Shown here: one piece after another, positions 1 through 64,000 of the stretch | How the letters are laid out: each line of letters begins with the position of its first letter | Position numbering within the stretch: position 1 is the stretch's first letter | Notes under the pieces: generated by a model | Databases searched by the model: none | The model's input: the letters and a program-made list of their open reading frames with translations, nothing else | Told to the model about the DNA's origin: nothing | Virus record (IMG/VR): IMGVR_UViG_3300050498_000393 | Source of the DNA: a virus | Direction: 5' to 3' (one strand) | DNA length: 64,000 nucleotides | Position numbers and translations under genes: made by a program

Positions 1-19
1 TCACGCACTCGGCGACCAT
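1..19 (-). CDS. partial CDS, 5' end only (continues past window start)
   Basis: ATG at 19 (complement) with GGGAGAG 7 nt upstream. Reads MVAECV then leaves the window. Same operon as 32..955. Confidence 0.3.
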
Positions 20-31
20 GTCTCACTCTCC

Positions 32-955
32 CTAGCCCGGTACGCCGGGTGCGCCGGCCCCGAGGCCACCTATGGATACCGGTATCGCGAAGTGACAGCA
101 CTCCCACCCGATGACGTACGTTCGCTCAGCGATGGCGGTCACCGTGTTGTTCGAGCGAGTCAGGATCTCACCGTTGGTGCCGATCAACTTCACCGCCGAT
201 CGGTAACCGAAGAGCGCGCCGGTGGCGTAGATCCAGCGGGTACCGTTCGGTGGTGCGGTGCCATCGGGCGCCGTGCCCGGATACCCCGAACCGGCGACCA
301 CCTGGTTTCCGTTCCACGTGAACAGCTTCCCGCCTATCTGGCGTAGTTGCATCGCCTCGGCGAGCGGGGGAGTCACCGACATCGGCACGTGAATGACGCC
401 GACACCGTCGTAGCAAGTGGCGAGTCGTTCCTCGAGTAGGCCGATGCCCTCGACGACGTCAACGACGCCGCCGGTGACCGTGACGGCCGCCGTCTGCAAC
501 GTCACCATGCCCTCTACGAGCGCCGTGTTTGCGGCGAGGTGTGGGTACACGACGGGTTGCAGTCCGGCCACACCGGTCCAGAACGCACGTTCCACCTGTC
601 GCTGCTCGGTGCGGCCGATGAGCCGGAGTGCGTTTTCCTCGGCCTCATCCCAGAAACCCGGCGCCGAGCAATCGATCAGCGAGTACGGCGAGAACGCGGT
701 GGCGCCACGAAATGTCTTATCACCTGTGCTGCCCTTGGTGGGCGGGGGAGGCGGTGGTCCACCCGTGCCGGTAACCGAGAAGCAACCTTCGTACGTCAGA
801 CCGGTAACGGCGCCGGACGTCGAGCACAGCGGCTCATAGTCGACACCGAGCCGCCAGTGTGGATCAGAGTCGACACGAAAGTCGATCGCCGAGAACAGGC
901 CGAACGGAAGTGGTGTGAACCCGGGAGGTGGGACCTCCAGTCGTGCGTTGACCAT
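32..955 (-). CDS. virion structural protein, possibly a second HK97-fold capsid-like protein
   Basis: 307-aa ORF with ATG start, directly downstream of the capsid gene. Has a PPPPPP linker. The C-terminal part (VGVIHVPMS...IYATGALFGYRS...TAIAERTYVIGWE) resembles the C-terminal half of HK97-type capsid proteins. Function unproven. Confidence 0.6.
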   Translation of the reverse strand: MVNARLEVPPPGFTPLPFGLFSAIDFRVDSDPHWRLGVDYEPLCSTSGAVTGLTYEGCFSVTGTGGPPPPPPTKGSTGDKTFRGATAFSPYSLIDCSAPGFWDEAEENALRLIGRTEQRQVERAFWTGVAGLQPVVYPHLAANTALVEGMVTLQTAAVTVTGGVVDVVEGIGLLEERLATCYDGVGVIHVPMSVTPPLAEAMQLRQIGGKLFTWNGNQVVAGSGYPGTAPDGTAPPNGTRWIYATGALFGYRSAVKLIGTNGEILTRSNNTVTAIAERTYVIGWECCHFAIPVSIGGLGAGAPGVPG

Positions 956-1000
956 GTGTCCTCACCTCCCGCCGTCGAAGTCGATCGCCACGGTGGGCGC

Positions 1001-2719
1001 TTACACGCCGCAGGCGGTGAGGTCCGCGGCACCGGTGGTGCCATCCGGGCAGATCGGCACGGTGTACAGCCGGGACTCGTGACCCATCTTCGCGATCAAC
1101 CAGCACTCCTCCTGCCACTCGGCCGTGTGGTCGTTGGTGGCGTTGAGCACCGAATCACGGATGACACCGAGGTTGAGTCGCAGTCCCCGGCCGAGTACGA
1201 ACGTACCCGGCGCGTAGATCATGAACTGGACGGTGAGCGGCCAGACCACGATCGGCGTCGACTGACCCGGGAACCCGGAGGCCCGCACCTGCCAGTCATT
1301 AACCCACTGAACGCGAACGTTCTCGACGTCGAACATGTCCATGAGCGCGGCGTCGGCGACCGTAAGATACCGGAAGTCACCGCCTCGCTTCCGCAGGTCA
1401 GACCGCATCGCGGCGCGCACCCAACGGGGGAGGATAACCTCGAGGATCGCGTCTTCGCACATCGCGTACTTCTCACGGTAGTCGATCGCGGCGAGTGAGA
1501 TCGCACCGAGCACCGGCGCGACGAGGCCGGATCCCGCGGCACCCATGCCGGTGATCGCCGTACCGCTGGCCGTGAGCAACTTCGCGATGTACCGACCGTT
1601 CATCTTGTGCGCGTGTGCCGCGAACAGCAACTTGGTGTGATTCGCGATCAACTCGGGGAACGCATCCTCCGTCAGGTTACCGACGGTGAGACAGATGCCG
1701 TCACACTCGAGACGTTCCTCGAGGAAGGACGGACACGGTACCCGTGCGCAGGTCTTGGTGCCGGCGCCGGTGCCGGTGACGGCCGCGACATCCTGCAGTT
1801 CGGTCCACGACCACATCGCCGCGTTACCGACCAGGTCACCGAACGAGGCCGACACTGGGAAGCGAATGCCACCCCGGTTGATGCCGATCGTCGGAAGGTC
1901 GATCATGCCGTCTTCACAGACGATGTTGTAGAAGTCATACGAGATCTCACTCGGCGCGCACCAGCCACCCGCGGCGACCAGCGCCTCCGGGTCCGTGGCC
2001 GCGGTGAGCACGTCATTGATCTGCTCAGGTGTCGCATCCGGGCCGAGGGTGTACCGGAACTGACGCTCGAGCGCCGCGATCGGGTAGCGCGTCGCGCGCT
2101 CCCAGTCCTCATCGGCACCCCGCACCGCCGCGATCGGCAACGCGCGGGCGCGCGCCGTCATCGCGGCGACCAGCGAGTCCATGCCGTCCAGCCTACCGCC
2201 CGTGGTGAAACCCGGGATGTCGGCGGAGGCCACGAGCACCGGCTCGGTGCGCGGCGCCTTGATCTTCGGCGCGTGCGTCTGCGCGTCCGCGAGTGACAAA
2301 TTCAGCTTGCGAGTCGCACGCCGCGCCGGCTGGGTCGTCGCGCCGCCGGCGACCACCGCGACCGCCGGCGCCGGAGTACCCTCGCCGGCGCCCTCATTGT
2401 CACCCTCGCCGCCCTCGGCGTCTCCGTCACCCTCGCCGTCCTCGGGCTCCTCGGGCTGAACGTGCACCCGGGCCATGAGGGCCTCGCGACCGGCGGCGAT
2501 GTCCGCGCGTTCCTGGATACGGCGTGCGTTCTCGCCGCGAACCGTGTCGACCATGTCGGCCAGCTCGGTTGCGCGCGCCAGTCCGTCCGCGTTGATGTTC
2601 GGATCGCCGGTGACCTCGTCAAACTCGGCGGTGGCGTCCGTCTCGAACGTCGCGAGTTCCTCGTCACTCAGCGCGGTGTAGTCCTCGGGAGGCTGGACCG
2701 GCCCCTTGTTCTTTGCCAC
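1001..2719 (-). CDS. major capsid protein with N-terminal coiled-coil/acidic delta-like region
   Basis: ORF track gives 1001..2776. I prefer the in-frame GTG at 2719 (AGGTGG upstream), which lies downstream of hairpin 2761-2792. A charged helical N-terminus and acidic EPEDGEGDGDAEGGEGD linker precede the GGWCAPSE... capsid-like body. Follows the protease gene. Confidence 0.75.
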   Translation of the reverse strand: MAKNKGPVQPPEDYTALSDEELATFETDATAEFDEVTGDPNINADGLARATELADMVDTVRGENARRIQERADIAAGREALMARVHVQPEEPEDGEGDGDAEGGEGDNEGAGEGTPAPAVAVVAGGATTQPARRATRKLNLSLADAQTHAPKIKAPRTEPVLVASADIPGFTTGGRLDGMDSLVAAMTARARALPIAAVRGADEDWERATRYPIAALERQFRYTLGPDATPEQINDVLTAATDPEALVAAGGWCAPSEISYDFYNIVCEDGMIDLPTIGINRGGIRFPVSASFGDLVGNAAMWSWTELQDVAAVTGTGAGTKTCARVPCPSFLEERLECDGICLTVGNLTEDAFPELIANHTKLLFAAHAHKMNGRYIAKLLTASGTAITGMGAAGSGLVAPVLGAISLAAIDYREKYAMCEDAILEVILPRWVRAAMRSDLRKRGGDFRYLTVADAALMDMFDVENVRVQWVNDWQVRASGFPGQSTPIVVWPLTVQFMIYAPGTFVLGRGLRLNLGVIRDSVLNATNDHTAEWQEECWLIAKMGHESRLYTVPICPDGTTGAADLTACGV

Positions 2720-2760
2720 GGCGTGCCACCTATCGCATCTGCTTCGTAGTGACAAGGATC

Positions 2761-2792
2761 GGCCCGGTACCAGCATACGGAGGTACCGGGCC
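2761..2792 (-). promoter_or_regulatory. perfect 11-bp stem-loop upstream of the capsid gene
   Basis: GGCCCGGTACC-N10-GGTACCGGGCC, between the small ORF stop (2820) and the capsid GTG (2719). Could be an attenuator or RNA-processing site. Confidence 0.5.
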
Positions 2793-2819
2793 GACTGTCA
2801 AACGAAACCGTGGTGAGAT

Positions 2820-2981
2820 TTAGCCGCGCGAGTTGGCGATGGCCGCCCGGACGCTGGACAACTCGGCCGCGCGACGCTCTCGCATGGTCTGCGTAACCGG
2901 TGCGATCGTCGACGTGTCTACCGGCTCCGTGAGCTGCGCCGAGGTCACCGCCTCCTTCGTCTTACCGCAACCGCAAGCCAT
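2820..2981 (-). CDS. small head-module protein (53 aa, MACGCGK...)
   Basis: Not in the ORF track (<60 aa). ATG at 2981 with a GGAGGAG Shine-Dalgarno (SD). Fills the gap between the protease stop (2985) and the capsid gene. Confidence 0.5.
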   Translation of the reverse strand: MACGCGKTKEAVTSAQLTEPVDTSTIAPVTQTMRERRAAELSSVRAAIANSRG

Positions 2982-2984
2982 TGT

Positions 2985-5486
2985 TCACTCCTCCAGTGCG
3001 TTTCGGCGACGCCGACGCGTCTCCTCATCCATCTCATCTGAGAGTAGTCTCTCGAGTGTCCGAAGTTCACGCGCCTCATCCTCATCGAGACCCTGATCCT
3101 CGGCCTGCGCCTGAAGCTGATGCAGTCGTTTCCGATTCCCCGAACGCGTGGGACCTTCGACCGGGAAGTCGACGTAGTCCACGTCGCCGCCATCTCCGAT
3201 GTTCGGGACGCTTGAGATGCGGCCGCGACCGTGACCACCGTCACCCACGCTGTCATCTACCCACTTGCCGGTGGCGGGGTTTCGCTTCTGGTTTTTACGG
3301 AAGCGAAAGCTGGCATCATCTCCCACGTCCAGCGTCGCGGTCGAGTGCACCCGTGACTTCAACGCCGCCACGCGGTCGGCCGGTGTGCGACCGAGCCGTC
3401 GCTGTAGGCTGGCGACGACGACGTCGAACGCGTTACGCTCGACGCGCGACCGCTGCAGCTCGAAGTCGACGTCCGCGTCGGCGTGAACGACGCGCACCGG
3501 CACGGACGCCGCGACGAGCTCACCGTTGTCCACCTGAACGGTCGGGGCGCTCCGAGCCAGCGGGAAACCCGGCACGGGTACGAGCAGTGCGGCCACGAGC
3601 TCGCGGCGTCCCGGCTGATCGCGGATTGGCTGCCAGTCACCGGAGAGCCGGCACGTCATCATCTTCGTGATCTGCTCGGCGGTGACGCCGGCCACCAACG
3701 CGCCGGCCACCCACGTGCCACGCTCCGACTCGCCGACGTTGACGCGCGCCACGATCGAGCACGTGTTGTGGTAGTGGTCGGGCGCCCAGTTCAGGTCGGC
3801 GCGTCGCGGGTCGTGCGGGTTGGCGTGGCCGCACTCCATGGTGATCGGTCCGGTGACCACGCGTCCTCCGCCGGCGACGATGGTCTCGCCTCCGAGGAAC
3901 CGCCGGTAGTCGACGTTCCGCGGCGCGTACACCCTGCGGTCGGCGAACGACCGGTGGGCGACGTTGGCCGGCGCGAGCCAGCCGTACACGCGACCCTGGT
4001 CGGTGACGGTGAGCGCGCCGTGTTGCTGGACATCCAGCGGTTCGGCGAACCACTCGGCCGGCGGCACGTCCGAGATCGTGATGACGTGAGCCGCGGCGGT
4101 CAGCGGCTCGGCGGGGGGTGTCGGTGCCATGCCGGCGGCCTCCAGGTGTCGCTGTAGGTGGGCGCGCGCCCGCTCGACGCGCTCGGCGGGTAGCCGCATT
4201 AGATCCAGCGCACGCAGCGCCGCGGTAACGCCGGTGACGTTGGCCGGACCGGCGACGCCGTTCTCGTCCACCTCGTGGTGCAGCAGCGCGCAGTCGTCGC
4301 GCGACGTCATGCCGCTGGTGTGCCAGTTAACGGTCGCGAACGCGCGCAGCGCGCTGGTCAACTTGAGGTCACGCGGCAACCGCGACGCGTGAAGCGGTGC
4401 GTTCCACGGTCCGTCAGACAACTCGATGAAGTGCTGCTCGCTGAGTGCGTAGGCGGGCGAACGCGTCGACTCGGGCGGGCTACCCACCCCGCTGGCCGGT
4501 GGACTCTCGCTGCGTAGGTAGATCCGCGACTCGGTGAACGCCGGGTACTCGACGAGTGTCGCGCCGCGCAGTCGTCCCTTGTGGTAGATGGTCTTCTCGG
4601 GCTTGCCGAAGACCAAGGACACGACGTCACCCTCGAGTCCTTCGGTCTGCGGCTGCTCCGGGTAGATCTCCTCAACGAACGCGTCCTTGGTCGAGTCGAC
4701 CATACCCGAGACGCCGGTGAGTCGCGGCGTCGGCTTCTCGGACATGCGTCGGAACGCCTCGTGCGCGTGATCGTCGGGCGGACCGCCGAGGTCGAGCGTA
4801 CCGCGTCCGTTGACGAGCATGACCGGTTCGGGGTGCCCCGGCAACATCACGGGTCCCTCACGCCACACCTCGTGGATGGTGCCCACGCGTGTCGTCTTGT
4901 CGTTGGTGCCGCCGTGACTGTACTCGTACTGCCAGTCGAGCGGCATGTTACCGCTGGCCGGGTCATCCCAGTCGAGAGAGTTGTGCGCGAACTCGCGGCC
5001 GTCACCCGACTCGATGCCCTCGACGATCAGCGTGCCTTCCCAGGCGCCGGTCTCGTCGACGGTGAAGCCGAGCGTGTCCTCGGTCTGCGTCGTAAACGTC
5101 TCGCCGTCGAGCTCACTGGGCACGGTTCCTCCTCGGGGCCACTCGCCGGTCGCGGCCTTGTGATACTCGGCGCAGAGTCCGCCCGGATCCGTTATGGAAG
5201 GATGCTTACTCAGGTGCCGGATGCAGCGACCCATCGCGCCGTCGGTGCCCCACCGGATCTTGACGGCACCCTCGCCACGCGTCCAGTACTTAAGCAGACC
5301 ACGACCGCCGGGTGCGACCGCGAGCGAGAGCTCGTACACCTCGATCTCGGTGGTGTTCGCGTTCGCGTAGAGGGCGCGTACCTGCGCCTCGGCGGACGAC
5401 TCGCTGTCGTGACACGCGACGGTGGACGAGTCGGCGGCCTTCACGACGCACCACTTATCGCCGCGCTTCTCGACGTCCCACGGCAC
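2985..5486 (-). CDS. capsid maturation protease / scaffold-like fusion (833 aa)
   Basis: Lies between the MuF/2H genes and the capsid gene. Segments YWTRGEGAVKIRWGTDGAMGRCIRHLSKH..GLCAEYH and ITMECGHANPHD..WAPDHYHNTCSIVARV are typical of actinophage prohead proteases. Has a charged helical C-terminal tail. GGAGGAGG SD. Confidence 0.65.
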   Translation of the reverse strand: MPWDVEKRGDKWCVVKAADSSTVACHDSESSAEAQVRALYANANTTEIEVYELSLAVAPGGRGLLKYWTRGEGAVKIRWGTDGAMGRCIRHLSKHPSITDPGGLCAEYHKAATGEWPRGGTVPSELDGETFTTQTEDTLGFTVDETGAWEGTLIVEGIESGDGREFAHNSLDWDDPASGNMPLDWQYEYSHGGTNDKTTRVGTIHEVWREGPVMLPGHPEPVMLVNGRGTLDLGGPPDDHAHEAFRRMSEKPTPRLTGVSGMVDSTKDAFVEEIYPEQPQTEGLEGDVVSLVFGKPEKTIYHKGRLRGATLVEYPAFTESRIYLRSESPPASGVGSPPESTRSPAYALSEQHFIELSDGPWNAPLHASRLPRDLKLTSALRAFATVNWHTSGMTSRDDCALLHHEVDENGVAGPANVTGVTAALRALDLMRLPAERVERARAHLQRHLEAAGMAPTPPAEPLTAAAHVITISDVPPAEWFAEPLDVQQHGALTVTDQGRVYGWLAPANVAHRSFADRRVYAPRNVDYRRFLGGETIVAGGGRVVTGPITMECGHANPHDPRRADLNWAPDHYHNTCSIVARVNVGESERGTWVAGALVAGVTAEQITKMMTCRLSGDWQPIRDQPGRRELVAALLVPVPGFPLARSAPTVQVDNGELVAASVPVRVVHADADVDFELQRSRVERNAFDVVVASLQRRLGRTPADRVAALKSRVHSTATLDVGDDASFRFRKNQKRNPATGKWVDDSVGDGGHGRGRISSVPNIGDGGDVDYVDFPVEGPTRSGNRKRLHQLQAQAEDQGLDEDEARELRTLERLLSDEMDEETRRRRRNALEE

Positions 5487-5523
5487 GGCGCACCTCCTCC
5501 ACCCGCTGGTCGCTAGGGTAGCA

Positions 5524-6252
5524 CTAGGAGGAGATCTCGCCGAGTGGGATGTCGACCACCTCGTCAGAGAACGCGACGCGGATCCGGTCGAAGATGATCG
5601 GACCGGTGAGCTCGGCCAGCGACTCCACGTCCACGTCGCCGCCCTCCGCGTAGAGCAGGGTGACGTGCGGGATCCACGGCGAGCGCTGCTCGGGCATCAC
5701 CCAACCGTCGTCGCGTACCGCACCGAGTGTCTCACACACGCTCCACTGGAGCTCCTCGAGCGCGCCGGTGTCATCGCCGACTATTAGCACGACGCACGGC
5801 TCGTCACCCTGCGGGTTGAACTCGGCGACGGCGAACGCGCTGCCGGTGACCGGAACGTCGACCGCGTGGTGCAGCAGTTGCTTGATAATCTCACCGCGTG
5901 CGGCGGGTGGCACCGTGCTGGCTGCACCGAGGAACGCGAGCGTTAGGTGCAGCTGTTCTTCATCCTCACCGCCGTCGACGGCCAGTCGCTCGGCGTCGAC
6001 GACTCGTGGCACGAGCGCGATCATGGCGCCGGTGTGTGACTCGCCGGCCGCGGTGAGGATACCAAGCACCTCCGCATCGGTGAGCTCGCGTTCCGCGACG
6101 ATCGTAGACGACGCGATCTCCTGCCACGGCGGCACGCCGGTGGTCAGAAAGCGACGCGCCTGACCGTCGCTCAACGGCACGGCCTCGACCAGCGTCGTCA
6201 ACCTGAAGCCGTGGTCACTCTCGACGGGTCCCACGTTCGACGGCTGGGTCAC
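5524..6252 (-). CDS. 2H phosphoesterase superfamily protein (LigT/CPDase/Acb1-like)
   Basis: Two H-x-T-x motifs: H102-L-T-L (EQLHLTLAFLG) and H196-V-T-L (IPHVTLLY). The start abuts the stop of the MuF gene. Confidence 0.75.
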   Translation of the reverse strand: MTQPSNVGPVESDHGFRLTTLVEAVPLSDGQARRFLTTGVPPWQEIASSTIVAERELTDAEVLGILTAAGESHTGAMIALVPRVVDAERLAVDGGEDEEQLHLTLAFLGAASTVPPAARGEIIKQLLHHAVDVPVTGSAFAVAEFNPQGDEPCVVLIVGDDTGALEELQWSVCETLGAVRDDGWVMPEQRSPWIPHVTLLYAEGGDVDVESLAELTGPIIFDRIRVAFSDEVVDIPLGEISS

Positions 6253-9200
6253 GGCTCCGGCACCACCCTCAAGCGCACCACGATCTTACTACCGACCTTC
6301 TTCACCGAGATGATCCGGAAGTGGAGGCCGGCGGCCAGCGTCATCTCGTTCTCGGACTTGAAGTGAGAGATCGGTCGAACGTACGCCATGGGCGTTCCCG
6401 GCGGCGCCTCGATCTCGAGTCGCACGGTCTTCGAGAACGCCTCCTTACCCCCGACGCTGGTCGAGCTGAAGCCGTCCGCCCGGTACGTCTGGCCAACCAT
6501 CGCCAGTAGTTGATCATAGCTCTTCGCGCCGCCGACGCCGTCCAGGCCGGTGCCGCGGTGTAACAGCATCGGTCGCGTGGACGGCCGCATGCCGGCCTGT
6601 ATGTGAATCATCGCCGTCTCGTTCGAGGACGAGAGCGAGTCGGAGTCACCCCACAGGTACGAGTTGATCGAGTAGTAGATGCCGCCGGTGTACGCGGTGA
6701 GGCCGGCCTGCTCCTCACTGGTCCAGTCCCCGTACTTCTTCTTGGACGCCTTGGACGCGGCGAGCGCATCGATGGTCGACACGACGTCGTACGTGTACTT
6801 ACCGGTCGTGTCGAAGTCCTCGATCTCGGCCGGAACCTTGAGCTTAGGCTTCTCAGGCTTCGGGATCGGCAGGCCCGCGGCCGCCGCGGCGCCCTTCGGT
6901 GTCTTGAGCCACGCGAGTACGTTGTTCTGGTAGGCCTTCGCGTCGTTGCCGGTGGCCTTGACCTTCGCCGCGCGGATCTCGTCGAGTACCTGTAGCACCT
7001 GCAGCAACGATAGGTTGTAGTCGCTACCAACTTGCTTAGCCGCGGTGTAGATCGCGGCGGGTGAACCCTTCGCGGATGAGGTGCTCGGCAGCTTCTTGAA
7101 CTCGGCGTAGATCTCCTGCTTGGTGGCGGCCGGAAGGTGACCGATGCCCGATGTGGTGATGTCGGGTGGCTCGGCGCCGGGTGTGAGCGGCGCGGTGGAC
7201 GTGGGTGACTGACCCAGCGCCTCCTTCAACTGCGCAATCGACAGTCCTGACTGCACGGCGCCCTTGTTGGTCTTAAGCCACTTGTGGATCTTGTCGGTGT
7301 GGGGCGTCGGTGACTTCTTGGTCTTGGTACCCTCGTCGAGCGCGTGCAAGATCTGCAATGTGCTATACGCGGGGTAAAGCTGCTTGATCTTCTTAACCGC
7401 GGCCCAGATGTCCTCGGGCTTCGAGTACCAGTGAGCGCCTTGCTCCTTAGCGAGCGTCTGCATGAACTGCTTCGACGCCGCTGAGATACCCGAAGTGTCG
7501 CCGACGACAGACGGTGTGACAACCGGCACGACAGACACCGGCGAGGTAACGCTACCGGGCGCCGGGTAGTCAGCTTGCTGGCCCGGCGTGCTCGGTACCT
7601 CCCACTGCCCGAACCACGGCTGTTTGCTCTGCTTGATGACTTCCTGCTTACCGACGACACTGACCTTCGACCATGTGCCGTCCCAGTTCTTTTTCTCGAA
7701 CGTGTACGTCGTCGAGTTCTTAACCAGTCGCCACTGCCCATCTACCGACGTCGCAATGAGCGTACCGGGTGAAAACTTCCCACCGAGCAAACCCTGCCAG
7801 TTCTGGATCGTAAGCTCATTCTCAACGTAACCACCCGACACGTCGGGCTCACCGGTCCACGGCACCCACTTCGACCCGTAGCCAAACGTCAGTTGCTCGA
7901 TCTGCGTGGAGGCGATGTCGCCGTCGTCACTGAGACTGACGTCGTCGATCGACAGCCACGTCCCGTGAAGCTGCTTCTTCTCGACCGTGATCGTGTTGCT
8001 GGCGTAGCTGTTGATAATGAGTCGGTACGTACCGTCGTGAGTCACCGCGATCGGTATCGTGGGATCGTACTCCTGCTCGTAGATGCCCGTGAGAACGCTG
8101 GACCAGTCGACGCCCTCGGCGATCACGTCCTCGGAGATCGTGGATGTCGTAGGCGTCGGCAGCTCCGTGAGCGAGAACGCCGGTGACGCCACGGCGTGCC
8201 ACTCCGGTGCGTAGTTGAGCAGCTCACTATGCAGCTTATCGCCGGTGTCATACGTGTAAAGATCAATTGAATCGAGTTGTGACACGTACCACCGGGTGGT
8301 GTATGAGACCAAAAAGACACCGGTGTTGGTGCTCTGCGTGAGCTGATACTTGCCACCCGACGGCGTGATCGCCTCCGCGACCGCCGTGCCACTCGGGTAG
8401 TCACCCGCGTAGTTGCCTTCGATGATTTGATCCCAGTTGGGTGTGGTACCTACGTCAACGTCCCCGGGCTGCCCTACCAGATCGGGCGCGTTCGTGGCCT
8501 GGGGAGGAAGTGACGGTTCACCACCAGGGATGAACCAGCCGGTCTGACTCTTAAGCTTGGTGTACGCCTCCTTCTTGGAGTACGAGAATGATGTCGTCTT
8601 CGTTGGGCCTACGATGGTGTGCACGTACTTCTTTTGCCCATCATCCCACACGAGTTTCTGGCTGCCATCTGCCGAAACGGCGATAACATCACCGTCCGCG
8701 TATGGCTCCTTCGGCCAGATGACACCCGTGGTGATCTTAAGCGGGTCACCGGGCTTACCCTTCGGCTTCTTCGCACCACCCGAGAGTGTCGGACCTGCCT
8801 TCTCCTTCACGGGTGACTCGACGAGCGACTCGAGCTGCGGCGTGGATACCGGCTTAGACTTCGAAGGCTCCCCGTCATAGAGATCAAAGATCGCCTCGAT
8901 GTTCTTAGCCAGCGCCGGGTGCAGTTGCCCAGACTGCTCGAGCTCCTTGATCTCCGCGTAGGTGAGCCACTTCGCGTCGCCGGTCTCGGTCTGGTCCACA
9001 ACCGGGTCGAACATCTCGGGCGCGTCGGCGGCGATGGACGAGTACACCCACGGCTGCTTACCCTCGATCGGCACGGCCGTCGAGTGCGTGCCGACCTTCT
9101 TCATCGAGCCGACGTAGTCCGCGGGCGCGCCGATCTCCTCGTGGATCTCGCGCGCGGCACCCTGCTCAGGTGTCTCGAATTCATCGATGGCGCCCCCGGC

Positions 9201-12011
9201 CAGCTGCCACTTACCCTTGTTCGAGGAGACCTGGGGACCGCGCTGGACGAGCAGGAATCGTTCGGTGCCGTCCTCGTCGGTGTGTCGGATCATGACGCCC
9301 GCGGCGCCATACCGTCCCCACAGTCCCGGCGCGGCGTAGCCGTCGCCGGACTTCCCACGCTGATCCTTAGGCAGAATCGTGAACGGCATCGCGTCGGCCG
9401 CCGGCTTCTTCTCACCCGGCTCGGGTACGCCGAAGCGCTTCATGAGGTAGGCACGACGCTTCTTCAGCCTATCGGCGAGGTCCTTGCCCAGGCCCGCGTT
9501 GACGACGGCCTGGTCGATCGCCTCGGGCGTGATCGCCGCGACGCGCTTCACCGACTCGCGGATCTCGTCGTCGGTCATGTCCCCGAACAACTGGGCAGCC
9601 TGCGCGTTGATCTTTGGATCACGCAACGTGTCGATCTCGAGGGCATCATCGCCGAACTCGGCGCCCTTCGGCTTACCCTTTGCCCGGAACAGCAGCGTTC
9701 CACCGACGTCGATCCGGTGCGGCTCACCATCATCGCCGGTGACGATGTTGTCGAGCGTGAGACCGGCAACGTCCCAGTTGGCCAGCCAGGCGTCGACCGC
9801 GAAGCCCTCCTGGAGCTTCTTCCGGTACGCCGGGTCCTTGAGCTTCACGGAGAGATCGGGCACCGCGCCCGGCACGAGGTCCGTGTACGTCTGGCCGACA
9901 GTCGTGTCCGGCAGATCGGGCGCGTCGGTGGCGCGGTGCACCTGCGGCGTGTCGACACCGGCGGCGCGGTAGAGCGCCGAGGCAAGCACCTCATTCTTGG
10001 CGTGCTTCTCGGACTTGGCCCGCTTGACGTAGATCCGGTGTCCGGTTGGTCCCTCGTAGACGCCCCCGAGGTTGGAGCCCTTCTGGCCAGAGATCTTCTT
10101 GTAGCCCTTGAGACTGGCGACCAACTTCGAGATCAGCACCTTGACGCCGGCCTGCTTCGCGAACTTACCCTCCGTATCGCGCTTGACCTGTGACTCCTGG
10201 AAGGGCTTCTTCGCGGCGACGAGTGTCGCGTCATCTCCGTCCACGGTGTCCATACTATCATCTTGTGAGACTTTGACACGCTTAACGTGATCGGCGGGGA
10301 TCGGTGGACCAACGTCCACACACGGCGGGATGTCGACGGTGCTCACAGTCTGCCAACTCATCGACCCAGTCAAGGTGGTGACGTACCGCACCTGCGTCTC
10401 ATACACGTCAGCACCAGCCGTCACCAGTTCAACGTCAACACGTCTAATACCCTTGGCATCTACGCCGTGATCCGCGACGATTCGAAACTTCGAGTTACGC
10501 GGTAACAGTACCTCACGCTCCCACGCATACTTCTCGGTGATGCTTGGAAAGTCAGCCCGCCCTATGCGTAGCGTCGGCGTATCCTTGGGTACCAAGATAC
10601 GCATGATCAACGGTGCGCCTGTGAGTGCACCGGTGTGTGCCGCCGATGTAAAGTGTTCGGCCGTTGAGCCATCTACGGTAACGGAGGTAAACCCCGGGTC
10701 ATCCCACGTTAAACCAACGTTGCTCTCATCGTCGTGCCATGACTCCCCGAATATCGCACTCGGGTTGATGATGCCGCGTTCCACGACGACATCACGCTTA
10801 AGCTTCGCCTTCGGCTGCTGAAACGCCAGATCAAGTGTGCGAACGCTGTCGCCGTAGCCGACGACACGACCCTGACCCTGGTCGTCCCTCTCGGTGAACC
10901 ATGAATCGCGATCGGTACCCTCACGTAACCTTCCGTTAAGTTGAAACGCGTCATTTTGATAACTGCCTACCGCGTGACTAAGGCCCGAGACGGTGGTTGG
11001 GCCGATCTGCCCACTCGCGTTAGGTCCAAGATTTCGACCCTTGTCATCAACTACACCGAACTCATCCGTAGACGTAACCACGTCGTAGGCCTTGTCGCCG
11101 GTACGTGCCTTACCTAGGCGCTTAAGAATCTTTGTGATATCACCCACACTTAACGTCTCACGGTGGCCGTGTGCCTTCTGATCGTGTAGCCCAGGCAAAT
11201 GAAATGTCTCGGCTTCGGTGGCCGCGATAACAACCTCCGCAACATCGACAACGTCGTCAATGTCGGTCGAGATGTGAAACAGCTGGGTGCACCGACAGTT
11301 GATCGTCTCACCCGGCGGTCCGGTCACATCGCCCGGGTAGTCGAGGAGCGCGCCGCCGACCTCATACTTTCCGTCCAGCGGCACGCTCTGGCCGTCGGCC
11401 AGCGCGTGGCTCGGCCGGGTCCGGTCGTCCTCGGTGGCCCGCCACTCCTTCTTACCCTCGAGACCGGACACCCGCAGCTGGGCGAGCGAGCCCGCCTCCA
11501 GGGCGGCGTGCGCCTCGGTGCGTGCGATCGTTAGGGCCCGCGCCTCGGACAGCTTGGCGATGTCCTGGACGCGCTTCGCGAGCTGCCCCGAGGTCTCCCC
11601 CAGGCGCAGGCCGTCGGCCAGCGCGAGGCGGATCAGCTCCCAGAGCTCGGTGGCCAGTGCCTTGACCCGGTTCGTCGCCGCCGTCAGGAAGTCGGTGGCG
11701 TCGGGCGCGGTGACCTGACCGCCGAGCGACGCGTTGACGGCGTCGGCCGCGCCGTAGTACAGCGTGGCAACGAACGGGGTGAGCTTACCCTCGACCTCGT
11801 CGTGCCACGCCTGCACGACGAGCGACGCGTCGTCGGGCGAGGTGGACGCCACGAGTCCCGACCAGCCCAGCTGGCCGGCGGTGACCGCCGACTGCGAGAG
11901 CACGTGGTTTGCGACGGCGTACACGGATCGCCGAAGCGACGCGCGAAAGCGTGCCTCGGTCGCGATGATCCTCTCGTCAATCTGGGCGAGTGTGAGCGCG
12001 GCGAGCTCCAC
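6249..12011 (-). CDS. MuF-like minor capsid protein fused to multiple enzymatic domains (1,920 aa)
   Basis: Single uninterrupted ORF directly downstream of the portal gene. N-terminal SPP1 gp7/MuF signature plus the domains listed separately below. Confidence 0.9.
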   Translation of the reverse strand: MELAALTLAQIDERIIATEARFRASLRRSVYAVANHVLSQSAVTAGQLGWSGLVASTSPDDASLVVQAWHDEVEGKLTPFVATLYYGAADAVNASLGGQVTAPDATDFLTAATNRVKALATELWELIRLALADGLRLGETSGQLAKRVQDIAKLSEARALTIARTEAHAALEAGSLAQLRVSGLEGKKEWRATEDDRTRPSHALADGQSVPLDGKYEVGGALLDYPGDVTGPPGETINCRCTQLFHISTDIDDVVDVAEVVIAATEAETFHLPGLHDQKAHGHRETLSVGDITKILKRLGKARTGDKAYDVVTSTDEFGVVDDKGRNLGPNASGQIGPTTVSGLSHAVGSYQNDAFQLNGRLREGTDRDSWFTERDDQGQGRVVGYGDSVRTLDLAFQQPKAKLKRDVVVERGIINPSAIFGESWHDDESNVGLTWDDPGFTSVTVDGSTAEHFTSAAHTGALTGAPLIMRILVPKDTPTLRIGRADFPSITEKYAWEREVLLPRNSKFRIVADHGVDAKGIRRVDVELVTAGADVYETQVRYVTTLTGSMSWQTVSTVDIPPCVDVGPPIPADHVKRVKVSQDDSMDTVDGDDATLVAAKKPFQESQVKRDTEGKFAKQAGVKVLISKLVASLKGYKKISGQKGSNLGGVYEGPTGHRIYVKRAKSEKHAKNEVLASALYRAAGVDTPQVHRATDAPDLPDTTVGQTYTDLVPGAVPDLSVKLKDPAYRKKLQEGFAVDAWLANWDVAGLTLDNIVTGDDGEPHRIDVGGTLLFRAKGKPKGAEFGDDALEIDTLRDPKINAQAAQLFGDMTDDEIRESVKRVAAITPEAIDQAVVNAGLGKDLADRLKKRRAYLMKRFGVPEPGEKKPAADAMPFTILPKDQRGKSGDGYAAPGLWGRYGAAGVMIRHTDEDGTERFLLVQRGPQVSSNKGKWQLAGGAIDEFETPEQGAAREIHEEIGAPADYVGSMKKVGTHSTAVPIEGKQPWVYSSIAADAPEMFDPVVDQTETGDAKWLTYAEIKELEQSGQLHPALAKNIEAIFDLYDGEPSKSKPVSTPQLESLVESPVKEKAGPTLSGGAKKPKGKPGDPLKITTGVIWPKEPYADGDVIAVSADGSQKLVWDDGQKKYVHTIVGPTKTTSFSYSKKEAYTKLKSQTGWFIPGGEPSLPPQATNAPDLVGQPGDVDVGTTPNWDQIIEGNYAGDYPSGTAVAEAITPSGGKYQLTQSTNTGVFLVSYTTRWYVSQLDSIDLYTYDTGDKLHSELLNYAPEWHAVASPAFSLTELPTPTTSTISEDVIAEGVDWSSVLTGIYEQEYDPTIPIAVTHDGTYRLIINSYASNTITVEKKQLHGTWLSIDDVSLSDDGDIASTQIEQLTFGYGSKWVPWTGEPDVSGGYVENELTIQNWQGLLGGKFSPGTLIATSVDGQWRLVKNSTTYTFEKKNWDGTWSKVSVVGKQEVIKQSKQPWFGQWEVPSTPGQQADYPAPGSVTSPVSVVPVVTPSVVGDTSGISAASKQFMQTLAKEQGAHWYSKPEDIWAAVKKIKQLYPAYSTLQILHALDEGTKTKKSPTPHTDKIHKWLKTNKGAVQSGLSIAQLKEALGQSPTSTAPLTPGAEPPDITTSGIGHLPAATKQEIYAEFKKLPSTSSAKGSPAAIYTAAKQVGSDYNLSLLQVLQVLDEIRAAKVKATGNDAKAYQNNVLAWLKTPKGAAAAAGLPIPKPEKPKLKVPAEIEDFDTTGKYTYDVVSTIDALAASKASKKKYGDWTSEEQAGLTAYTGGIYYSINSYLWGDSDSLSSSNETAMIHIQAGMRPSTRPMLLHRGTGLDGVGGAKSYDQLLAMVGQTYRADGFSSTSVGGKEAFSKTVRLEIEAPPGTPMAYVRPISHFKSENEMTLAAGLHFRIISVKKVGSKIVVRLRVVPEP
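6252..6809 (-). other. C-terminal ADP-ribosyltransferase domain (ART2) of the MuF fusion
   Basis: aa ~1735-1920: YTGGIYYSINSYL, R1819 (LLHRG), S1849-S-T-S (GFSSTS), E1887-N-E1889 (SENEMTL). This is the canonical R-STS-ExE triad. Confidence 0.8.
6876..7490 (-). repeat. two ~90-aa helical protein repeats inside the MuF fusion
   Basis: SKQFMQTLAKE..LQILHALDE..IHKWLKTNKGA versus TKQEIYAEFKK..LQVLQVLDE..VLAWLKTPKGA (aa ~1508-1712). Confidence 0.6.
7602..8726 (-). repeat. four beta-rich protein repeats inside the MuF fusion
   Basis: DGSQKLVWDDGQKKY / GGKYQLTQSTNTG / DGTYRLIINSYASNT..EKKQLHGTW / DGQWRLVKNSTTYTFEKKNWDGTW (aa ~1096-1470). This stretch is visibly lower in GC and Lys-rich. Confidence 0.55.
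8877..9329 (-). other. Nudix hydrolase domain of the MuF fusion
   Basis: aa 939-961, GGAIDEFETPEQGAAREIHEEIG, matches the Nudix box GX5EX7REUXEEXGU. Confidence 0.8.
9462..10124 (-). other. protein-kinase-like domain of the MuF fusion (family unresolved)
   Basis: aa ~630-850: Gly-rich loop GSNLGGVY, IYVKR lysine, NEVLASALY Glu, WDVAGLTLDNIV and HRIDVGG. The motif order matches a kinase fold. Confidence 0.45.
10422..10994 (-). other. internal ADP-ribosyltransferase-like domain (ART1) of the MuF fusion
   Basis: aa ~340-530: R412 (VVVERG), F441-T-S-V-T445, E498-R-E500 (WEREVLLP). This is an R-S-E triad pattern. Confidence 0.6.
11277..11714 (-). other. MuF / SPP1 gp7 head-morphogenesis domain
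   Basis: ARTEAHAALEAG..WRATEDDRTRPSHALADGQSV..GETINCRCT (aa ~100-245). Confidence 0.8.
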
Positions 12012-12014
12012 GGC

Positions 12015-13613
12015 TCACCTCGGCGGTGCGACGACGACGGTGATGGGTCGCGCGCCGTTCGGCTCGGAGGGCGCCTGGTCGGGTCGCGTCGGTGGGGTGT
12101 TCCCGCCGCCCGGCGCGGTGGTCGCACCGTCGCCGGGCTCCCCCTCGCCTGGGCCGTTCGGCGCGGGTGCGCCGGGCGGCGGAGCCGGTGGGGTGAACTT
12201 ATCACCGGTGAGCTTCTCGTAGGCCTCGGCGGCCAGCTGCGGGTTGTCCAGCAGCTTCACGAGCGCCATGCGCTTGAACTCGTCGGGGGACGGCTCGGCG
12301 GACTCGTCGACGCCCGACTCCTTGCGCGTTGCGGCGTCGCTTACGATCAGTCGGTCACGCAGTTCGAGGACCTGCTGACTCAGGTCGGGCTTCGAGGTGA
12401 GCTCGCTCGTGTCGTACCAGACGATGATCCGGTCACCGTTCAACGTGATCGGTTCGTGGGCCGCGCGCAGCATCGGGTGTAGGTAACCGAGCGTGAGACC
12501 CTGACACACCGTCTCGATTGGCGGCGCGATGAAGATCTTGATGGATTGCTCGTCGCCGAGCCACGCGTTCCAGTGGTTGGAGTCGCCTGTGCCGAGCAAC
12601 GCCTCGACCGGCATGCGCAGCGTGCGGGCGAGTCGCGTGATCGCCTTGTCTCGGTCGTCGAGCAGCGAGTTGCGCGCCTGCGAGTCGGCCTGGTCGTGGA
12701 ACGTGATGTGCTTGATCTTCTCGATCGCGTCACCCGGGATGCGCCACGGGATCGGCAGCGCGGCCAGCGCGGTGCCCGGTTCGGAGATCGACTTGGCGGC
12801 GATGTCGACGAGTTGCGCGACCAGAGGATCGGCCTCGTCCTGGAACTCGGGCCGGACCGGAACGGTGATTTCCTCGGGGATCGCCAGGATGCCGTTCATG
12901 GCGAGCCGTGAGATCAGCAGCGCGATGATGCGTCGGTCGTACAGGTTGATCTCGCGCAGGATCGCGAGCGCGGCCTTGCCGACGGCCGTGGCCTTCCAAC
13001 CGAAGTGCCGGTCCTTCTCCCAGATACGGCACACCAGCGAGTCGTCGGCGATCGGCCGCCAGACGCCGTCATCCACCTGTATCTGGAACGTGCCGGCGTC
13101 GTCATCATCCCGGTTGCCCAGCAGACCACTAAACGTCTGGCCGAGCCGGGACCTACGCTTCCGCTGGATCGGCTGCACCTCGTCGGCGGACCGGACGACC
13201 CACAGTTGCTCCCCGTCGACGACCTCGCCGGTGAGCCAGCAGTCACCGACCAGCGGGAGGTGCACCCCGAAGTCACTCATCATGGCGGCCTGGCCCGGCA
13301 GGCCACCGCAGAGCTCTTGCATGATGTCCGCGGCGGGTCCGTCCTCGATCGGCTCGGGCTCGTCGCCACCGGGCGTCAGGACGGCGGCCAGCAGCCGCAC
13401 CCGTGACATCGAGTTACTGAGCCACGTGACGCCGGCGTTGTACTCACCGATCGCGTCGTACATCGCCCAGGACTCGTCCTGCCACGACCTGTACCGGATG
13501 AGTAACTGACGGGTCGACTGGACGATCGACGCGGCGGCCACCAGCGCCCGGCGCTCGACCGTTCGCGTGACGCTGGCCGACGCCGTGAGCGCGTCCCTGC
13601 GCCGGTCGGCCAC
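12015..13613 (-). CDS. portal protein
   Basis: 532 aa. Lies immediately upstream of the MuF gene. The N-terminal WQDESWAMYDAIGEYNAGVTWLSNSMSRVRL pattern is typical of actinophage portals. Confidence 0.8.
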   Translation of the reverse strand: MADRRRDALTASASVTRTVERRALVAAASIVQSTRQLLIRYRSWQDESWAMYDAIGEYNAGVTWLSNSMSRVRLLAAVLTPGGDEPEPIEDGPAADIMQELCGGLPGQAAMMSDFGVHLPLVGDCWLTGEVVDGEQLWVVRSADEVQPIQRKRRSRLGQTFSGLLGNRDDDDAGTFQIQVDDGVWRPIADDSLVCRIWEKDRHFGWKATAVGKAALAILREINLYDRRIIALLISRLAMNGILAIPEEITVPVRPEFQDEADPLVAQLVDIAAKSISEPGTALAALPIPWRIPGDAIEKIKHITFHDQADSQARNSLLDDRDKAITRLARTLRMPVEALLGTGDSNHWNAWLGDEQSIKIFIAPPIETVCQGLTLGYLHPMLRAAHEPITLNGDRIIVWYDTSELTSKPDLSQQVLELRDRLIVSDAATRKESGVDESAEPSPDEFKRMALVKLLDNPQLAAEAYEKLTGDKFTPPAPPPGAPAPNGPGEGEPGDGATTAPGGGNTPPTRPDQAPSEPNGARPITVVVAPPR

Positions 13614-13626
13614 GGCTCACCTCCGG

Positions 13627-14022
13627 TCAGTCGGGTTCCCGCTGGGCGATCAGCCCCGTCGCCGTGCTCGCGGCGAGCCACGTCAACACGGAGATGTAGA
13701 CAGGGTAGCCCGAGAGGCCTGCCCAGTGCCAGGCGCCCACCACGACCAGCGCTCCCACCCACATCGACGCGCACCAGTCGCACTCCCAGAGGTACGCGAG
13801 CGAGTGCATCACGACGTTCGTTCGCGCACCCGACCACGTGTCGTTACGTCGCGCGCGCCAGGCGTCCTCGGGCGTGTCGGGCAGCCGCACCGAGATGCGT
13901 GACCAACGCCGCGCGAACGCTTCGCGCGGCAGCGCGATGAGTGGGAACTGGTCACGCGTGACGAGGCGCGTGACGCGGTGGGTGGTGAGCAGGATAAGCA
14001 ACAGCGTGATCCAAATCGGCAT
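13627..14022 (-). CDS. DUF1360-like integral membrane protein
   Basis: HRVTRLVTRDQFP...CDWCASMW with multiple TM segments. I prefer a leaderless ATG at 14022 (TATGCT-N6-ATG). The ORF track start is the GTG at 14028. Confidence 0.7.
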   Translation of the reverse strand: MPIWITLLLILLTTHRVTRLVTRDQFPLIALPREAFARRWSRISVRLPDTPEDAWRARRNDTWSGARTNVVMHSLAYLWECDWCASMWVGALVVVGAWHWAGLSGYPVYISVLTWLAASTATGLIAQREPD

Positions 14023-14028
14023 GCTCAC

Positions 14029-14037
14029 AGCATATCA
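14029..14037 (-). promoter_or_regulatory. extended -10 promoter (TGATATGCT), leaderless arrangement
   Basis: Complement reads CCTGATATGCT-GTGAGC-ATG. Six nt separate the -10 hexamer from the ATG. Confidence 0.4.
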
Positions 14038-14154
14038 GGGTGCCTGCGTGAGCGCGGTGATCGTGTCCCACACCTCGAGAATCAGGGAGCTGACGGCCAG
14101 CGCCGTCGCCAACACGCCGAACCACAGAACGGAGTCGAGAAATCGTCCTATCAC
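14035..14154 (-). CDS. small membrane protein (39 aa)
   Basis: Hand-found GTG ORF, VIGRFLDSVLWFGVLATALAVSSLILEVWDTITALTQAP. One TM segment, no clear SD. Confidence 0.35.
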   Translation of the reverse strand: MIGRFLDSVLWFGVLATALAVSSLILEVWDTITALTQAP

Positions 14155-14232
14155 GTGATCAGGGTAGCAAGATCGACCAAACACAACACGACGCCCACGG
14201 CGTTGGTGTCGTCGTGGGCGTCGTCTCAGGTC

Positions 14233-14427
14233 TTACTTGTCCTCGGTGGCCTCACGGTTCTCGGGTGTGTCGGGCGTCGCCGAACGGATCGCCTGTCTGA
14301 AGCCGGCCTCCTCGGCGTCACGTGCCGGCGTTCCCTCGTTAGACCACACCGTCCCCGGTGCCGGCGGTGCGAGCACCTCGTCACCGGAGGCTGCGGTCAC
14401 CCTGTCGGGTACCTGACTCTCACTCAT
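14233..14427 (-). CDS. hypothetical acidic protein (64 aa)
   Basis: ATG ORF in the track, preceded by TATGAT-N6-ATG (leaderless promoter pattern). Confidence 0.5.
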   Translation of the reverse strand: MSESQVPDRVTAASGDEVLAPPAPGTVWSNEGTPARDAEEAGFRQAIRSATPDTPENREATEDK

Positions 14428-14433
14428 GACTCG

Positions 14434-14439
14434 ATCATA
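14434..14439 (-). promoter_or_regulatory. -10 hexamer TATGAT, leaderless arrangement
   Basis: Complement reads GCGTATGAT-CGAGTC-ATG. Confidence 0.35.
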
Positions 14440-14453
14440 CGCCGATCACGGAC

Positions 14454-14576
14454 TCAGAGGCAATTTGTGATGAAAAAGATGATCGCGGCGACGCCGCACA
14501 CGACGATGATGATCGTCTCAGGCGACGGGTAACGACCGTCCTCCACAGGTGGTTCTGTTCCGCCGTTCAGTCCCAC
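14454..14576 (-). CDS. small membrane protein (40 aa)
   Basis: Hand-found GTG ORF overlapping the upstream stop: VGLNGGTEPPVEDGRYPSPETIIIVVCGVAAIIFFITNCL. Confidence 0.4.
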   Translation of the reverse strand: MGLNGGTEPPVEDGRYPSPETIIIVVCGVAAIIFFITNCL

Positions 14577-14944
14577 GTCGCCTCCTCATACACCGTGCGT
14601 GTGACGTCGTCCTCGGGATCGACGCTCAGCAGTACGTTCATGAGCACCTCGTCGGGGCGCATACGCACCATGCCGAGACAGCTGTCGCCCAGCCACTTCA
14701 CAAGCTTCTCCCAGCGCCGCGCGGGCACGGCGGTGTCGCCACCCACGCCCCGCTGGGTGAGAAAGTAAAGGCCGTTGACCCGCACCGCCGCGTAGACGTA
14801 CGGTCGTTGGTACGGATCCGCCTCGAAGACCCGCGCGAAGACGATGACGCCGCCGTCCACGCACGGGTCCTCGTCCGGCAGTTGAAGCATCTTACCCTGC
14901 GGAACGTCCACCGCGCGACCGATGCGATCGAGCTCAGACATCAT
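14567..14944 (-). CDS. hypothetical protein (125 aa)
   Basis: ORF in the track. TGAATG junction with the upstream small ORF. High GC3. Confidence 0.6.
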   Translation of the reverse strand: MMSELDRIGRAVDVPQGKMLQLPDEDPCVDGGVIVFARVFEADPYQRPYVYAAVRVNGLYFLTQRGVGGDTAVPARRWEKLVKWLGDSCLGMVRMRPDEVLMNVLLSVDPEDDVTRTVYEEATWD

Positions 14945-15082
14945 TCACTCCCACGTCGTCATCGTCGGGTCGGGTGGCAGTTGACACTCGAGCGTCGAAC
15001 GCACGTGTCGGTAGGCCTTGAGCCCGGCGCGCCAGCGCATGATGTGCCCGGCCGCGCAGTGAAGACTGGCGATCTTAGCCAT
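14945..15082 (-). CDS. small hypothetical protein (45 aa)
   Basis: Hand-found ATG ORF, MAKIASLHCAAGHIMRWRAGLKAY.... Overlaps the upstream stop by 8 nt and abuts the next start. Confidence 0.4.
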   Translation of the reverse strand: MAKIASLHCAAGHIMRWRAGLKAYRHVRSTLECQLPPDPTMTTWE

Positions 15083-15425
15083 CGATCTCTACTTTTCCCA
15101 CGTCACCGACGATCGCTTGGATGAGTTCACCTACGGTGCCGGCGAACCGAAGCACGTGCCGGTCACCGTTACACATGACGACGGTGAGATCGATGCCGAC
15201 CCGCCGCGTGTCACCCTCGTAGAAGGTACCCATGAACTCGTGCCAGTCGACCTCGGTCCACGAGCTTCGTGCGTAGTCGATCTGACCCTCGTAGATTCGG
15301 GTCTTGATGTCCGCGTACCCCGGGTGGATCCACCCGTACACGTTGGCGCTCGGGTCGATTAGGGTGCCGTGTTTCACCAGCACGTCGATCATCCGCTCAC
15401 GCAAGTCGGTCGTCCAGTCACTCAC
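15075..15425 (-). CDS. hypothetical protein (116 aa)
   Basis: The track ORF 15075..15515 is trimmed to the GTG at 15425, which forms a GTGA overlap with the upstream stop. Confidence 0.6.
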   Translation of the reverse strand: MSDWTTDLRERMIDVLVKHGTLIDPSANVYGWIHPGYADIKTRIYEGQIDYARSSWTEVDWHEFMGTFYEGDTRRVGIDLTVVMCNGDRHVLRFAGTVGELIQAIVGDVGKVEIDG

Positions 15426-15748
15426 GGCAGCGTCACCGTCTCCGCGGGCACATACACCCGCGCCATCATCGTGCAGATCTTGGGGAGGATGTACTCGGCG
15501 ACGGACGCCGGGCACACGATCCGCCGGACGCCGTTCTCGTCGAGCAGGGGGTGGACGTGCGCGCGGCCCTTCGTCGGTTGCGCGAATGCCAGGAAGTCGG
15601 GCACGTTGCTGGCCCGGACGTCGCCGACCCAGATGACCAGCTCGGGATCGTTCTCGTTGACGTAGATCGCCAACACGGGTCGCTCGCCGTCGCTCAGCCA
15701 GCGGAAGGTGTGCCAGCCGACCCGCTCGCCCACGTACTCGATGTTCAC
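15422..15748 (-). CDS. hypothetical protein (108 aa)
   Basis: The track ORF is trimmed to the GTG at 15748. That GTG follows the conserved leader GGTAGACCGAG and a GAGGAGAG SD. Confidence 0.6.
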   Translation of the reverse strand: MNIEYVGERVGWHTFRWLSDGERPVLAIYVNENDPELVIWVGDVRASNVPDFLAFAQPTKGRAHVHPLLDENGVRRIVCPASVAEYILPKICTMMARVYVPAETVTLP

Positions 15749-15795
15749 GGTTCTCTCCTCATCACTCGGTCTACCGTCATGAGACAATCATACCA
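15749..15795 (-). promoter_or_regulatory. extended -10 promoter (TGGTATGAT) plus conserved GTAGACCGAG leader
   Basis: Complement reads TGGTATGATTGTCTCATGACGGTAGACCGAGTGATGAGGAGAGAACC-GTG. Confidence 0.5.
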
Positions 15796-15884
15796 TATAT
15801 CTCATCCTTGTGCAAGGAAAAGGCCCGGGTGACGTAACCCCCGTGTGGGGCCATCGGTCGATCCCGGGCTCTCCCTCTTCGGTG

Positions 15885-16073
15885 TCAGCGATCCTGCCGG
15901 CTCCGGCCGCCATACTCGCCGTGGTCCGCGAAAATCTCCTTCACGAGACCCTTGAGGTCGGCGACGGTCTCGACGATCGCCTGCTCACCCCGCGCGCCGC
16001 ACTCGGCGCGAACCATCTCGAGGTGCGTTGCGACGATCGAGTCGACCAGCGCGAGCGCCTTCTCCAGTTGCAT
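15885..16073 (-). CDS. hypothetical protein (62 aa)
   Basis: ATG ORF with a GAAGGGAGAG SD. Helical, acidic. Confidence 0.55.
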   Translation of the reverse strand: MQLEKALALVDSIVATHLEMVRAECGARGEQAIVETVADLKGLVKEIFADHGEYGGRSRQDR

Positions 16074-16088
16074 CGGTCTCTCCCTTCG

Positions 16089-16097
16089 TAAGTATCA
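16089..16097 (-). promoter_or_regulatory. weak extended -10-like element (CCTGATACTTA)
   Basis: Shares the CCTGATA core with stronger copies elsewhere. Lies 15 nt upstream of the ATG at 16073. Confidence 0.25.
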
Positions 16098-16108
16098 GGA
16101 GGGGCGGA

Positions 16109-16129
16109 CACCCGGGTCATCCCCGGGTG
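16109..16129 (-). promoter_or_regulatory. perfect 8-bp stem-loop
   Basis: CACCCGGG-TCATC-CCCGGGTG. Confidence 0.5.
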
Positions 16130-16185
16130 CCCTTTCACGGCGCTGGCTCGGCACCTTATATCCGGGAGCCACCCGGACCCCTCCT

Positions 16186-16491
16186 CGGCGAGAGTCGAGG
16201 GGATTCGAACCCCACCCCCTGGATTCCTTTCACCGAGCCGGACTTCATCCGGGTCGGCTACTCGTTCACCTGTGCACCATACACCTGACCTCAACCCCGA
16301 TCTCGCGGGATCGGACGAGACGGCTCGCGTCACCGCTCAGCTAGGAGCTGGGAGCTACCCAACCCCACGCGCAGCCTGAAGGGCATCGATCCCCTACGAC
16401 TAGGCTTTCAGCCGTTTCCACAATCAGGCTCCATGACTCCCAGGCGGGCGGGAGGTCGTTCCGGTAACCTCCCGCTCCTTCCCGCCCGGTT
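16186..16491 (-). ncRNA. putative structured non-coding transcript or long leader with a tRNA-like T-arm
   Basis: A 450-bp gap without a credible ORF. Promoter at 16498-16506. Several strong hairpins. The complement of 16199-16213 reads GGGGTTCGAATCCCC. A GGGAGTC/GACTCTC pairing is possible, but no canonical cloverleaf forms. Confidence 0.3.
16443..16486 (-). terminator. strong stem-loop after the 16528 gene stop
   Basis: GGCGG-GCGGGAGGT-loop-ACCTCCCGC-bulge-CCGCC. No U-tract. Confidence 0.4.
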
Positions 16492-16497
16492 GGTTCG

Positions 16498-16506
16498 ATT
16501 ATATCT
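16498..16506 (-). promoter_or_regulatory. -10 promoter element (AGATATAAT-CGAAC)
   Basis: Complement GAGATATAATCGAAC is nearly identical to the promoter at 17484 (GTGATATAATCGAAC). Points into the non-coding region. Confidence 0.45.
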
Positions 16507-16527
16507 CATAAGTCCCGGTCGTGCAAC

Positions 16528-17169
16528 TCACCGTGCGCGATTCCGGTTCCGACAGCGCCGACGCGCGTTGCGCGTCCGGGCGTGGTCGCAGTGCGCGTGG
16601 TCGATTCGACCGCTGGGCAACCGGGTCACCGGGATGTCCACATCAATCTCGTCGAGCAGGTCGTCGATGTCGTCCAGCGGCAGCTGCTCGAGGTGCCGCC
16701 TGGTCCAGTGCACCGCGTCGCCCCAGGGTACCGTCTCACCGGGTCGGGTCGTCCGCGACACGGTGGTCGTCGTAGTCGTCCGCCAGTGCCGATCGTAGTG
16801 CGCCCGGTCGGTAGGAGTGGTCATCTGCGCGAACAGCAGTGACCAGATCTTCAGGTACAGGCCGTGCAGGGCGGAACCACCCGGGTACCGGTGGGTCGTG
16901 TCCTTGAAGCTGTGGTAGTCCGTGTCGAGGGCCATCCGTGCCAGCGCGTCAGCCCAGTCGGCCTTGGTGCAGTACGCCCGGTAGGCGTAGTCGGTGCCCG
17001 CGCCCCGGATCGTGGGGCCGAGCGTGGTGGGCATGTACTCCTGACGAAGCACGTCCAGGTGCGCGGCCACCCGCGCCCTGATCTGCATGTCCCGGGGATC
17101 GCCCGCCGGCTGGGTGCCGGGCTTGCGCAGCGCTGGCATCAGGATGCCGAACGACGTCATGATCCACAT
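16528..17169 (-). CDS. hypothetical protein (213 aa), conserved-looking N-terminal domain with Thr-rich/basic tail
   Basis: ATG at 17169 preceded by the CCGTAGACGAGAGGAAG leader motif. No function recognised. Confidence 0.7.
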   Translation of the reverse strand: MWIMTSFGILMPALRKPGTQPAGDPRDMQIRARVAAHLDVLRQEYMPTTLGPTIRGAGTDYAYRAYCTKADWADALARMALDTDYHSFKDTTHRYPGGSALHGLYLKIWSLLFAQMTTPTDRAHYDRHWRTTTTTTVSRTTRPGETVPWGDAVHWTRRHLEQLPLDDIDDLLDEIDVDIPVTRLPSGRIDHAHCDHARTRNARRRCRNRNRAR

Positions 17170-17229
17170 GTCGCTTCCTCTCGTCTACGGTCTGATCGTT
17201 CCGAGTCGCGCCCGCCATGACGGGCGCGA
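17170..17229 (-). promoter_or_regulatory. leader with 9-bp hairpin and CCGTAGACGAGAGGAAG motif
   Basis: Hairpin TCGCGCCCG-N6-CGGGCGCGA (17206-17229), then the motif at 17174-17190 just before the ATG. Confidence 0.4.
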
Positions 17230-17240
17230 GTGCGCAGCGG

Positions 17241-17477
17241 TCAACCGTTTAAAATCTCATACACAGTTAGGCTTATAAACGCGCGGGCCTCGTCCAGCGC
17301 CTCGTAGAGCGTGCTCGACATCAGTGGGTGCCGAACACCGTAAATCTCACATCGTACCTGAAACCGGTTCGAGTCACCGTCGACCGTGTGTACCTCGAAG
17401 TCGGGCCAGTCGACGCACCGGTAATAACCGGCGTACCCGCCCACGGCCTCCCACGTCGTCCTCGGTCTACCTGTCAT
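17241..17477 (-). CDS. hypothetical protein (78 aa)
   Basis: ATG at 17477 sits 6 nt after TATAAT (leaderless pattern). Codons 3-6 contain GGTAGACCGAGGA, so a downstream GTG at 17444 is an alternative start. Confidence 0.55.
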   Translation of the reverse strand: MTGRPRTTWEAVGGYAGYYRCVDWPDFEVHTVDGDSNRFQVRCEIYGVRHPLMSSTLYEALDEARAFISLTVYEILNG

Positions 17478-17483
17478 AGTTCG

Positions 17484-17492
17484 ATTATATCA
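17484..17492 (-). promoter_or_regulatory. extended -10 promoter TGATATAAT
   Basis: Complement reads TGTGATATAAT-CGAACT-ATG. Confidence 0.5.
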
Positions 17493-17542
17493 CACATCTC
17501 ACCACGGTGCAACAACACCGTGGTGAGATGAGTGAAGATCTT

Positions 17543-17767
17543 TTACCCGGGAGGCATCACGCAGTCGTTCCGAACCCACGACCCACCGCTCGCGATGCAA
17601 CTTCGCGCCGTCTGACCGTCGCGCAGTACCATGTTCGTGCAACCGACCCCGATGGCCGTGAACAGACCCAGCAGCGCGATCGCAGTGCAGACCGCAATGA
17701 CCCGGATCGTGGTGTTATATCGACGATCCGCGTTGTCGGTGTTGGTGTCTTCCTCCGCGGTCGTCAC
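17543..17767 (-). CDS. membrane protein (74 aa)
   Basis: Track ORF trimmed to the GTG at 17767 (GTGA overlap with the lipoprotein stop). One TM segment (IRVIAVCTAIALLGLFTAIGVG) and a Cys-containing C-terminus. Confidence 0.55.
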   Translation of the reverse strand: MTTAEEDTNTDNADRRYNTTIRVIAVCTAIALLGLFTAIGVGCTNMVLRDGQTARSCIASGGSWVRNDCVMPPG

Positions 17768-18036
17768 GACTTGCACCACGCGTCCCACTCGGGCACGCGG
17801 AGCACGGCGGAGTAGTCACGACTGGTCGTCACGAACGCGACGCCGTCGATGCACAACCGCGCGATGTTCGGATGCGTGTCGATGTTCGCGTACAGCTCGT
17901 ACTTCTGGGGATTCTTGACCACGACGCCCTCGAGGTCACGCCGCTGATCGCCGACACCACATCCAGATAGTGCGAGCGCGCCGATGAGTACGAGCGCTCC
18001 AGCAAGCAGCGCGCCGAGCTTGATGTTACGAGTCAC
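17764..18036 (-). CDS. lipoprotein (90 aa)
   Basis: Signal peptide with a lipobox: MTRNIKLGALLAGALVLIGALALSGC. Confidence 0.7.
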   Translation of the reverse strand: MTRNIKLGALLAGALVLIGALALSGCGVGDQRRDLEGVVVKNPQKYELYANIDTHPNIARLCIDGVAFVTTSRDYSAVLRVPEWDAWCKS

Positions 18037-18094
18037 CCTGGAATCTCCCTCGATCTATTACGACGGTCCGTCCGTCTATGAGTTCATATTATCA
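18037..18094 (-). promoter_or_regulatory. extended -10 promoter (TGATAATAT), hairpin and ATAGATCGAGGGAG leader
   Basis: Complement reads CCTGATAATATGAACTCATAGACGGACGGACCGTCGTAATAGATCGAGGGAGATTCCAGG-GTG. Confidence 0.45.
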
Positions 18095-18111
18095 GGACGT
18101 GTCAAACGTCG

Positions 18112-18270
18112 TCAGATCCGAAACCGGTGACCGCAGTTCCAGCAGGTGTACACGTAAAAGTGGCTAGGTGAGCCGTCGCCGCCACGCGAAACCGGGTAGT
18201 CGTGGATGTCCCAGAGACGCCGGCTAAACCAACAGATGAATCTGATCGGTACGAGTGGACGCAACGTCAT
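18112..18270 (-). CDS. small Cys-containing protein (52 aa)
   Basis: Hand-found ORF. Its ATG forms an ATGA overlap with the TerL stop. Ends ...YVYTCWNCGHRFRI. Confidence 0.5.
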   Translation of the reverse strand: MTLRPLVPIRFICWFSRRLWDIHDYPVSRGGDGSPSHFYVYTCWNCGHRFRI

Positions 18271-19769
18271 CGCCGTCCCGGTCCACCGAGCACGGGTACG
18301 TTCGGGTGCAGCCGGGAGACCAGGTTGCGGGACATGCTGTCGGCGCGCGGCAGCGGTTTGGCCTGGGTGTGCGTCTTGAAGAACGCGAGTAGCAGGGCCT
18401 CGGCGGAGTCGGGTGAGAAGCCGAGCCGCTCGATGATGTCCTTCTTGGGCTCGATCTTGACTTTACCGTGTGAGTCGAGAATCTCGTAGCGTGGCGTGGT
18501 GAGCTCGTGGATCGTGTCGTCGTCGACGTTCCGCAGGTCCCACGTGCCGAGCCGGGACAGCTCACGGCCGACGACCCACCACAGTTCGGCGCGCTTGTTC
18601 AGGTACTTCTTCTCGAGACCGGGCGACGGCAGTGAGCCGAAGTTGATCGGGATGACCTCGGCACCGTGCGTGCCCTCGCCGGCGTAGTTGTGCCGCCGCG
18701 AGAGCTCCTTCAACCGACCGAAGATTCCCCACCCGATGCCGCCCGAGTCGACGCGCACCCGGGTAAGCCCCCACTCCTCGATGGCCTGAGCCAGCAGGCC
18801 CACCGTGCGCATCGGGTCGCGGTCGATGAACACCAGCTCACGCCCGGCGACGGGACCGACCCGCTCGCGGATGATGGTCCGGTCGCCACCGGCCCCGACG
18901 TCTATCCCTCCCTCCCGGACGGCCGGATCCTCCGGGAGATCGGCCAGCTGGCACAGCCGCGCCCAGTCGTACTGCACGACGGCGAACGGGTCACCACCGC
19001 TGGGGAACTCACCCTCGCACTTCGACTGGAACAAGGCGCTGTCCGGTCCCCACCGTTTACGACGCGACTCCACCCAGTGCGGCGCGATCAACACCTCGGC
19101 AAGCGCGGGTGACACCGGCTCGCCGGTGAAGTTCGGCGTGTCGCGGTAGGAGATGCGAATGACGTGCCAGCCGGACGTAGGCTTGCACACGTTCTGAAAC
19201 TCGCCGGGGCCATCCGGGTTGCCGATGGCCAGGATCCGCGAGTGCTCGCCGGAGGCCAGCGACTCGGCCGCGTCCCAGAGCTCCTTGGGGATGCCGTACG
19301 CCTCGTCGAGCACGACCAGCAGGTACCGGGCGTGCACCCCCTGGAAGGCCGTCGGGTCGTAGTCGGCCGGCTTACGCCCGAACGCCACCATCTCCTTACC
19401 GACGTACCACTCGGTCAGGTTGGTGCGACCGACCAACCCGGCGCGCGCGTGCACGCGGTTGATCTCGTACCAGAGAACCGCCTCGACCTGCTTGGTAGAC
19501 GGCGCGGTGGTAACCACGCGCGCGTCCCCGACGGGGTGCGAGTCCAGCCACCAGCAGACCGTCTCGGCCGCGGTCCACGACTTACCCGCGCTGTGGCACG
19601 ACTTCACCGCGACGCGGTGGTGGTCTCGTACCGCCTCGAGGATCTCGCGTTGCTTAGCGTAGAGCTCGCCGCGCGTGCGCTCCGTCACCCACGCCACCGG
19701 ATCCCGCCGCCAGCGAAGCTCGGGCGGGTCGATGAGGTCGGCGGCGCGGGACGCCCAGCCAGCGGTCAC
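18267..19769 (-). CDS. terL: terminase large subunit
   Basis: Walker A CHSAGKS, Walker B LLVVLDEA, nuclease-type C-terminal half, 500 aa. Confidence 0.85.
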   Translation of the reverse strand: MTAGWASRAADLIDPPELRWRRDPVAWVTERTRGELYAKQREILEAVRDHHRVAVKSCHSAGKSWTAAETVCWWLDSHPVGDARVVTTAPSTKQVEAVLWYEINRVHARAGLVGRTNLTEWYVGKEMVAFGRKPADYDPTAFQGVHARYLLVVLDEAYGIPKELWDAAESLASGEHSRILAIGNPDGPGEFQNVCKPTSGWHVIRISYRDTPNFTGEPVSPALAEVLIAPHWVESRRKRWGPDSALFQSKCEGEFPSGGDPFAVVQYDWARLCQLADLPEDPAVREGGIDVGAGGDRTIIRERVGPVAGRELVFIDRDPMRTVGLLAQAIEEWGLTRVRVDSGGIGWGIFGRLKELSRRHNYAGEGTHGAEVIPINFGSLPSPGLEKKYLNKRAELWWVVGRELSRLGTWDLRNVDDDTIHELTTPRYEILDSHGKVKIEPKKDIIERLGFSPDSAEALLLAFFKTHTQAKPLPRADSMSRNLVSRLHPNVPVLGGPGRR

Positions 19770-19782
19770 GGCGGTACGTTAC

Positions 19783-19920
19783 CTACGGGATGATGATCGC
19801 GAGCGCCACGAGGAACAGGCCGAGCGCGATCAACCGGTTCGCCTCCCACAGGCGACCCAGCGCCGCCACGGCCCAACACGCACCGGCGAGCACCCAGAGA
19901 ATGAGATCGACGACGTTCAC
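19783..19920 (-). CDS. small membrane protein (45 aa)
   Basis: GTG at 19920 lies just after the upstream TAG. Two hydrophobic segments: VNVVDLILWVLAGACWAVAALG..LIALGLFLVALAIIIP. Confidence 0.5.
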   Translation of the reverse strand: MNVVDLILWVLAGACWAVAALGRLWEANRLIALGLFLVALAIIIP

Positions 19921-19922
19921 GA

Positions 19923-20111
19923 CTACACCCCCGGCGGCTCGTTCGGGACGGCCCACACGGCCAGGCCGGCTACGACGAGGAGCACGATGACGTTGACCCA
20001 CTCGCCGCTCGTGACCGAACCCCCCGCCGGCGAGTCGGTCATCGACGCGATCTGATACGCACCGGCGCCCGCGACCAGCGCCGCGGTGATCGCCTTGGCA
20101 ATCTTGTTCAT
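19923..20111 (-). CDS. small membrane protein (62 aa), holin-like layout
   Basis: Track ORF trimmed to the ATG at 20111 (MNKIAKAITAALVAGAGAYQ...VIVLLVVAGLAVWAV). Has a TATGCT-N6-ATG leaderless pattern. Confidence 0.6.
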   Translation of the reverse strand: MNKIAKAITAALVAGAGAYQIASMTDSPAGGSVTSGEWVNVIVLLVVAGLAVWAVPNEPPGV

Positions 20112-20117
20112 GCGGCC

Positions 20118-20123
20118 AGCATA
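20118..20123 (-). promoter_or_regulatory. -10 hexamer TATGCT, leaderless arrangement
   Basis: Complement reads TATGCT-GGCCGC-ATG. Confidence 0.35.
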
Positions 20124-20127
20124 GACC

Positions 20128-20166
20128 GAGGACCCGGGCGTCGGTCGAGTCGCAACCCGGGTCCTC
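20128..20166 (-). terminator. perfect 11-bp stem-loop
   Basis: GAGGACCCGGG-N17-CCCGGGTCCTC, downstream of the 20257 gene stop. Confidence 0.5.
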
Positions 20167-20195
20167 GTCTCCTCCCGTGGCGGGAAGATCGGTGC

Positions 20196-20245
20196 GGGAC
20201 GAGACAGCATCGGTGTGGGCGACGGTAGGTCGTCCGTCTCGTCCC
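20196..20245 (-). terminator. 10-bp stem-loop with inner hairpin
   Basis: GGGACGAGAC...GTCTCGTCCC, immediately after the 20257 stop. Confidence 0.45.
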
Positions 20246-20256
20246 GCGGTTTCACC

Positions 20257-20736
20257 CTAGCCGGTGGTCGTGTACCGACAGTCGAGCGGGTCGAGCCGTG
20301 CCGATCCGGCCGGTATCACGAGGCCGCGCTGGTTCATGTGCTTGCCCCGGTCGAGGAACCAGCACAGCACCGAGAAGCGCTCCTCCGCGGCGCGTAGCGG
20401 TACCACGATCAGCTGCAGCGAGACGGTCTCACCCTTGAGCAGAACGATCGGGTATCGAAACGTAGTCGTGTACCGCTGCACGTTGACCGCCGTCTTCGGC
20501 CCACCGTGCACGGAGCTCGTGTAGATCAGCGTGATGCCCATGGCCTTCGTGGCGCTGGCCTCCGCGTAGATCACCCGGCCGATCTCGGACTGGGTCACGG
20601 CGGGCGTCGGCCACTTATCGCCGCCGCGCGGTGACTCGGTCGTGTACGACAGCCGCGGCAGTATCGCGAAGATACCGACCACGAGTAATACGCCGATCAG
20701 CGGCACGACCACGATGCCGCGTATCAGCGTCTTCAC
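20257..20736 (-). CDS. membrane-anchored protein (159 aa), MmpS-like layout
   Basis: N-terminal TM segment (IVVVPLIGVLLVVGIFAIL) followed by a beta-rich ectodomain. Confidence 0.6.
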   Translation of the reverse strand: MKTLIRGIVVVPLIGVLLVVGIFAILPRLSYTTESPRGGDKWPTPAVTQSEIGRVIYAEASATKAMGITLIYTSSVHGGPKTAVNVQRYTTTFRYPIVLLKGETVSLQLIVVPLRAAEERFSVLCWFLDRGKHMNQRGLVIPAGSARLDPLDCRYTTTG

Positions 20737-20978
20737 GCGGCCTCCGGCTCGGTCGGCTTGGCCACGCCCCGTACGATCTCGTAGCTCAGGACGTGCGCGA
20801 GTGCGTAACCGCGTACCTCCACGAGTTCGAGATCCTCACCCCTCGGCTCGTAAACGTCGAACTGCAGGACACCGTCATTGATGACGAGGTTGTCGCAGTC
20901 GGTGTAACCCTCTGCCGGTCGTCCGTCGGCGAAGTGCACCGTCACGACGCTAAAGTGCGTGTCTTCCCAGATATCCAT
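20733..20978 (-). CDS. hypothetical protein (81 aa)
   Basis: ATG with an AAGGAGAAG SD. 4-nt overlap with the downstream gene. Confidence 0.6.
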   Translation of the reverse strand: MDIWEDTHFSVVTVHFADGRPAEGYTDCDNLVINDGVLQFDVYEPRGEDLELVEVRGYALAHVLSYEIVRGVAKPTEPEAA

Positions 20979-20990
20979 GCTCTTCTCCTT

Positions 20991-21158
20991 CTATCCTCCG
21001 ATGATCTTCCACCACCAGGTCGGCTTCTCCGACACCTGGCCCTTGAGCGTGACGCCCCAGTCACACGCGGCGCACAGCAACGCGTAGCCCCCGTCCCAGA
21101 CCACGCGGTACCGTCGTAGATAGCACATGCCGCAGTCGTCAACGAACGACACCGTCAT
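20991..21158 (-). CDS. small zinc-ribbon protein (55 aa)
   Basis: Hand-found ORF, MTVSFVDDCGMCYLRRYRVVWDGGYALLCAACDW..., with CxxC...CxxC. GGGGTGA SD. Confidence 0.55.
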   Translation of the reverse strand: MTVSFVDDCGMCYLRRYRVVWDGGYALLCAACDWGVTLKGQVSEKPTWWWKIIGG

Positions 21159-21162
21159 AGGA

Positions 21163-21252
21163 TCACCCCACGTAGTGTAAGACGACTCCGATCGTAACCA
21201 GGCCTACCACGAGCACGAGTAGGCCCGCGAGAAACCGCTGGTAACTGGTCAC
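21163..21252 (-). CDS. tiny membrane protein (29 aa)
   Basis: GTG ORF, VTSYQRFLAGLLVLVVGLVTIGVVLHYVG. Member of the tandem array. Confidence 0.4.
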   Translation of the reverse strand: MTSYQRFLAGLLVLVVGLVTIGVVLHYVG

Positions 21253-21255
21253 CGG

Positions 21256-21330
21256 TCACCTACTCCTGAACAGCTCACGCAAGACGACGATACCAACCAC
21301 GATCACCAACGCGATCGCTAGCAAGACCAT
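21256..21330 (-). CDS. tiny membrane protein (24 aa)
   Basis: MVLLAIALVIVVGIVVLRELFRSR. ATGA overlap with the upstream stop. Confidence 0.4.
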   Translation of the reverse strand: MVLLAIALVIVVGIVVLRELFRSR

Positions 21331-21491
21331 CACATGCACCTCCGCGAGCGCCGTCGGCCGAATAACGCGACGCCGACGAGGCCCAGTACCGTCATCACTC
21401 CGGACGCCAGACCGACGATCGGCGATCCGGTGGTGAACCACACCCCGTACAGCACCGCGTTAAGTACGAGGTAGAGCAACACACCTACCAC
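21330..21491 (-). CDS. small membrane protein (53 aa, 2 TM)
   Basis: GTG at 21491 with a GGAGTGA SD. VVGVLLYLVLNAVLYGVWF..GVMTVLGLVGVALFG. Confidence 0.45.
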   Translation of the reverse strand: MVGVLLYLVLNAVLYGVWFTTGSPIVGLASGVMTVLGLVGVALFGRRRSRRCM

Positions 21492-21604
21492 GAGATCACT
21501 CCTAGCTTCGTCAGTATCGCCGCGACGGTGAGCGCCGCGCCGATGAACAACACAAACGGCAGGCAACCCCAGTTCGACCTCGCGCCGAGACCTCGGCTAC
21601 TCAC
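21485..21604 (-). CDS. tiny membrane protein (39 aa)
   Basis: GTGA overlap with the upstream stop. ...CLPFVLFIGAALTVAAILTKLGVISW. Confidence 0.4.
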   Translation of the reverse strand: MSSRGLGARSNWGCLPFVLFIGAALTVAAILTKLGVISW

Positions 21605-21765
21605 CGCAGTCCCGCCTTGATCGTGAGGTACAGCGTCAGGCACGACAGTACGAGGGCGGCTCCCCCGATGATCGCGTTGCCGGTCGTCATGAACCCGAAC
21701 CACAGGGCGCCGCTCACGAAGCTGAGCACGGCGACCACGCCGCACGTGAACCAGTTGGGTACCAC
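21601..21765 (-). CDS. small membrane protein (54 aa, 2 TM)
   Basis: GTG lies 4 nt after the upstream TGA. VVPNWFTCGVVAVLSFVSGALWFGF..GGAALVLSCLTLYLTI. Confidence 0.45.
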   Translation of the reverse strand: MVPNWFTCGVVAVLSFVSGALWFGFMTTGNAIIGGAALVLSCLTLYLTIKAGLR

Positions 21766-21769
21766 GTCG

Positions 21770-22027
21770 TCACCCAAACCAGGCGAACGCAAGAACCATG
21801 AGGATCCCACCGGTAACAACCAGCAGGACGGGGTGCTTCTTAAGCGCACCCCAGAACAGCAACACGATGAGCGCCGCGACCGCCGCCGACGCCACCGGCC
21901 AGAACCACGGTTGATCGGTGATCGATACCCGCGGCGCCGTCGGTACCGGGATCTTGATCTCACGCCCGGGGGTCGGCTGCGGGGCGGGCGCGTACGCCGT
22001 GACGTACGAGGCAAGCCGGCTCAGCAC
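21770..22027 (-). CDS. small membrane protein (about 85 aa, start uncertain)
   Basis: C-terminal two TM segments (WFWPVASAAVAALIVLLFWG..VLLVVTGGILMVLAFAWFG). The GTG at 22027 overlaps the upstream ORF end. Confidence 0.4.
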   Translation of the reverse strand: MLSRLASYVTAYAPAPQPTPGREIKIPVPTAPRVSITDQPWFWPVASAAVAALIVLLFWGALKKHPVLLVVTGGILMVLAFAWFG

Positions 22028-22116
22028 GGCCCACCGCCCACTATCGCCACCGCGATGAAGAATCCGAGGATCACCCCGGTCGCCAGTGTGAGAAACAGAC
22101 TCACGTAGCTGGTCAT
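22021..22116 (-). CDS. tiny membrane protein (31 aa)
   Basis: ATG with a GGAGGAGGG SD. MTSYVSLFLTLATGVILGFFIAVAIVGGGPC. Confidence 0.5.
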   Translation of the reverse strand: MTSYVSLFLTLATGVILGFFIAVAIVGGGPC

Positions 22117-22119
22117 GAC

Positions 22120-22284
22120 TTACGAGTTCCCTCCTCCGAGCCGTTCGGCCCAGATGATCGAGATAAAGCCGAGAACGCCGCCCACCGCGAGGGCGAGCCA
22201 CTCGGGGCCACCCGTCCAGGCGCACACCACCATGATGACGAAGAAAACCGTCGCCCCGACGAACACCGAGCCGGCAAAGTGCAC
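22120..22284 (-). CDS. small membrane protein (54 aa, 2 TM)
   Basis: GTG at 22284 with a GAGGAGG SD 5 nt upstream. VHFAGSVFVGATVFFVIMVVCAW..LALAVGGVLGFISIIW. Confidence 0.5.
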   Translation of the reverse strand: MHFAGSVFVGATVFFVIMVVCAWTGGPEWLALAVGGVLGFISIIWAERLGGGNS

Positions 22285-22294
22285 GGTAACCTCC

Positions 22295-22396
22295 TCACGC
22301 ACCGTAGAGCTTGCACACGGCAAAGACGAAGATGAACGCGCACACCGCGATGACGAACATCACGCAGCCGACGCGCTCGCCGGGTGACGACTTCAC
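22295..22396 (-). CDS. tiny membrane protein (33 aa)
   Basis: GTGA overlap with the upstream stop. VKSSPGERVGCVMFVIAVCAFIFVFAVCKLYGA. Confidence 0.4.
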   Translation of the reverse strand: MKSSPGERVGCVMFVIAVCAFIFVFAVCKLYGA

Positions 22397-22485
22397 AGCC
22401 GCGCGACGCCGCAGGCGATGAACCCGATCCCGGCGACGGCCAGCAAGAACACCGTCGCCCAGAACAGGCGATTGAACAGTCTCAT
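22393..22485 (-). CDS. tiny membrane protein (30 aa)
   Basis: ATGA overlap with the upstream stop, GGGAG SD. MRLFNRLFWATVFLLAVAGIGFIACGVARL. Confidence 0.45.
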   Translation of the reverse strand: MRLFNRLFWATVFLLAVAGIGFIACGVARL

Positions 22486-22571
22486 CCGATGACTCCCGTC
22501 GCCACGAGAATCACGAAGAGAACGAACGCGAGCCCGACGCCGATGATGCGGGCCGCCCAGTCCTTGGACAC
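22482..22571 (-). CDS. tiny membrane protein (29 aa), first gene of the array
   Basis: GTG with a GGAGG SD 6 nt upstream. VSKDWAARIIGVGLAFVLFVILVATGVIG. Confidence 0.5.
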   Translation of the reverse strand: MSKDWAARIIGVGLAFVLFVILVATGVIG

Positions 22572-22610
22572 AGAGTACCTCCAGGTGCGATCGACAGGAT
22601 TTACCGTGTA

Positions 22611-22640
22611 ACCCTATCAATTGATCACACCTACCGTCAA
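22611..22640 (-). promoter_or_regulatory. sigma70-like promoter (TTGACG-N18-TAGGGT)
   Basis: Complement of 22635-22640 is TTGACG and of 22611-22616 is TAGGGT. A 39-nt leader runs to the first array gene. Confidence 0.4.
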
Positions 22641-22670
22641 ACCCGAACTAGATTCACCTTCACATATGCG

Positions 22671-22708
22671 GCAACATACCCGCGCGCACGCGCGTGCGTA
22701 TGTTACCG
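22671..22708. promoter_or_regulatory. operator-like inverted repeat
   Basis: GCAACATACCCGCGCGCACGCGCGTGCGTATGTTACCG. Arms AACATAC/GTATGTT flank the GCACGC/GCGTGC palindrome. Confidence 0.45.
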
Positions 22709-22727
22709 TCAAGTCAAGGTAAGATTT

Positions 22728-22744
22728 TTATCACGATGTGATAA
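22728..22744. promoter_or_regulatory. perfect palindrome TTATCAC-GAT-GTGATAA
   Basis: 7-bp arms with a 3-bp spacer in a locally AT-rich stretch. Confidence 0.45.
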
Positions 22745-22826
22745 ACTTGCCCTCCACGAGGGACACCACGCGTAGGCTGATACCGAGGGCCACCGTGCGC
22801 TCTACCTTCGCGCCGTAGATGCACAC
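22731..22826 (-). CDS. possible small ORF (31 aa) between the operator-like repeats
   Basis: GTG at 22826 with a GAGGAGGG SD. VCIYGAKVERTVALGISLRVVSLVEGKFITS. The longer 81-aa track ORF has mediocre GC3 and is less convincing. Confidence 0.25.
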   Translation of the reverse strand: MCIYGAKVERTVALGISLRVVSLVEGKFITS

Positions 22827-22857
22827 ACTCACCCTCCTCAGTCCGGATCCCCATCGG

Positions 22858-22890
22858 GCGCGTGCGTACGCTCGCGCGGGTATGTTACCG
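22858..22890. promoter_or_regulatory. second copy of the operator-like motif
   Basis: GCGCGTGCGTACGCTCGCGCGGGTATGTTACCG repeats both halves of the 22671-22708 element. Confidence 0.4.
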
Positions 22891-22976
22891 CTTTCTCGAC
22901 CGGCCTGAAGTAGAAGCGATACCGTGCCGGAAAGAGACGCCAGAACCACCACGGACGCCGGTACACCATCTTCCAC

Positions 22977-23642
22977 CTACACACCTTGACCCACCTCCAG
23001 CGCCCTGAGCGACCCGGCCAGCGCCCGCCGCAGCTCCGCCTCGGCCTCAGGCGGCAGTTTCGCGGCCCCGAGCGCCTCGTTGAACACACGGACCACGACG
23101 GCTGCCTGGACCTCCTGAACCGCGGCCATGCGCTCCGCTACGCCCGCGTCGACCGCCATCTTGGCAAACTTGGCCGTCCGGTCCATGGCCACCGTGTACG
23201 CCCTGAGCCAGCGGGACGGCTGACTGTCCGGATCCTCGAGCTCCGCGGGGTCCCAGAGCTGGGTCGTCAGCTGCTGGAACCAGTACTCCTGAATGCCGGC
23301 TGACCTGCGGACACACGTCTGCAGGGCCTCCCACGGGGAGACGTCGAGCTCCGCCGCGATCGAGTGTGTCACCATCCAGGCCGCCTCCGCCCTGCCCTCG
23401 CGCGTCGCTCCCCCGTGCCGACGACAACGCCCCACCCCGGGATGACTCGTTCCCGTACCGGCCAGCATATCGCAGCGTCGCTCGGGATCTCTCCAGAGCG
23501 GTGCCAGGCAGAGCCGGCCCGCGTCCGCTACCCACGGCAGGTCGTCCTCCCACACGAGCCTCGGCGGCGCCACCCACGACCGCTCGGCCCGTGCCCGACC
23601 CCGGGCGATCGCCCGATCTTCCCGATCCACCATCCTCGACAT
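22977..23642 (-). CDS. DNA-binding protein with CxxHGG motif, possible terminase small subunit
   Basis: First gene of the leftward operon. The GVGRCRRHGGATREG motif is seen in some actinophage small-terminase-like proteins. Helical C-terminus. Assignment tentative. Confidence 0.35.
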   Translation of the reverse strand: MSRMVDREDRAIARGRARAERSWVAPPRLVWEDDLPWVADAGRLCLAPLWRDPERRCDMLAGTGTSHPGVGRCRRHGGATREGRAEAAWMVTHSIAAELDVSPWEALQTCVRRSAGIQEYWFQQLTTQLWDPAELEDPDSQPSRWLRAYTVAMDRTAKFAKMAVDAGVAERMAAVQEVQAAVVVRVFNEALGAAKLPPEAEAELRRALAGSLRALEVGQGV

Positions 23643-23653
23643 CCTTGATCCGC

Positions 23654-23941
23654 TGTTACAAGGTACAAGAAGTTTCGTGCATGTTTTCTATAGAGGCTCT
23701 ACCGCATCAACATACGATTATAAAGTGAAGTTGTTTGCACGTGCGAGCGCTCGAGCGCGTTAGAGGTAGCTGGTAGTAGTTTCTTGTTACTTGTAACAGA
23801 TCTAGAAAAATATACTATGAAAATCGACTACAACCCCAGAGAGAAGACTGTTACAAGAAGCCGTTACATCACCGTCTCTCTGTTGTTACAGCGAACAAGT
23901 CTGATGTGAGATCTGTTACATCAACGTCGGCTCAATGTAAC
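23654..23941. repeat. AT-rich region with at least 9 copies of (T)GTTAC(A) (iteron/origin-like)
   Basis: Copies at 23654, 23784, 23792 (inverted), 23849, 23862, 23884, 23914 and 23936 (inverted), plus GGTACAAG at 23662. Includes the palindrome TGTTAC-TT-GTAACA. Confidence 0.6.
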
Positions 23942-26334
23942 GGCTCCCCGTGCGTCCAACCGTGCACCTCAGTGACTAATTTCAGGCCCGTGTAACCTCG
24001 TCGTAGTGCGCCGCCCTCGCGGCGCAGGTACCGGCCCAGGCCATGCGCCACGACGTCCCGACCGAAGTGCCGTCGCTCCAGCCGGTCGGCGGCCCGCACC
24101 CCCGCCAGCGCGCACCACATCACGTACGCGCCGTAGAGCTGGTCCGTGGTCACCGTGTCGCCGTCCGCGCCCGTGATCACGCACCGCTCCGCGAGGAACG
24201 TGCCGACCAGGTCCTCCTCGTCGCGCAGCTCCCGGGTCGCCGCCAGCACGGTGTCGGGCGCGCCCAGCGACCCGATCCGCTGCCAGTCGCGCAGGCCCTC
24301 CAGCGCCCAGTTCAGTATCCCGGCCGCCTCCTCCTCGTACAGCAGCCGCCCGTAGTCCGCGATTCGCCGCTGGCCGTCCACGACCGCCGTGAAATTGACC
24401 CGGTGCAACCGGCGCCAGGTGGCGTCGCTGGAGTCCCGCACCGCCGGGTGGTTGTTCCCCGCGATCCACAGCTTGAGCTGGGCGTCGAACTCGAAGAAGT
24501 CCCGGTTCATCCGGCGCGCCTTGACGCGCCGCGACCCGGTGAGCTGCTTCACGCGCTCGACGTTCAGCGGCCGGCCCTGCCGGGCCTCGTCCACGAACAC
24601 CAGCCGCGCGCCGGCGAGGTCCGCGAGGATCGTTGGGTGCTGCTCGTCGCCCCCCGTGAGCAGGGCCGACGTGCCGGTCTGCGCGTAGTCGCCGAGCAGC
24701 TCCAGCAGCGGCTCGATGAACGCGTTCTTCCCGTTCGCGCCCGGGCCCTCCAGCAGGAAGAACGCCTGCTCGAGGGTGGAGCCCGTCAGGGTGTAGCCCA
24801 CCGCCCGCCGCAGGTACGCGGCCAGCGCCGCGTCGCCGCGGGTCACGAACCGGACGTGCTCCCGCCAGCGTGGGCAGTCCGCGCCCGGGTCGTACGAGAC
24901 GTTCGCCCGGCGCGTGCAGAGGTCCTCCCGCCCGCTGGCCCGCAGCGTCCCGTCGCGCAGGTCCAGGGTGCCGTTCCGGACGACCAGTAGCCACGGGTCC
25001 CGGTCCAGGTCCGCGACGCGCACGGCCACCGGGTCCTCCGCCGCGGCGGCCTCCAACACCGCGCGGCGTCCCCGCACGGACTCCGTCGCGCGCACCCACG
25101 CCACGTGTCGGTTGCGCTGGTCCTCGTCCACCGCGAGGACCTCCGCGCGTAGGTCGTTGATGACGGCCTTCGTCCACTCGGTGACCCGGTTCAGGTCGTC
25201 CGGCGCCCAGCGGGTGCCGTCCCACAGCAGCCAGCGGCGGGTCTCGGTCACGTACCGCGCCCGGTCGCCGAGCAGCCGCACGAACCGCAGGCCGTTGCCC
25301 GTGTCGCTCAGCGGCTCGCCGTGCTCCCAGCCGGTGACCGCCACCCCGCCGATCGGCCGGTGGCCGTTGGCACTCTCGCCCGCGCCCGTGCCGTCGCCAC
25401 CCGGACCCGCGGCGCGCGCCCAGGCCGGCAGCTCGAGGGGGTTCGGCTCCACCTCCCGCCAGACGCGGTCGGCCTTATAGGCGGCGTGCTCCCACGGCAT
25501 CTCGTAGCGGGCCTCCGGGGGCTGCGCGACGCGAGTCCACGCCCGGAACACCGCCTCGTCGTACCGCTCCCGGTCCACGCCCCGTCGCCGCAGCCGGAAG
25601 CATAGATCGTTGATGAAGTAGTCCCGGTGGCCGTCCGGGCAACCGTCCCGCTGGAACGCCGCGAAGTCGTAGTCCTCGCCGGGTCCGCCGCCGGCGCCCC
25701 CGCCGAACCCGCGCCGCCGGCGCGACGTCAGCCAGGCCAGCGCGTCCGCGGGCAGCTCGGCGAGCGCCGGCACCTCGCCCGGCGCGACGCCGAGCCACTC
25801 GCGGCCGTCCTGCCCGCCGACCGCGCCGACGTACCCGGCCTCCGCCTTGACGTCAGCGCCGTCCGCGAAGCGTCCCGACGTCACCGCCGGTGCCCCGGGC
25901 GGTAACCGGTAGTACAGGTGCCGGCCGCCGGACACCGACCGCGCCGTTGCCGTGACCGGCAGCGCCGCGCAGCTCGTCAGCTCCTCCCAGCGGTCGATCA
26001 CGTCCAGGTGGTCGTGCTCGACGTCCAGGACGACCAGGCCCGAGGCGTGCCCGGTCCGGATCGCCAGCTTGCCCGCCGGCCGCGCGCGTAACATCTGGTC
26101 CAGGCGGTCCGGGTCGGTCGTCGCGGCGTGGAAGCCGTGGCACAGTAGGTGGCCGCAGGTCGCCGGGTCGTGGTGGGGCACCGCGGGCGGATCCGGGCGG
26201 CACGACTCACAGTTGCGGAACGGCACCTTCCCGCCGATCGAGTCCGTCGCGAGGAGGAACACCCGCCAGCCGCGCGTCACGTACCGGGCCGCCCAGTCCC
26301 GGAGCTCGCCGGGTTGTGGTAGGGTAGCTGTCAC
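23932..26334 (-). CDS. bifunctional DNA primase-polymerase / SF3 helicase (P4/D5-like)
   Basis: N-terminal prim-pol pattern (YVTRGWRVFLL..GFHAATTD..GLVVLDVEHD). C-terminal Walker A LEGPGANGKN and Walker B LVFVDEA. Confidence 0.8.
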   Translation of the reverse strand: MTATLPQPGELRDWAARYVTRGWRVFLLATDSIGGKVPFRNCESCRPDPPAVPHHDPATCGHLLCHGFHAATTDPDRLDQMLRARPAGKLAIRTGHASGLVVLDVEHDHLDVIDRWEELTSCAALPVTATARSVSGGRHLYYRLPPGAPAVTSGRFADGADVKAEAGYVGAVGGQDGREWLGVAPGEVPALAELPADALAWLTSRRRRGFGGGAGGGPGEDYDFAAFQRDGCPDGHRDYFINDLCFRLRRRGVDRERYDEAVFRAWTRVAQPPEARYEMPWEHAAYKADRVWREVEPNPLELPAWARAAGPGGDGTGAGESANGHRPIGGVAVTGWEHGEPLSDTGNGLRFVRLLGDRARYVTETRRWLLWDGTRWAPDDLNRVTEWTKAVINDLRAEVLAVDEDQRNRHVAWVRATESVRGRRAVLEAAAAEDPVAVRVADLDRDPWLLVVRNGTLDLRDGTLRASGREDLCTRRANVSYDPGADCPRWREHVRFVTRGDAALAAYLRRAVGYTLTGSTLEQAFFLLEGPGANGKNAFIEPLLELLGDYAQTGTSALLTGGDEQHPTILADLAGARLVFVDEARQGRPLNVERVKQLTGSRRVKARRMNRDFFEFDAQLKLWIAGNNHPAVRDSSDATWRRLHRVNFTAVVDGQRRIADYGRLLYEEEAAGILNWALEGLRDWQRIGSLGAPDTVLAATRELRDEEDLVGTFLAERCVITGADGDTVTTDQLYGAYVMWCALAGVRAADRLERRHFGRDVVAHGLGRYLRREGGALRRGYTGLKLVTEVHGWTHGEPLH

Positions 26335-26357
26335 CGGATCTCCTATTCGTTTGTGAC

Positions 26358-26391
26358 GCGGGTGCCCTGGCCGGTCAGCGGGGGCACCCGC
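26358..26391. promoter_or_regulatory. perfect 10-bp stem-loop in the divergent control region
   Basis: GCGGGTGCCC-N14-GGGCACCCGC. The nearby palindrome CCGTAG-C-CTACGG lies at 26414-26426. Confidence 0.45.
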
Positions 26392-26437
26392 GGAGTATCT
26401 GCTAGACCAGCTACCGTAGCCTACGGATCATCTCCCG

Positions 26438-26489
26438 TGATATAGTGTCGACGGGCCCCGCGGGGTCCTAGACCGAGGGAGATGGAGAG
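26438..26489 (+). promoter_or_regulatory. extended -10 promoter (TGATATAGT), hairpin and TAGACCGAGGGAG leader of the rightward early operon
   Basis: TGATATAGTGTCGACGGGCCCCGCGGGGTCCTAGACCGAGGGAGATGGAGAG-ATG. Confidence 0.5.
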
Positions 26490-26912
26490 ATGGAACCCAC
26501 GCTTACGGAGGGTATGTACACCCGCCGACTGGCGGACGCGAACGGCGAGACGGTCGTCGTCACGGCCGAGTTTCTCGGCTTCGCCACGTCCCGCCGGAAC
26601 CACCACCGGCACCCGGATAAGTACGCGACCCCGGACGAGTTGTGCCGCGCGTGCCGCTGGTTCGAGGTGACCCTGTACCGTGCCGTCACCGGCGACTACC
26701 TGGTGCACACCGTGGGGCGCAGCGACGTGCCCGGCGAGGTGGACCTGTCGCGCGTCCGGCGCACCGAGAGCCCGTACGAGGTCGTCGAGATCCTCACCCA
26801 GTACCGTGACGGCCACGCCCGGATGCCGCGATCCAGCGCGCTGGCCCTGTCCCGCGCCGCGAACCGCGACGACGGCATCCGCGACGCGTACGTGAACCGG
26901 GCGGTGGCGTAG
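26490..26912 (+). CDS. hypothetical early protein (140 aa)
   Basis: ATG ORF with an SD. First gene after the promoter. Confidence 0.7.
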   Translation: MEPTLTEGMYTRRLADANGETVVVTAEFLGFATSRRNHHRHPDKYATPDELCRACRWFEVTLYRAVTGDYLVHTVGRSDVPGEVDLSRVRRTESPYEVVEILTQYRDGHARMPRSSALALSRAANRDDGIRDAYVNRAVA

Positions 26913-27019
26913 TGGACGTCGTGACCGGTGCGCTGATCGCGTTGTTCATCGGCGGCGTCGTTGCCACCGTGGGGTTGATCGCCTACACGATCTTCGAGAT
27001 CTGGTGGTCGGAGCGGTGA
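26912..27019 (+). CDS. tiny membrane protein (35 aa)
   Basis: Hand-found GTG ORF overlapping the TAG. VDVVTGALIALFIGGVVATVGLIAYTIFEIWWSER. Confidence 0.45.
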   Translation: MDVVTGALIALFIGGVVATVGLIAYTIFEIWWSER

Positions 27020-27366
27020 GCTCGCTTCGACTCTGGCTGGCCAACCGACTCTATGACTGGCATCTTCGCCTACTGTCGCACGGTCCTGAGATCGCCGGCT
27101 ACACGCGGGGCGAGCGGAGTTACGCGACGGTCGGGATCAACGAACCCGAGCCACTACGTCATCGAGATCAGGTACGACTCGATCGACCGATCGTGGTTCT
27201 CACGATCGACTCGCTGGAGGTGGGTCGACCGATTCGCATGGTGATGTCGCCGGCACAGGCCACGGCGTTGTTCCGCGTCGGCCTCGACTTCGTCGAGCGG
27301 CAGTGTGAGTTGTTCGGCGACGTCGACCCGCGCGACTACGATGTTCGTCAGATACGGGTGGACTGA
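27016..27366 (+). CDS. hypothetical protein (116 aa)
   Basis: Track ORF trimmed to the GTG at 27016 (GTGA overlap). Confidence 0.6.
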   Translation: MSSLRLWLANRLYDWHLRLLSHGPEIAGYTRGERSYATVGINEPEPLRHRDQVRLDRPIVVLTIDSLEVGRPIRMVMSPAQATALFRVGLDFVERQCELFGDVDPRDYDVRQIRVD

Positions 27367-27367
27367 G

Positions 27368-27466
27368 GTGCTAACCTACGTGGGCGCCGGCCTGTTCGTG
27401 CTGTTCATCACGGTGGTCGTCGGCATCATACTGTGGAGTTTGTGGAAGTCGATCTCGGGGAGGTGA
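27368..27466 (+). CDS. tiny membrane protein (32 aa)
   Basis: Hand-found ORF, VLTYVGAGLFVLFITVVVGIILWSLWKSISGR. Confidence 0.45.
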   Translation: MLTYVGAGLFVLFITVVVGIILWSLWKSISGR

Positions 27467-27467
27467 T

Positions 27468-27725
27468 GTGTACACCCGCAACCAGCTGCGTAAGCGCATC
27501 GCCCGCCGGTTCTGCCGGCGGGGCGGCGTCGACGCCTGCCAGCAGATGCCGTGTGAGCTCGGCCTCGCCGCGGCCGACGCCGCGCTCGAGGTACTCGCCG
27601 AGCTGCACCCTAACGACGTGCTCGACGCGCTGCGCGAGTCGGCGCCGGCCGACTCGCGCTACGACCCAACGAACGGCGTACTCCTACAACCCGGGCGGGT
27701 GCGGCGGCGCATCGACCCGACCTGA
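27468..27725 (+). CDS. hypothetical basic protein (85 aa)
   Basis: GTG ORF in the track, tightly packed with its neighbours. Confidence 0.55.
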   Translation: MYTRNQLRKRIARRFCRRGGVDACQQMPCELGLAAADAALEVLAELHPNDVLDALRESAPADSRYDPTNGVLLQPGRVRRRIDPT

Positions 27726-27760
27726 TATAATCTCACTAAGACCGTAGACGAGGAGGAACG
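27723..27760 (+). promoter_or_regulatory. extended -10 promoter TGATATAAT plus CCGTAGACGAGGAGG leader
   Basis: CCTGATATAATCTCACTAAGACCGTAGACGAGGAGGAACG-ATG. Confidence 0.55.
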
Positions 27761-27946
27761 ATGGAGGTCACACTCAAGATCAAGCTGCGTCGGTACGGCC
27801 CTGAGAGTGATCCACACGACGTCGCCGAGGCAATCATTGACGCGATGTTGCCGCGACGTGGCGGCGTCATTACGACACCACGAACGGTGAATCCTACGTT
27901 TTACGAGATACGTGATGTCGATGTCGTGGAGGTGCGCGGTGAGTAG
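27761..27946 (+). CDS. hypothetical protein (61 aa)
   Basis: ATG with a strong GAGGAGG SD. Confidence 0.65.
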   Translation: MEVTLKIKLRRYGPESDPHDVAEAIIDAMLPRRGGVITTPRTVNPTFYEIRDVDVVEVRGE

Positions 27947-28022
27947 GTTCCTGGTCGTAGCGACGCTCGGCGTCGCTGGCTGGCTGTTCTGGCTAACGTG
28001 GGGTGCGGAGGTGCTGTGGTGA
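27939..28022 (+). CDS. tiny membrane protein (27 aa)
   Basis: Hand-found ORF, VSRFLVVATLGVAGWLFWLTWGAEVLW. Confidence 0.4.
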   Translation: MSRFLVVATLGVAGWLFWLTWGAEVLW

Positions 28023-28324
28023 GCGAGCGTACCGACTACCTCTACGCGTGTCTGCAGCAGTCACTCGTTCGTGCCGAGCACTATCGTGCCCTGGTGGCCG
28101 CGCGCGAGAGGCAGATCCGCGATAGCAACGACGTGAGTCGTCGCTCGCGGTCGGGTACCGACCTGGATCTGACCGTCTTCAATGACGAGTACTTCCGGGC
28201 ACACCGCGCCGACGAGACGTACCACCGCGGCTGGGCAAACACGTACGCCCAGCTCTACCGGGCGCAGGTCATGCGTGAGGTCGAACTGGCCAACCGGCTG
28301 GTTGCACCCGACGACTCGACATGA
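28019..28324 (+). CDS. hypothetical protein (101 aa)
   Basis: Track ORF trimmed to the GTG at 28019 (GTGA overlap). Confidence 0.6.
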   Translation: MSERTDYLYACLQQSLVRAEHYRALVAARERQIRDSNDVSRRSRSGTDLDLTVFNDEYFRAHRADETYHRGWANTYAQLYRAQVMREVELANRLVAPDDST

Positions 28325-28330
28325 TATGAT
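28322..28330 (+). promoter_or_regulatory. extended -10 promoter TGATATGAT
   Basis: Overlaps the stop of the 28019 gene and points into the 200-bp non-coding region. Confidence 0.4.
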
Positions 28331-28405
28331 CACAGCAGCAAGATAAGCGGAAGTCGCCCCGTGGGTGCCGATGTAGGATCTCCGCCCGCGGGGTAGACCC
28401 CCCGA

Positions 28406-28470
28406 GGACCCGTCCGTACCGGGCCATCGCCGTGTTGGTCGGACTGCAGGTTCAAGGCCTGCCGGGTCCA
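28406..28470 (+). ncRNA. tRNA-like minihelix element (acceptor stem + T-arm, no D-arm or anticodon loop)
   Basis: GGACCCG (28406-12) pairs perfectly with CGGGTCC (28463-69). T-arm is GCAGG-TTCAAGG-CCTGC (28446-62), followed by discriminator A. The inner 33 nt form one rod-like hairpin. At 65 nt it is too short for a real tRNA. Confidence 0.35.
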
Positions 28471-28526
28471 CTCGCGTAGCTCGATCGAGCGATCGGGCGT
28501 GATGCGAACACAGAGAGATCGATAGG

Positions 28527-29219
28527 ATGCGCACAGAGAAGCGCACGACCGACGGCCGCGAGATCATCGCACGGGAACCGGCATACGCCCCGCACCCGCA
28601 CCCGAGGCACAACGGCAAATTGGTTCAGGTCGCCGGTGTCACCAAGATCTTGTTGGATGACGGCAGCGAGCAACACGAGTGCGATCAGTGTGGCAAGGTG
28701 TTCAAAACCGCAACTTCGGCGGTCGCTCACCTACCCTCGCACGGTGATCACAAGCCACAGTACCCGCTCGACGTTCTCCGACAGGTGATCCGTGAGGTGC
28801 TGCTAGCTAAGCGCGCGGGTGGTAAAGACTTCTGCGCGAGGGCCGCCGAGAAGCTCAACGCGGCGCAGGTACCGACGGCGCAGGGCAAGCCCTGGTCGGG
28901 GGTAGGTGTGTCATATCTCTACAACCGCTATAAGAACGAGGTGCGCGTGCGAGTGTCCGGTGGTCGTGAGGTCAAGCCAGTTTCGGCGCCGCCGAATCAA
29001 CGGACAGCGTCAACAAGTGATGTGAACACAGACATCGCCGATCAAGTCGCCCGCATCAAGCTGGCGTTGGATCAGGTGTGTGGTCAACTGGGTGACCTGG
29101 GTGAGGCCATCGCCCGCGTAGGCCAGGCCATCGCGGCGTTGCCCGCGATCGACTCGCAGGCCATCGAGGACGCGCGCCGGTTCCGCGAGCTGCAAAAGCT
29201 CATGGGCGGTGGCTCGTGA
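28527..29219 (+). CDS. C2H2 zinc-finger protein with coiled-coil C-terminus (230 aa)
   Basis: CDQCGKVFKTATSAVAHLPSH is a C-x2-C-x12-H-x4-H finger. Confidence 0.65.
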   Translation: MRTEKRTTDGREIIAREPAYAPHPHPRHNGKLVQVAGVTKILLDDGSEQHECDQCGKVFKTATSAVAHLPSHGDHKPQYPLDVLRQVIREVLLAKRAGGKDFCARAAEKLNAAQVPTAQGKPWSGVGVSYLYNRYKNEVRVRVSGGREVKPVSAPPNQRTASTSDVNTDIADQVARIKLALDQVCGQLGDLGEAIARVGQAIAALPAIDSQAIEDARRFRELQKLMGGGS

Positions 29220-29389
29220 GCAAGCTGTTCCCGTGTCAACTCGGCGTCTGTCAGACGTACGTGCAGGCCAACTTTCGAGACACCACGTTGGTGTCGGTCC
29301 ACGTGCACCACACCCACCCGACGTGCGCGTTCGGTGTGGACGTGATCGACCTCAAGACGTGGTACCGTCGGATCGCCAAGCGAAAGTGA
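29216..29389 (+). CDS. small Cys/His-rich protein (57 aa)
   Basis: Hand-found GTG ORF (GTGA overlap): VSKLFPCQLGVCQTY..VHVHHTHPTC... Replaces the implausible track ORF 29209..29403. Confidence 0.5.
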   Translation: MSKLFPCQLGVCQTYVQANFRDTTLVSVHVHHTHPTCAFGVDVIDLKTWYRRIAKRK

Positions 29390-29396
29390 GACCCGG

Positions 29397-30383
29397 GTGC
29401 TGATCCTCGTGGAGGGACCGAACCTGGCCGGTAAGACGACGCTGGTGGATCGACTGGTCACCCAGCTCGCCGCCCGAGCCAGCGGCACGGTCACCCGACT
29501 GCACCGCGGCCCGATCGAGAACCGGCACCCGCTGGACGAATACGTGGTCCCCCTCCTGGACTATCACCCCGGGAGCGGGGACCACGTCGTCTGCGACCGC
29601 TGGCACGTCGGTGAGTCCGTGTACCCGTTCGTCTACCCGCGGCCGAGCAAGCTCGATCGTCCGACGTGGCTGTACATCACCGCGTTCCTCCGCGCACGCG
29701 GCGCCCTACTGGTGCATCGTACGGCGTTGCCCTCGGTGTTACGGAGGCGTCTACTCGAGCGTGGTGACGAGAACCTCGCGGTCAACTCGGATAACCTACG
29801 AGTTGAGAAGGACATCTTCGAGGTGATGTGTGCCGGTGGCTCGGCGACCGGTAACGTCGCCACCATGAGAATCGAAGGATCCGCTGACGAGGAGGTTCTG
29901 CGCAACATACGCGCCCGCGCACAGGTTCACGAGATAAGCGCGCGCAAGCTCGCCCCGTTCGTCACCTACGTCGGGCCGCCGAACCCGACCTTCCTGCTGT
30001 TCGGCGACGTGCGCGGTGGACCGAATCACCGACATCGCCACACCAACGACCCGGCGTTCGGTCCGTACCCCAACACCTCCGGGTACTACCTACTGCGTGC
30101 CCTCGACCTGCGAACGCCCAACTTAACCCAGATCGGTATCGCCAACGCGTGTGACGTGGACGATCCGGTCGATCTGTGGGAGACGCTCGGCCGTCCCCGG
30201 GTCGCGGCGCTGGGACGCAACGCGGCGCGTCTACTCCGCAAGCTCGACGCGTTTCCGTTCGGCGCGGCGCCCCATCCCCAGTTCATCAGGCGCTTTCACC
30301 ACGCGCATCACGTCGAGTACGGTCGCGTCGTGATGGAGGCCCTACTGACCGGAGAGAGTACGCCATCGTGGCAGCCCTACTGA
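29397..30383 (+). CDS. fusion of a P-loop (d)NMP-kinase-like domain with a uracil-DNA-glycosylase-superfamily domain
   Basis: N-terminal VEGPNLAGKTTL. The C-terminal FGDVRGGP..AFGPYPNTSGYYLLRAL..IANACDV..VAALGRNAARLL..APHPQFIRR follows family-4 UDG motif order. Confidence 0.7.
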   Translation: MLILVEGPNLAGKTTLVDRLVTQLAARASGTVTRLHRGPIENRHPLDEYVVPLLDYHPGSGDHVVCDRWHVGESVYPFVYPRPSKLDRPTWLYITAFLRARGALLVHRTALPSVLRRRLLERGDENLAVNSDNLRVEKDIFEVMCAGGSATGNVATMRIEGSADEEVLRNIRARAQVHEISARKLAPFVTYVGPPNPTFLLFGDVRGGPNHRHRHTNDPAFGPYPNTSGYYLLRALDLRTPNLTQIGIANACDVDDPVDLWETLGRPRVAALGRNAARLLRKLDAFPFGAAPHPQFIRRFHHAHHVEYGRVVMEALLTGESTPSWQPY

Positions 30384-31216
30384 CCTTCGAGAGTGGCCAG
30401 CACGCCTACCCCCACGTCGTCAACTGGGTGCTCGCGCACGGTCAGCCGCGCGGCGCGCGCGGCCTGCCGACGCTCGACTGCACACACGTGACCGTCGAAC
30501 TACTGTCACCGCTGAACGCGCTGCCGCTCAACTGCGGTCGCCGACTCAACCCGGCCATCGCCGCGTTGGAAGCCGCGCAACTGATCGGCGCGTTTTCGGA
30601 TCCCGAGCTCTGCGTCCGGATCGCACCCAACTTCCGGCGCTACCGCGAGGCAAGCGGCGTCTTCCACGGTGCGTACGGTCGACGCATCGGCGCCCAGCTG
30701 TCCGCCGCGATCACCAAGATCAAGAAGGATTCCGACACCCGGCAGGCGGTCATCTCGCTGTGGGATCCGTGGTTGGACAACCAGCCGGGAAAGCTGGACT
30801 ACCCGTGCACGATCGCACTTCGCCTGTCGCTCAACCCGGACGGCCGGCTCGACGTGGACGTGCTGATGCGCTCCAACGACGTTTGGCTCGGCACCCCGTA
30901 CGACTGGTTCCAGTTCACGCAGCTGCAGCTGACCGCGGCCCACGCGCTGGACGTCGAGCCGGGCACGTACCGACACACGGCGTGGTCCCTACACCTCTAC
31001 CGCGAGAACGAGGAGGCGGCGTGGAACGTGCACGCGTTTACCTCGCGAACGAGCCAGCCGCGCGGTATCGGTATTCGCGGCGAGGACGTCGACTCGATCG
31101 TGAGACGAGCGCGACGCTTTCACCTTAACGGTGAGGTTACCGACCGTGAGGCCGAGATGTGGACCAATTCAGAGAGGTGGTACCGTGAACGACTCAAGCC
31201 GCCCGTCGTGGGATGA
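30368..31216 (+). CDS. thymidylate-synthase-family enzyme, predicted deoxycytidylate hydroxymethylase/methylase
   Basis: RQAVISLWDP, DYPC147, RSNDVWLGTPYD179WFQF and SLHLYREN align with the ThyA motifs. Asp replaces the uracil-specifying Asn. GTG at 30368. Confidence 0.7.
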   Translation: MAALLTFESGQHAYPHVVNWVLAHGQPRGARGLPTLDCTHVTVELLSPLNALPLNCGRRLNPAIAALEAAQLIGAFSDPELCVRIAPNFRRYREASGVFHGAYGRRIGAQLSAAITKIKKDSDTRQAVISLWDPWLDNQPGKLDYPCTIALRLSLNPDGRLDVDVLMRSNDVWLGTPYDWFQFTQLQLTAAHALDVEPGTYRHTAWSLHLYRENEEAAWNVHAFTSRTSQPRGIGIRGEDVDSIVRRARRFHLNGEVTDREAEMWTNSERWYRERLKPPVVG

Positions 31217-31739
31217 GACGTGGATCAACGTCGCCCGCGTCGTTGCCCACCGCTCGCTCTGCGAGCGCGATAAGATCGGTGCGGTGATTGTCGACCCGCG
31301 CATGCGCATCGTCGCGACCGGGTACAACGGCCCGCCGTCCGGCTTCACCCTACCCGACCGGTTGACCGCCAACCGGCCGTGCGCCGAGTGGTGTCCACGG
31401 TCTGCCACGGCCGATTGGATAGCCGGAAAACCGCCGTATGAGAACGGTGAGGACTTTCCTAAGTGGGCCAACGCCGGCTTTCACGGACCGCATCCCGACT
31501 ACTCCGACTGCCCGTCACTCCACGCCGAGGCCAACGCGCTGTCGGTGTGTGAACGTTTCGTGCGCGAGAACGGCACGATCTACGTCACCGGAGACATCTG
31601 CTTCGGATGCGCTAAGTTAATTGCGAACTCTGGCCTGGCACGCGTCGTCATCGACGGCGTCCGACCGGCGATCCACCGCAACCCGGCGCGGTCGCGCGAG
31701 TTTCTGGTGACCTGCGGCCTCGCGGTGGTGGTAGTGTGA
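31185..31739 (+). CDS. dCMP deaminase (CDA fold)
   Basis: RPSWDETWINVARVVAHRSLC..KIGAVIVD, LHAEANAL and ICFGCAKLI zinc motifs. A ~45-aa insert lies between them. GTG at 31185 with an AGAGAGGTGG SD. Confidence 0.75.
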   Translation: MNDSSRPSWDETWINVARVVAHRSLCERDKIGAVIVDPRMRIVATGYNGPPSGFTLPDRLTANRPCAEWCPRSATADWIAGKPPYENGEDFPKWANAGFHGPHPDYSDCPSLHAEANALSVCERFVRENGTIYVTGDICFGCAKLIANSGLARVVIDGVRPAIHRNPARSREFLVTCGLAVVVV

Positions 31740-33508
31740 GCCTCGATGACGTACAACTTCACCGCATCGAGACACCCGACGACGTCGCCGCGTTCCAACG
31801 ATGGCTCGGCGAGCGCCGGCCGGTGCACGCGCTCGGCTATGACACCGAGACGACCGGGCTCGACGTCCACAACGACGACGTGCGTCTGATCCAGTTCGGG
31901 GACGGCGAACACGGTTGGGCGATGGATCGCGAGGACTGGTTGGGTCTGGCACGCTGGGTGTTCAAGGTGTGGGACGGTCGGTACATCATCCACAACGCGC
32001 TGTTTGACGTGCCGATCACCGCGGCGTCGTGCGGCATCGACATACCCCGCGAGCGGGTGGACGACACACTGGTCACCTCCCGGATCAACGAACCGCACTA
32101 CTCGGCGGCGCTCAAGAATCAGGCCGAGCGTCACGTAGATCCGGCGGCGGCCGGTCTGGCGTACGTCCTGGCAGACACCTCGTGGACCTGGGAGACGGTC
32201 CCGACTGACTACCCGCCGTACTGGCAGTACGGCGCGTTAGACCCGGTGCTCGCCTATCACCTGTGGCTCCACCACGGCCCGATCGTCCAGCGGGAGGCCC
32301 CCGCGTCATACGACCTCGAGCTGTCGGTGCTCTGGGTGCTCGAGCGTATGATGCGCAACGGCGTGCACGTCGATCGCGCGCTCGCCGCGCGTAAGCAGAC
32401 CGACTTCGAGAGTTACTGTGAGGACGTCGCCGTGTGGTGCCAGACGAACTATCGGGTCAAGCCCGGCAGCAACGATGCGGTCATCGCGGTGTTGCGCGCG
32501 GCCGGCCACGAGTTCACCAAGCTGACGAAGAGCGGTCGGCGGGAGGCCCTGGACAGCGACGTTCTCGAGGGAATCGCTCACCCGTTGGCACGCGCGGTGC
32601 TGACGCGGCGCCAACTGCAGAAGATCGCCTCAACGTACCTGCGTGCGTTCGTCGAACTCACCGACGAAAACGACATCATTCATCCCGGCATCAACCCGCA
32701 GGGCGCGCTGACGTCACGCATGTCGATGGAGAATCCCAACCTCCAAAACCTGCCGGTGCGCGGTACCAACCCCGGCGGCGAGGTGGTGCGACGATGCGTC
32801 GACTCGCGGTACGGACCGGACGGCCGACTGGTGCTGTGTGACTTCGACCAGGTCGAGATGCGTTTGCTCGCGCATCTCTCGCAGGACGACGGTCTCATTC
32901 AAGCGTTTCACTCGGACGGTGACTTCTTCGTCAACCTGGCGCGCCAGATCTTCGACGACCCGACGATCGTCAAGGGTGACACCCGTCGGCAAGTCACCAA
33001 GAATGCCAGCTACGCCAACGCGTACGGCGCCGGGATCCACAAGTTTGCGCTCACCGCCGGGATCACCGACCAGCAGGCGAGCGACTTCATGACTCGCTAC
33101 CGCAGTATGTACCCAGGTGTGCCACGACTGCAACAGACCGTGCAGCGTGTCGCGAGCCAGCGGCTCGCCGAAGAGGGAGTGCCATACGTTCGCTCGCCGG
33201 TGACCCATCGACGCTGGGCGAGTGACCCTAAGAAGACCTACGCGCTGGTGAACTACCTCATTCAAGGGGTCGCCGCCGAGGTCTTCAAGCAGAAGTTGCT
33301 GCAGCTGGACGCGATGGGCCTCGGCGAGTACATGTGTATTCCGGTGCACGACGAGGTGATCCTCGACGTGCCGCTTGCGGAGGTGCCCGAGGTGGCGAAG
33401 ATGGTTCGTGAGGGCATGACCGACGAGACCTCATTCGCCGTGCCGATCACCGCGGGCGTTGCCACCGGTACCAACTGGCGTGACAAGGAGGAGTGGTTCG
33501 GTGAGTAA
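31736..33508 (+). CDS. family A DNA polymerase with 3'-5' exonuclease domain
   Basis: Exo motif YDTETTGL. Pol motifs DFDQVEMRLLAH, RRQVTKNASYANAYGAG and IPVHDEVILD. Confidence 0.9.
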   Translation: MSLDDVQLHRIETPDDVAAFQRWLGERRPVHALGYDTETTGLDVHNDDVRLIQFGDGEHGWAMDREDWLGLARWVFKVWDGRYIIHNALFDVPITAASCGIDIPRERVDDTLVTSRINEPHYSAALKNQAERHVDPAAAGLAYVLADTSWTWETVPTDYPPYWQYGALDPVLAYHLWLHHGPIVQREAPASYDLELSVLWVLERMMRNGVHVDRALAARKQTDFESYCEDVAVWCQTNYRVKPGSNDAVIAVLRAAGHEFTKLTKSGRREALDSDVLEGIAHPLARAVLTRRQLQKIASTYLRAFVELTDENDIIHPGINPQGALTSRMSMENPNLQNLPVRGTNPGGEVVRRCVDSRYGPDGRLVLCDFDQVEMRLLAHLSQDDGLIQAFHSDGDFFVNLARQIFDDPTIVKGDTRRQVTKNASYANAYGAGIHKFALTAGITDQQASDFMTRYRSMYPGVPRLQQTVQRVASQRLAEEGVPYVRSPVTHRRWASDPKKTYALVNYLIQGVAAEVFKQKLLQLDAMGLGEYMCIPVHDEVILDVPLAEVPEVAKMVREGMTDETSFAVPITAGVATGTNWRDKEEWFGE

Positions 33509-33620
33509 TGAGAGACCACCGTCCGCCGCACGGTTCGTCGCCGGGCTGATCATACTCGCGGTCGTGCTGATCTGGGGCGTGATCGCCGGTTGGTTCGACG
33601 GCTGCGGGGTGCGACCGTGA
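33501..33620 (+). CDS. tiny membrane protein (39 aa)
   Basis: Hand-found ORF, VSNERPPSAARFVAGLIILAVVLIWGVIAGWFDGCGVRP. Overlaps the PolA stop and the next start. Confidence 0.4.
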   Translation: MSNERPPSAARFVAGLIILAVVLIWGVIAGWFDGCGVRP

Positions 33621-34105
33621 CGGCGCTGTTGTTCATCGGCGTAGATCCGGGCAAGGAGTCGGGTCTGGCGTCGATTCGTTGGAACGCCGTCGAGGATCGC
33701 TGGGATCGGTATGAGACTCGCGTCCTCGACGCCCAGGCCCTCTGCGACACGGTGTGGTCGACACTCAACGGCATCGCGTGGACGACCCACATCTCGGTTG
33801 AACGCTTCACCATGTCTGGTCGCACGAGTCACATGACTCGCCAGAACGATGCCATCGAGGTGATCGGTGCACTACGTTGGATGTCCACGCGGTGGCGTAA
33901 CAAGGTGACGTTCCGGGTACGCGGGGCCGCCGAGGCGACCAAGACCGGCAACCACGACGTGCAGCGTGCGGCGGGCCTGTGGCGCGTCGGCGTCACCGAT
34001 CACGAACGTCGCGCCACCGCCCAATTGCTCACCGGGATCAGCCAGCGCACGCCCCACCTGTTCGTCGAGCTCACACGTGGTGGTAAAATCGACGCCGATA
34101 CGTAG
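33617..34105 (+). CDS. RuvC-like Holliday junction resolvase
   Basis: LFIGVDPGKESG catalytic motif and a typical size. GTGA overlap start. Confidence 0.65.
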   Translation: MTALLFIGVDPGKESGLASIRWNAVEDRWDRYETRVLDAQALCDTVWSTLNGIAWTTHISVERFTMSGRTSHMTRQNDAIEVIGALRWMSTRWRNKVTFRVRGAAEATKTGNHDVQRAAGLWRVGVTDHERRATAQLLTGISQRTPHLFVELTRGGKIDADT

Positions 34106-34127
34106 ACCGAGAGATGAGGAGATCGAG
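34081..34127 (+). promoter_or_regulatory. extended -10 (TGGTAAAAT) plus CGTAGACCGAGAG leader
   Basis: TGGTAAAATCGACGCCGATACGTAGACCGAGAGATGAGGAGATCGAG-GTG. Lies inside the 3' end of the resolvase gene. Confidence 0.4.
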
Positions 34128-34430
34128 GTGCTCGCCCCACTACTAGGAATCACCGCCGTGTTCGCCGTGTTGATCGGCGGGCTCTACACGCTCGCCCGTT
34201 GGGGACGCCACGTTCGTGATCACGACGAGATGGGCGTCGACACGGGTGAGACGTTCGCCGCGCTGGCCGAATTCGATCCCGCGTGGGAGCTCGACCGGGT
34301 GCACCGTGCGTGTCTCGTGGGCCTGGACGACGTGCTCATGAAGGCGCTTCACCAGCTACTACCCGCGCCGACCGAGCGCGACTGGTTCTTCGTGAACACC
34401 GGCGAGTACGCGTTGGTCGGTGTGACGTGA
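34128..34430 (+). CDS. membrane-anchored hypothetical protein (100 aa)
   Basis: GTG with a GAGGAG SD. N-terminal TM segment LLGITAVFAVLIGGLYTLA. Confidence 0.55.
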   Translation: MLAPLLGITAVFAVLIGGLYTLARWGRHVRDHDEMGVDTGETFAALAEFDPAWELDRVHRACLVGLDDVLMKALHQLLPAPTERDWFFVNTGEYALVGVT

Positions 34431-34606
34431 ACCTTCCATCACCCGACGAAGCTTCTTTGACTGAGTTGCTCTCTAAAGTATTAGGGTTAGCTAATGAGCG
34501 GGTGACTACTCAACTTAGTCAGCAAGAGCTTGAGTATCGACGCGAGCAGCTCAAGGAGAAATCGTTCGGTGGTGATGATGAGTTATGCCCACCGCCGAGC
34601 GGGTAG
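34427..34606 (+). CDS. small coiled-coil protein (59 aa) with atypical codon usage
   Basis: GTGA overlap start. Runs of A/T-ending codons (TCT TTG ACT GAG TTG CTC TCT AAA GTA TTA GGG TTA GCT AAT), unlike its neighbours. Confidence 0.45.
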   Translation: MNLPSPDEASLTELLSKVLGLANERVTTQLSQQELEYRREQLKEKSFGGDDELCPPPSG

Positions 34607-36459
34607 GTGACCGGATCTACGTGCAGACGATCTGGTCCGAGAAGGATCAGATGTCACGGCTACCAGGCGCGAACTGGAACAACGGCGAGCGCCGCTGGAT
34701 GATGCCGCTGTCGTGGGCCGCTTGCCTGCAGTTGCGAGGCACATTCGGCGACCGGCTGAACGTCGACCCCGCGCTCGCCGAGTGGTCGTGGACCGAGTAC
34801 AACGACCGCATCAAGCCGGCGCTGGAGCACCGCGAGTTGCTCGACTTCCCCGAACCGCTCGACTTCGGCCTCGATCCCCGCCTCTACCCATTCCAGCGTG
34901 CCGGCGTCGAGTGGATGACCTACTCGGGCAGCGGCCTGCTCGGCGATGACATGGGTTCGGGTAAGACCGTCCAGATGCTCGAATTCATTCGCGTCATGGA
35001 GTCGCTACCCGCGTTGATCATCCCGCCGAACGGCGTCGTGTTCAACTGGGCCCGCGAGTGCCGGACCTGGTTGCCCGGCGCGACACCCTACGCGCTGACC
35101 GGCTCGGTCAACGAGAAGCGCAAACTCCTCGAGACGGCGCGCAACGACCCAACCGCCCTCGTGATTACGAACATCGAGTCGGTGCGACTACTGTCGCGTC
35201 TCGCGCCGTACGGTTCGCTACGCCTCGCGCGGTGCCGCGAGTGTGACCCGTGTCACGGTGAGGAGACGTTGACCGCGTCCCGGTGCGAGGTGCATCCAAA
35301 GCCGCTCAACTCATTCCCCTTCGTGACGGTGGTTGTGGACGAGGCACACCGGATCCGCCACCCGAACTCAAAGCAGACGCGCGCCGTGTGGTCCGTGTCA
35401 CGCAATGAGGCCGTGCGGTACCGTTGGGCGCTGACCGGCACACCCATCGCGAACCACGTCGGTGACCTATGGTCGATCATGCACTTCGTCGCGCCACACG
35501 AGTACCCGGTGAGGGGCGGGTTCATTGACCGGTACGCCCAGACGTCGTGGAACCGATTCGGCGGCCTCGACATCACCGGCGTCAACCCACTGACCAAGGA
35601 CGAGTTCTTTCGCATCTTCGATCCTCGGTTTCGCCGCATGCCTAAGAAGCTCGTGCTGCCGCAGCTGCCGCCGCGTGTGCTGGTCACACGGTACGTGCAG
35701 ATGTCACCTAAGCAGCGCAAGGCCTACCGGGAGCTCGAGAGTAACCTCGTCACGGTCATGGACGACGGCCAGGTTCTGGTCGCGCCGAACAACCTCGTCG
35801 GCCAGACGCGGCTGCTACAGCTGGCCGCGACGTACTGTGACGTCGAGTGGGTGCCCGATCCGAAACCCGACGACCCCGACAACGTGAAGTGCGTCGTCAC
35901 GGCGCTGCGAGAACCGTCACCTAAGATCGACGAGTTGCTGGTGGTGCTCGAGGAGCTGGGTGACCGACCGGTCGTCGTGGCCGCCGAGTCGCGCCGGTTG
36001 ATCGAGCTCGCCGCGGCGCGCCTCGAGAAGGTCGGCGTGCCGCACGAGCTGATCACCGGCGCACAGTCGCAGTGGGAGCGAGATCGGGCGCTCGATCTGT
36101 TTCAACGCGGTGAGACGCGGGTGCTGCTGGTCACGATCGGTGCCGGTGGCGAGGGACTGTCCATGACCGCAGCCGACACGATGATCTACCTGCAACGGTC
36201 GTTTAAGATGATCGGTAACGCGCAGATGGACGCACGAATCGACCGACCCGGCGCCGAGAAACACATGTCTCTCACGTACATTGACATCGTCACCGAGGAC
36301 ACCGTCGAGGTCACCAAGTTGATCCCACGACTGCGGGAGAAGCAGCATCGTCTCGAGGAGATCGTGCGTGACCGTGACCGACTACGTAGACTCGGCAGGT
36401 CGACCGACAACCTGGACGCCGAAGAACTTGAGATCATGGGTTCGAACCTAGGGTGGTGA
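34585..36459 (+). CDS. SNF2-family helicase
   Basis: DDMGSGKT, VVVDEAHRIRH and the C-terminal helicase lobe (GGEGLSMTAADTMIYLQRSF). Confidence 0.85.
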   Translation: MPTAERVGDRIYVQTIWSEKDQMSRLPGANWNNGERRWMMPLSWAACLQLRGTFGDRLNVDPALAEWSWTEYNDRIKPALEHRELLDFPEPLDFGLDPRLYPFQRAGVEWMTYSGSGLLGDDMGSGKTVQMLEFIRVMESLPALIIPPNGVVFNWARECRTWLPGATPYALTGSVNEKRKLLETARNDPTALVITNIESVRLLSRLAPYGSLRLARCRECDPCHGEETLTASRCEVHPKPLNSFPFVTVVVDEAHRIRHPNSKQTRAVWSVSRNEAVRYRWALTGTPIANHVGDLWSIMHFVAPHEYPVRGGFIDRYAQTSWNRFGGLDITGVNPLTKDEFFRIFDPRFRRMPKKLVLPQLPPRVLVTRYVQMSPKQRKAYRELESNLVTVMDDGQVLVAPNNLVGQTRLLQLAATYCDVEWVPDPKPDDPDNVKCVVTALREPSPKIDELLVVLEELGDRPVVVAAESRRLIELAAARLEKVGVPHELITGAQSQWERDRALDLFQRGETRVLLVTIGAGGEGLSMTAADTMIYLQRSFKMIGNAQMDARIDRPGAEKHMSLTYIDIVTEDTVEVTKLIPRLREKQHRLEEIVRDRDRLRRLGRSTDNLDAEELEIMGSNLGW

Positions 36460-36463
36460 TAGA

Positions 36464-36595
36464 GTGACCTGGCCGGAGGCGGTATTTTACAGCTCACTGA
36501 TCGGCTGTGGAAGCCTCGTGGTACTCGCGGTTCTCATAACGATCACCGCGATCTACGCGGCACGCGTTGAGAATCGTAGAAAGGCATCACGATGA
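36464..36595 (+). CDS. tiny membrane protein (43 aa)
   Basis: Hand-found ORF, VTWPEAVFYSSLIGCGSLVVLAVLITITAIYAARVENRRKASR. ATGA junction with the next gene. Confidence 0.4.
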   Translation: MTWPEAVFYSSLIGCGSLVVLAVLITITAIYAARVENRRKASR

Positions 36596-37953
36596 GTGAA
36601 CCTACCACGCAAGAGATCATACTCGCGGCACGCCGGACGATGAGTCGACGCGCCATTGCCGAGATCACCGGCCTCACCGAGGGAAAGATCTGGCGCATCG
36701 AGACGAAGGGAACGTGTAGTGACGAGGAGGCCGTCGCCGTTCGACGACTGGTGGCACCTGCTGGTGAGACTCCTGCTGAGTCTTCGTCACCGGAGGTTCC
36801 TCCCGTAGCGTTTCAGGCACCCGAGACGCCGGCCGAGCCTCCGCCCCCGCCACCCGAGCCACCGCTCGCGACGGAACCAACACCGGCGCTGGTCGAACCC
36901 GTTCAGGATGAGGTGGTGCCCCCTTTCAGGGTGCCGTCGGGCGCATCAGAGGCGGCCGTTACGGCCGTGCAGCTGCCCGACTTCGCCGACGGACGCAGGC
37001 GGATCAGCAACAGTGAACTGAGCACGTTTCGGCGCTGTAGGCGTAAGTGGTGGTTGACGTATCACCGTGGCCTGCGCCCAAAGAGTGAGTACCCGATCGG
37101 CGCACGCGCCGTCGGTGACCGGGGTCACCGCGCGCTGCGTCGCTACTACGTCGCCGATCCGAGCCAGCGCACCGACCCGCGCGACGCCCTCGAGCGAGAG
37201 ATTCACGCGGACTGGTCCAAGTTGTGGCTTCACTTCCGACTGCTCGGCTTCGACGAGCCGCCCGCCGAGGACGTCAAGCTGTTCAAGCGAAGCGTCGACC
37301 TCGAGCGCGTCATCATCGACGGCTACGTGCAGTGGCTGGCCGAGACGGGCGCGGACTCACAGCTGACCGTGGTATCATCCGAGACGTACGTCGAGGCCGA
37401 GTTGCCCGATACCAATGTGCTGCTGATCGGCAAGTTGGACGTGCGCCTTCGTCGCGCCTATGACCGGGCGATCCTGTTCGCGGACCACAAGTTCGTCGGT
37501 TCGATACCCCAGGCCGTTCGTCTGCTGCCGATGAACTCGCAGATGAAGCTGTACGTGTGGCTGGAGTGGCAAAACGCCGGCGACGGCGAGCGGGTCGTCG
37601 GCGCGCTCTACAACATGCTCCGGCGCGTCAAGCGCACCGCCACGGCCACACCGCCGTTCTACGAGCGCGTCGAGCAACACCACAACCCACAGGAGATCAC
37701 CAACTTCGAGCTGACCACGCGCGGCACGGTCGTACAGATCCAGACGGCGGAAACGTACCTCAACGAACCCAACTTCGGGTTTACGACACACGAGGTCGCG
37801 TACCCAAGTCCAACTCCCGACTGCGCGTGGGATTGTCCGTTCGTGCAGGTGTGTCCGATGTTCGACGACGGTTCACGCGTGGAGGATGCGCTGCAGGCCC
37901 ACTTCATCGCCGGCGATCCCTACGACTACTACCGAAGGGAACTCGTCACGTGA
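36592..37953 (+). CDS. PD-(D/E)xK exonuclease, Cas4/RecB-like, with N-terminal HTH-like and Pro-rich linker
   Basis: GKLD..FADHKF (D..DxK), QMKLY (QxxxY). N-terminal Cys (FRRCRRKWW) plus C-terminal CAWDCPFVQVC cluster. Confidence 0.7.
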   Translation: MSEPTTQEIILAARRTMSRRAIAEITGLTEGKIWRIETKGTCSDEEAVAVRRLVAPAGETPAESSSPEVPPVAFQAPETPAEPPPPPPEPPLATEPTPALVEPVQDEVVPPFRVPSGASEAAVTAVQLPDFADGRRRISNSELSTFRRCRRKWWLTYHRGLRPKSEYPIGARAVGDRGHRALRRYYVADPSQRTDPRDALEREIHADWSKLWLHFRLLGFDEPPAEDVKLFKRSVDLERVIIDGYVQWLAETGADSQLTVVSSETYVEAELPDTNVLLIGKLDVRLRRAYDRAILFADHKFVGSIPQAVRLLPMNSQMKLYVWLEWQNAGDGERVVGALYNMLRRVKRTATATPPFYERVEQHHNPQEITNFELTTRGTVVQIQTAETYLNEPNFGFTTHEVAYPSPTPDCAWDCPFVQVCPMFDDGSRVEDALQAHFIAGDPYDYYRRELVT

Positions 37954-38756
37954 ACCCACCCAGCGGCACCCTGTCCGGTATCATCCACGCCGCGTCCAAG
38001 GTCGGTAAGTCGACGCTGTGCAGCACCGCGCCTCCCCCGATCTGCGTCTGGGACGTCGAAGGCTCGTGGCGGTTCATCGACCGCGCCGGGTTCTGTCGGG
38101 TGGGGCAGCACCTCGGTCCCACGTGTCCGTGCCCGCCGCTACGCAAGGTGTACTGGGATCCGAACACCGAGCCGCCACCCCGTTATGACGGCACGTGGGA
38201 GGCCTGTCTCGTCAACGTGCGCGACTGGCGCACCCTGACGAACGGCTACAACTGGCTGGCGCACCCCGGTTATCACGACTTCAAGTCGCTGGTCATCGAT
38301 AGCGTCACGGAAAGTCAGCGGAAGCTCAAGACGAATCTTAAGGGTCTCGAGCAGATGAAGATTCAGGACTGGGGTTCGCTGCTCGTCCAGATGGATAAGT
38401 TGATCCGCGACTGCCGTGACCTGGTGCTGTTACCCGAGTCACCGCTGCGCCTGGTGGTGTTCGTCGCCGAGACACGCCAGGAGAACGGTAAGTGGCGACC
38501 GTACATGCAAGGTCAGATCTCGGTCGCGTTGCCGTACTGGGTGGACATCGTGGGTTACCAGTACCCGTCCTGGGAGAACGACGCGGACGGTCAGTCGCAG
38601 GTACTGGTGAACCGACTGTGGATCGGACCGTCCGCGCAGTTCGAGACCGGCGAGCGGGTGCAGGGTCGCCTGGGTCACGACATTCGCGACCCACACCTAG
38701 GTAGAATGATGGAGACCCTATTCGGGGTCGAGCAGCCTGAGGAGGCAACCACGTGA
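37950..38756 (+). CDS. RecA-like ATPase (Sak4-like recombination protein)
   Basis: Walker A HAASKVGKST, Walker B SLVIDSVTE. GTGA overlap start. Lies between the nuclease and the SSB-like gene. Confidence 0.65.
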   Translation: MNPPSGTLSGIIHAASKVGKSTLCSTAPPPICVWDVEGSWRFIDRAGFCRVGQHLGPTCPCPPLRKVYWDPNTEPPPRYDGTWEACLVNVRDWRTLTNGYNWLAHPGYHDFKSLVIDSVTESQRKLKTNLKGLEQMKIQDWGSLLVQMDKLIRDCRDLVLLPESPLRLVVFVAETRQENGKWRPYMQGQISVALPYWVDIVGYQYPSWENDADGQSQVLVNRLWIGPSAQFETGERVQGRLGHDIRDPHLGRMMETLFGVEQPEEATT

Positions 38757-39355
38757 CCGATCCGAATCACGTGTCGTGGGGTTCACTACGACAGAAGGCC
38801 GAGGACGCGACCAAGCCGGCGCCTCCCGGTGACTACACGGTCGAGGTGAAGAGCGCCGTCGTCAAGGCCGCCTCGACCAGCGGCAACCCGATGATCGTGG
38901 TTACCGGAAAGATCACCGAGGGTCCGTACGCCGGTAAGACCGTGTTCAACAACTTCAACATCACGTATGACAACGACTTCGCATTGGCGATCTTCTTCCG
39001 GCACATGGCGGCGTTCGGTCTCGGTGCGGCGTTTTTCGACTCACTCGCGCCGGGCGATATCGAGCCGGTCGCACAGGCGCTGGTCGGTCGGTCGGCCCGC
39101 TGGACGTTGTCGATCCGACAGTGGCAAGGCCAGGATCGAAACCAGGTAGACACGATCGCGCCGTTGGGCGGACCCGGCGCGGCCGGTCCCGTACCACCGG
39201 TACCCGGGGGATCTCCGGCCTCAGTTCCGACTCCGAACGTCGGCCCGCCGTTGCCGGTCGCCGCACCACCCGGGCCATCTACGCCACCGTCACTACCGAC
39301 ACCCGCGCCGACCGAGGCGACCGTGCCACCCGCCCCACCGCCACTCCCCTTCTAA
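38753..39355 (+). CDS. DUF669/SSB-like single-strand DNA-binding protein
   Basis: OB-like N-terminus (GDYTVEVKSAVVKAASTSGNPMIVVTGKITEGPYAGKTVFNNFNI), Pro-rich tail and position in the module. Confidence 0.55.
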   Translation: MTDPNHVSWGSLRQKAEDATKPAPPGDYTVEVKSAVVKAASTSGNPMIVVTGKITEGPYAGKTVFNNFNITYDNDFALAIFFRHMAAFGLGAAFFDSLAPGDIEPVAQALVGRSARWTLSIRQWQGQDRNQVDTIAPLGGPGAAGPVPPVPGGSPASVPTPNVGPPLPVAAPPGPSTPPSLPTPAPTEATVPPAPPPLPF

Positions 39356-39358
39356 ATT

Positions 39359-39433
39359 CGATATAGTGAGACCGACGGCCGGGTTCAGCGTCGCACCCGG
39401 CCGTTCTCTCGTAGATCGAGTGAGGAGTAGACG
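39359..39433 (+). promoter_or_regulatory. -10-like TATAGT, perfect 9-bp hairpin (39375-39404) and GTAGATCGAGTGAGGAG leader
   Basis: The hairpin ACGGCCGGG-N12-CCCGGCCGT may also terminate the upstream operon. Confidence 0.4.
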
Positions 39434-40756
39434 ATGAAGATCGGGTACGGTAAGCTGGGTCGCAGCATGCCGCTGACCCTCTCACAATGCGGTAACCTCG
39501 GCGGCGACGTCGAGATGGTGCCCACGATCGATGCGCTGGCACGGCGGCATCCCGATGACGAGTTCTGGCTGCTCGGTCGCAACTCGGGTGAGGAACCCGT
39601 GTCGGTCGGACTGCCTTCGAACGTGATCAACCCGTGGAAGTGGTGGGGACCCGCGGTGTTGGAAGCCAAGCGTGCCGTCGGCCTCAACCACCCTGACCTG
39701 TCGATCGAGGAACACGACAAGCTCGGTCGGATCTTCGATGAGATCACGACGCCAACGTTTGTCGCGATGGATGCGTTGGTGCTCTGGGTTGGACAGCACG
39801 GCACGACGAACTCACCGATCCCGGGCGTTCGTAAGGAAGGCCTCACGAAGCCTCACGACTGGTGCGCGCTCTACTGCTCATATGTGCTGCGCGGCGTCAA
39901 CGCGTGGCGCGACGTAGATCCGTGGAAGCGTGAGGAGGTGTGGCTCAACTCGGATCCGCGTAACTACATGAAGATGCGCGACCTGAAGTGGCCCCTACGA
40001 CACCCGGTGCTGACACAGTACACGTTCATCAACCGTATGAAGCACGAGCGGTACGGCGACGGTGACGCCTTTGAAGAGTGGTCGGCGCACAACCACTGCG
40101 CACTCGAGCGGTCGAGTCACCGCGACAGGCTGTGGCTCTCTTACGCGCGCAACGAGTACGCCCGTCTCGAGGTCAACTCCCTGCTTCCCGGCGCACCGTT
40201 CGCGAAGGACGCGTGGTTCAGAAAGTATGATGCAGACCCAGCGCCGTTTGGCATCTTCATCAACGAGACGCGCCGTTACGTCAACTCGGCGAAGACTCGC
40301 TCACGGATCTTGCGCGACTGGGTGCTGCCACTCGAACCGGCGTTCATCCACGGCACGTGGTCGAAGGAGGGCCAGGCCGAGGTCGGTCGCGTGATCGAGC
40401 CACTGTCGCCGTCATCGTACTTCGCCCGGCTGCGGACCGTGCGATCAACGTTCACTACCCCGGCCAGTGGCACCGGTTGGGCGACGGCGAAGCCGTGGGA
40501 GGCGTTCGCGGTAGGCGTCGTGTGTTTCTTCCACCCGGACTACGACGACCAGGACAACATCCTCGGCGACGCACACCCGGACCTGCGCCGCTGGTTGCGA
40601 GTCGAATCGCCGGAACAACTCGCCAACCGTGTCAAGCACATGGCTGCAAACGACGAGCACTGGCGCTGGGTGATCGTCGAACAGTACAATCACTTTCGAC
40701 GCGCCGTCATCAAACCACGGTATCTGATGGCGATCGAGGAGAGGATCTGGAAGTGA
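39434..40756 (+). CDS. putative GT-B-type glycosyltransferase (440 aa), target unknown
   Basis: C-terminal ...TAKPWEAFAVGVVCFFHPDYD... resembles the sugar-donor-binding EA-x-A-x-G-x-P region of GT-B enzymes. The overall layout recalls T4 beta-glucosyltransferase. Not verifiable here. Confidence 0.4.
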   Translation: MKIGYGKLGRSMPLTLSQCGNLGGDVEMVPTIDALARRHPDDEFWLLGRNSGEEPVSVGLPSNVINPWKWWGPAVLEAKRAVGLNHPDLSIEEHDKLGRIFDEITTPTFVAMDALVLWVGQHGTTNSPIPGVRKEGLTKPHDWCALYCSYVLRGVNAWRDVDPWKREEVWLNSDPRNYMKMRDLKWPLRHPVLTQYTFINRMKHERYGDGDAFEEWSAHNHCALERSSHRDRLWLSYARNEYARLEVNSLLPGAPFAKDAWFRKYDADPAPFGIFINETRRYVNSAKTRSRILRDWVLPLEPAFIHGTWSKEGQAEVGRVIEPLSPSSYFARLRTVRSTFTTPASGTGWATAKPWEAFAVGVVCFFHPDYDDQDNILGDAHPDLRRWLRVESPEQLANRVKHMAANDEHWRWVIVEQYNHFRRAVIKPRYLMAIEERIWK

Positions 40757-41529
40757 GACGAGGAACCTCGGGCGCCGCGATCATGGTAAGTACCAATAAT
40801 CCGTTCCGGGTGCATAAGAGGGGCGACGAGCGGGTAGGCACGCAGGGTCGTTGGCTCCGGTCGATCAACCCACTGCCTTCTATCCTCCCGTATGTCTGGA
40901 CGACGCACGCCGAGTCATACGAGATGGAGTTGCTCCAGGAACCCAACCTCGGTTGGCTCGACACGCAGGTGTTACTGGAGTGGCTCGTGAGACAACTCGA
41001 GGATGACATCTGGGCACGCGATCCGGTTGTTGGATTCGACCTCCGGGCACACCAGCGTAAGCTGCTGCTCTACACACCGTTCCACGAGGTGTCGGACCCG
41101 GCGTGGACCCGATTCGTCGAACTACGACGAGAGATCGACTGGGACTCCCTGCGCCGCTGTCTCACACACGGTGACCCGACGTACGACAACGTGATGTTCC
41201 GTGACAACTCTGGTAAGCTGCCGACGCCGGTGCTGGTGGACCCGCTGCCGGCGACGCCGGCGGTGCCCGACCTTTGGTCGGTGGACCTGGGTAAGCTGCT
41301 GCAGTCGTGCCTCGGTTGGGAGGTGCACCGGTACTCGGATATTCGCATGTCATTCGCACACCCGCTGGAGCTACGCCAGGCGCTCAAGCTCGAACAGACG
41401 GACAACGAGTGGCGCGCGACCGTGTACTGGTGCGTCGTGCACCTGCTACGTACACTGCCGTACCTCGAGTCCGCGACCACACGCATAGGCGTGGGAAGGA
41501 TGATCGATGAGGCGTTACTTCTACTTTGA
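40753..41529 (+). CDS. APH/choline-kinase-like phosphotransferase (putative sugar kinase)
   Basis: LTHGDPTYDNVMF (HGDxxxxN) and VLVDPL. GTGA overlap start (alternative ATG at 40783). Confidence 0.6.
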   Translation: MRRGTSGAAIMVSTNNPFRVHKRGDERVGTQGRWLRSINPLPSILPYVWTTHAESYEMELLQEPNLGWLDTQVLLEWLVRQLEDDIWARDPVVGFDLRAHQRKLLLYTPFHEVSDPAWTRFVELRREIDWDSLRRCLTHGDPTYDNVMFRDNSGKLPTPVLVDPLPATPAVPDLWSVDLGKLLQSCLGWEVHRYSDIRMSFAHPLELRQALKLEQTDNEWRATVYWCVVHLLRTLPYLESATTRIGVGRMIDEALLLL

Positions 41530-42067
41530 CATCGACGGTGTGCTCGTGGACTCGCGTGCCACCGTGCGCGCCGCCTACGAGGGGGCTCTCGGCCAGCGCA
41601 TCGACGACGCCGTCTGGCAGGAGGTCTGGGGCAAGCCGTGGAAGTTGTGGCTACCCGACTTCGTGGGCGAGGTCGGCGAATCGGTCGGCGTGCACCGGCG
41701 TAAGAACGACATCTACCGCGAGCTGATCCGTGGTGGCCACGCGTTGCCCCTGGCCGGTGCGGTCGCCGTGCGTCTACTCCACGGCATGGATCACGGTGTT
41801 CGTCTGATCACCGGCGCGTCCGAGACGGCCGCGCACGCCGTCCTCCACTGGCTCAACATACCGATCCAGCTGTTGGATGTCACCGAGGCAAGTCGTACCG
41901 ACAAGGTAACCCGGCTCGCGTACCTCGAGTCACACGGCGGCGTCATCCACACCGACGATGACGAAAAGCTGATCGCCGAGCTCGAGGAACGCCGCGTGCC
42001 CGCGGTGCACTTCCACGGACAGTCGATCGACGAGTTGATGGATGAGTTGTGGACACGGTCATCCTAG
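41507..42067 (+). CDS. HAD-superfamily phosphatase/phosphomutase
   Basis: Motif I, YFYFDIDGVLVDS. Confidence 0.65.
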   Translation: MRRYFYFDIDGVLVDSRATVRAAYEGALGQRIDDAVWQEVWGKPWKLWLPDFVGEVGESVGVHRRKNDIYRELIRGGHALPLAGAVAVRLLHGMDHGVRLITGASETAAHAVLHWLNIPIQLLDVTEASRTDKVTRLAYLESHGGVIHTDDDEKLIAELEERRVPAVHFHGQSIDELMDELWTRSS

Positions 42068-42756
42068 CCGCGGGACGCAATCAACGACTGCAACACATCA
42101 TTCCCCCATATCACAAGCCGTTCATCGTGTTGAACGGTCGATCGGTGCTCGAGCGGGCGGTCGACGTCGCCACACAGACCCACCCGGGTGATCGCTGCAT
42201 CGTCGTGTGCGCCCCCCAGAACGCCGTGCAGGCGGCACACGTGGTCAACAGTCGAGCACTACTCGCGGTGCAAGCAATGCCACGTGGTCCCGGTGATGCA
42301 CTGTGGTGTGGGTTGCAACTCGTGGTTACCGAGCACGTGCTGGTACTCATGGGTGACAACGTAACGGATGTCGGGGATGTGCGGCTGTTTCAACCCACCT
42401 CTGACGCGACCGAACGCATCGGGATCCAGCGCACGCGAGATCTCGAGCGCGCCGCGTCATTCACCGTGTGGAACCACAAGTCACGACGTTGGGAGGAGAA
42501 GGTACCGATTGGACCCGAGCACACCGAACCCGCCGTCGACATCTACGGTGATGACACACGGCTGGTGACGTGTTGGTTTGGGCCCCTCATGTTACGCACC
42601 GCTAGAGCCCTGGACGTTCTCACTACGACACGTGTTGTCGACGATGGTACGGTTCGACCTGAGCTGCTCATCGGACCCATCTTAAGTGAATTGGCACCCA
42701 ACGGCATTCACGTTCCGGTGCACACATCCGACGTTGACACGGAGGTATTGCGGTGA
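42049..42756 (+). CDS. sugar-phosphate nucleotidyltransferase
   Basis: VILAAGRNQRL (LAAGxGxRL signature). Confidence 0.65.
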   Translation: MDTVILAAGRNQRLQHIIPPYHKPFIVLNGRSVLERAVDVATQTHPGDRCIVVCAPQNAVQAAHVVNSRALLAVQAMPRGPGDALWCGLQLVVTEHVLVLMGDNVTDVGDVRLFQPTSDATERIGIQRTRDLERAASFTVWNHKSRRWEEKVPIGPEHTEPAVDIYGDDTRLVTCWFGPLMLRTARALDVLTTTRVVDDGTVRPELLIGPILSELAPNGIHVPVHTSDVDTEVLR

Positions 42757-43667
42757 CAAAAACCGCCCTGGTGACCGGCTCGAACGGTTTCCTCGGTCGA
42801 CACTTCGTGCGCGAACTCGAATCACGCAACTGGAATGTCGTGACGATGGATGGTGAAGATCTCTCCAACGACGTCCGTGCGCTGTGGTACGAGACGGAGG
42901 ACGACACGTACGACCTCGTAGTGCACTGCGCGGCCGTTGGTCCAAACCGCGTGGCAATGTCGACGCCGAGCATGAATCTCGCTACCAACGTGCAACTGGA
43001 CGCGACGCTGTTCAACTGGGCTGTACAAACCAACCAGCGGCACGTGATCTACATCTCCTCAGCGGCGATCTACCCGGTGGAACTGCAGAGTATCGTTCTG
43101 AACATGCCCGGCTTCGAGACGATGTTGATCGAAAGTGATGTGCACCTTGACGATCCCGAGGTGCGCGTACCGGACGGCGACTACGGCTGGACAAAGTGGC
43201 TCGGCGAACGTATGGCACACCGGGCGCGCGCGCTCGGACTACAGGTTACGATCGTGCGACCGTTCTCGGGGTACGGCGAGGACCAGGACCCCGAACACTT
43301 CCCGTTTCCCGCCATCATGCGACGAGTGTGCAACGGCAATCTCACCGTGTGGGGCCCGGCCGGTCAGCGTCGTGACTGGATCCACGTCGACGACGTCGTA
43401 CGCGGCGCACTCGCGATCGCGGAGACCTCGGTCAACGAGACGGTGAATCTGTGTACGGGCGTCGGAACCACGTTCGGCGACCTGGCCGTCGCGATGGCCC
43501 GGGAGCTCGAGTTGCCGATCGCGCATCATCACATTATCTACGATGAGAACAAACCGACCGGTGTGTATCACCGCGTCGGTAACCCGGCACACATGCACGA
43601 GTTCTACGAGCCAAAGATCACACTCGAGGAGGGGATCCGACGTGCAGTCCGAGCCGCCGGTGCCTGA
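42753..43667 (+). CDS. NAD-dependent epimerase/dehydratase (SDR)
   Basis: ALVTGSNGFLGRH Rossmann motif. YGWTKWLGE is the YxxxK motif. Confidence 0.75.
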   Translation: MTKTALVTGSNGFLGRHFVRELESRNWNVVTMDGEDLSNDVRALWYETEDDTYDLVVHCAAVGPNRVAMSTPSMNLATNVQLDATLFNWAVQTNQRHVIYISSAAIYPVELQSIVLNMPGFETMLIESDVHLDDPEVRVPDGDYGWTKWLGERMAHRARALGLQVTIVRPFSGYGEDQDPEHFPFPAIMRRVCNGNLTVWGPAGQRRDWIHVDDVVRGALAIAETSVNETVNLCTGVGTTFGDLAVAMARELELPIAHHHIIYDENKPTGVYHRVGNPAHMHEFYEPKITLEEGIRRAVRAAGA

Positions 43668-44172
43668 TCGTTTGGCTACGATGATCGCGCTCCAGCGTTC
43701 GTTGCAGGAGACGCACATGCTTCGCGGCAACACGTTCGCTGATATGACCACACTGGAGCGGGTGCACTACGTCAGGGACATGTACGTCGCCGCTACCCAG
43801 GAGCTCGGTGAGGTGCTCGACGAGACGACGTGGAAGTCGTGGTCCGTCGCGCAACCCGCGATCCACGATGATCACCTCTTCGGCGAGGTGATCGACGTGT
43901 GGCACATCGTTATGAACCTGTTCCTCGTCGCGCGACCGAACGCGACGTCGGATGAGATCGCCGCCGAGATCTACCGTGCGTACCAACGGAAGCGACAGAT
44001 CAACGTCGAGCGGCAGGTCAACGGCTACGCCGGCGACGGTAAGTGTCCACTCTGCACGCGGGCGCTGGACGACGTGGGGTTCGTACCCGACCTCGAGGCG
44101 GATCCGGCCGGTCAAGACATGATGATGTGCCTCGGCTGTCGCGGTACGTTTCCACGGGACGACGTGAGGTGA
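43642..44172 (+). CDS. all-alpha NTP pyrophosphohydrolase (dimeric dUTPase/dCTPase/MazG-like) with C-terminal zinc ribbon
   Basis: ATQELGEVLDETTWKSW...GEVIDVWHIVMNLF acidic helix pattern. CPLC...CLGC. GTG at 43642 with a GAGGAGGGG SD. Confidence 0.55.
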   Translation: MQSEPPVPDRLATMIALQRSLQETHMLRGNTFADMTTLERVHYVRDMYVAATQELGEVLDETTWKSWSVAQPAIHDDHLFGEVIDVWHIVMNLFLVARPNATSDEIAAEIYRAYQRKRQINVERQVNGYAGDGKCPLCTRALDDVGFVPDLEADPAGQDMMMCLGCRGTFPRDDVR

Positions 44173-45371
44173 CCTACCGAGCGCTGGACGTCATGGGCTT
44201 CGCCGGCGGATTCACCCTCGGCGTCGTACAGGCCGGCTTCGAACTGGTCGGTAAGCGGGAGCTTCAGGGCGGATTCGGCGTGGCGAACTGTGAGGTCAAC
44301 CGACACCTACTCGGCTCGCGCTGGCAGACCGAGATCGGCCACGAGAGCTCGTGGACGCCGGTGGACACCGAGTTGGTCTTCGGCAACCCACCCTGCTCCG
44401 GCTTCTCGGTGATGTCGGCGAAGACGTTTCGCGGCGCGGACTCGAAGATCAACCACTGCATGTGGGCATTCGTCGAGTACGCGGCGCGCGTGCGACCCCA
44501 AGTCGCCGCGTTCGAGTCCGTCCAGCAGGCGTACACGAGCGCCGACGGCCGTGTGCTCATGACGTCGCTGCGCAATCGACTAGATGAGTTGACGGGTTGG
44601 CACTGGAACCTGCATCACGTGTTACACAACGCGTACTCGGTGGGTGGCGCCGCGCAACGACGTCGCTACTTCTGGGTGGCGTCGCGCGTGCCGTTCGGCG
44701 TCGAGGAACCCAACCCGCGCACGCGCCTTCCCCTGCTGCGCGACGTGATCGGCGACCTCGCCCAGCTCGGCCAGACGTGGCTACCGCAACCCTACCGAGC
44801 CAGCGCCGATTCCTGGGCCGAGCCGCGTCGCCGTACGGACGGTGCGGTGGACGGTCACGTGTCCCTGGACATCCCCCTGACCCGCCGGATACGGCAACTA
44901 CTGGACGCCGTCGACTGGAAGCCGGGGGAGGCGCTCGGCGACGTGTTATCTCGCTACTGGGACGAGTACGGCCGACTGCCCAACGGCTTTGACGAGGAAA
45001 AGATCGTTAAGAACGAGTTCCACGTGGGTTACACGACTCCGACGCGCTGGAACGGTAACAACCCGGCGCGTGTAATCACCGGTGGCGCGCTGCAGATGGT
45101 CGTGCACCCGTGGCTCGACCGGACGATCACCCACCGCGAGGCCGCGCGGGTGATGGGTTTTCCCGACGACTGGCTGATCGAACCGCTACGCGGCAAGTCA
45201 GGCCTACACCTCACGTGGGGTAAGGGAATCACGGTCGACTGTGGGCGCTGGCTCGGTGGTTGGATCAAGCGTGCCCTAGACGGTCAGCGGGGTAGCGTCG
45301 CCGGTAAGCTGGTCGGTAACCGTGAGTGGACCATCGACGTCACCAACTCGTATCGCAAGTTCATGTGGTAG
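44169..45371 (+). CDS. DNA cytosine-C5 methyltransferase-like enzyme
   Basis: Motif I DVMGFAGGF, motif IV GNPPCSGFS (Ser where Gln is usual), motif VI AAFESVQ, and REAARVMGFPDDW. GTGA overlap start. Confidence 0.75.
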   Translation: MTYRALDVMGFAGGFTLGVVQAGFELVGKRELQGGFGVANCEVNRHLLGSRWQTEIGHESSWTPVDTELVFGNPPCSGFSVMSAKTFRGADSKINHCMWAFVEYAARVRPQVAAFESVQQAYTSADGRVLMTSLRNRLDELTGWHWNLHHVLHNAYSVGGAAQRRRYFWVASRVPFGVEEPNPRTRLPLLRDVIGDLAQLGQTWLPQPYRASADSWAEPRRRTDGAVDGHVSLDIPLTRRIRQLLDAVDWKPGEALGDVLSRYWDEYGRLPNGFDEEKIVKNEFHVGYTTPTRWNGNNPARVITGGALQMVVHPWLDRTITHREAARVMGFPDDWLIEPLRGKSGLHLTWGKGITVDCGRWLGGWIKRALDGQRGSVAGKLVGNREWTIDVTNSYRKFMW

Positions 45372-45392
45372 TGTCGATCTCGACACAGTTTT
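45371..45392 (+). terminator. short hairpin with T-tract
   Basis: GTGTCG-ATCT-CGACAC followed by AGTTTT. Confidence 0.45.
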
Positions 45393-45411
45393 AAGAATCG
45401 GGGAGGTAGTC

Positions 45412-45675
45412 TTGGGCGCTCCAGCGAGCGAGGAGACCGCACGCCGGCGCGGTCGACCGCGCCCGGATGAAACGATCAACCGCGATGAACTCGTGCTCAC
45501 GCGCCTGCGTGAGTCCGGCGTGGCGATGACCCGTGATGAGGTCGCCCAGGCGGCTGAACTCACACCTGCGAAGGCGTACCTATCGCTGTGGCGACTGCGT
45601 CGCGACGGTCACGTCCAGCGGGTGCACCAGGACGGTAAGCACCGTTGGGTCGTCGTGGTACCGCAGTCTCCGTAG
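45412..45675 (+). CDS. small winged-helix DNA-binding protein (87 aa)
   Basis: TTG start with a GGGGAGG SD. ...VAMTRDEVAQAAELTPAKAYLSLWRLRRDGHVQRV... is MarR/wHTH-like. Confidence 0.55.
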   Translation: MGAPASEETARRRGRPRPDETINRDELVLTRLRESGVAMTRDEVAQAAELTPAKAYLSLWRLRRDGHVQRVHQDGKHRWVVVVPQSP

Positions 45676-45683
45676 GAGGAAGC

Positions 45684-46013
45684 GTGGATCCACTACCGGC
45701 GCTCCTGCCGACGCTCAGGGAACTGGGTACGGCGGGAGCGCTGCTCGTTGTGCTGCTCGCCCTGTTTCGCGGTTGGCTGGTGATCGGCGCGCAACAGCAA
45801 CGTCTGATCGACGTCTACGACAAGTTGATCGCGGACAAGGACCGACAGATCGCCGACTGGAAGGCCTTCGGTGAGGCCGCCGATCGACGCGGTGACCTGT
45901 TCGGCGAGGCACTCCGGGACAACACCGAGACGTTGCGTACCCAGGTCGAGGTGGGTCGTGAGGTACAGCGCTTCATACTCGGCACGTCGACGGACGGGCG
46001 GAGGTCTGCGTAG
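45684..46013 (+). CDS. membrane-anchored coiled-coil protein of the lysis cassette (109 aa)
   Basis: GTG with an AGGAGGAAGC SD. N-terminal TM segment (GTAGALLVVLLALFRGWLVIG), then a helical region. Confidence 0.55.
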   Translation: MDPLPALLPTLRELGTAGALLVVLLALFRGWLVIGAQQQRLIDVYDKLIADKDRQIADWKAFGEAADRRGDLFGEALRDNTETLRTQVEVGREVQRFILGTSTDGRRSA

Positions 46014-46234
46014 TGCGCTGGCCGTGGCAGAGAGACATCGATGATCCGTCGCTGAACGGCGCTAGGCTAGAGTCACCGGAGGCACGCGAGGCACGCGAGG
46101 CACGCAGAGAGAGTGAGGCCAAGCTCGACGAGGCCCACAACGCGGTGCGTCACTCCGAGCAGGTACGACGAGCGGCAAATCGACTGGCGAATGACCTGAC
46201 GCAGGCGATGCGGAGGAGAACGGCACGTGGTTGA
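46013..46234 (+). CDS. hypothetical charged helical protein (73 aa)
   Basis: GTG overlapping the upstream TAG. Contains a 3 x 9-bp tandem repeat (GAGGCACGC, 46079-46105) encoding EAREAREAR. Confidence 0.5.
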   Translation: MRWPWQRDIDDPSLNGARLESPEAREAREARRESEAKLDEAHNAVRHSEQVRRAANRLANDLTQAMRRRTARG

Positions 46235-46544
46235 ACTGCTACGTACGCTGGGCACGGGGGCGATGATCGCCGGCATCGTGGCGTTTGTACTGTTTCTCCT
46301 TCTCTACCTAACGGGCTCCGACTGGCGCGCGACGCCGATCGGCCGCTACGTGGCGGCGTTCTTCGGTTTGATCGCAGTCTTGTTGATCTACATTGCCGTG
46401 ATCACGTTCCTTATGCCGGCGTTACCTCTCACCGTGCGACTGATCATTCGGCTCTGGGTATTTGGTTCGTTCGCCACACTAGGCTGGTGGCTCGTCGTGA
46501 TACTGCTACGTGTCCAGCGTCGAGAACGGCACGATCGAGAGTAG
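46227..46544 (+). CDS. holin-like membrane protein (105 aa, about 4 TM)
   Basis: Multiple hydrophobic segments and a basic C-terminus (RVQRRERHDRE). Immediately upstream of the endolysin. Confidence 0.6.
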   Translation: MVELLRTLGTGAMIAGIVAFVLFLLLYLTGSDWRATPIGRYVAAFFGLIAVLLIYIAVITFLMPALPLTVRLIIRLWVFGSFATLGWWLVVILLRVQRRERHDRE

Positions 46545-46554
46545 GCGATGATAC

Positions 46555-47412
46555 GTGGGTAAGTGGACCGACGTCGCGACGTGGCGAGGTCCAACCGAGA
46601 ACGAGGGGCCGGCACTCACGACCCACCGAGGTCTCGTGTTGCACATCGCGCAAGGATATTACGAAGGTACGATCGCGTGGCAGAAGAACCCCGACGCCAA
46701 CGTGTCGAGTCACTTCGTCATCGGCAAGAACGAGGGTGAGTGCGCACAGATCGTTGACACGGATCGCCAGGCGTGGACCCAGCGGGCGGGTAACTCGTCG
46801 TGGATGTCGTCCGAAAACGCCGGGTTCGTACCGGACGCGCTCACCGCGTGGCAGATCGAGGCGAACGCGCGGATCTTCGCGAAGGGTTATCTCGTCTACG
46901 GCTGGCCTCTGGTGGTCGCCAACAACCCAACCGAGCGTGGTCTCGGACACCACTCGATGGATCGTGAGGGCATCGACGCCGAGTGGGGTCACGATGACTG
47001 CCCGGGGTCCAACATCATCAAGCAGAAGCAGGCGATCGTCGACCGCGCGATCCAGATCGTAAACGGAGAAAGTGACGACATGGAGCAAACCGAGAAGCTG
47101 ATCAATGACACCGGTTCCTCGAATCGTACCGTGGGCAACGTGCTGGCCGACGTGGAAAACCTACGTAACTGGCTGGTCTCCACACCCGGCACATCAACGC
47201 TCGGTACGCCACCGCCGGGTTCGGTCGGTGCGATCATGCTCGAATCGGCTCAAAAGCCGCCGGTCAACGCCGCCGAACTCTGGGCGATCATGCGCGAGGA
47301 CACCGAGTGGCGCCTGGCGCTAGCCGGTGACATCGCAGCGTTGATCAACCGGAGCTCGATGACGGTCAGTCTGACCGGCTCCATGTCCGGCTCGGCGGTG
47401 CCCACGACCTGA
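46555..47412 (+). CDS. endolysin, N-acetylmuramoyl-L-alanine amidase (amidase_2/PGRP type)
   Basis: LVLHIAQG..SSHFVIGKNEGECAQIVD..WGHDDCPG zinc-ligand pattern. C-terminal domain unassigned. Confidence 0.75.
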   Translation: MGKWTDVATWRGPTENEGPALTTHRGLVLHIAQGYYEGTIAWQKNPDANVSSHFVIGKNEGECAQIVDTDRQAWTQRAGNSSWMSSENAGFVPDALTAWQIEANARIFAKGYLVYGWPLVVANNPTERGLGHHSMDREGIDAEWGHDDCPGSNIIKQKQAIVDRAIQIVNGESDDMEQTEKLINDTGSSNRTVGNVLADVENLRNWLVSTPGTSTLGTPPPGSVGAIMLESAQKPPVNAAELWAIMREDTEWRLALAGDIAALINRSSMTVSLTGSMSGSAVPTT

Positions 47413-47434
47413 CTAAACAATCTTGCACGACACC

Positions 47435-47463
47435 ACGGCGGGGCGTTTACAGCGCTCCGCCGT
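47435..47463 (+). terminator. 11-bp stem-loop after the endolysin gene
   Basis: ACGGCGGGGCG-loop-CGCTCCGCCGT (one G-U pair). Confidence 0.5.
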
Positions 47464-47465
47464 CC

Positions 47466-47507
47466 TGATATGATGAGACTATCAGGACCGTAGACCGAGG
47501 AGGATCA
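47466..47507 (+). promoter_or_regulatory. extended -10 promoter TGATATGAT plus CCGTAGACCGAGGAGG leader
   Basis: CCTGATATGATGAGACTATCAGGACCGTAGACCGAGGAGGATCA-GTG. The CCTGATA/TATCAGG arms are also an inverted repeat. Confidence 0.55.
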
Positions 47508-47717
47508 GTGACTACCGTATCTCCCAAGTTTCCCGACGTAGTGGTCAAGTTGACCGGTGTTGATGGCAACGCGTTCAACCTGATCGGTATCGTGACCGGC
47601 GCACTACGGCGTGCCGGCCACCGCGACGCAATCCGTGAGTTTTTGGACGCGGCGTTCGAATGCGATAACTACGATGCGCTGCTCCAGCACATCATGAAGA
47701 CCGTGGAGGTGCGCTGA
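47508..47717 (+). CDS. hypothetical protein (69 aa)
   Basis: GTG ORF following the promoter/leader with a strong SD. Confidence 0.65.
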   Translation: MTTVSPKFPDVVVKLTGVDGNAFNLIGIVTGALRRAGHRDAIREFLDAAFECDNYDALLQHIMKTVEVR

Positions 47718-48643
47718 TGACCAACACGACGCTGACCAACACGCAGTTCTCCGCGCGCGAGGTGCCCTGGATGAAGCTGGGCAAGCTCGTGGACGAGCCG
47801 ACGACCGCCGCCGAGGCGGCCAAGCTAGGCGGCCTTGACTTCAAGGTCGAGAAGCGTGAACTCTGGTTCACCGGCCTGCACGGTATGCAGGTGATCAAGG
47901 AGCGCTGTGCCGTCGTACACCGCGACACCGAGGAATGGCTCGGGATCATGAGCGACGAGTACCCGCTGCTTCAGTACTCCGAGGCCTTCGACTTCATGGA
48001 CACGATCTCCCCCACGTTCGTCGCCGCGGGTGCGCTACACGGCGGTCGGCAGGGCTTCATGGTCGTCCGGGCACCGGGCAAGTGGGAGTTCAAGCTCGCA
48101 CACGGTACCGATCTCCACCACCTCTACCTCGTGTTACGCACGTCGCACGACGGCTCGCGCGCCGTCGAGGTGTCGATCCAACCACTACGCGGGCTGTGCA
48201 TGAACCAACTGACCCTGCGGTCATTCGTCGCCGGGGTACCCCACCGCTGGTCGATACCGCACACCAGCACCATGACTACGAAGTTGGCCGAGGCGAAGAA
48301 GTCCATCCACAAGTTCAACGAGTACGGCGCGGCGCTGACCAAGCTCAGCGACAAGCTGGTAGACCTGAAGGTCGGCCAGCCGCTCGCCCAGCAGGTACTC
48401 ACCCGCGTGATTCCCGATCGTCCACGTGCCCAGGAGGTGCGTGAGGAGATCCTGAAACTGTGGACCGGCGCCCCGACGGTCGGCTACGCCGGTACCGGTT
48501 GGGGTCTGGTCAACGCGATCAGCGAGTACTTCGAGTGGGGTCGCACCGGCGGCACACCGCAATCGCGTTTCGTCGGTGCCCTGCAGGGCCAGACGCACCA
48601 GGCGATCAACCGCGCCGCGGGTCTGCTGTTGTCCCGCGCCTGA
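47717..48643 (+). CDS. DUF932-like protein (308 aa)
   Basis: The N-terminal REVPWMKLG..AAEAAKLGGLDFKVEKREL... and ..GGRQGFMVV.. pattern is typical of the phage/plasmid DUF932 family. Recognition from memory only. Confidence 0.5.
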   Translation: MTNTTLTNTQFSAREVPWMKLGKLVDEPTTAAEAAKLGGLDFKVEKRELWFTGLHGMQVIKERCAVVHRDTEEWLGIMSDEYPLLQYSEAFDFMDTISPTFVAAGALHGGRQGFMVVRAPGKWEFKLAHGTDLHHLYLVLRTSHDGSRAVEVSIQPLRGLCMNQLTLRSFVAGVPHRWSIPHTSTMTTKLAEAKKSIHKFNEYGAALTKLSDKLVDLKVGQPLAQQVLTRVIPDRPRAQEVREEILKLWTGAPTVGYAGTGWGLVNAISEYFEWGRTGGTPQSRFVGALQGQTHQAINRAAGLLLSRA

Positions 48644-48660
48644 GAGAACGATCTGAGCAA

Positions 48661-48689
48661 GCGGGTCCCGGGCATCAACCGGGACCCGC
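48661..48689 (+). terminator. perfect 11-bp stem-loop
   Basis: GCGGGTCCCGG-N7-CCGGGACCCGC, followed by CTCTCGTAGGAGG and the WhiB start. Confidence 0.5.
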
Positions 48690-48710
48690 ATCTCTCGTAG
48701 GAGGTTCCGG

Positions 48711-49049
48711 GTGGCTAGGCAGTTGCTCATCCTACCTGATTGGTCGGCGCGCAAGGACCTAGTGTGTACGACAATGGACCCCGAGCTGTTTCACCCACTG
48801 CACGACGATGGCGTCGAGGCCGCGCAGGCGACCGCCGCGTGTTGGCGTTGTCCGGCGCGCGCCGAGTGCCTCGAGTGGGCGTTGGCGAACGACGAGCAGG
48901 GCGTGTGGGGCGGCACCACGGACTTCGAACGTCGACAACTGGTGTCACGTAAGACGCGCGTCAAGTGTCCCGGCTGCGGCGCACGTGACGTGGACACCAT
49001 TCCCGGCGGTGAGGTGTGTTACCGCTGCGGGTTATCCTGGTTGATATAG
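48711..49049 (+). CDS. WhiB-family regulator with extra C-terminal zinc ribbon
   Basis: Cys cluster C..(ATAAC)WRC..C and the GVWGG turn. C-terminal CPGC..CYRC. Confidence 0.8.
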   Translation: MARQLLILPDWSARKDLVCTTMDPELFHPLHDDGVEAAQATAACWRCPARAECLEWALANDEQGVWGGTTDFERRQLVSRKTRVKCPGCGARDVDTIPGGEVCYRCGLSWLI

Positions 49050-49050
49050 T
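49042..49050 (+). promoter_or_regulatory. extended -10 element TGATATAGT
   Basis: Overlaps the WhiB stop codon. Lies upstream of two hairpins and the dehydratase gene. Confidence 0.35.
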
Positions 49051-49069
49051 TTGTACCAAAAATCAAGGC

Positions 49070-49128
49070 CGGCCAGGTCATCCTGGCCGCACAAACGACG
49101 CCGGTCCCGGGTGGTAGCCCGGGACCGG
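49070..49128 (+). terminator. two consecutive stem-loops
   Basis: CGGCCAGG-TCAT-CCTGGCCG (49070-49089) and CCGGTCCCGGG-N6-CCCGGGACCGG (49101-49128). Confidence 0.45.
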
Positions 49129-49141
49129 TTACTATCTGATC

Positions 49142-50149
49142 ATGGTCGATCGCGTGCTACTCACGGGGGCGTCAGGTTTCGTCGGCGCGCACGTTCTACG
49201 TCACCTGCTGATCAACACGAACTCACATGTGCTCTGTCCGGTGACCTTTCGTCACCGTGGCAACGCCGACCGGATCGCCTCGTCGCTGCAAGATCACCCC
49301 GAGTGGCAGGAGCGCGTCACGGTCGAGATGTGCGACCTAGCGGGCCCGCTGGCCGAGTCGCAGTTGAAGCGGTGGGGTGATGTAGACACGATCCTCAACG
49401 TGGCCAGCGAGTCGCACGTGGACCGCAGCATCGCGGATCCGGCAGGATTCATCGCGAACAACGTTGCGATCATCACCACGCTACTCGAGTACGCCCGCTG
49501 GGCACGTCCACGGTTCTTCGTGCAGACCAGCACCGACGAGGTGTACGGTCCGGCGCCGCTTGGCTACGCACATCGCGAGTGGGACGCGATCGTTCCCAGC
49601 AACCCGTACGCCGCGTCGAAGGCCGCGCAGGAGGCGGTGTGCGTTGCCTACTGGCGCACCTACGGCGTACCCATCTTGCTAACCAACACCATGAACATGT
49701 TCGGTGAGATGCAGGACCCCGAGAAGTTCGTCGCCAAGGCGATCCGTCTACTGTGTCGCGGCGAGTCCGTGCCGGTGCACGTGTCCCCGGAGGGTGTGTC
49801 GGGTTCCCGGTTCTACCTACACGCGCGCAACCTCGCCGATGCCTGGCTCCACCTAACGACGCGCGACGTGGTACGTCACGCGGACGGCGCCGATCGACCG
49901 GACCGTTATCACGTCGTCGGCGAACGCGAGATCACCAACATAGATATGGTTCGACTCATCGCCGAGTTCCTAGGTGTTGAACCCAACTGGCACGCCGTGG
50001 ACTTTCACAGCTCACGCCCGGGGCACGATTTACGGTACGCGCTAGACGGCACAAAGTTGGCAGACACCGGGTGGCGGCACCCGTATTCACTCGAGAAGTC
50101 ACTCGCGAAAACGATCGAGTGGACGCTGACTCATCCCGAGTGGCTGTAG
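49142..50149 (+). CDS. NDP-sugar 4,6-dehydratase/epimerase (SDR, RmlB-like)
   Basis: VLLTGASGFVGAHV, YAASKAAQE (YxxxK), 335 aa. Converges on the glycosyltransferase block. Confidence 0.75.
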   Translation: MVDRVLLTGASGFVGAHVLRHLLINTNSHVLCPVTFRHRGNADRIASSLQDHPEWQERVTVEMCDLAGPLAESQLKRWGDVDTILNVASESHVDRSIADPAGFIANNVAIITTLLEYARWARPRFFVQTSTDEVYGPAPLGYAHREWDAIVPSNPYAASKAAQEAVCVAYWRTYGVPILLTNTMNMFGEMQDPEKFVAKAIRLLCRGESVPVHVSPEGVSGSRFYLHARNLADAWLHLTTRDVVRHADGADRPDRYHVVGEREITNIDMVRLIAEFLGVEPNWHAVDFHSSRPGHDLRYALDGTKLADTGWRHPYSLEKSLAKTIEWTLTHPEWL

Positions 50150-51192
50150 GCCTTTTCCCAGGCCTCCCACCAGTGATGTGCGTTCTTCGATATCGTTAGG
50201 TATTCACGCACACGTTCACGCGACTCGGCGCCGATGTCCGCGCGCATATCCGGGTTATCGAGCAGAAGCTTGATCTCCCGGTACCACTGCTTAGGCTTGT
50301 CGGCGAGTCGACCGATGCCGTACTTGTTGTGTAGACGTAAGTAGTCGGCGCGTGGCGACACGACGCACGGCGCACCCACCGCCGCGTATTCCAGTGGTTT
50401 AAGCCACGACTTCGCCGCGTTGAAGAGCGTGTCAGCCAGCGGGGCGATACCCACCCCGACGTGTTGTGCGACGCTCGCCGGCCAGTCAGCCTGCTCCACC
50501 GGTCCCGTGCCGTCAGCCCACGTTTCGGGTAGCTTCAACGCACGCCCCACCCCGTGCGGCGAACCGATCACGCGGAACTCGTACCCCTCGTTAACGAGAC
50601 GCGAGATCGATGATCCGATAACGTCCAGGTCGCGCGGGTGTGAGTGGAACGAACCGGCCCAGGCGATCCGTGACGAGTCCTCGTGTGGCAGATCGAGGTA
50701 GAGGTCGGGCACGTAGTTCTTGATCACTGATACCCGGCCGTGCGGTGCGTACCGCCGGGCGAGTGCGTCGGTGGTGCACGTCACCCAGTCTGCCGTTTCG
50801 CACGCGCGTTGGCAGTGTTGCCAGCTGTGATCCGAGTCACCGTGCGTCGGGTGTAGGTGTGTCCACGCCGGGTTCGCCGGGTCGATTCGTGCGAGGTCAT
50901 CGTCGATGTCCACGACGACGCGCACCCCGTGGCGACGTTGCATCACCGGAATGGCGTCGGCGAGCGTCCGACTCGTAACACGCTGTAACACGATGACATC
51001 GGCGTTGACCGGTAACTTCACGTCGAGTATCTCGCCGGTGTGCTTATTGACGCTCGCCGCCATGTTTCGCTTCTGCTCCTCGGGCGACACAGTGTACACG
51101 TCACAGCCCTGACGTCGAAGCTCCGCGGCCGGCCAGATCGCACGAAAGTGTCCGCAGCCAGTCTGATCGGCGGGGAATACGTAGACCTTCAC
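50131..51192 (-). CDS. glycosyltransferase (GT-B-like, 353 aa)
   Basis: Last gene of the tail-proximal sugar cluster. The N-terminal MKVYVFPADQTGCGHFR pattern and C-terminal ..LKPLEYAAVGAPCVVSP.. are typical of GT1/GT4-type donors. GTGA overlap start. Confidence 0.6.
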   Translation of the reverse strand: MKVYVFPADQTGCGHFRAIWPAAELRRQGCDVYTVSPEEQKRNMAASVNKHTGEILDVKLPVNADVIVLQRVTSRTLADAIPVMQRRHGVRVVVDIDDDLARIDPANPAWTHLHPTHGDSDHSWQHCQRACETADWVTCTTDALARRYAPHGRVSVIKNYVPDLYLDLPHEDSSRIAWAGSFHSHPRDLDVIGSSISRLVNEGYEFRVIGSPHGVGRALKLPETWADGTGPVEQADWPASVAQHVGVGIAPLADTLFNAAKSWLKPLEYAAVGAPCVVSPRADYLRLHNKYGIGRLADKPKQWYREIKLLLDNPDMRADIGAESRERVREYLTISKNAHHWWEAWEKAYSHSG

Positions 51193-51311
51193 ATGAGTCT
51201 CCCGAGGAGCGCCAGTGCGATGAACAACCCGAGGATGCCACCGGCCCAGAGTGTGATCGCGCCGACGAGTAACGCAATGTCCCAGAGCGTGCGACGCAGA
51301 CTTATACCCAT
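51189..51311 (-). CDS. tiny membrane protein (40 aa)
   Basis: MGISLRRTLWDIALLVGAITLWAGGILGLFIALALLGRLM. Confidence 0.45.
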   Translation of the reverse strand: MGISLRRTLWDIALLVGAITLWAGGILGLFIALALLGRLM

Positions 51312-51321
51312 ACGTTCGATT

Positions 51322-51915
51322 TTACCACCGGTGTGGTAATCCCGAGGTGTTCTGGCTGTCGTGGTGCCAGAGCCACGTGAACGGGTACGCGGGATCGACA
51401 AAGTGTGAGATCTTCGCGCCCAGCTTCTCGCACTCCTCCTGGAACAACCAGTCCTCACCCGAGTTCGCCGGGTTTCGGTTGGCATCGCTGAAGCCGACGG
51501 CCTGGGCGAGCTCCGTCTTAACGAGGATAGTGATCGTCGAGGCGATCGGCGCGGCCGGATCATAGGGCACGGCCCAGCGTCCCGGCGGAAACGGGTCCAT
51601 CCCGCCAACGACCTGGAACCACGAGAAGACGTAATCGGCGTCGGCGTCGAGCGCGTGCTGAAGCAGCAGCGACAAGTGCTCGGGTAGAAACTCGTCGTCG
51701 TCGTCGAGGAAGGCGGTCCAAGGTGAGCGTACGGCCTCCAGCGCTCTCTGTCGCGTGACGGCGGCCCCGGTACGATGGTTGTCTACGGCTACCGAGATCG
51801 CGTCCGCTGGAAGCGTCTGGTCGAGGACGCTGGCGATGGCCCGCCGCAGTAGTTGTCGACGCGGTGGGATGGACGGAATGCAAACGGTGATTCCGCAGTC
51901 AGCTCGCAGTCCCAC
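51322..51915 (-). CDS. GT-A (family 2-like) glycosyltransferase
   Basis: ITVCIPSIPPRR..LDQTLPADAISVAVDN..AFLDDDDEF (DxD). Confidence 0.7.
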   Translation of the reverse strand: MGLRADCGITVCIPSIPPRRQLLRRAIASVLDQTLPADAISVAVDNHRTGAAVTRQRALEAVRSPWTAFLDDDDEFLPEHLSLLLQHALDADADYVFSWFQVVGGMDPFPPGRWAVPYDPAAPIASTITILVKTELAQAVGFSDANRNPANSGEDWLFQEECEKLGAKISHFVDPAYPFTWLWHHDSQNTSGLPHRW

Positions 51916-52537
51916 CGCGTCCTCCTAGGTTGGCACCGTGGAAGTGATACCGCCACGTCACCTCGGGCACGTGCACGAACTCGGCACCGGCGTCGAGTAG
52001 ACGCAGCAGTAGACCGTAGTCCTCACAGTCACCGGAGGCGACCGCCGGGAACGAGTTCGGCTGTGGAAAGCCGCCGACCTTCCGGATCAGCTCCGTCTCA
52101 CCGAGCCACGTTACCGGGATGAAGTTACCGAGCTCCCGCAGGTGCCGACGTTGCTCGACGCCGAACGGTACACCGAACGGCGACACGAGGTGCCCGTTCA
52201 CCGACGTGGCTAACGGATCACGACCTCCGACGAACTGAGCATACGAGTAGGCGAGCTGCGCCCGCGCGCGACGGATGCCCTTGACGAGCGACTGGATGTG
52301 CGTCGGCAGCAGCTCATCATCATCGTCGAGCCACGCCACCCAGCGCGTCTTCACCTGGGCGAGTGCTTTGTTACGCGTGGTGGCGGCACCCTCCCGTAGG
52401 TGATCATCGATGATGATGATCTCGGTGGGTGCGAGTGTCTGGTTGAGCACCGAGTCGAGCGCGCGACCGAGCAGCTCGCGTCGCTCGTAGATCGTGGGTA
52501 TGACGACGGTTACGTCGGGTGACGAGATCACAGGCAC
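51899..52537 (-). CDS. GT-A (family 2-like) glycosyltransferase
   Basis: VTVVIPTIYERR..LNQTLAPTEIIIIDD..AWLDDDDEL (DxD). Confidence 0.7.
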   Translation of the reverse strand: MPVISSPDVTVVIPTIYERRELLGRALDSVLNQTLAPTEIIIIDDHLREGAATTRNKALAQVKTRWVAWLDDDDELLPTHIQSLVKGIRRARAQLAYSYAQFVGGRDPLATSVNGHLVSPFGVPFGVEQRRHLRELGNFIPVTWLGETELIRKVGGFPQPNSFPAVASGDCEDYGLLLRLLDAGAEFVHVPEVTWRYHFHGANLGGRGGTAS

Positions 52538-53073
52538 CCCCAGATGCCGAACCGATACACGAGTTGGGTGTCGTAGAGCAACAGCCGATCGACCTTCCAG
52601 CCGGCATTGTGTAACATCTTCTCGATCTCGTCGACGTCCCAGCCCCAGTAATGCTCGGGGTTGTCGGCGGTAGTCTCACCGTCGGGTGTGGAGAGAATAA
52701 GCATCCGTGCCCGTTGCCGGATCTGCTCGAGTAGCCAGTCGGGTCGCTCGACGTGTTCGAGTGTCTCGGTACAGATGAACAGGTCCACCGCGGGTTCGAG
52801 GTCGAGGACAGCCTCCTCGATCGGACGACCGAGCAGCAGATCGTTCGTGTAACACAGTCGCTCGGGTGCGCCGAGTGCACGGACAATCGCGGCGTCACCG
52901 CATGATAGGTCGGCGATCGACGTCACTCGGTACGAGTCGGCGTACCAGCGGGCGAGTCGCGTCGTCAGCGCGATGCGCGTCCGGTGATCCTCCCACCGTG
53001 TGTGATCATAGGGGCGCGAGTAGACTCGCGCGAGTTCCTCGGCCGAGTAGAACGGCCTCAACTGCCTTCTCAA
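52528..53073 (-). CDS. class I SAM-dependent methyltransferase
   Basis: IADLSCGDAAI and DLFICTETLEHV motifs. TTG start at 53073 with an AAGGAGG SD (TTGA overlap). The track start at 53157 is rejected. Confidence 0.6.
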   Translation of the reverse strand: MRRQLRPFYSAEELARVYSRPYDHTRWEDHRTRIALTTRLARWYADSYRVTSIADLSCGDAAIVRALGAPERLCYTNDLLLGRPIEEAVLDLEPAVDLFICTETLEHVERPDWLLEQIRQRARMLILSTPDGETTADNPEHYWGWDVDEIEKMLHNAGWKVDRLLLYDTQLVYRFGIWGCL

Positions 53074-53738
53074 GCCAGCGCCTCCTTGACCTTGCGAACG
53101 TCGTCCCAGAAGTGGTTGTTCATGTAAGTCTCGTAGGCGATGCCGTCGTGGTGCCACATGGCCGTCGAGTTGACGAACGCGTAGCGCTCGTCATCCGGCG
53201 CCTTACCGCCCGCGGCGGGGTGTACGTGCTCGATAACGACATCTGGCAGGTAGTGCAGCGTGCCGAGGGCCGAGCCGAGTTCCTTCCAGAAGTTGTCGAT
53301 GTAGAGGTGAGTGATACCTGGCGGCACCATGAAGCCAAGCGCGTGAATGATGCGTGCATCCATCGCAACCGCGGTGGGTAGGTTCTGTCGTTGGAATAAG
53401 TCATCACCGTATGCGATGCCGCCGTTACGACACTCCGTCAGGAGTCGTGTGTCCCAACCCTGTGTGCGCGGCACGTGATCATCACCCATGAATGCGATGA
53501 CGGTGTGATCGGTCTCGTGAAGCACCGCGTAGAAGTTGAGCGTCGGTCCTAAGCCGCCGAGAGGTGGCGTGATCGTGAGACTCACGCCGCGTCGACCAAC
53601 TAGTGGTAGATAACGCGCCACTTCCGGGTCATCCTCGTCGCAAACAACCAGTAGGTCCGAGATCTCGGCCGTGGACCACGCGTCTACCAGACGCGCGATG
53701 TTCTGCGGCCGTCCACGTGACGGCACGATGGTCAGCAT
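53070..53738 (-). CDS. glycosyltransferase-like protein (222 aa)
   Basis: MLTIVPSRGRPQN..LLVVCDEDDPE.. GT-A-like start. Leaderless ATG (TATAGT-N6-ATG). Confidence 0.55.
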   Translation of the reverse strand: MLTIVPSRGRPQNIARLVDAWSTAEISDLLVVCDEDDPEVARYLPLVGRRGVSLTITPPLGGLGPTLNFYAVLHETDHTVIAFMGDDHVPRTQGWDTRLLTECRNGGIAYGDDLFQRQNLPTAVAMDARIIHALGFMVPPGITHLYIDNFWKELGSALGTLHYLPDVVIEHVHPAAGGKAPDDERYAFVNSTAMWHHDGIAYETYMNNHFWDDVRKVKEALA

Positions 53739-53744
53739 GTGTTC

Positions 53745-53750
53745 ACTATA
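53745..53750 (-). promoter_or_regulatory. -10 hexamer TATAGT, leaderless arrangement
   Basis: Complement reads TGAGTAATATATAGT-GAACAC-ATG. An internal promoter between the tail genes and the sugar cluster. Confidence 0.4.
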
Positions 53751-53756
53751 TATTAC

Positions 53757-54473
53757 TCAAGCCATGCGTGTGAGTTCGACCCACGACCCCTTCTTGAGCA
53801 CCACGGCCGTGCCACTAGACGTACCCTGTGCCACCTCGAACTTCAAGTCATTAATCTCGGCGACGGTGTTGTACCACCCGACGAGCAGGCCGGACAGTGC
53901 GCCGTTAAGTGAGCCACGCACGTGGTTGGTGGCGAGCGGTGATGCGACGCCGGTGTTGATCGAACCCTCGGCGACCGTGGCGCCGGTGCCCTGCGCGAAG
54001 AACGAGGTCTCACCTACCGCGTCGGTGGCGCCCTCGATCTGTGTCCGAATGTCAGGCGTGCCGCTGGTACTGATCCACCAGAGCCAACCGAAGATTTTAA
54101 ACTCTGCGGCCATGGGCAGATCTTCAAAGATCGCAAAGACGTGATCATCAGGTGTGATGTCTGAGGTAACGGAGATGTCCTCCACGACCCGGCGAATCGT
54201 AGACTGTCCCACGGCGAGCTGGTTGCGGCTCGCGTAACCGACGACGTAGTTACCGCTGGGTGGTACGGCCATGACCATGACGCGTGTGCCGGTGACCGGC
54301 CGACCGATCAGACTTAAAAGTTCGGTGGCGACATCCTCGTCGCCGTCGATAACTCCGATCATGTTTCGATCGTCGGTGATCGTTGCCGGGCGTAGATCCC
54401 ACACCAGGCCAAGACGCCGTGCCTCCGTCTGCAACTCCTGCACGGCGATGCCGATGTCCTCGCGGTTAGGCAC
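53757..54473 (-). CDS. minor tail protein (about 238 aa)
   Basis: Lies downstream of the other minor tail genes. I prefer the GTG at 54473, which overlaps the upstream TAA. The track start is 54512. Confidence 0.55.
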   Translation of the reverse strand: MPNREDIGIAVQELQTEARRLGLVWDLRPATITDDRNMIGVIDGDEDVATELLSLIGRPVTGTRVMVMAVPPSGNYVVGYASRNQLAVGQSTIRRVVEDISVTSDITPDDHVFAIFEDLPMAAEFKIFGWLWWISTSGTPDIRTQIEGATDAVGETSFFAQGTGATVAEGSINTGVASPLATNHVRGSLNGALSGLLVGWYNTVAEINDLKFEVAQGTSSGTAVVLKKGSWVELTRMA

Positions 54474-55563
54474 CGGTGTAAGCCTTTCGTAGGATGTGAC
54501 GCATGTTTCCACCCTCAGAGAGCTGCAGTGACCACGACAGTTCGAGCCAGTTTAAACCACGCCACCGAATGACCTGGTACGAGTCGTGTCGTGGATCGGG
54601 AGCTGTGTCTAGCGCAACTCGTTCGAACACGGTGCGACGTAAACCGATGTTCCGCGCGACCGCGGCGGCCTGGTCGGGTGTGCCGAGTTGCAGTGACTGA
54701 ACATCCGAGATGACAAAGCCACGGTTCTGAATGGAGTGAGGTGCGGTAGCCGGAATGTCATATGTACCGACGGCCGGATCCTCAAAGATGTTCGAGTTCG
54801 ACACAACGACGAACCGGTTGGGTGCCTGTAGTAGGTCGTCGCTTTCGGCGACCGAACCACGGATCACCCGGTTACCGGTGTCGAAGTCCAGGTCCACGAC
54901 GTGATCGGCGGGATCGAACGAACGAATGAAGTGCATCTTACCGTCGTTGCCAAACCACGGCGAGAAGTAATCCCCCTGCACGGCCAGCGCGTCGACCACC
55001 TGCCCACCGTAGATACCCGCCGACCACGAACCGACGCCCGGAAAAGGCGTGGGTTCGGCGATGTCGTAGGTGACGGGATACCGGTTGAGAAACTCTCGTA
55101 GTGTTCGATCGGCCGAGTCTCGTACCTTGATGTTGTTGAGAATGATGACGTCGGTGCGCGCGGTGAACGCCCGGTCGAGCTGCTGGTCGATGATAAACAT
55201 CTCGTCTACGATCGCCGCGTCCGAACGAATACCGGCGGTGAACCGCCGGCGCACCTGGTCGATGAACATGTACCGCCCGAGCGGATGCTCCACCCCGCCG
55301 ATCAACATCGCGATCGTAATGCGGTCGGTTAGTGTGTTGATCGCCGCCGTATCCGCGCGTTCGAACCGCAGGTCGGTACTACGCTTAATGGTGCGCGTGG
55401 TGTCGTGCACGAGCGTGGGACGCGAGTCGCGTAGCGGCGTGAGATCACCCAGCGGCGCACCTGTCACGGCATCGACGAGCCGGAATCTGAACGTGGCGGA
55501 GCGCTGGCCGACGTGCGGTGCCAGGTCGAGTCGATCGTCGGCGGGTACCGTGGTGAGTGTCAC
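54466..55563 (-). CDS. minor tail protein (365 aa)
   Basis: GTGA overlap with the upstream gene. Position after the tape measure and the 1,063-aa tail protein. Confidence 0.6.
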   Translation of the reverse strand: MTLTTVPADDRLDLAPHVGQRSATFRFRLVDAVTGAPLGDLTPLRDSRPTLVHDTTRTIKRSTDLRFERADTAAINTLTDRITIAMLIGGVEHPLGRYMFIDQVRRRFTAGIRSDAAIVDEMFIIDQQLDRAFTARTDVIILNNIKVRDSADRTLREFLNRYPVTYDIAEPTPFPGVGSWSAGIYGGQVVDALAVQGDYFSPWFGNDGKMHFIRSFDPADHVVDLDFDTGNRVIRGSVAESDDLLQAPNRFVVVSNSNIFEDPAVGTYDIPATAPHSIQNRGFVISDVQSLQLGTPDQAAAVARNIGLRRTVFERVALDTAPDPRHDSYQVIRWRGLNWLELSWSLQLSEGGNMRHILRKAYTGA

Positions 55564-58500
55564 GGCATCACCACACCTGCGTCGACGGGCGAGGGTGTGG
55601 CGGTAACCTCGATCACGTCGATCCGCGCGAGTTGTAGCGTGCGATCCGAACGCACGACGCCGTCGGGTACGATGACCGTGGCCAGCCAGCGGTCACCCTC
55701 CTCGGTGCGCACGCAGACGTATGATACGTCGGCCCACGCCAGATCGCGCAGCGATAGGTCCACCCGGTCGAGTACCGGCGGCGACACCGCCGCGGCCTGC
55801 ACGAGCAGCACCCGTTGGAACCGTTCACCTCCTCGTTCCAGCGGTCGGAACGCGACCTGGTAATCACGACCGTACATGCGCTGCAACTCCACCGTCTCCG
55901 CCTCAGGGAACGTGAATGACTCCTCGGGCGAGCGTTCCCAGACCGGAACGTATGCCAGGTTAGCCGAGCCGTCCTGTACCTCATTGGTGGTGAAGATCAA
56001 GATGTTGTCGGCGACGTCGACACCGGCCACGCCGGGCGCGGCGAGCGTGTGTGACACCTCACTCGACCACGGGCCGTAGAAGTTCAACACATCACGGATC
56101 CGTGCCCGGTAGGTAGATGTGACGCCGACGCGTGCCTCGTAGTCGCGGAACTCGGAGAGACACGGGCCGGTGAGCGCGATCGTTTCCCACACGTCACCGA
56201 TCGTGTCGAACCGTTGAATCTCGATGACGGCGTCGTTGAGTCGACGCGGCGTCACGGACAGATTGGTGACGTAGGCGGTCGGGTTGGTGTTGGTGTTGCC
56301 GGCACTGAGTATGAAGCGGAAGCCGGTGCGTCCCCACGCGAACGTCGCCTCGGTGGCCTCATCCGTCCACTGCGTGGGTTCGACTGGGCCGGTCCAAAGA
56401 CGTGCCTTCAACGCCGAACCGTACGCCTGAACGTGAACGTGTATCTCCTCGCCGGCGACGTAGTTCATGACGTTGGTCGACGAGTCAAGGGTCGTGGTGG
56501 CGCCTCCGATGATCGACGACATGATCGTGTCGATCGTGCCGTCATCGTCAAAGACGACGGACCACCGGTAGTAGTCGTTGTCCCCCCGGTCTCTAAATCG
56601 GATCTGCAGATTAAGCGGTGACACGGCCGATATCTGCGCCGGCGTGAATGTGACGAGGATATCCACGTCCCAGTGGTTGACAGGCAACATGTAGTTGCGC
56701 GCCGCCGTGTCACCGGTCGGTATAACGATGATGCCACGCGTGCCATCCGCGTGAAAATCGGCCTCGGACGTCCCGGCCAGCGGGGTCCACGCGTGTCCCG
56801 ACTCGGTCGCCGGCCAGCCAGTTACGGTCACCGTGCTGAACAGGGCACACTCCGCCTGCAGTTCAGATTCCCACGTCACGCGGTGATACCCGATGCCGGT
56901 CGGCACGCAGTTCGGCGGTAGACCGCAGTCGAGACCAATGCCGGTGACCGCCTGCGTCTGCTCGACCACCGCGAGACCGGTGATCGTCGGTGGATCCTGC
57001 GCAAAGATGAGCACGGCGTCGCTGGCCGGATCGGACGCGGTACCGGTGATCGCCGGTGACTGCCACGTCAAGGTGTCGGTGGTACCGAGCGGTGGCATGT
57101 ACGTAGCGGGGCCGAGACGTTGCGTGGACGGTACCTGCTGCTGTAGGTTACCCGGCACACCAGAGATCGCCGGTGCGGTGGCGCCAAGCACCTCCCACCG
57201 GTTACCCGATGCCTCACCGCTGGCCGACCACACCCACGTCGCCGTCTCCATGCTCACCGGCGTGACGAAGCGCAGGGTTACCTCGCGCCAACCATCGACG
57301 ATCTCGGGTAGTGCGTCGTGCTCATCAGGCGTGATCTGCACGGTCTGCCCGGCGCCCGTGATCGTTGTCGACGACAACTTAAGCGGAATGACTGTCTCAC
57401 CGAACCGACGCGAGTACCAGCGGACTTGCTGGTACGTGCCGGTGACGCCGACGGCGGCGCCGTCGATCCGCTGACTGGCAGTGATCGAGCTATACACCGG
57501 TGCCTTGGCCTGTCGACCGTAGACGTGCACGTCGGTGAGTGGACCGCCGGTGCCGGTGACGTGCACCGATAGTTGCGGTAGGATCACGAGCTCAGATTCG
57601 GTGAACGTATCGTCCTCGACCTGTGTGACGTTCACCTGCACACCGGGATGAGGTGGCAGTGCGTAGTACTGACGTGCGGCGTTGAGCGTCGGGTAGGGAC
57701 TGTTCGCGATGACACGACCCTCGAGACCACCCGTGCCGCCGGCGTCCCCGATGTCGGCCGAAGACAACACCACGACGTAGTCGTCAGGCGCGATCACCGG
57801 GTTGAGCGCGTATGCGGTATTACGTAGTGTGATGATGTTGGCGCCGAAGATGTAGTTGCGGTGTGCCGTCGTGAACCCCGACTCACCGAACGAGGTGCCG
57901 CCGTAAATGATGCGACTTTCCTCACAGTATGTCACCTCGAGTGCGACGTAACTGATGACCGTTGCCTCATTTGCGAGCGCGCTGCCGTGGTTGTAGTCCA
58001 GCGCGAACCGGGTCGTGGGGGAGGCACCGATCTCTATGTTCTGCAGGCCTTGAAATCGCCAGGGCAGACGTTCGGGTGTTCCCGCCGGCGAGTTGACATC
58101 CCAGAAGTGATCGATCTCACCGAGACGCTTACGAAAGATCTGATCCGCAATGACGAGTGTTTCGGCGAGTTCGGTGTGGCCGTATCCTACCTCACTGGTG
58201 GGAAAACTCGGCGAGATGAGAGACCAGATGCCGCGTTGACTCTCAGGTGGTATCGCTCCCGTGGACAGGGTGGCGTTAACGGCCGCGACGTAAAGCGCAT
58301 CGACACCGAGAATACGCTTACCTGCCAGTTGCTGCACGTACTGATTCGCGGCAAAGAAGAACTGTGCCTCTTCGGAGATGGCGTTGAAGCTAATGTACTT
58401 GTTATCCGAGGGATTGGCGACCGCATCAGGCCCGTTCACCGAGTTGACGACCGTGGCGCCACCCGACACAAGCACGGCGTTGCAGGGAATGATGACCTTC

Positions 58501-58751
58501 TTAATCGGCCCGGTGAGCGTCTCCTCACCGCGTCGATAGAGCGTCGCCAGGTACACCTGCCCAAGCGCACGACCTGGTGGCAATTCGTTGAGATAAAACC
58601 GCGCATCTTGCAGCGCCCAGCCCTGCGTGGTGGTGAATCCGTGACCACGTTCGACCGTGTTGACGTCGGGCGAGTACACGAGGTTCTCGTCACGAATCGG
58701 CACCCACTCCTGACCGAGGTGGAACGGGGCGTGTGGGTTGTAGTTGCCCAT
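55560..58751 (-). CDS. large minor tail / tip protein (1,063 aa)
   Basis: Starts at the TAATG junction with the tape measure. Beta-rich, as expected for a tail tip or receptor-binding complex. Confidence 0.6.
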   Translation of the reverse strand: MGNYNPHAPFHLGQEWVPIRDENLVYSPDVNTVERGHGFTTTQGWALQDARFYLNELPPGRALGQVYLATLYRRGEETLTGPIKKVIIPCNAVLVSGGATVVNSVNGPDAVANPSDNKYISFNAISEEAQFFFAANQYVQQLAGKRILGVDALYVAAVNATLSTGAIPPESQRGIWSLISPSFPTSEVGYGHTELAETLVIADQIFRKRLGEIDHFWDVNSPAGTPERLPWRFQGLQNIEIGASPTTRFALDYNHGSALANEATVISYVALEVTYCEESRIIYGGTSFGESGFTTAHRNYIFGANIITLRNTAYALNPVIAPDDYVVVLSSADIGDAGGTGGLEGRVIANSPYPTLNAARQYYALPPHPGVQVNVTQVEDDTFTESELVILPQLSVHVTGTGGPLTDVHVYGRQAKAPVYSSITASQRIDGAAVGVTGTYQQVRWYSRRFGETVIPLKLSSTTITGAGQTVQITPDEHDALPEIVDGWREVTLRFVTPVSMETATWVWSASGEASGNRWEVLGATAPAISGVPGNLQQQVPSTQRLGPATYMPPLGTTDTLTWQSPAITGTASDPASDAVLIFAQDPPTITGLAVVEQTQAVTGIGLDCGLPPNCVPTGIGYHRVTWESELQAECALFSTVTVTGWPATESGHAWTPLAGTSEADFHADGTRGIIVIPTGDTAARNYMLPVNHWDVDILVTFTPAQISAVSPLNLQIRFRDRGDNDYYRWSVVFDDDGTIDTIMSSIIGGATTTLDSSTNVMNYVAGEEIHVHVQAYGSALKARLWTGPVEPTQWTDEATEATFAWGRTGFRFILSAGNTNTNPTAYVTNLSVTPRRLNDAVIEIQRFDTIGDVWETIALTGPCLSEFRDYEARVGVTSTYRARIRDVLNFYGPWSSEVSHTLAAPGVAGVDVADNILIFTTNEVQDGSANLAYVPVWERSPEESFTFPEAETVELQRMYGRDYQVAFRPLERGGERFQRVLLVQAAAVSPPVLDRVDLSLRDLAWADVSYVCVRTEEGDRWLATVIVPDGVVRSDRTLQLARIDVIEVTATPSPVDAGVVMP

Positions 58752-61045
58752 TACGTGGTCCTCACCTGGGTTCGTACGGCGCGCGCCGCGAGCGTCGCCG
58801 CGATTCCCTCACCGACGGCTCTTCCGGCGGACAACGCCTCCTGCTCGGAAGGCGTCCCACCGACGAAATTGACCGTGACACTAACCGGTGTGTTGTGCAC
58901 GGTGTTGTTCTCATTCCCACCGATTCCGATCGGCACAAGTTGATCGAGTATGTCACGAATGCTCGGCGTCTCATCACGCATACCGACGCCGATACCCTCG
59001 ATGATGGGACGACCGATCAACTCGGCGGCGACCCTCGACGGAGACGCGATACCGAGCCCACGTCGAATGCCAGAGATGATGTTCGATACGGCACGCTTAC
59101 CGATATCAATCGCACTTGTGATCATCGACACGATGCCATTGATCATACCCTGGATTATCGCCTGACCCACCGAGTACATGCTACTGGCGAGCGATAGAAG
59201 TACCGACTTAATGCGTGCCGGCAGTGATGAGATCGCGGCTTGCGCCCGCCCGGGTGCCTGCGCAAAGAAGGCTACGACGCGGTTCCACAGGTCGGCCACG
59301 ATACTCACAACCACGGCGCGTAGTTGCTCAAACGTGGCCGCCGCACGACCAGGCAGTGATTTAATGAGCGCGAGAATCTGTGCGGGAAGCTCGGCGAAGA
59401 ACCTCGTGATACGTCCGATGCCGAAGCCGATACCGGTCGTCACCTGGTCAAAGAGAAAGACGAAGAAGTTGAGGATCATACCGGGAAGCGCGGCCAGCGC
59501 CGCTCCGATCATCCCGGGTAGCCGCTGGAACCACGTCACCGCCGCATTCACCCAGTCGCCTAACATGCGGAAGAACGCCGCGATCTCCATGCCGGCGCGG
59601 TTGAACCAACGGATAACCGCGTAGACGGCGTCGGCCAGCTTCTGGCTGAACTCGATGGTGAAGATGAGTGCGTTGACCAGATAACCGAGCGCCCGACCGG
59701 TTGCCACGATGGCGACGATGAGATCTTCGATGAACCGCTGACCCTCGACGGTGCCGAGCCACTCGGTGAACCGATCAATGATGTCGCCGAGTGTGTGTAT
59801 GAGATCACGACCTGCGTCATCCAGCGGCCCCATCAGCGCGCCGAACAGGCGGAACACCGAACCGGCGAGTCGACCGAGCTCCTTCAGCGTCGACAGTGCA
59901 TCCTCGATGAACTCGTTGAAACCCTCGCCCCGCATACCCTCCGAGAGCATCTTGGTGAACGAATTGAGTTGTCGAACGAACCCGGCCATGATGCGCTCGA
60001 GAAACGGTAGCCCGTGTTCCATCAGACCGAAGAACGTACCGAGGAACTCGATCAGTCCCGGTCCGACCTGCGTGATGATGCGTGCCGTTGACTCGAAGAC
60101 GTCGCCGATCGCCTCGAGAATGTCTGGATCGGCAAGCATCTTGCCCACGCCCGCGAACAGCGTACCGAGCGATGATGCGACGCCGGTCAGTCCGGTGCGT
60201 AACGTCGGAAGCGACTCACGAACCAGCGTCGTTAAGACACCCTTGAGCGGCCGGAAGAACGCCTCCTGCACGGCGTCCTGCAGCTCACCGAGCGGCTTGA
60301 GTAGTGCCTGAATTTCTCTGACGAACCCGCGTGCGGCGGGTGCGAGCCCACTCAGCGCCTCCTTGATCTTCTCTGGGTCCTTGGACACGACGGCCTCGAC
60401 GGCCTCACCGAGTCCTTGGAACGCGAGAATGAGTGGTGCGATCGTGGTGACGAGAAAGCCGATGCCCGCGGGCAGAACGCCGATAAGTCCAATGAGATCG
60501 CCGAGCGCACCGGCCAGGCCGAGGATCGCCGGAATCAACGCCAGAATCAGCGTTATGAGTGGTGACGGCAGTACCGTGCCGAGACCGAGTAGGTTCTGTC
60601 GTAACCGGTTGAGTGTGTCGAACACGCTCGTGCTGGTCTCGCGGATGTTGGTAATGAAGCTGCGTCCGGTGTCGCGCGCCTCGCGCTGGACGCGCCGGAG
60701 GTCGCGCACCGCGTGGTCGGCCATGTCGTCGACCGCGTGTTGCGCGACCTCGGCACCGGCGGCGATGTCGAGCGCGATGGCACGCCCCGCGTCACGTGCC
60801 TCATCCGCCACGTCGTCGAGTGACTCCGCTACCGAGTGCTCGGCCTGCTCGAACGAGCGTGAGATACTCCGTCCGGCCTCGCGAAAGTCCTCTTCGACCC
60901 GTTCGGTTGCGCGCAGTGCCTGACGCAACATCGTGCGAAAAGCGTCGTCGAGGTCGCGCCGTAGTCGTCGCTCGAAGTCCCGAAGATTCGGCTCGATCTC
61001 GACCGACGCGGAGTCGATCGGACGTCCGGCCAGCGGGGCGGTCAC
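58751..61045 (-). CDS. tape measure protein (764 aa)
   Basis: Long helical and hydrophobic repeats. Has the C-terminal GLGIASPSRVAAELIGRPIIEGIGVGM motif and follows the chaperone pair. Confidence 0.8.
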   Translation of the reverse strand: MTAPLAGRPIDSASVEIEPNLRDFERRLRRDLDDAFRTMLRQALRATERVEEDFREAGRSISRSFEQAEHSVAESLDDVADEARDAGRAIALDIAAGAEVAQHAVDDMADHAVRDLRRVQREARDTGRSFITNIRETSTSVFDTLNRLRQNLLGLGTVLPSPLITLILALIPAILGLAGALGDLIGLIGVLPAGIGFLVTTIAPLILAFQGLGEAVEAVVSKDPEKIKEALSGLAPAARGFVREIQALLKPLGELQDAVQEAFFRPLKGVLTTLVRESLPTLRTGLTGVASSLGTLFAGVGKMLADPDILEAIGDVFESTARIITQVGPGLIEFLGTFFGLMEHGLPFLERIMAGFVRQLNSFTKMLSEGMRGEGFNEFIEDALSTLKELGRLAGSVFRLFGALMGPLDDAGRDLIHTLGDIIDRFTEWLGTVEGQRFIEDLIVAIVATGRALGYLVNALIFTIEFSQKLADAVYAVIRWFNRAGMEIAAFFRMLGDWVNAAVTWFQRLPGMIGAALAALPGMILNFFVFLFDQVTTGIGFGIGRITRFFAELPAQILALIKSLPGRAAATFEQLRAVVVSIVADLWNRVVAFFAQAPGRAQAAISSLPARIKSVLLSLASSMYSVGQAIIQGMINGIVSMITSAIDIGKRAVSNIISGIRRGLGIASPSRVAAELIGRPIIEGIGVGMRDETPSIRDILDQLVPIGIGGNENNTVHNTPVSVTVNFVGGTPSEQEALSAGRAVGEGIAATLAARAVRTQVRTT

Positions 61046-61048
61046 GGC

Positions 61049-61364
61049 TTACCTACCCGGTATCTTGATCTCGGTCATGGCGGAGGTGCTGCTGCGCGCG
61101 GCCTCGAGCGCGCCGGGCCACCACGACGGCACCGGAATGCCTCGCTTATCGACCGGACGTCCGGCGACCACGGTCGTCGGCGCGTCAGTTGTGATCACCG
61201 GCGGCCCGAGTAACATCTCGTCCAGTCGTGCCAACGTCGCGCCCCTCTCCTTGTCGTCCGGTGGCACCTGCAGTCGCAGGTAGTGGTGCACCAGGTCGAG
61301 GAACCGATCGGGTGTTAGAGCGGTTGGCTCGATACCACGAGCGGCGCACCAACCGGTGAAGTGG
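61049..61364 (-). CDS. tail assembly chaperone, -1 frame extension (gpT-like)
   Basis: The -1 frame is open across the 3' end of the 61315..61773 ORF and runs to 61049, 4 nt from the tape measure start. The only slippery-like run is GGGTTTG (61358-61364), which is not in canonical register. Confidence 0.45.
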
Positions 61365-61773
61365 TGCCAAACCCGTCGTCCGGTGACCCAGCTGACGAGT
61401 CCGACGACGGCTCGGTAGGGCGGAGCCCGTACGCTCCCATCAGGTGATTGATGATGGGCATGAGTTGCAGTCGTAGGTCGATGGCGACGCGACCGTCACG
61501 CGAGTTGATACGCTCACGCATCCGGTGTGCCTCATCCTCGGGCAGCAGCACGTCAAAGATCTTAGCGATGCCCTCGACCATCGCGTCGATGTCACCGCTC
61601 TCGGGACTTAGCAACTTACTCATGTCTCGCGCCGCGCGCACCATGTCCTGCATCGCAGGAATGGGAATGATCGGGTGTGCGTGAAACACGTCCTCGTCTA
61701 CCTTGAACGGCTTACTCTTACGACTGATCGAAAAATCAACGATATCGATCTCATCGATGTGTTCGTCCGTCAC
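61315..61773 (-). CDS. tail assembly chaperone (gpG-like, 152 aa)
   Basis: Acidic small protein immediately upstream of the tape measure. GTG with an ACGGAGGG SD. Confidence 0.65.
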   Translation of the reverse strand: MTDEHIDEIDIVDFSISRKSKPFKVDEDVFHAHPIIPIPAMQDMVRAARDMSKLLSPESGDIDAMVEGIAKIFDVLLPEDEAHRMRERINSRDGRVAIDLRLQLMPIINHLMGAYGLRPTEPSSDSSAGSPDDGFGTTSPVGAPLVVSSQPL

Positions 61774-61842
61774 GTCGGCCCTCCGTGTGTTGTGTCCTAG
61801 TGCGACGGTACAACGCCCGACGGAGATATCGACCCCGCGCTA

Positions 61843-62274
61843 TCAATCCTTAGCCGCGATCAGGGCATCGGCGAGGAACGGATTGGGCTTCATACCCTTA
61901 ACAGATTTCACGATGACCGTCTTCGAGCCGACCTTGAAGCGTAACGCCCGACGAGATGTCGGTACGATTCGTGCCCGGTGTGGCCCGTAGATGCCCGTGC
62001 CACCGTGGATCCAGCGGGCGCGTCGATCCACCGTGCCGATCCGCACGCGCGGCTGACCGCCGACGTAGAACAGCGTGACTAAAACGCTGGACCGGAACTT
62101 ACCCGTGTCAACCCGCTTCGGATGGCGAGCGTCCGTACCCGAGAGCAGCACGCGTGCCCGGTTCTGCACCTTGACACCTCGACGTAGCAGATCCTTGACG
62201 ACGCCGCCACGCGGGTTGGTCAACAGCGCGTGAAGTGCGTTCTGATTGATCTTATGCGTGACACTAACGGGCAC
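61843..62274 (-). CDS. HK97 gp10-like neck / tail-completion protein (143 aa)
   Basis: ...RVDTGKFRSSV..VRIGT....WIHGGTG...KPNPFLADAL pattern. GTG at 62274, 5 nt after the upstream stop. Confidence 0.6.
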   Translation of the reverse strand: MPVSVTHKINQNALHALLTNPRGGVVKDLLRRGVKVQNRARVLLSGTDARHPKRVDTGKFRSSVLVTLFYVGGQPRVRIGTVDRRARWIHGGTGIYGPHRARIVPTSRRALRFKVGSKTVIVKSVKGMKPNPFLADALIAAKD

Positions 62275-62278
62275 GGCG

Positions 62279-62824
62279 TCACCCGCAGCAGTTGAAGGCG
62301 TTGTGCAAACCGAACTGGTACGACATCTGCAGTCCGCCGCAGGCACCGCTGGGTCCGACACGCGTCACCGCGCCGACCTCGAAGTTCGTGATCCGTGACG
62401 GTCGCTCGCGCCGGTACCCGGCGAGACAACACAGCGCACCCTTCCGCAACGCGTACGCGTCGTGTGCCTGGTTCACGGCCGACTCGACCAACTTAGCCGG
62501 TGTCGGCGGGACACCCGCGTCGGAGGACACCGGTACGCACCGAATGAGGTGCACCTGCACGGATACCACGACCAGCGGCGGGCCGCAGTTGCCGCGCGGC
62601 GTACCCGACGTCTGCGCCGCGAACGTGTCGGCCGGGAACTCAGAGATGATCGACTGCGCGAGCAGTCCGCAGTCACACGCATCCCACGCCACGTCGCCGG
62701 GCTGCATCGCCACGTACCGGCGCACGTCGCCGGCCGGCGTTGCCTGCACCTCGGTACGGATGCACGCGCCGACGCCGGTCACCACCTGGATGACGTTCAG
62801 CGGGACCCAAAACGACGTCGTCAC
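62279..62824 (-). CDS. head-tail connector component (181 aa, Cys-rich)
   Basis: GTGA overlap with the upstream gene. Position in the neck module. Confidence 0.5.
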   Translation of the reverse strand: MTTSFWVPLNVIQVVTGVGACIRTEVQATPAGDVRRYVAMQPGDVAWDACDCGLLAQSIISEFPADTFAAQTSGTPRGNCGPPLVVVSVQVHLIRCVPVSSDAGVPPTPAKLVESAVNQAHDAYALRKGALCCLAGYRRERPSRITNFEVGAVTRVGPSGACGGLQMSYQFGLHNAFNCCG

Positions 62825-63933
62825 GTATTCACACGCCGATGGAACATCTGCTCAACATCGTAGACCTGGCCACGACGCTCGCGTCGGTGAGGGTTGACCG
62901 TGTCGATGAACAGGTCGCTGAAGTAGCCGAGACTGAGCCCGGCCAGCGCATCGGCTAGGTTACGTAGCTCCATCGTCACACCTTGCCGGGTAAGTGTCGT
63001 CACGTTGCGCGGTAAGACGCACTCCTCGCCGACGCACGCCTTCGCCAGCTCGGCGGTAAGCTCACCGACGGCCAGTCGGCCGAGTTGCGGTACCTCCTCA
63101 CCGTACGACGCGGTGACGGACCACGTGCCGACCTCGGTGTCGAGCTTCGTGAGATCATTGCAGGCGGGCCACTCGTTACCACCCGTGCGCACCAGTAACC
63201 GCGAGTTCTGTAGGGACCACCCGCTGGCCGGAACGCTGACGCCGTCGATCTTCACCTCGATGATCTGACTCACCGGCGCCGGCAGTAAGACTTGACTCAA
63301 CGCCGTGCATGAGCACGAGTCGGAGCAGACGCCACACGTCGCGTTGAACCACGCACCGGCCCACCAGTACGGACGCGGACCACCGCCACCGCCGTAACTC
63401 CACTCCCACCACGTGGTACCGATGCCGGGCGGCCAAATGTCCCCAGAGCACGACTTCCGACACGGCCGTAGGGTTACCGTACAGAACCCGAAACGACGTC
63501 CAGAGCGGGCGTCGAGCACCTCGGTGGCAACCTCTAGCATCGTGCCGGTGACCGTGGCGGCCGCCGCGGACAACTCGACGCACGTGAAGATCGGATCCCA
63601 AGGTGCACACGGCCCGGTACCGACGTCCGTCTCGGTCGTCAACACGTGCAGCAACTCACTGGCCTGCACCGGTTCACCGTCGGGATCCGTGCCGTTCCAA
63701 ACGGCGAGGTAGTCACCGACGGGTAGACTCGGCGACGTATCCCACGGGTACGTGTTGATGCCGGTGGCCGGGTTAGCGACGCCGACGGTGGTCGGCCCAA
63801 CGATCACCGGTGATCCGTCAACCTCCTCTACCGTGATGCCGACACCGGTGACGTTGACCGCCGGTCCACCCGGGAACTCGAACCACTCCACGACCAGCGT
63901 GACGGTGGTGCCGCGTACCACGTTCGTCGTCAC
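62821..63933 (-). CDS. head-to-tail adaptor-like structural protein with N-terminal Ig-like domain (370 aa)
   Basis: Beta-rich N-terminus, then a Cys/Trp-rich core (CAPWDPIFTC..TLRPCRKSC..WWEW..CGVCSDSCSC). GTG with a TAGGAGG SD. Confidence 0.5.
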   Translation of the reverse strand: MTTNVVRGTTVTLVVEWFEFPGGPAVNVTGVGITVEEVDGSPVIVGPTTVGVANPATGINTYPWDTSPSLPVGDYLAVWNGTDPDGEPVQASELLHVLTTETDVGTGPCAPWDPIFTCVELSAAAATVTGTMLEVATEVLDARSGRRFGFCTVTLRPCRKSCSGDIWPPGIGTTWWEWSYGGGGGPRPYWWAGAWFNATCGVCSDSCSCTALSQVLLPAPVSQIIEVKIDGVSVPASGWSLQNSRLLVRTGGNEWPACNDLTKLDTEVGTWSVTASYGEEVPQLGRLAVGELTAELAKACVGEECVLPRNVTTLTRQGVTMELRNLADALAGLSLGYFSDLFIDTVNPHRRERRGQVYDVEQMFHRRVNT

Positions 63934-63941
63934 GGCGCCTC

Positions 63942-64000
63942 CTAAGTCAGCGGGAACGTGAGGCCGTCGAGGTTGACTCTACCCCCGGAGACCAGTGCCG
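63942..64000 (-). CDS. partial CDS, 3' end only (starts beyond window end)
   Basis: Open high-GC3 frame ...ALVSGGRVNLDGLTFPLT ending at the TAG (63942-63944), just upstream of the adaptor SD. Confidence 0.4.
   Translation of the reverse strand, partial: ALVSGGRVNLDGLTFPLT

Follow-up and report, generated by a model that had tools for sequence, protein, structure and literature searches.

The window analysed here, a 64-kb stretch of viral DNA, belongs to a 65.5-kb contig, and its source is an uncultured high-GC actinobacterial phage. On its plus strand, at 30368..31216, lies a gene of the ThyA superfamily (Pfam PF00303) that encodes a 282-aa protein, the predicted dCMP hydroxymethylase (5-hm-dCMP synthase) discussed below. 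The gene starts with a GTG codon at 30368, its frame of 282 codons ends at 31216, and its first 16 nt are shared with the end of the upstream ORF (29397-30383). On six ENA contigs of this phage, genes called independently yield the same 282-aa product. Antisense ORFs across the gene (e.g. 30506-30976, minus strand) are regarded as artefacts of high GC, since both the coding GC3 signature and the homology lie on the plus frame. A megablast search of positions 29000-33500 against 50,697 phage records returned no match, which indicates that the phage lacks a close relative in culture from which published DNA chemistry could be borrowed.

The three neighbours named in an earlier note on this DNA, a dNMP-kinase fusion, a dCMP deaminase and an NTP pyrophosphatase, were all found. 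The upstream ORF (29397..30383, plus strand), translationally coupled to the ThyA-like gene, encodes a 328-aa kinase fusion (PHROG 761, thymidylate kinase) that is predicted to act as an hm-dCMP kinase and in which an N-terminal thymidylate-kinase-fold (P-loop) domain is joined to a conserved C-terminal domain of ~143 aa. It matches SPbeta YorR, and its AF2 model (pLDDT 91.7) yields TMPK matches in Foldseek that are dominated, in the full model, by the N-terminal domain. The fusion is kept in homologues of 307-360 aa among the matches listed, of 387. The C-terminal domain shows faint similarity to the UDG superfamily (PF03167 in four of 17 members, E at least 0.038), and a family-4 UDG-like fold (GD...PAF.P..TSG / HPQ) is a motif-based impression to be taken as a lead; when PDB sequences were searched with this domain, by phmmer and by profile, nothing but a spurious match to a de novo TIM barrel was obtained.

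The next gene after the ThyA-like gene, overlapping it, encodes a dCMP deaminase (31185..31739, plus strand, the longest ORF starting from 31131; 184 aa on the ENA contigs; Pfam PF00383, PHROG 174), followed in the operon by a family A DNA polymerase (31736..33508, plus strand; DNA_pol_A_exo1 and DNA_pol_A in homologous genes) whose counterpart in DSL-LC01 is annotated as DNA polymerase I. The kinase-ThyA(D)-deaminase-PolA order is conserved in DSL-LC01 and in three contigs, L010, L018 and L019; the relative L010 also encodes ThyX, so the ThyA-like gene would not be needed there for dTMP. An all-alpha NTP pyrophosphatase of the dimeric-dUTPase/MazG-like type (43642..44172, or from 43543, plus strand; dUTPase_2, E 3e-10) is a candidate dCTPase/dUTPase, with the PHROG label dUTPase / NTP pyrophosphohydrolase and C. 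jejuni dUTPase (1w2y) as its best PDB match. The T4-like precursor pathway proposed earlier finds support in two of these proteins: the best PDB match of the deaminase is the T4 dCMP deaminase Cd (1vq2, E 1.9e-11), and T4 gp56 gives a local tblastn match within the NTP pyrophosphatase (43885-44028, 40 % identity over 48 aa, E 2e-7).

Active site and family placement of the ThyA-like protein

The motifs by which the earlier note had recognized a ThyA paralogue, RQAVISLWDP, DYPC147, RSNDVWLGTPYD179WF and HLY, are all present with the numbering then given, and Pfam PF00303 (Thymidylat_synt) matches with E 2.3e-16 (60 bits versus a cut-off of 24.3). The catalytic nucleophile would be Cys147 (codon TGC, 30806..30808, plus strand), equivalent to C146 of E. 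coli ThyA and C148 of T4 gp42. The proposed Asn-to-Asp switch was likewise confirmed, the codon at 30902..30904 (plus strand) being GAC and encoding Asp179, the predicted cytosine-specificity residue. In two MAFFT alignments with reference enzymes and in HMMER alignments to PDB chains, which are concordant, Cys147 occupies the catalytic-Cys column and Asp179 shares a column with T4 gp42 Asp179, the Asp of MilA (reported as Asp186; PMC5175136) and E. coli ThyA Asn177; comparison with verified ThyA and dCH enzymes thus leaves Asp179 in the expected place. Asp occupies the N177 column in the query, T4 gp42, RB69 gp48, MilA and PaMx74, and Asn in E. coli ThyA and in CP-51, PaSz-9 and ctfPj964, which are of the dUMP hydroxymethylase type. 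An Asp at this position has been linked to cytosine specificity (PMC6400193, PMC5175136, PMC13326640, PMC8670742), and Asp179 would accordingly make the phage enzyme cytosine specific.

A family search at E<=1e-5 gave 433 matches; the best 120 of the 433 are all 255-320 aa long, and many of these 120 lie on contigs of about 60-65 kb. In the 121-member family alignment, whose members are 46-99 % identical, Asp179, Cys147, Asp144, Asp171, Ser169 and Arg125 are invariant (121 of 121 metagenomic homologues), and E68, Y103, R125, C147, R168, S169, H209 and Y211 are likewise invariant. Given the Pfam score and the invariance of Asp179 and Cys147, the placement of motifs and residues is far beyond chance.

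In Foldseek, the AF2 model of the protein (pLDDT 94.7) matches structures of both MilA and ThyA at probability 1.00, MilA being the top fold match (TM 0.80, versus about 0.6-0.67 for ThyAs). MilA, the CMP 5-hydroxymethylase of Streptomyces rimofaciens (PDB 5JNH, 5B6D; BcmA is of the same kind), is also the top PDB match by sequence (E 1.3e-12), and the fold match extends from end to end, the helical C-terminal region included. The MilA-like helical C-terminus of the query stands in place of the 'Y(D/N)P(H/R)P' tail of ThyA and PaMx74, which in ThyA closes over the folate. MilA shares with the query the Asp at the N177 position, Asp at Cys-3, Thr at Cys+1 and an actinobacterial lineage, although its role is in antibiotic biosynthesis and not in DNA precursor synthesis. 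It also prefers ribo-CMP, a preference ascribed to Ala176 and Lys133 (PMC5175136), whereas the query has in their places Ser169 and Arg125, which indicates a deoxyribo substrate.

Among typed enzymes, blastp places hydroxymethylases nearest (93, 90, 80 and 65 bits), with PaMx74 at 63 and ThyA at 53 bits. The highest scores (80-93 bits) belong to the M6/PaSz-9, CP-51 and 'pyrimidine hmase' (ctfPj964) types, which share FHGAYG, K/L-D-x-P-C and RSND with the query but have Asn at N177 and after the catalytic Cys (uracil specificity), where the query has Asp and Thr. The phages that carry them are taken, from annotation, to be hmU phages. Among typed relatives, the nearest in sequence are thus dUMP hydroxymethylases of the M6/CP-51 type, and the nearest in fold is MilA.

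All seven matching NCBIfam ThyA equivalog models remain below cut-off (about 18-51 bits versus cut-offs of at least 108), the best scores being 50.8 bits for TIGR03283 (cut-off 174.55) and 43.9 bits for TIGR03284 (cut-off 108.35), which sets the protein apart from bona fide ThyA. An ordinary thymidylate synthase, converting dUMP to dTMP and working with the dCMP deaminase, would fit the label 'thymidylate synthase' that homologues bear in public records, as well as the trio of deaminase, synthase and kinase, which superficially resembles a dTTP pathway. However, apart from equivalog scores far below cut-off, the residues Asp, Thr and Asp in place of Asn177, His147 and Leu143, the absent C-terminal tail and the presence of ThyX in a relative make such a function the least credible of those considered.

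T4 gp42 (dCMP hydroxymethylase, EC 2.1.2.8, PDB 1B5E), whose ternary complex has been described (PMC6400193), belongs to the same superfamily and has the same catalytic Cys, Glu and Tyr. Both gp42 and the query have Asp at the N177 position, Asp at Cys-3, Thr after the Cys and an RSND motif with its Asp kept, and neither has a ThyA-like C-terminal tail. The likeness to T4 dCH claimed earlier therefore stands as regards the residues of a dCMP hydroxymethylase but not as close kinship, since gp42 scores only 33 bits in blastp (27 % identity over 115 aa), below E. coli ThyA, and gp42 structures are absent among the best 60 PDB sequence matches. A 60-aa helical C-terminal extension of the query has no equivalent in gp42. 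The Ser/Thr-x-Tyr motif of T4 dCH (Ser94-Asn95-Tyr96), part of a proposed dCH signature (PMC6400193), is not kept either: the query has Gly101-Ala102-Tyr103, with Gly or Ala in place of Ser94 (Gly101 invariant, Ala102 in 111 of the 121 members), within an FHGAYG motif that is identical in the M6-like and ctfPj964 hydroxymethylases. The distance from gp42 and the missing Ser94-x-Tyr96 would count against a dCMP hydroxymethylase, and by sequence the query appears to form a clade separate from gp42 and nearer to MilA and the dUMP hydroxymethylases.

Nature of the product

Sequence, structure model, conservation within the family and gene context all support the view that a ThyA paralogue has switched to cytosine and provides C5-modified dCMP for phage DNA, and the phage DNA probably contains modified cytosine. 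From homology, conserved residues and gene order we infer what the enzyme acts on and makes, how far cytosine is replaced and what the neighbouring genes do. The earlier note had named 5-hydroxymethyl-dCMP or 5-methyl-dCMP as the product; the evidence favours the former, because of Asp144 at Cys-3, the MilA-like helical C-terminus, the failure to find DHFR with one tblastn query and Pfam scans of about 45 ORFs, and the fact that hydroxymethylases are the nearest typed relatives. The ThyA-like enzyme is thus predicted, with a probability of roughly 65 %, to be a folate-dependent dCMP hydroxymethylase that makes 5-hydroxymethyl-dCMP.

Asp144 (codon GAC, 30797..30799, plus strand) corresponds to the water activator Asp145 of T4 gp42 and to Leu143 of E. 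coli ThyA. An Asp at Cys-3 (L-D-Y-P-C) is found in the query, T4 (D145), MilA, CP-51 and PaSz-9, whereas ThyA has Leu and PaMx74 Asn. Asp or Glu at this position has been connected with water activation in hydroxymethylases (PMC6400193, PMC13326640); the D145N mutant of the T4 enzyme has no activity, and an Asp at Cys-3 has been put forward as a mark of hydroxymethylases (PMC6400193). The rule is nonetheless correlative, with few typed enzymes behind it. Thr at Cys+1 (Thr148) is common to the query, T4, RB69 and MilA, in place of Pro in PaMx74 and His147 in E. coli ThyA.

The main competing product is 5-methyl-dCMP, formed with dihydrofolate by a dCMP methyltransferase of the XP12/PaMx74 (Pamexvirus) type, so that C would be replaced by 5mC. 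In such a phage, the deaminase would turn part of the 5-methyl-dC nucleotide pool into thymidine nucleotides, and no separate thymidylate synthase would therefore be needed. This route would neatly explain why neither ThyX (tblastn with one query, a relative's ThyX; Pfam scans of about 45 ORFs) nor a second, canonical ThyA (the same Pfam scans) was found in the 64-kb window. Asp179 is shared with the PaMx74 enzyme, whose module also resembles that of the query in its adjacent dCMP deaminase, NTP pyrophosphohydrolase and PolA-type replication (PMC9206674; bioRxiv 10.1101/2024.12.05.627091). Moreover, the query phage has the combination of ThyA(D), dCMP deaminase, PolA and MazG/PRA-PH-like genes described on metagenomic contigs with modified cytosine, of whose tested enzymes five of seven made 5mdCMP (bioRxiv 10.1101/2024.12.05.627091). 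True ThyA can also be turned into a dCMP methylase by the N229D/N177D mutation (cited in PMC8670742). On the other hand, the PaMx74 enzyme, with Asn at Cys-3 and Pro at Cys+1, differs from the query at both positions, the former an invariant Asp in the family and the latter a Thr, as in T4, RB69 and MilA. PaMx74 also keeps a ThyA-like insertion and C-terminal tail and has an adjoining DHFR, none of which is seen in the query, and blastp places the query closer to hydroxymethylases. All eight XP12-type (Pamexvirus) phages, among them XP12 and PaMx74, both reported as 5mC phages, encode DHFR (PMC9206674), while no DHFR was found in the window by tblastn with PaMx74 DHFR (one query) or in Pfam scans of about 45 ORFs. 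The list of dCMP-methyltransferase features, of which the query has only the Asp of N177, is provisional, as it derives from one typed relative and PMC9206674. On balance, 5-methyl-dCMP appears an unlikely product.

A third known outcome, 5-hydroxy-dCMP, had been left out of the earlier claim and is here excluded by Asp171. It would be formed by a flavin-dependent synthase of the RB69 gp48 / DLP3 gp80 type (PMC13326640), with 5-hydroxycytosine as a sugar acceptor. These enzymes share with the query the Asp at N177, the acidic Cys-3 and the Thr at Cys+1, and sugar-nucleotide genes lie nearby in RB69/DLP3-type phages as in the query phage, whose window also holds glycosyltransferases. Nevertheless, 5-hydroxy-dCMP synthases are marked by Asn in place of E. 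coli Asp169 (D169N; PMC13326640), and the corresponding Asp171 (codon GAC, 30878..30880, plus strand) is kept in the query as throughout the 121-member family. RB69 gp48 does show Asn in this column, which validates the alignment for the D169N test, and its similarity to the query is low (57 bits in blastp). A 5-hydroxy-dCMP synthase is thus very improbable.

Predicted chemistry and nucleotide pathway

By analogy with T4 dCH and MilA, Cys147 of the predicted dCMP hydroxymethylase would add to C6 of dCMP, while Asp179 would read and protonate the cytosine N3/N4 face. 5,10-Methylene-THF, activated by Glu68, would be attached at C5, after which Tyr103 and a bound water would remove the C5 proton and THF would be eliminated. 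A water positioned by Asp144 would then add to the exocyclic methylene, and the reaction would yield, without hydride transfer, 5-hydroxymethyl-dCMP and THF.

The hm-dCMP may be phosphorylated by the upstream, translationally coupled TMPK-like kinase, converted to hm-dCTP by host NDP kinase and incorporated by the phage PolA, while the gp56-like NTP pyrophosphatase would turn dCTP (and dUTP) back into monophosphates. In the same operon, an apparently intact C5 cytosine DNA methyltransferase is encoded at 44043-45371; it would lack a substrate if every C were hmC, which argues against complete cytosine replacement. T4 and the query phage are alike in having a dNMP kinase, a Cd-like deaminase and a gp56-like NTP pyrophosphatase, but the kinase of the query phage is TMPK-like with a fused extra domain, unlike T4 gp1, and its polymerase belongs to family A, whereas that of T4 belongs to family B.

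The T4-Cd-like deaminase would supply dUMP for dTMP synthesis, a step presumably left to the host here, whereas a relative carries ThyX. A different role is conceivable, in which the hydroxymethylase is as predicted but the deaminase acts on hm-dC nucleotides, so that hmU, possibly together with hmC, enters the DNA. The deaminase gene does lie next to the ThyA-like gene and overlaps it, in a conserved order, and seven ThyA-linked deaminases from metagenomes yielded 5hmdU when the cells were making 5hmdC nucleotides (bioRxiv 10.1101/2024.12.05.627091). However, the closest solved relative of this deaminase is the ordinary T4 enzyme, the Pfam/PHROG scans revealed none of the hmU-processing genes (5-HMUDK-type kinase, aminotransferases), and ThyX in the relative L010 implies ordinary dTMP. 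T4 itself has the same pair of hydroxymethylase and deaminase genes and is not known to make hmU. An hmU-containing DNA is accordingly quite improbable.

Sugar-nucleotide genes and wider occurrence

Genes for a HAD phosphatase/mutase-like protein, a sugar-1-P nucleotidylyltransferase and an SDR epimerase/reductase (41507..43667, plus strand) are contiguous with the NTP pyrophosphatase gene and are possibly accessory to DNA modification. An NDP-hexose 4,6-dehydratase and three glycosyltransferases are also encoded near the NTP pyrophosphatase operon. The glycosyltransferase and the UDP-galactopyranose mutase of DSL-LC01, and T4 beta-GT, gave no tblastn match in the window. Searches of Pfam, PHROGs, NCBIfam, PADLOC and PDB sequences yielded nothing for two conserved proteins, of 440 aa (39434-40756) and 258 aa (40753-41529). 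A speculative and rather doubtful extension is that an NDP-6-deoxyhexose made by the phage with such sugar-nucleotide enzymes is attached to 5-hmC in DNA, a hypermodification not yet described, of whose pathway the kinase-UDG-like fusion and the 440-aa protein could be further parts. If so, about a third of all bases in a GC-rich actinophage would carry glycosyl-hmC.

The underlying concept is already established: enzymes of the dCMP-hydroxymethylase type are known in other phages, and N177D ThyA marks cytosine-modified phage DNA. Metagenomic phages with modified cytosine have been described as commonly bearing an N177D ThyA homologue beside dCMP deaminase and PolA (PMC8670742; bioRxiv 10.1101/2024.12.05.627091). 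A search of a limited literature collection found no paper linking dCMP hydroxymethylase or hmC with actinophages. Should the predicted hydroxymethylase be correct, a widespread uncultured lineage of high-GC phages would replace cytosine with 5-hydroxymethylcytosine, and hmC-type DNA would reach phages that infect Actinobacteria, beyond the T4-like phages in which it is best characterized. Its hmC-making clade would stand apart from that of the T-even phages, with MilA, the antibiotic enzyme of Streptomyces, as a closer relative. Such a modification would also explain why DNA of this kind resists restriction enzymes and some sequencing chemistries. The 'thymidylate synthase' labels that cultured relatives bear, namely the Gordonia phages Forza, GMA2 and Phendrix as well as DSL-LC01 and PW916, would then be corrected. 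Four positions, Cys-3, Cys+1 and those of D169 and N177, provide compact residue rules that separate the four known product classes.

The ThyA-like gene and its diagnostic residues

The gene at 30368-31216 (+) is an open reading frame of 282 codons that starts with GTG and shares its first 16 nt with the end of the upstream ORF (29397-30383). The GC3 bias of coding sequence is present in the + frame, in a window of 64 % GC, and the antisense ORFs over the gene were therefore rejected as high-GC artefacts. The gene was called as an identical 282-aa product on each of six ENA metagenome contigs from this phage, of which ERZ27257649 k141_977963 (65,534 bp) is the longest.

The protein matches the ThyA superfamily (Pfam Thymidylat_synt, E 2.3e-16; best PHROG 'thymidylate synthase' family, E 9e-41), while its scores against the NCBIfam ThyA equivalogs (~18-51 bits) fall far under the cut-off of every model (at least 108). 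Its best sequence match among solved structures is MilA, the CMP 5-hydroxymethylase of Streptomyces rimofaciens (E 1.3e-12), with all true ThyAs ranking behind. A confident AlphaFold2 model (pLDDT 94.7, with 32 homologues as input) was likewise closest to MilA entries in a Foldseek search of the PDB (TM 0.77-0.81, whole length), compared with about 0.58-0.67 for ThyA structures. Among predicted viral structures, the top match by fold was an uncultured phage protein (TM 0.89), and T4-like Gp42 was also among the matches (TM 0.67/0.80).

The catalytic nucleophile is C146 by the numbering of E. coli ThyA, and Asp in place of N177 gives a ThyA-type enzyme specificity for cytosine (PMC13326640, PMC8670742, PMC5175136). 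Three residues ahead of the catalytic Cys, methyl-transferring ThyA has Leu and hydroxymethylases have Asp or Glu; in the T4 dCMP hydroxymethylase gp42 this residue is Asp145, which activates the water substrate, and the D145N enzyme is inactive (PMC6400193, PMC13326640). Flavin-dependent 5-hydroxy-dCMP synthases, a class described recently, are marked by Asn at D169 (PMC13326640), and the ribose preference of MilA derives from Ala176 and Lys133, which replace Ser and Arg (PMC5175136).

These rules were reproduced for the reference enzymes in a MAFFT alignment of the protein with enzymes of each product class (sequences from public records), the products of PaMx74, CP-51 and PaSz-9 having been assigned by inference rather than by measurement on those proteins. 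The N177 position is Asn in E. coli ThyA (dTMP; Cys region ALAPCH, RSxD motif RSCD) and in the hmU-type enzymes of CP-51 and PaSz-9 (inferred 5hm-dUMP; KDxPCN, RSND), and Asp in T4 gp42 (5hm-dCMP; SDFMCT, RSND), RB69 gp48 (5ho-dCMP; LEYPCT, RSQN), the ThyA homologue of the 5mC phage PaMx74 (inferred 5m-dCMP; RNVPCP, RSSD) and MilA (5hm-CMP; IDVACT, RAND). The protein studied here combines LDYPCT and RSND with Asp at this position, a pattern that points to cytosine, hydroxymethyl transfer and deoxyribose, without the hydroxylase mark.

The earlier note had described a thymidylate synthase paralogue with an Asn-to-Asp switch, expected to hydroxymethylate or methylate dCMP. All of the ThyA motifs that it quoted were found, with Cys147 (TGC, 30806-30808) and Asp179 (GAC, 30902-30904) numbered correctly, and its reading is supported and narrowed to a predicted dCMP hydroxymethylase by the Asp at the N177 position, the Asp three residues before the Cys and the RSND motif; the probability of this function is put at roughly 0.65. 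Across 121 family members (46-99 % identity), E68, Y103, R125, D144, P146, C147, T148, R168, S169, D171, D179, H209 and Y211 are invariant. Retention of D171, where D169N would define a 5-hydroxy-dCMP synthase, makes that activity highly improbable. One element of the T4-derived signature differs, Gly101/Ala102 standing where T4 has Ser94; since the FHGAYG motif of the protein is also present in the M6-like and ctfPj964 hydroxymethylases, the Ser94 element appears to be specific to the T4 clade.

Position among known enzymes

In blastp searches the protein's own clade ranks first, comprising homologues from the Actinomycetia phage DSL-LC01 (45 % identity), Gordonia phage Forza (39 %) and Pseudoxanthomonas phage PW916 (33 %), all of which carry the same Asp residues in the alignment. 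Among enzymes of assigned type, the highest scores were those of dUMP hydroxymethylase-type enzymes (80-93 bits), followed by MilA (65 bits, fragment), PaMx74 (63), RB69 gp48 (57), E. coli ThyA (53) and T4 gp42 (33). Given gp42-like residues but a low blastp score, the protein would be expected to work like gp42, yet it is not close kin of the gp42 lineage. By sequence comparison, its clade is a separate, hydroxymethylase-like one with the Asn-to-Asp switch. Members of this distinct MilA-like clade, to which the protein belongs, are widespread among uncultured phages of high GC; cultured Gordonia phages have them too, labelled 'thymidylate synthase', and no reported DNA chemistry for any of these phages was found in the literature searched.

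Forza and its relatives, as well as DSL-LC01, share the residue signature and bear that same label. The PW916 homologue (OL960029, 3280-4098), labelled 'deoxyuridylate hydroxymethyltransferase', combines Asp at the N177 equivalent with Thr directly after the Cys, for which the position rules predict dCMP rather than dUMP as substrate; the current label is probably wrong.

Operon and nucleotide-pool neighbours

The gene lies in the order kinase fusion, ThyA homologue, dCMP deaminase, PolA, RuvC-like, SNF2 helicase, PD-(D/E)XK, Sak4-like, DUF669 and an unknown protein of ~450 aa, which is kept in DSL-LC01 and in the related metagenomic phage contigs L010, L018 and L019. The kinase fusion (29397-30383, +), conserved as a two-domain protein, has an N-terminal thymidylate-kinase fold and a conserved alpha/beta C-terminal domain of 143 aa (residues ~186-328) with the invariant motifs LLxGD..R, PAFxP..TSG, NACDVDD and HPQxxRRF. 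The sole family signal of this domain is a faint Pfam match to the UDG superfamily in 4 of 17 members, and the joining of a UDG-like domain to a dNMP kinase is not known to have been described. The last gene of the order encodes 440 aa in the window (39434-40756, +); it is kept in related phages, always directly after the DUF669 gene, the L010 counterpart (451 aa) being 51 % identical. Neither this protein nor the 258-aa one at 40753-41529 (+) has a match in Pfam, PHROGs, NCBIfam, PADLOC or PDB sequences.

The best solved relative of the dCMP deaminase is T4 Cd (E 1.9e-11). That this neighbour converts hm-dC nucleotides to hm-dU is considered very unlikely. An all-alpha NTP pyrophosphatase (ORF 43543/43642-44172, +; Pfam dUTPase_2; PHROG dUTPase/NTP-PPase) matches the T4 dCTPase gp56 locally (40 % over 48 aa, E 2e-7). 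In L010 (JGI Ga0616356_000105, 63 kb), a ThyX gene (PF02511; 1306-2010, -) stands beside the Asp-bearing ThyA homologue, which indicates that in this phage lineage dTMP synthesis does not fall to the ThyA-like gene. That the protein is a plain ThyA is scarcely credible, as it lacks defining features of that enzyme. No ThyX was detected in the window by tblastn with the ThyX of a relative or in Pfam scans of about 45 ORFs. L010 also carries a PIG-L family gene.

Published work treats an N177D ThyA homologue beside genes for a dCMP deaminase and PolA as a hallmark of phage contigs with modified cytosine (PMC8670742; bioRxiv 10.1101/2024.12.05.627091). The same neighbourhood surrounds dCMP methylases of the type of the Pamexvirus 5mC phage XP12, with a 5mC-selective deaminase to supply thymidine nucleotides, and five of seven tested metagenomic examples made 5mdCMP (bioRxiv 10.1101/2024.12.05.627091). 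However, the residues three before and one after the catalytic Cys point elsewhere, as do the similarity ranking and the C-terminus, which is helical and MilA-like, whereas PaMx74 keeps a ThyA-like tail. DHFR adjoins the ThyA homologue of PaMx74 and is encoded by all eight Pamexvirus phages (PMC9206674), whereas none was found in the window by tblastn with PaMx74 DHFR, nor any DHFR family in Pfam scans. As these arguments are correlative, such a methylase is still retained as the main, though unlikely, alternative to the dCMP hydroxymethylase.

Sugar genes, possible glycosylation and other features

In a block of five overlapping or abutting genes at 41507-45371 (+), those for a HAD-family hydrolase, a sugar-1-P nucleotidylyltransferase and a GDP-fucose-synthase/RmlD-like SDR epimerase/reductase overlap one another directly before the gene of the gp56-like NTP pyrophosphatase, and a gene for a C5 cytosine DNA methyltransferase completes the block. 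This interleaving of sugar-nucleotide genes with nucleotide-pool and DNA-modifying genes suggests a DNA hypermodification cluster. The methyltransferase (44043-45371, +; same operon) has FxGxG, PPC and QxRxR motifs that are apparently intact (FAGGFTLG, GNPPCSGFS, AQRRRYFWV), and it counts against full replacement of C by hmC, with which it is hard to reconcile.

A dTDP-glucose-4,6-dehydratase-like gene (49142-50149, +; 203 bits) converges on minus-strand genes for a GT-B-like glycosyltransferase (50131-51192) and two GT2 enzymes (51322-51915 and 51899-52537), after which lies a weak Methyltransf_23-like ORF (52528-53157). The corresponding location in relatives is occupied by other sugar genes: those for a glycosyltransferase and a UDP-galactopyranose mutase in DSL-LC01, for an epimerase in L018 and, in L019, for a multi-domain methyltransferase including a Methyltransf_14 domain, for which we infer a sugar role. 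The window's glycosyltransferase genes stand next to one that weakly matches a PHROG 'tail protein' family, at the apparent end of the tail operon. Virion-protein glycosylation is known in mycobacteriophages, so these enzymes could serve it instead of DNA modification. Glycosylation of hmC is known for phage clusters that combine HAD, nucleotidylyltransferase and glycosyltransferase genes (bioRxiv 10.1101/2023.12.21.572611), which makes glycosyl-hmC hypermodification a live possibility here; by this analogy, glycosylation of hmC in DNA by the window's sugar genes may be proposed tentatively, at well below even odds.

A WhiB-family transcription factor gene (48711-49049, +; Pfam E 2.7e-16), together with the GC content and the nearest cultured relatives, supports a predicted actinobacterial host. 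Between WhiB and a lysis-like amidase gene (46555-47412) lies a gene for a DUF932-family protein (47717-48643, +; Pfam E 2.6e-31; PHROG 1221). The Prim-Pol/D5_N/DUF5906 primase-helicase gene (23932-26334, -; 800 aa) sits in a region whose GC content is unusually high, 0.75 over 24-26 kb with a GC3 of 0.94, against about 0.64 for the window.

Follow-up and report, generated by a model that had tools for sequence, protein, structure and literature searches.

The locus raises a simple question: what is done by a single viral protein in which a P-loop nucleotide kinase is joined to a domain resembling uracil-DNA glycosylases (UDGs)? The gene lies in a 64-kb stretch of DNA (64,000 nt, IMG/VR record IMGVR_UViG_3300050498_000393; below, the window). 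An earlier interpretation, the sequence-only reading, had offered two answers: either a kinase for a modified deoxynucleoside monophosphate (dNMP) fused to an unrelated module, or a kinase acting on bases within DNA. The features discussed below are listed in Table 1.

The open reading frame at 29397–30383 is a genuine two-domain protein consisting of a nucleotide kinase and a UDG-type domain. Its 328-aa product was also called by independent gene callers on other assemblies, and the AlphaFold model of the full-length protein had a pLDDT of 92.9 and a pTM of 0.92. We found 387 homologues, nearly all of them full-length at 305 to 360 aa; the set of more than 230 full-length fusions includes the 232 members used for the residue counts given below. 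A profile of the C-terminal domain matched 1529 clusters (50% identity), and in almost all of the best 150 of these, the domain was located at approximately residues 170 to 320 of proteins of ~320 aa. Relatives are encoded at 301 IMG/VR loci, and the identical protein is present on 11 contigs from separate assemblies. The full-length homologues, the IMG/VR loci, and the independent contigs rule out a frameshift or an assembly artefact, and the architecture proposed from the sequence is real. Most homologues of 156 to 280 aa recovered in a representative search start partway through the kinase domain, as truncated gene calls would. The phage that carries the gene is known solely from metagenomes, and a megablast search with the 5-kb region gave no match in 50,697 phage records. 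The earlier remark that the domain combination is uncharacterised agrees with our literature search on the kinase-UDG fusion, the DSL-LC01 kinase, and 5-hydroxymethylcytosine (hmC) in actinophages, which returned nothing relevant. The database label of the family, “thymidylate kinase,” hides the conserved UDG-fold domain.

Table 1. Positions of the fusion gene, its domains and motifs, and neighbouring genes in the window.
Feature	Position	Strand	Details
Kinase-UDG fusion gene, whole	29397..30383	+	GTG start, stop included, 328 aa
P-loop dNMP kinase domain, YorR/thymidylate-kinase type	29397..29891	+	residues 1 to ~165
P-loop GPNLAGKTT	29415..29441	+	residues 7-15; preceded by E (EGPNLAGKTT)
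DRWH...GESVY	29595..29624	+	residues 67-76 (DRWH 67-70, GESVY 72-76)
RGDE, LID-region arginine motif	29760..29771	+	residues 122-125; common to YorR (RGDE)
Long inter-domain helix	29889..29951	+	residues ~165-185; DSSP on model
C-terminal UDG-fold domain, reduced, without Fe-S cluster	29952..30380	+	residues ~186-328
Motif A equivalent GDVRG	30003..30017	+	residues 203-207; opposite T. thermophilus UDG GEGPG in the alignment
PAFGPYPNTSG	30051..30083	+	residues 219-229; equivalent of family-4 GRPFVG.AG (stacking aromatic residue, loop contacting phosphate)
ANACDVDD including Asn250	30141..30164	+	residues 249-256; Asn250 corresponds to uracil-reading Asn, aligned to N of ITNIVKC
Motif B equivalent HPQFIRRF	30273..30296	+	residues 293-300
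Thymidylate synthase (TS) homologue, predicted dCMP-acting, hydroxymethylase-like	30368..31216	+	Asp in GTPYD; 16-nt overlap with kinase gene
dCMP deaminase	31185..31739	+	start per independent gene callers
Family-A DNA polymerase	31736..33508	+	no UDG domain of its own; next gene of conserved module
Dimeric dUTPase/MazG-like NTP pyrophosphohydrolase	43543..44172	+	candidate dCTPase/dUTPase of the same pathway

Judged by its motifs and its modelled fold, the N-terminal domain is of the YorR/thymidylate-kinase type. The signature of thymidylate kinases comprises a P-loop of the form EG.DG.GK[ST]T, DR[YHW] with a tyrosine nine residues later, and a LID arginine. The fusion carries this signature (the P-loop, D67-R68...Y76, and R122), and its P-loop, DRWH, GESVY, and RGDE occur in the thymidylate-kinase order. 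DRWH...GESVY corresponds, in residues and in spacing alike, to the DR[YH]...Y acceptor-site motif of these enzymes. Among the 232 full-length members, Lys13 is present in 230, with a gap in the remaining two; R68 and E73 are invariant, D67 and Y76 are each found in 231, and R122 is found in 217. Foldseek searches with the full-length model returned kinase-domain matches only, the best being YorR (3kb2; TM of 0.76 on the target), followed by thymidylate kinases and PPK2, while the family profile matched YorR among PDB sequences over the whole chain (E = 1.6e-15). Pfam Thymidylate_kin (PF02223) matched 45 of 56 members and NCBIfam dTMP kinase (TIGR00041) matched 55; the window protein by itself falls under the curated cut-offs of both. 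The domain is acidic (median pI of 6.3). The motifs and the structure and profile matches to YorR thus bear out the thymidylate/dNMP-kinase-type P-loop domain that had been recognised at the N terminus. SPbeta YorR (PDB 2axp/3kb2) is the closest relative of this domain in both sequence and structure. YorR and gp180 of Gordonia phage Forza, an unfused homologue (hhalign probability of 99.2%), are single-domain kinases without the UDG fold, and the HPLDEY...PLLDYRPG motif, conserved in the fusion family, is absent from both.

The nature of the C-terminal domain was assessed by modelling it separately (pLDDT of 88.5). The 34 best PDB matches of this model, found with Foldseek, all belong to the UDG superfamily (best E of 1.6e-4, TM of ~0.54, probability of 1.00 for the top matches), as expected if the earlier assignment of a UDG fold is correct. 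They include Bradyrhizobium BdiUNG, and the best are family-4 UDGs of T. thermophilus (1ui0) and T. maritima (1l9g) and UdgX of M. smegmatis. Phage UDGs and fusions of UDG with family-A polymerase (PolA) are among the matches in BFVD. Similarity to family-4 UDGs and UdgX at the level of sequence is not significant. The window protein did not match the Pfam UDG model (PF03167), and 5 of 33 family members matched it weakly (best E of 0.038); hmmsearch of PDB sequences with the C-terminal profile found no UDG. The sole “significant” PDB match in that search, a de novo TIM barrel, was rejected as spurious since it rests on a short repeated NA.DVD string. Profile-profile alignment (hhalign) with four family-4 UDGs gave the expected register with an E value of 0.085, too weak to count as proof: motifs of the domain were placed opposite GEGPG, GRPFVGKAG, ITNIVKC, and PLGAVAA, and the alignment ended before motif B. 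The correspondence of HPQ..RR to HPS..LR was established by hand comparison with the TthUDG and UdgX sequences. Family-4 PDB sequences were retrieved using a hand-written family-4 consensus, and no conclusion rests on this consensus alone.

Motif A, the aromatic loop, the base-reading Asn, and LG (ALGRNA at residues 271 to 276 of the fusion) follow one another in the domain as they do in family-4 UDGs and UdgX, and in the same register; HP-x-x-x-x-R is likewise shared. Conservation of these elements is nearly complete. In the motif A equivalent, G203 is found in 231 of the 232 members and D/E204 and R206 in 229 each; in the loop that follows, F221 is found in 230, S228 in 229, and G229 in 231. 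N250, H293, P294, Q295, and R299 are invariant. Arg299 is located at His+6, the same offset as in UdgX (R184 of HPSSLLR) and in HPAYLLR of TthUDG. Unlike its structural relatives, the domain has no Fe-S cysteines (Cys252 is the only cysteine in residues 176 to 328, and the N-terminal CxxC is missing), is ~20 residues shorter between the Asn and LG motifs, lacks the KRRIH loop of UdgX, and is fused to a kinase. Two substitutions noted earlier, GDVRGG for GExPG and HPQ for HPS, are indeed present, at residues 203 to 207 and 293 to 300: the motif A proline, found in all classical UDG families, is replaced by the near-invariant Arg206, and the serine of HPS is replaced by Gln295. The family-4 motif order proposed in the sequence-only reading therefore stands with respect to register, but not with respect to the four Fe-S cysteines or the length of the domain. 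A strict family-4 member would have 4Fe-4S cysteines and the residues of GE(A/G)PG and HPS/HPA..LR, which are not found here. Since the four-cysteine cluster and ~20 residues are missing, we consider this a reduced, derived UDG-fold domain rather than a strict family-4 member.

Two opposing indications follow from these residues. The invariant Asn250 points to a pocket of the uracil type rather than the hmC type, and, as modelled, the domain is probably a glycosylase or a base-flipping module that reads uracil-type bases. On the other hand, the invariant motif A arginine, HPQ, the missing Fe-S cluster, and the shortening mean that glycosylase chemistry may be altered or lost. In the latter case, the UDG fold could be a non-cleaving reader of DNA or bases, or a replisome tether, that brings precursor synthesis to the fork or acts as a processivity or recruitment factor, with the kinase functioning as in the model that we favour below. 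Poxvirus D4 and the UDG domains of N4-like polymerases are believed to serve as such factors, and non-catalytic UDG domains on phage polymerases provide a precedent. The basic character of the domain (median pI of 8.8) fits this possibility, as do the non-canonical motifs, the loss of the cluster and the helix-loop segment, and the fact that neither an AP endonuclease nor any other base-excision partner was found among the window ORFs scanned. Yet conservation of D/E204, N250, and H293-P-Q in 229 to 232 of 232 members would be superfluous in a pure tether, and the inactive N4-like domains have lost such residues. We therefore regard a reader or tether as unlikely, although it deserves to be kept in mind.

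A pocket of this kind might also hold a free nucleotide, either as an allosteric or substrate-selecting site for the kinase or as an N-glycosidase that removes an unwanted pyrimidine nucleotide, for example dUMP. UdgX was crystallised with dUMP in its pocket (6ajp), R206 (in 229 of 232 members) and the T-S-G loop could hold a 5′-phosphate, and the protein is encoded among genes of nucleotide metabolism. However, Arg299 at a DNA-intercalating position and the basic domain point to DNA, and the UDG-superfamily matches that we found either have DNA as their substrate or form part of DNA polymerase fusions. We know of no member of the superfamily that acts on free nucleotides, and we consider this explanation very improbable.

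Indications of what the kinase acts on come from the gene immediately downstream. A TS homologue, with GGAGAG 10 nt upstream of its GTG start, is probably translationally coupled to the fusion gene. It is located downstream on the same strand in all 80 related loci and is adjacent in 78 of them. In 79 of the 80, it carries Asp at the position that determines cytosine/uracil specificity. Asp is found here in the window, in DSL-LC01, in two metagenomic relatives, and in T4-like gp42, while M6 gp58, SPO1, Cba120, and ThyA have Asn; the position was located against E. coli ThyA, and no conclusion rests on ThyA alone. Since Asp stands where uracil-specific enzymes carry Asn, the homologue is predicted to act on dCMP. 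Its nearest phage relatives are hydroxymethylases of M6-like, SPO1, ViI-like, and T4-like phages, and among PDB entries the CMP hydroxymethylase MilA matches it best, although it could be a dCMP methylase instead. The linkage of the fusion to this Asp-type enzyme suggests a modified dNMP as the putative substrate of the kinase. A family-A polymerase homologue is present in 76 of the 80 related loci, and its syntenic orthologues are annotated or Pfam-typed as DNA polymerase I (DNA_pol_A).

The same genes can be arranged into an ordinary dTTP module, with a true thymidylate synthase, a plain dTMP kinase, and an ordinary UDG that removes dUMP misincorporated because the phage deaminase raises its level. 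In that order, deaminase, TS, and TMP kinase make up the canonical dCMP → dUMP → dTMP → dTDP route; databases annotate the proteins as “thymidylate kinase” and “thymidylate synthase”; the family's best matches are to dTMP-kinase models; and Asn250 suits uracil. The TS homologue is what makes this arrangement improbable: besides its Asp and its hydroxymethylase and MilA affinities, its Pfam TS match spans only profile positions 110 to 217 of 266.

The association extends to an isolate phage. Bacillus phage G gp315, uncharacterised and labelled “thymidylate kinase” in RefSeq, has the same kinase and UDG architecture. Both of its domains were aligned with the fusion (hhalign probability of 98.7%, 282 columns, ~21% identity); in the region of the Asn, part of which is deleted in the window family, the alignment is unreliable, and no residue mapping was taken there. 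The C terminus of gp315 exceeds the curated cut-off of PF03167 (48.2 bits versus 24.3), and since gp315 is a full-length homologue, this connects the family with that model indirectly. The UDG domain of gp315 is closer to the canonical form, with AQNPG as motif A and the Asn-to-LG segment retained, whereas the window family has GDVRG and is shorter. The neighbourhoods are also alike: gp315 is accompanied by a dCMP deaminase, an Asp-type TS homologue, sugar-nucleotide and glycosyltransferase genes (including two homologues of T4 DNA alpha-glucosyltransferase), and a C5 methyltransferase. The window, too, encodes glycosyltransferase and sugar-nucleotide genes, indicating that some glycan chemistry is encoded, and a C5 cytosine DNA methyltransferase, which is hard to reconcile with full replacement of cytosine. 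The fusion and its linkage to a cytosine-type enzyme are thus conserved from actinophages through phage G.

The second answer of the sequence-only reading was that a 5-hydroxymethyl-pyrimidine, flipped from the duplex by the UDG fold, receives a phosphate on its hydroxymethyl group from the P-loop domain, priming hypermodification. Kinases with such activity exist: DNA kinases for 5-hmdU (5-HMUDKs; M6 gp54, ViI gp67, and SP10 gp186, family PF18748) belong to the P-loop kinases and are remote relatives of the TMPK/dNK class, and they, too, are encoded near TS-like hydroxymethylases, in phages that carry modified pyrimidines; M6 gp54 weakly matches Thymidylate_kin. The pTM of 0.92, which presents the two domains as one confidently modelled unit, the arginine in place of the motif A proline, and the glycosyltransferase and sugar-nucleotide genes would also be compatible with a DNA-level reaction. 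If so, the flipped base is more likely 5-hmU than 5-hmC, given the invariant Asn.

Membership in the 5-HMUDK family was rejected: M6 gp54 matches PF18748 at 7.7e-18, while the window kinase domain gave no match at E ≤ 1, and PF18748 does not appear in the 25 Pfam families (of 44 found) that the largest numbers of members matched. When the window kinase was aligned with M6 gp54 using hhalign, only 23 columns at the P-loop aligned. The N-terminal domain is instead a complete YorR-like kinase with dNMP acceptor motifs, and known 5-HMUDKs need no UDG domain. They act after replication together with aGPT-Pplase or amino-acid:DNA transferase (AADT) partners; Pfam searches of ~25 window ORFs found no enzyme of either type. 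The unfused orthologue of Forza, gp180, adjoins an Asp-type TS homologue, so the same partner gene is kept where there is no UDG fold. Last, the linked TS homologue is of the Asp type rather than a dUMP-type (Asn) hydroxymethylase, and a cytosine-type phage pathway does not fit a uracil-type pocket with Asn250, a position at which Brig1 uses Glu. In view of the missing PF18748 match, the unfused orthologue, the lack of a transferase partner among the ORFs scanned, and the Asn250 pocket, the claim of a DNA-level kinase was not upheld, and we consider it highly improbable. Were it true, a second class of nucleobase DNA kinase would have evolved independently, and a UDG pocket would for the first time be seen in a non-hydrolytic role.

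With moderate confidence, and based on sequence, synteny, and structural models, we favour a modified-dCMP kinase fused to a probably active uracil-type quality-control glycosylase or base-flipper. According to this model, the coupled TS homologue would convert dCMP to a 5-modified dCMP, most likely 5-hydroxymethyl-dCMP. The YorR/thymidylate-kinase-type domain would then phosphorylate the modified dNMP to the diphosphate, as T4 gp1 does after gp42, and the host NDP kinase and the phage PolA would place the modified base in DNA. The reduced UDG fold, with its pocket intact (the acidic motif A residue, the aromatics, and the invariant Asn250 and His293) and Arg299 where UdgX has its DNA-intercalating arginine, would most likely flip out and excise uracil-type bases from phage DNA; modelling shows the fold, and the activity is putative. 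Candidate substrates are U, 5-hmU/T arising from deaminated modified cytosine, or misincorporation fed by the phage dCMP deaminase. Fusion to the kinase may keep quality control and precursor synthesis together at the site of replication, in parallel with UDG domains carried on family-A polymerases of phages with modified thymidine. The conserved fusion and the adjoining enzyme, predicted to modify cytosine nucleotides, indicate that the making of a modified base is probably coupled, in this protein, to surveillance for uracil-type bases in DNA. The first answer of the sequence-only reading, a dNMP kinase for a modified nucleotide, is thus the better supported one, given the kinase type, the 16-nt overlap with the TS homologue, the hydroxymethylase relatives of the latter, and Asp in 79 of 80 loci; its description of the second module as “unrelated” is contradicted by the conserved fusion and linkage.

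Parts of the proposed pathway have counterparts in characterised phages. In T4, the logic of gp42 and gp1 is the same, with an Asp-type TS homologue and, after it, a phage-encoded kinase that takes the modified dNMP, and a dCMP deaminase and an NTP pyrophosphohydrolase are encoded here as in the T4 pathway. The likeness to gp1 is proposed as a functional analogy only; the kinase here is YorR/TMPK-like, and gp1 is without a UDG domain. In thymidine-hypermodifying phages, PolA carries fused UDG domains that are active, with removal of dU during replication as the proposed role, while the UDG domains of N4-like polymerases are reported to be without catalytic residues. In these PolA-UDG fusions (SPO1-like, SP15-like/YerA41, and phiLo, as well as the inactive N4-like ones), the UDG fold is likewise carried on a replication or precursor protein. 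Here, however, the partner is a dNMP kinase rather than a polymerase, the PolA of the window phage has no UDG domain, and the window group appears to modify cytosine instead of thymidine. Brig1, a host antiviral glycosylase of the UDG superfamily, reads glucosyl-hmC using Glu in place of Asn and an enlarged pocket. It resembles the fusion in that a family-4-like UDG fold has been put to a new use in connection with phage DNA of the hmC type, but the fusion family retains the invariant Asn and is phage-encoded.

The fusion represents an overlooked architecture, present in at least 1529 clusters at 50% identity and on 301 viral contigs; phage G, available as an isolate, also has a member. Cytosine replacement is best known in T-even coliphages. 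Strict linkage of the fusion to a cytosine-type TS homologue predicts replacement by 5-modified cytosine in phage G and in a broad set of phages known from metagenomes that are relatives of a predicted actinobacteriophage, and the fusion protein would serve as an easy genomic marker for modified cytosine. If the UDG domain is an active glycosylase for uracil-type deamination products of a modified-cytosine genome, phage self-repair would be tied to precursor synthesis, a counterpart to the polymerase-UDG fusions recently described from phages that modify thymidine. Detection of modified bases could also profit from a small UDG that has G-D-x-R as a new motif A and no Fe-S cluster.

Translation placed every motif quoted in the sequence-only reading, which had proposed a fusion of a dNMP kinase with a UDG-superfamily domain, at its expected position in the kinase-UDG gene product. 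An artefactual origin of the fusion is ruled out: a word-indexed search retrieved 387 homologues, nearly all 305 to 360 aa long (94 to 100% query coverage, 39 to 60% identity); an exhaustive profile search with the C-terminal domain only yielded 1529 clusters (50% identity) at E ≤ 1e-3, 265 of them at E ≤ 1e-30, and in the best 150 of the 1529 the domain almost always occupied approximately residues 170 to 320 of a ~320-aa protein; relatives are encoded at 301 IMG/VR loci; and gene calls on 11 contigs, drawn from separate assemblies of metagenomes, give the identical 328-aa protein. Among 50,697 GenBank phage records, the full-length architecture was present only in Bacillus phage G and in Actinomycetia phage DSL-LC01, where a protein of 33% identity bears the label "thymidylate kinase," and no near-identical relative of the region was detected. 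Literature searches found no paper describing this architecture, which the sequence-only reading had likewise called uncharacterized, and the DSL-LC01 paper is silent on the gene. Homology and modelling (full-length AlphaFold model: pLDDT 92.9, pTM 0.92) point to a new, widespread domain architecture with a new reduced UDG subfamily and a coherent predicted role.

Features of the window and of related phage loci
Feature	Position	Strand	Remarks
230-aa protein			upstream of kinase-UDG gene; weak C2H2 zinc-finger signal
57-aa ORF	29216-29389	+	upstream of kinase-UDG gene; also called by gene callers on other assemblies
Kinase-UDG gene	29397-30383	+	328 aa, GTG start
P-loop GPNLAGKTT	residues 7-15		
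DRWH...GESVY block	residues 67-76		conserved
RGDE block	residues 122-125		conserved
GDVRG	residues 203-207		
PAFGPYPNTSG block	residues 219-229		conserved
ANACDVDD block	residues 249-256		conserved
ALGRNA block	residues 271-276		conserved
HPQFIRRF	residues 293-300		
TS homologue	30368-31216	+	starts 16 nt before stop of kinase-UDG gene
dCMP deaminase, family-A DNA polymerase			downstream of kinase-UDG gene, with TS homologue
Sugar-nucleotide/glycosyltransferase cluster	42049-43667; 49142-50149; 50131-53738	+; +; -	
Dimeric-dUTPase/MazG-like NTP pyrophosphohydrolase	43543-44172	+	
C5 cytosine DNA methyltransferase	44043-45371	+	after pyrophosphohydrolase
Gordonia phage Forza gp180 region	L009 (MK814760) 4995-6628		
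Bacillus phage G gp315	L010 (JN638751) 15928-16923; record 230927-231922		kinase-UDG fusion; labelled only "gp315" or "thymidylate kinase"

The best PDB match of the full-length model was YorR of the SPbeta prophage (3kb2; TM normalized to the target, 0.76), followed by thymidylate kinases and PPK2, and the family profile aligned with the whole length of YorR (E = 1.6e-15). Of 56 members, 45 matched Pfam Thymidylate_kin and 55 the NCBIfam dTMP kinase model; the window protein alone scored under the curated cut-offs of both. Across 232 full-length members, Lys13, Asp67, Arg68, Glu73, and Tyr76 show little or no variation, and the motifs have the thymidylate-kinase layout (an EG.D..GK[ST]T P-loop and a DR[WYH] motif with a Tyr nine residues on). 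Because of these matches and this layout, the N-terminal domain, which is acidic (median pI 6.3) and belongs to the YorR/thymidylate-kinase group, is, as judged by homology, a complete mononucleotide-kinase module. A GP..HPLDEY..PLLDYRPG segment (residues 38 to 59; window 29508-29573), which is nearly invariant across the fusion family and which YorR, Forza gp180, and phage G gp315 lack, could be an acceptor-base site or an interface with the UDG domain.

For the C-terminal domain, sequence methods alone were not convincing. Pfam UDG did not match the window protein and weakly matched 5 of 33 members, the domain profile retrieved no UDG from PDB sequences, and its hhalign comparison with four real family-4 sequences, retrieved with a typed-in consensus that served as bait only, was weak (E = 0.085). 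When the domain was modelled alone (pLDDT 88.5), all 34 best PDB matches were UDG-superfamily enzymes, namely UdgX, the family-4 UDGs of T. thermophilus and T. maritima, and Bradyrhizobium BdiUNG; the top matches had a probability of 1.00 and a TM of about 0.54, and the hits that followed the UDGs were cutinases with E > 0.3. BFVD matches comprised phage UDGs, polymerase-UDG fusions, and phage G Gp315. In hhalign, both domains of the latter (331 aa) aligned with those of the family (probability 98.7%, E = 3.4e-16, 282 columns); its C terminus passes Pfam UDG (48.2 bits versus a cut-off of 24.3) and its N terminus passes Thymidylate_kin. By predicted fold and through gp315 as an intermediate homologue, the domain belongs to the UDG superfamily, in agreement with the sequence-only reading.

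The weak alignment (E = 0.085) reproduces the family-4 motif order claimed in that reading, pairing GDVRG with GEGPG, the T-S-G loop with G.AG, Asn250 with the Asn of ITNIVKC, and LG.NA with LG.vA; it ends before motif B, which was matched in our own comparison with family-4 and UdgX sequences. There, Arg299 of HPQ..RR lies at His+6, the same offset as R184 of UdgX (HPSSLLR) and the Arg of T. thermophilus HPAYLLR. In contrast to family 4, whose defining features (the Fe-S cluster, GE(A/G)PG, and HPS) it fails to show, the window domain has one cysteine and therefore no Fe-S cluster, and its Asn-to-LG segment is ~20 residues shorter; throughout the family, the motif A Pro is replaced by an invariant Arg and the motif B Ser or Ala by Gln. 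In a subgroup of the fusion family (members P0007, P0010, and P0068), motif A is followed by a Cys-rich insertion (e.g., GCDGIECDH or NCSGYDCRH) that may form a small metal site; the window protein is without it.

N250, H293-P294-Q295, and R299 are each kept in all 232 members, G203 in 231, F221 in 230, and D/E204 and R206 in 229 each, a pattern that marks strong selection on the pocket. Like real UDGs, the C-terminal domain is basic (median pI 8.8). The deviations in motifs A and B would suit a reader or tether that does not cleave, as would the fact that no base-excision partner genes were seen among the scanned window ORFs. We consider such a role unlikely, since the pocket residues are retained, unlike in N4-like polymerase UDG domains, whose catalytic residues are lost; this retention argues against a purely structural role. 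There is a precedent for an active fused domain: UDG domains joined to family-A polymerases in modified-thymidine phages are active and excise dU ahead of the fork. A crystal of UdgX with bound dUMP offers a precedent for a pocket that accepts a free nucleotide, which is highly improbable here, as the intercalating Arg is conserved and the surface is basic, both pointing to DNA.

The TS homologue, whose GTG is preceded by GGAGAG 10 nt upstream, has a partial Pfam match, and in PDB it best matches MilA, a CMP hydroxymethylase. Among phages, DSL-LC01 and an unannotated faecal-metagenome contig encode the nearest relatives, followed by TS homologues of M6-like, SPO1, ViI-like, and T4-like phages, which make 5-hm-dUMP or 5-hm-dCMP. 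The uracil/cytosine specificity position, which is Asn177 in E. coli ThyA (a typed-in sequence used as position reference only) and Asp179 in T4 gp42, is Asp (GTPYD) in the window enzyme, DSL-LC01, two metagenomic relatives, and T4-like gp42, and Asn in M6 gp58, SPO1, Cba120, and ThyA. Together, these matches, relatives, and the Asp indicate that the enzyme is not an ordinary ThyA. The Asp and the hydroxymethylase relatives also make it quite improbable that the locus is an ordinary dTTP module. The window phage group is predicted to make 5-modified dCMP; the TS homologue could instead be a dCMP methylase.

In the best 80 of the 301 IMG/VR loci, the TS homologue lies downstream of the kinase-UDG gene on the same strand in every case and adjacent to it in 78; its specificity-position Asp and its catalytic Cys are each found in 79, and a dCMP deaminase and PolA each occur within 6 kb of the kinase-UDG gene in 76. 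Forza gp180 (262 aa) is homologous to the kinase domain (hhalign probability 99.2%) but unfused, and ~110 residues at its C terminus gave no alignment with the UDG domain; it adjoins gp179 ("thymidylate synthase"), which has Asp at the specificity position, and Forza-type Gordonia phages may also modify cytosine. That unfused orthologues keep the same partner speaks against the second proposal of the sequence-only reading, a DNA-level kinase. Pfam PF18748, the 5-hmdU DNA kinase (5-HMUDK) model, is not matched by the kinase domain, though it is by M6 gp54, and the kinase-UDG protein falls outside the 5-HMUDKs, whose known members need no UDG domain to act; no aGPT-Pplase/AADT-type transferase was found among the scanned window ORFs. 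We give this proposal the least credence.

By analogy, T4 logic is the most economical reading. The Asp-type TS homologue would make 5-modified dCMP, most likely hydroxymethyl-dCMP, which the fused kinase domain would phosphorylate before cellular NDP kinase and then the phage polymerase act, as homology and gene linkage suggest. The other proposal of the sequence-only reading, a T4-like dNMP kinase joined to an unrelated module, survives in its kinase half, through the YorR-type domain and Asp-type partner, and not in the word "unrelated." The invariant Asn250 argues for a uracil-type base in the pocket, since Brig1, which has a family-4-like UDG fold and excises glucosyl-hmC, reads the cytosine face with Glu in place of Asn; a uracil-type pocket within a cytosine-type pathway would fit quality control. 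The UDG-fold domain, whose activity we infer from its modelled fold and conserved pocket, would remove U, 5-hmU, or T arising by deamination of modified cytosine, as well as whatever enters DNA through the action of the phage-encoded dCMP deaminase. On this basis, a large group of uncultured phages and phage G are predicted to have modified-cytosine DNA, and the protein offers a pair of predicted activities open to direct test.

In phage G, gp315 lies amid a dCMP deaminase (gp317), an Asp-type TS homologue with GTPYD (gp319), a pair of proteins homologous to T4 DNA alpha-glucosyltransferase (gp306 and gp313), and a glucose-1-phosphate thymidylyltransferase (gp309), which suggests that its DNA may carry glucosyl-hmC; we found no published measurement of this base in phage G DNA. 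Besides a MobA-like nucleotidyltransferase and two genes for NAD-dependent epimerase/dehydratases, the window's sugar cluster has four glycosyltransferase genes (one GT1-like, two phrog_14775, and one phrog_14945); its target could be a hydroxymethylated DNA base or, alternatively, components of the virion or cell wall. The pyrophosphohydrolase is a candidate dCTPase/dUTPase. A C5 methyltransferase is also encoded by DSL-LC01 and by phage G (gp301, near gp315); in the window and phage G, this enzyme would be unexpected if cytosine were fully replaced by a 5-substituted form.

The kinase-UDG gene lies within a plus-strand block, and what looks like a 178-bp gap before it is largely taken up by the 57-aa ORF. 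GC content is ~64% throughout; the most GC-rich part of the window (0.75 at 24001-26000) holds an 800-aa ORF on the minus strand (23932-26334) with a third-position GC of 0.94.
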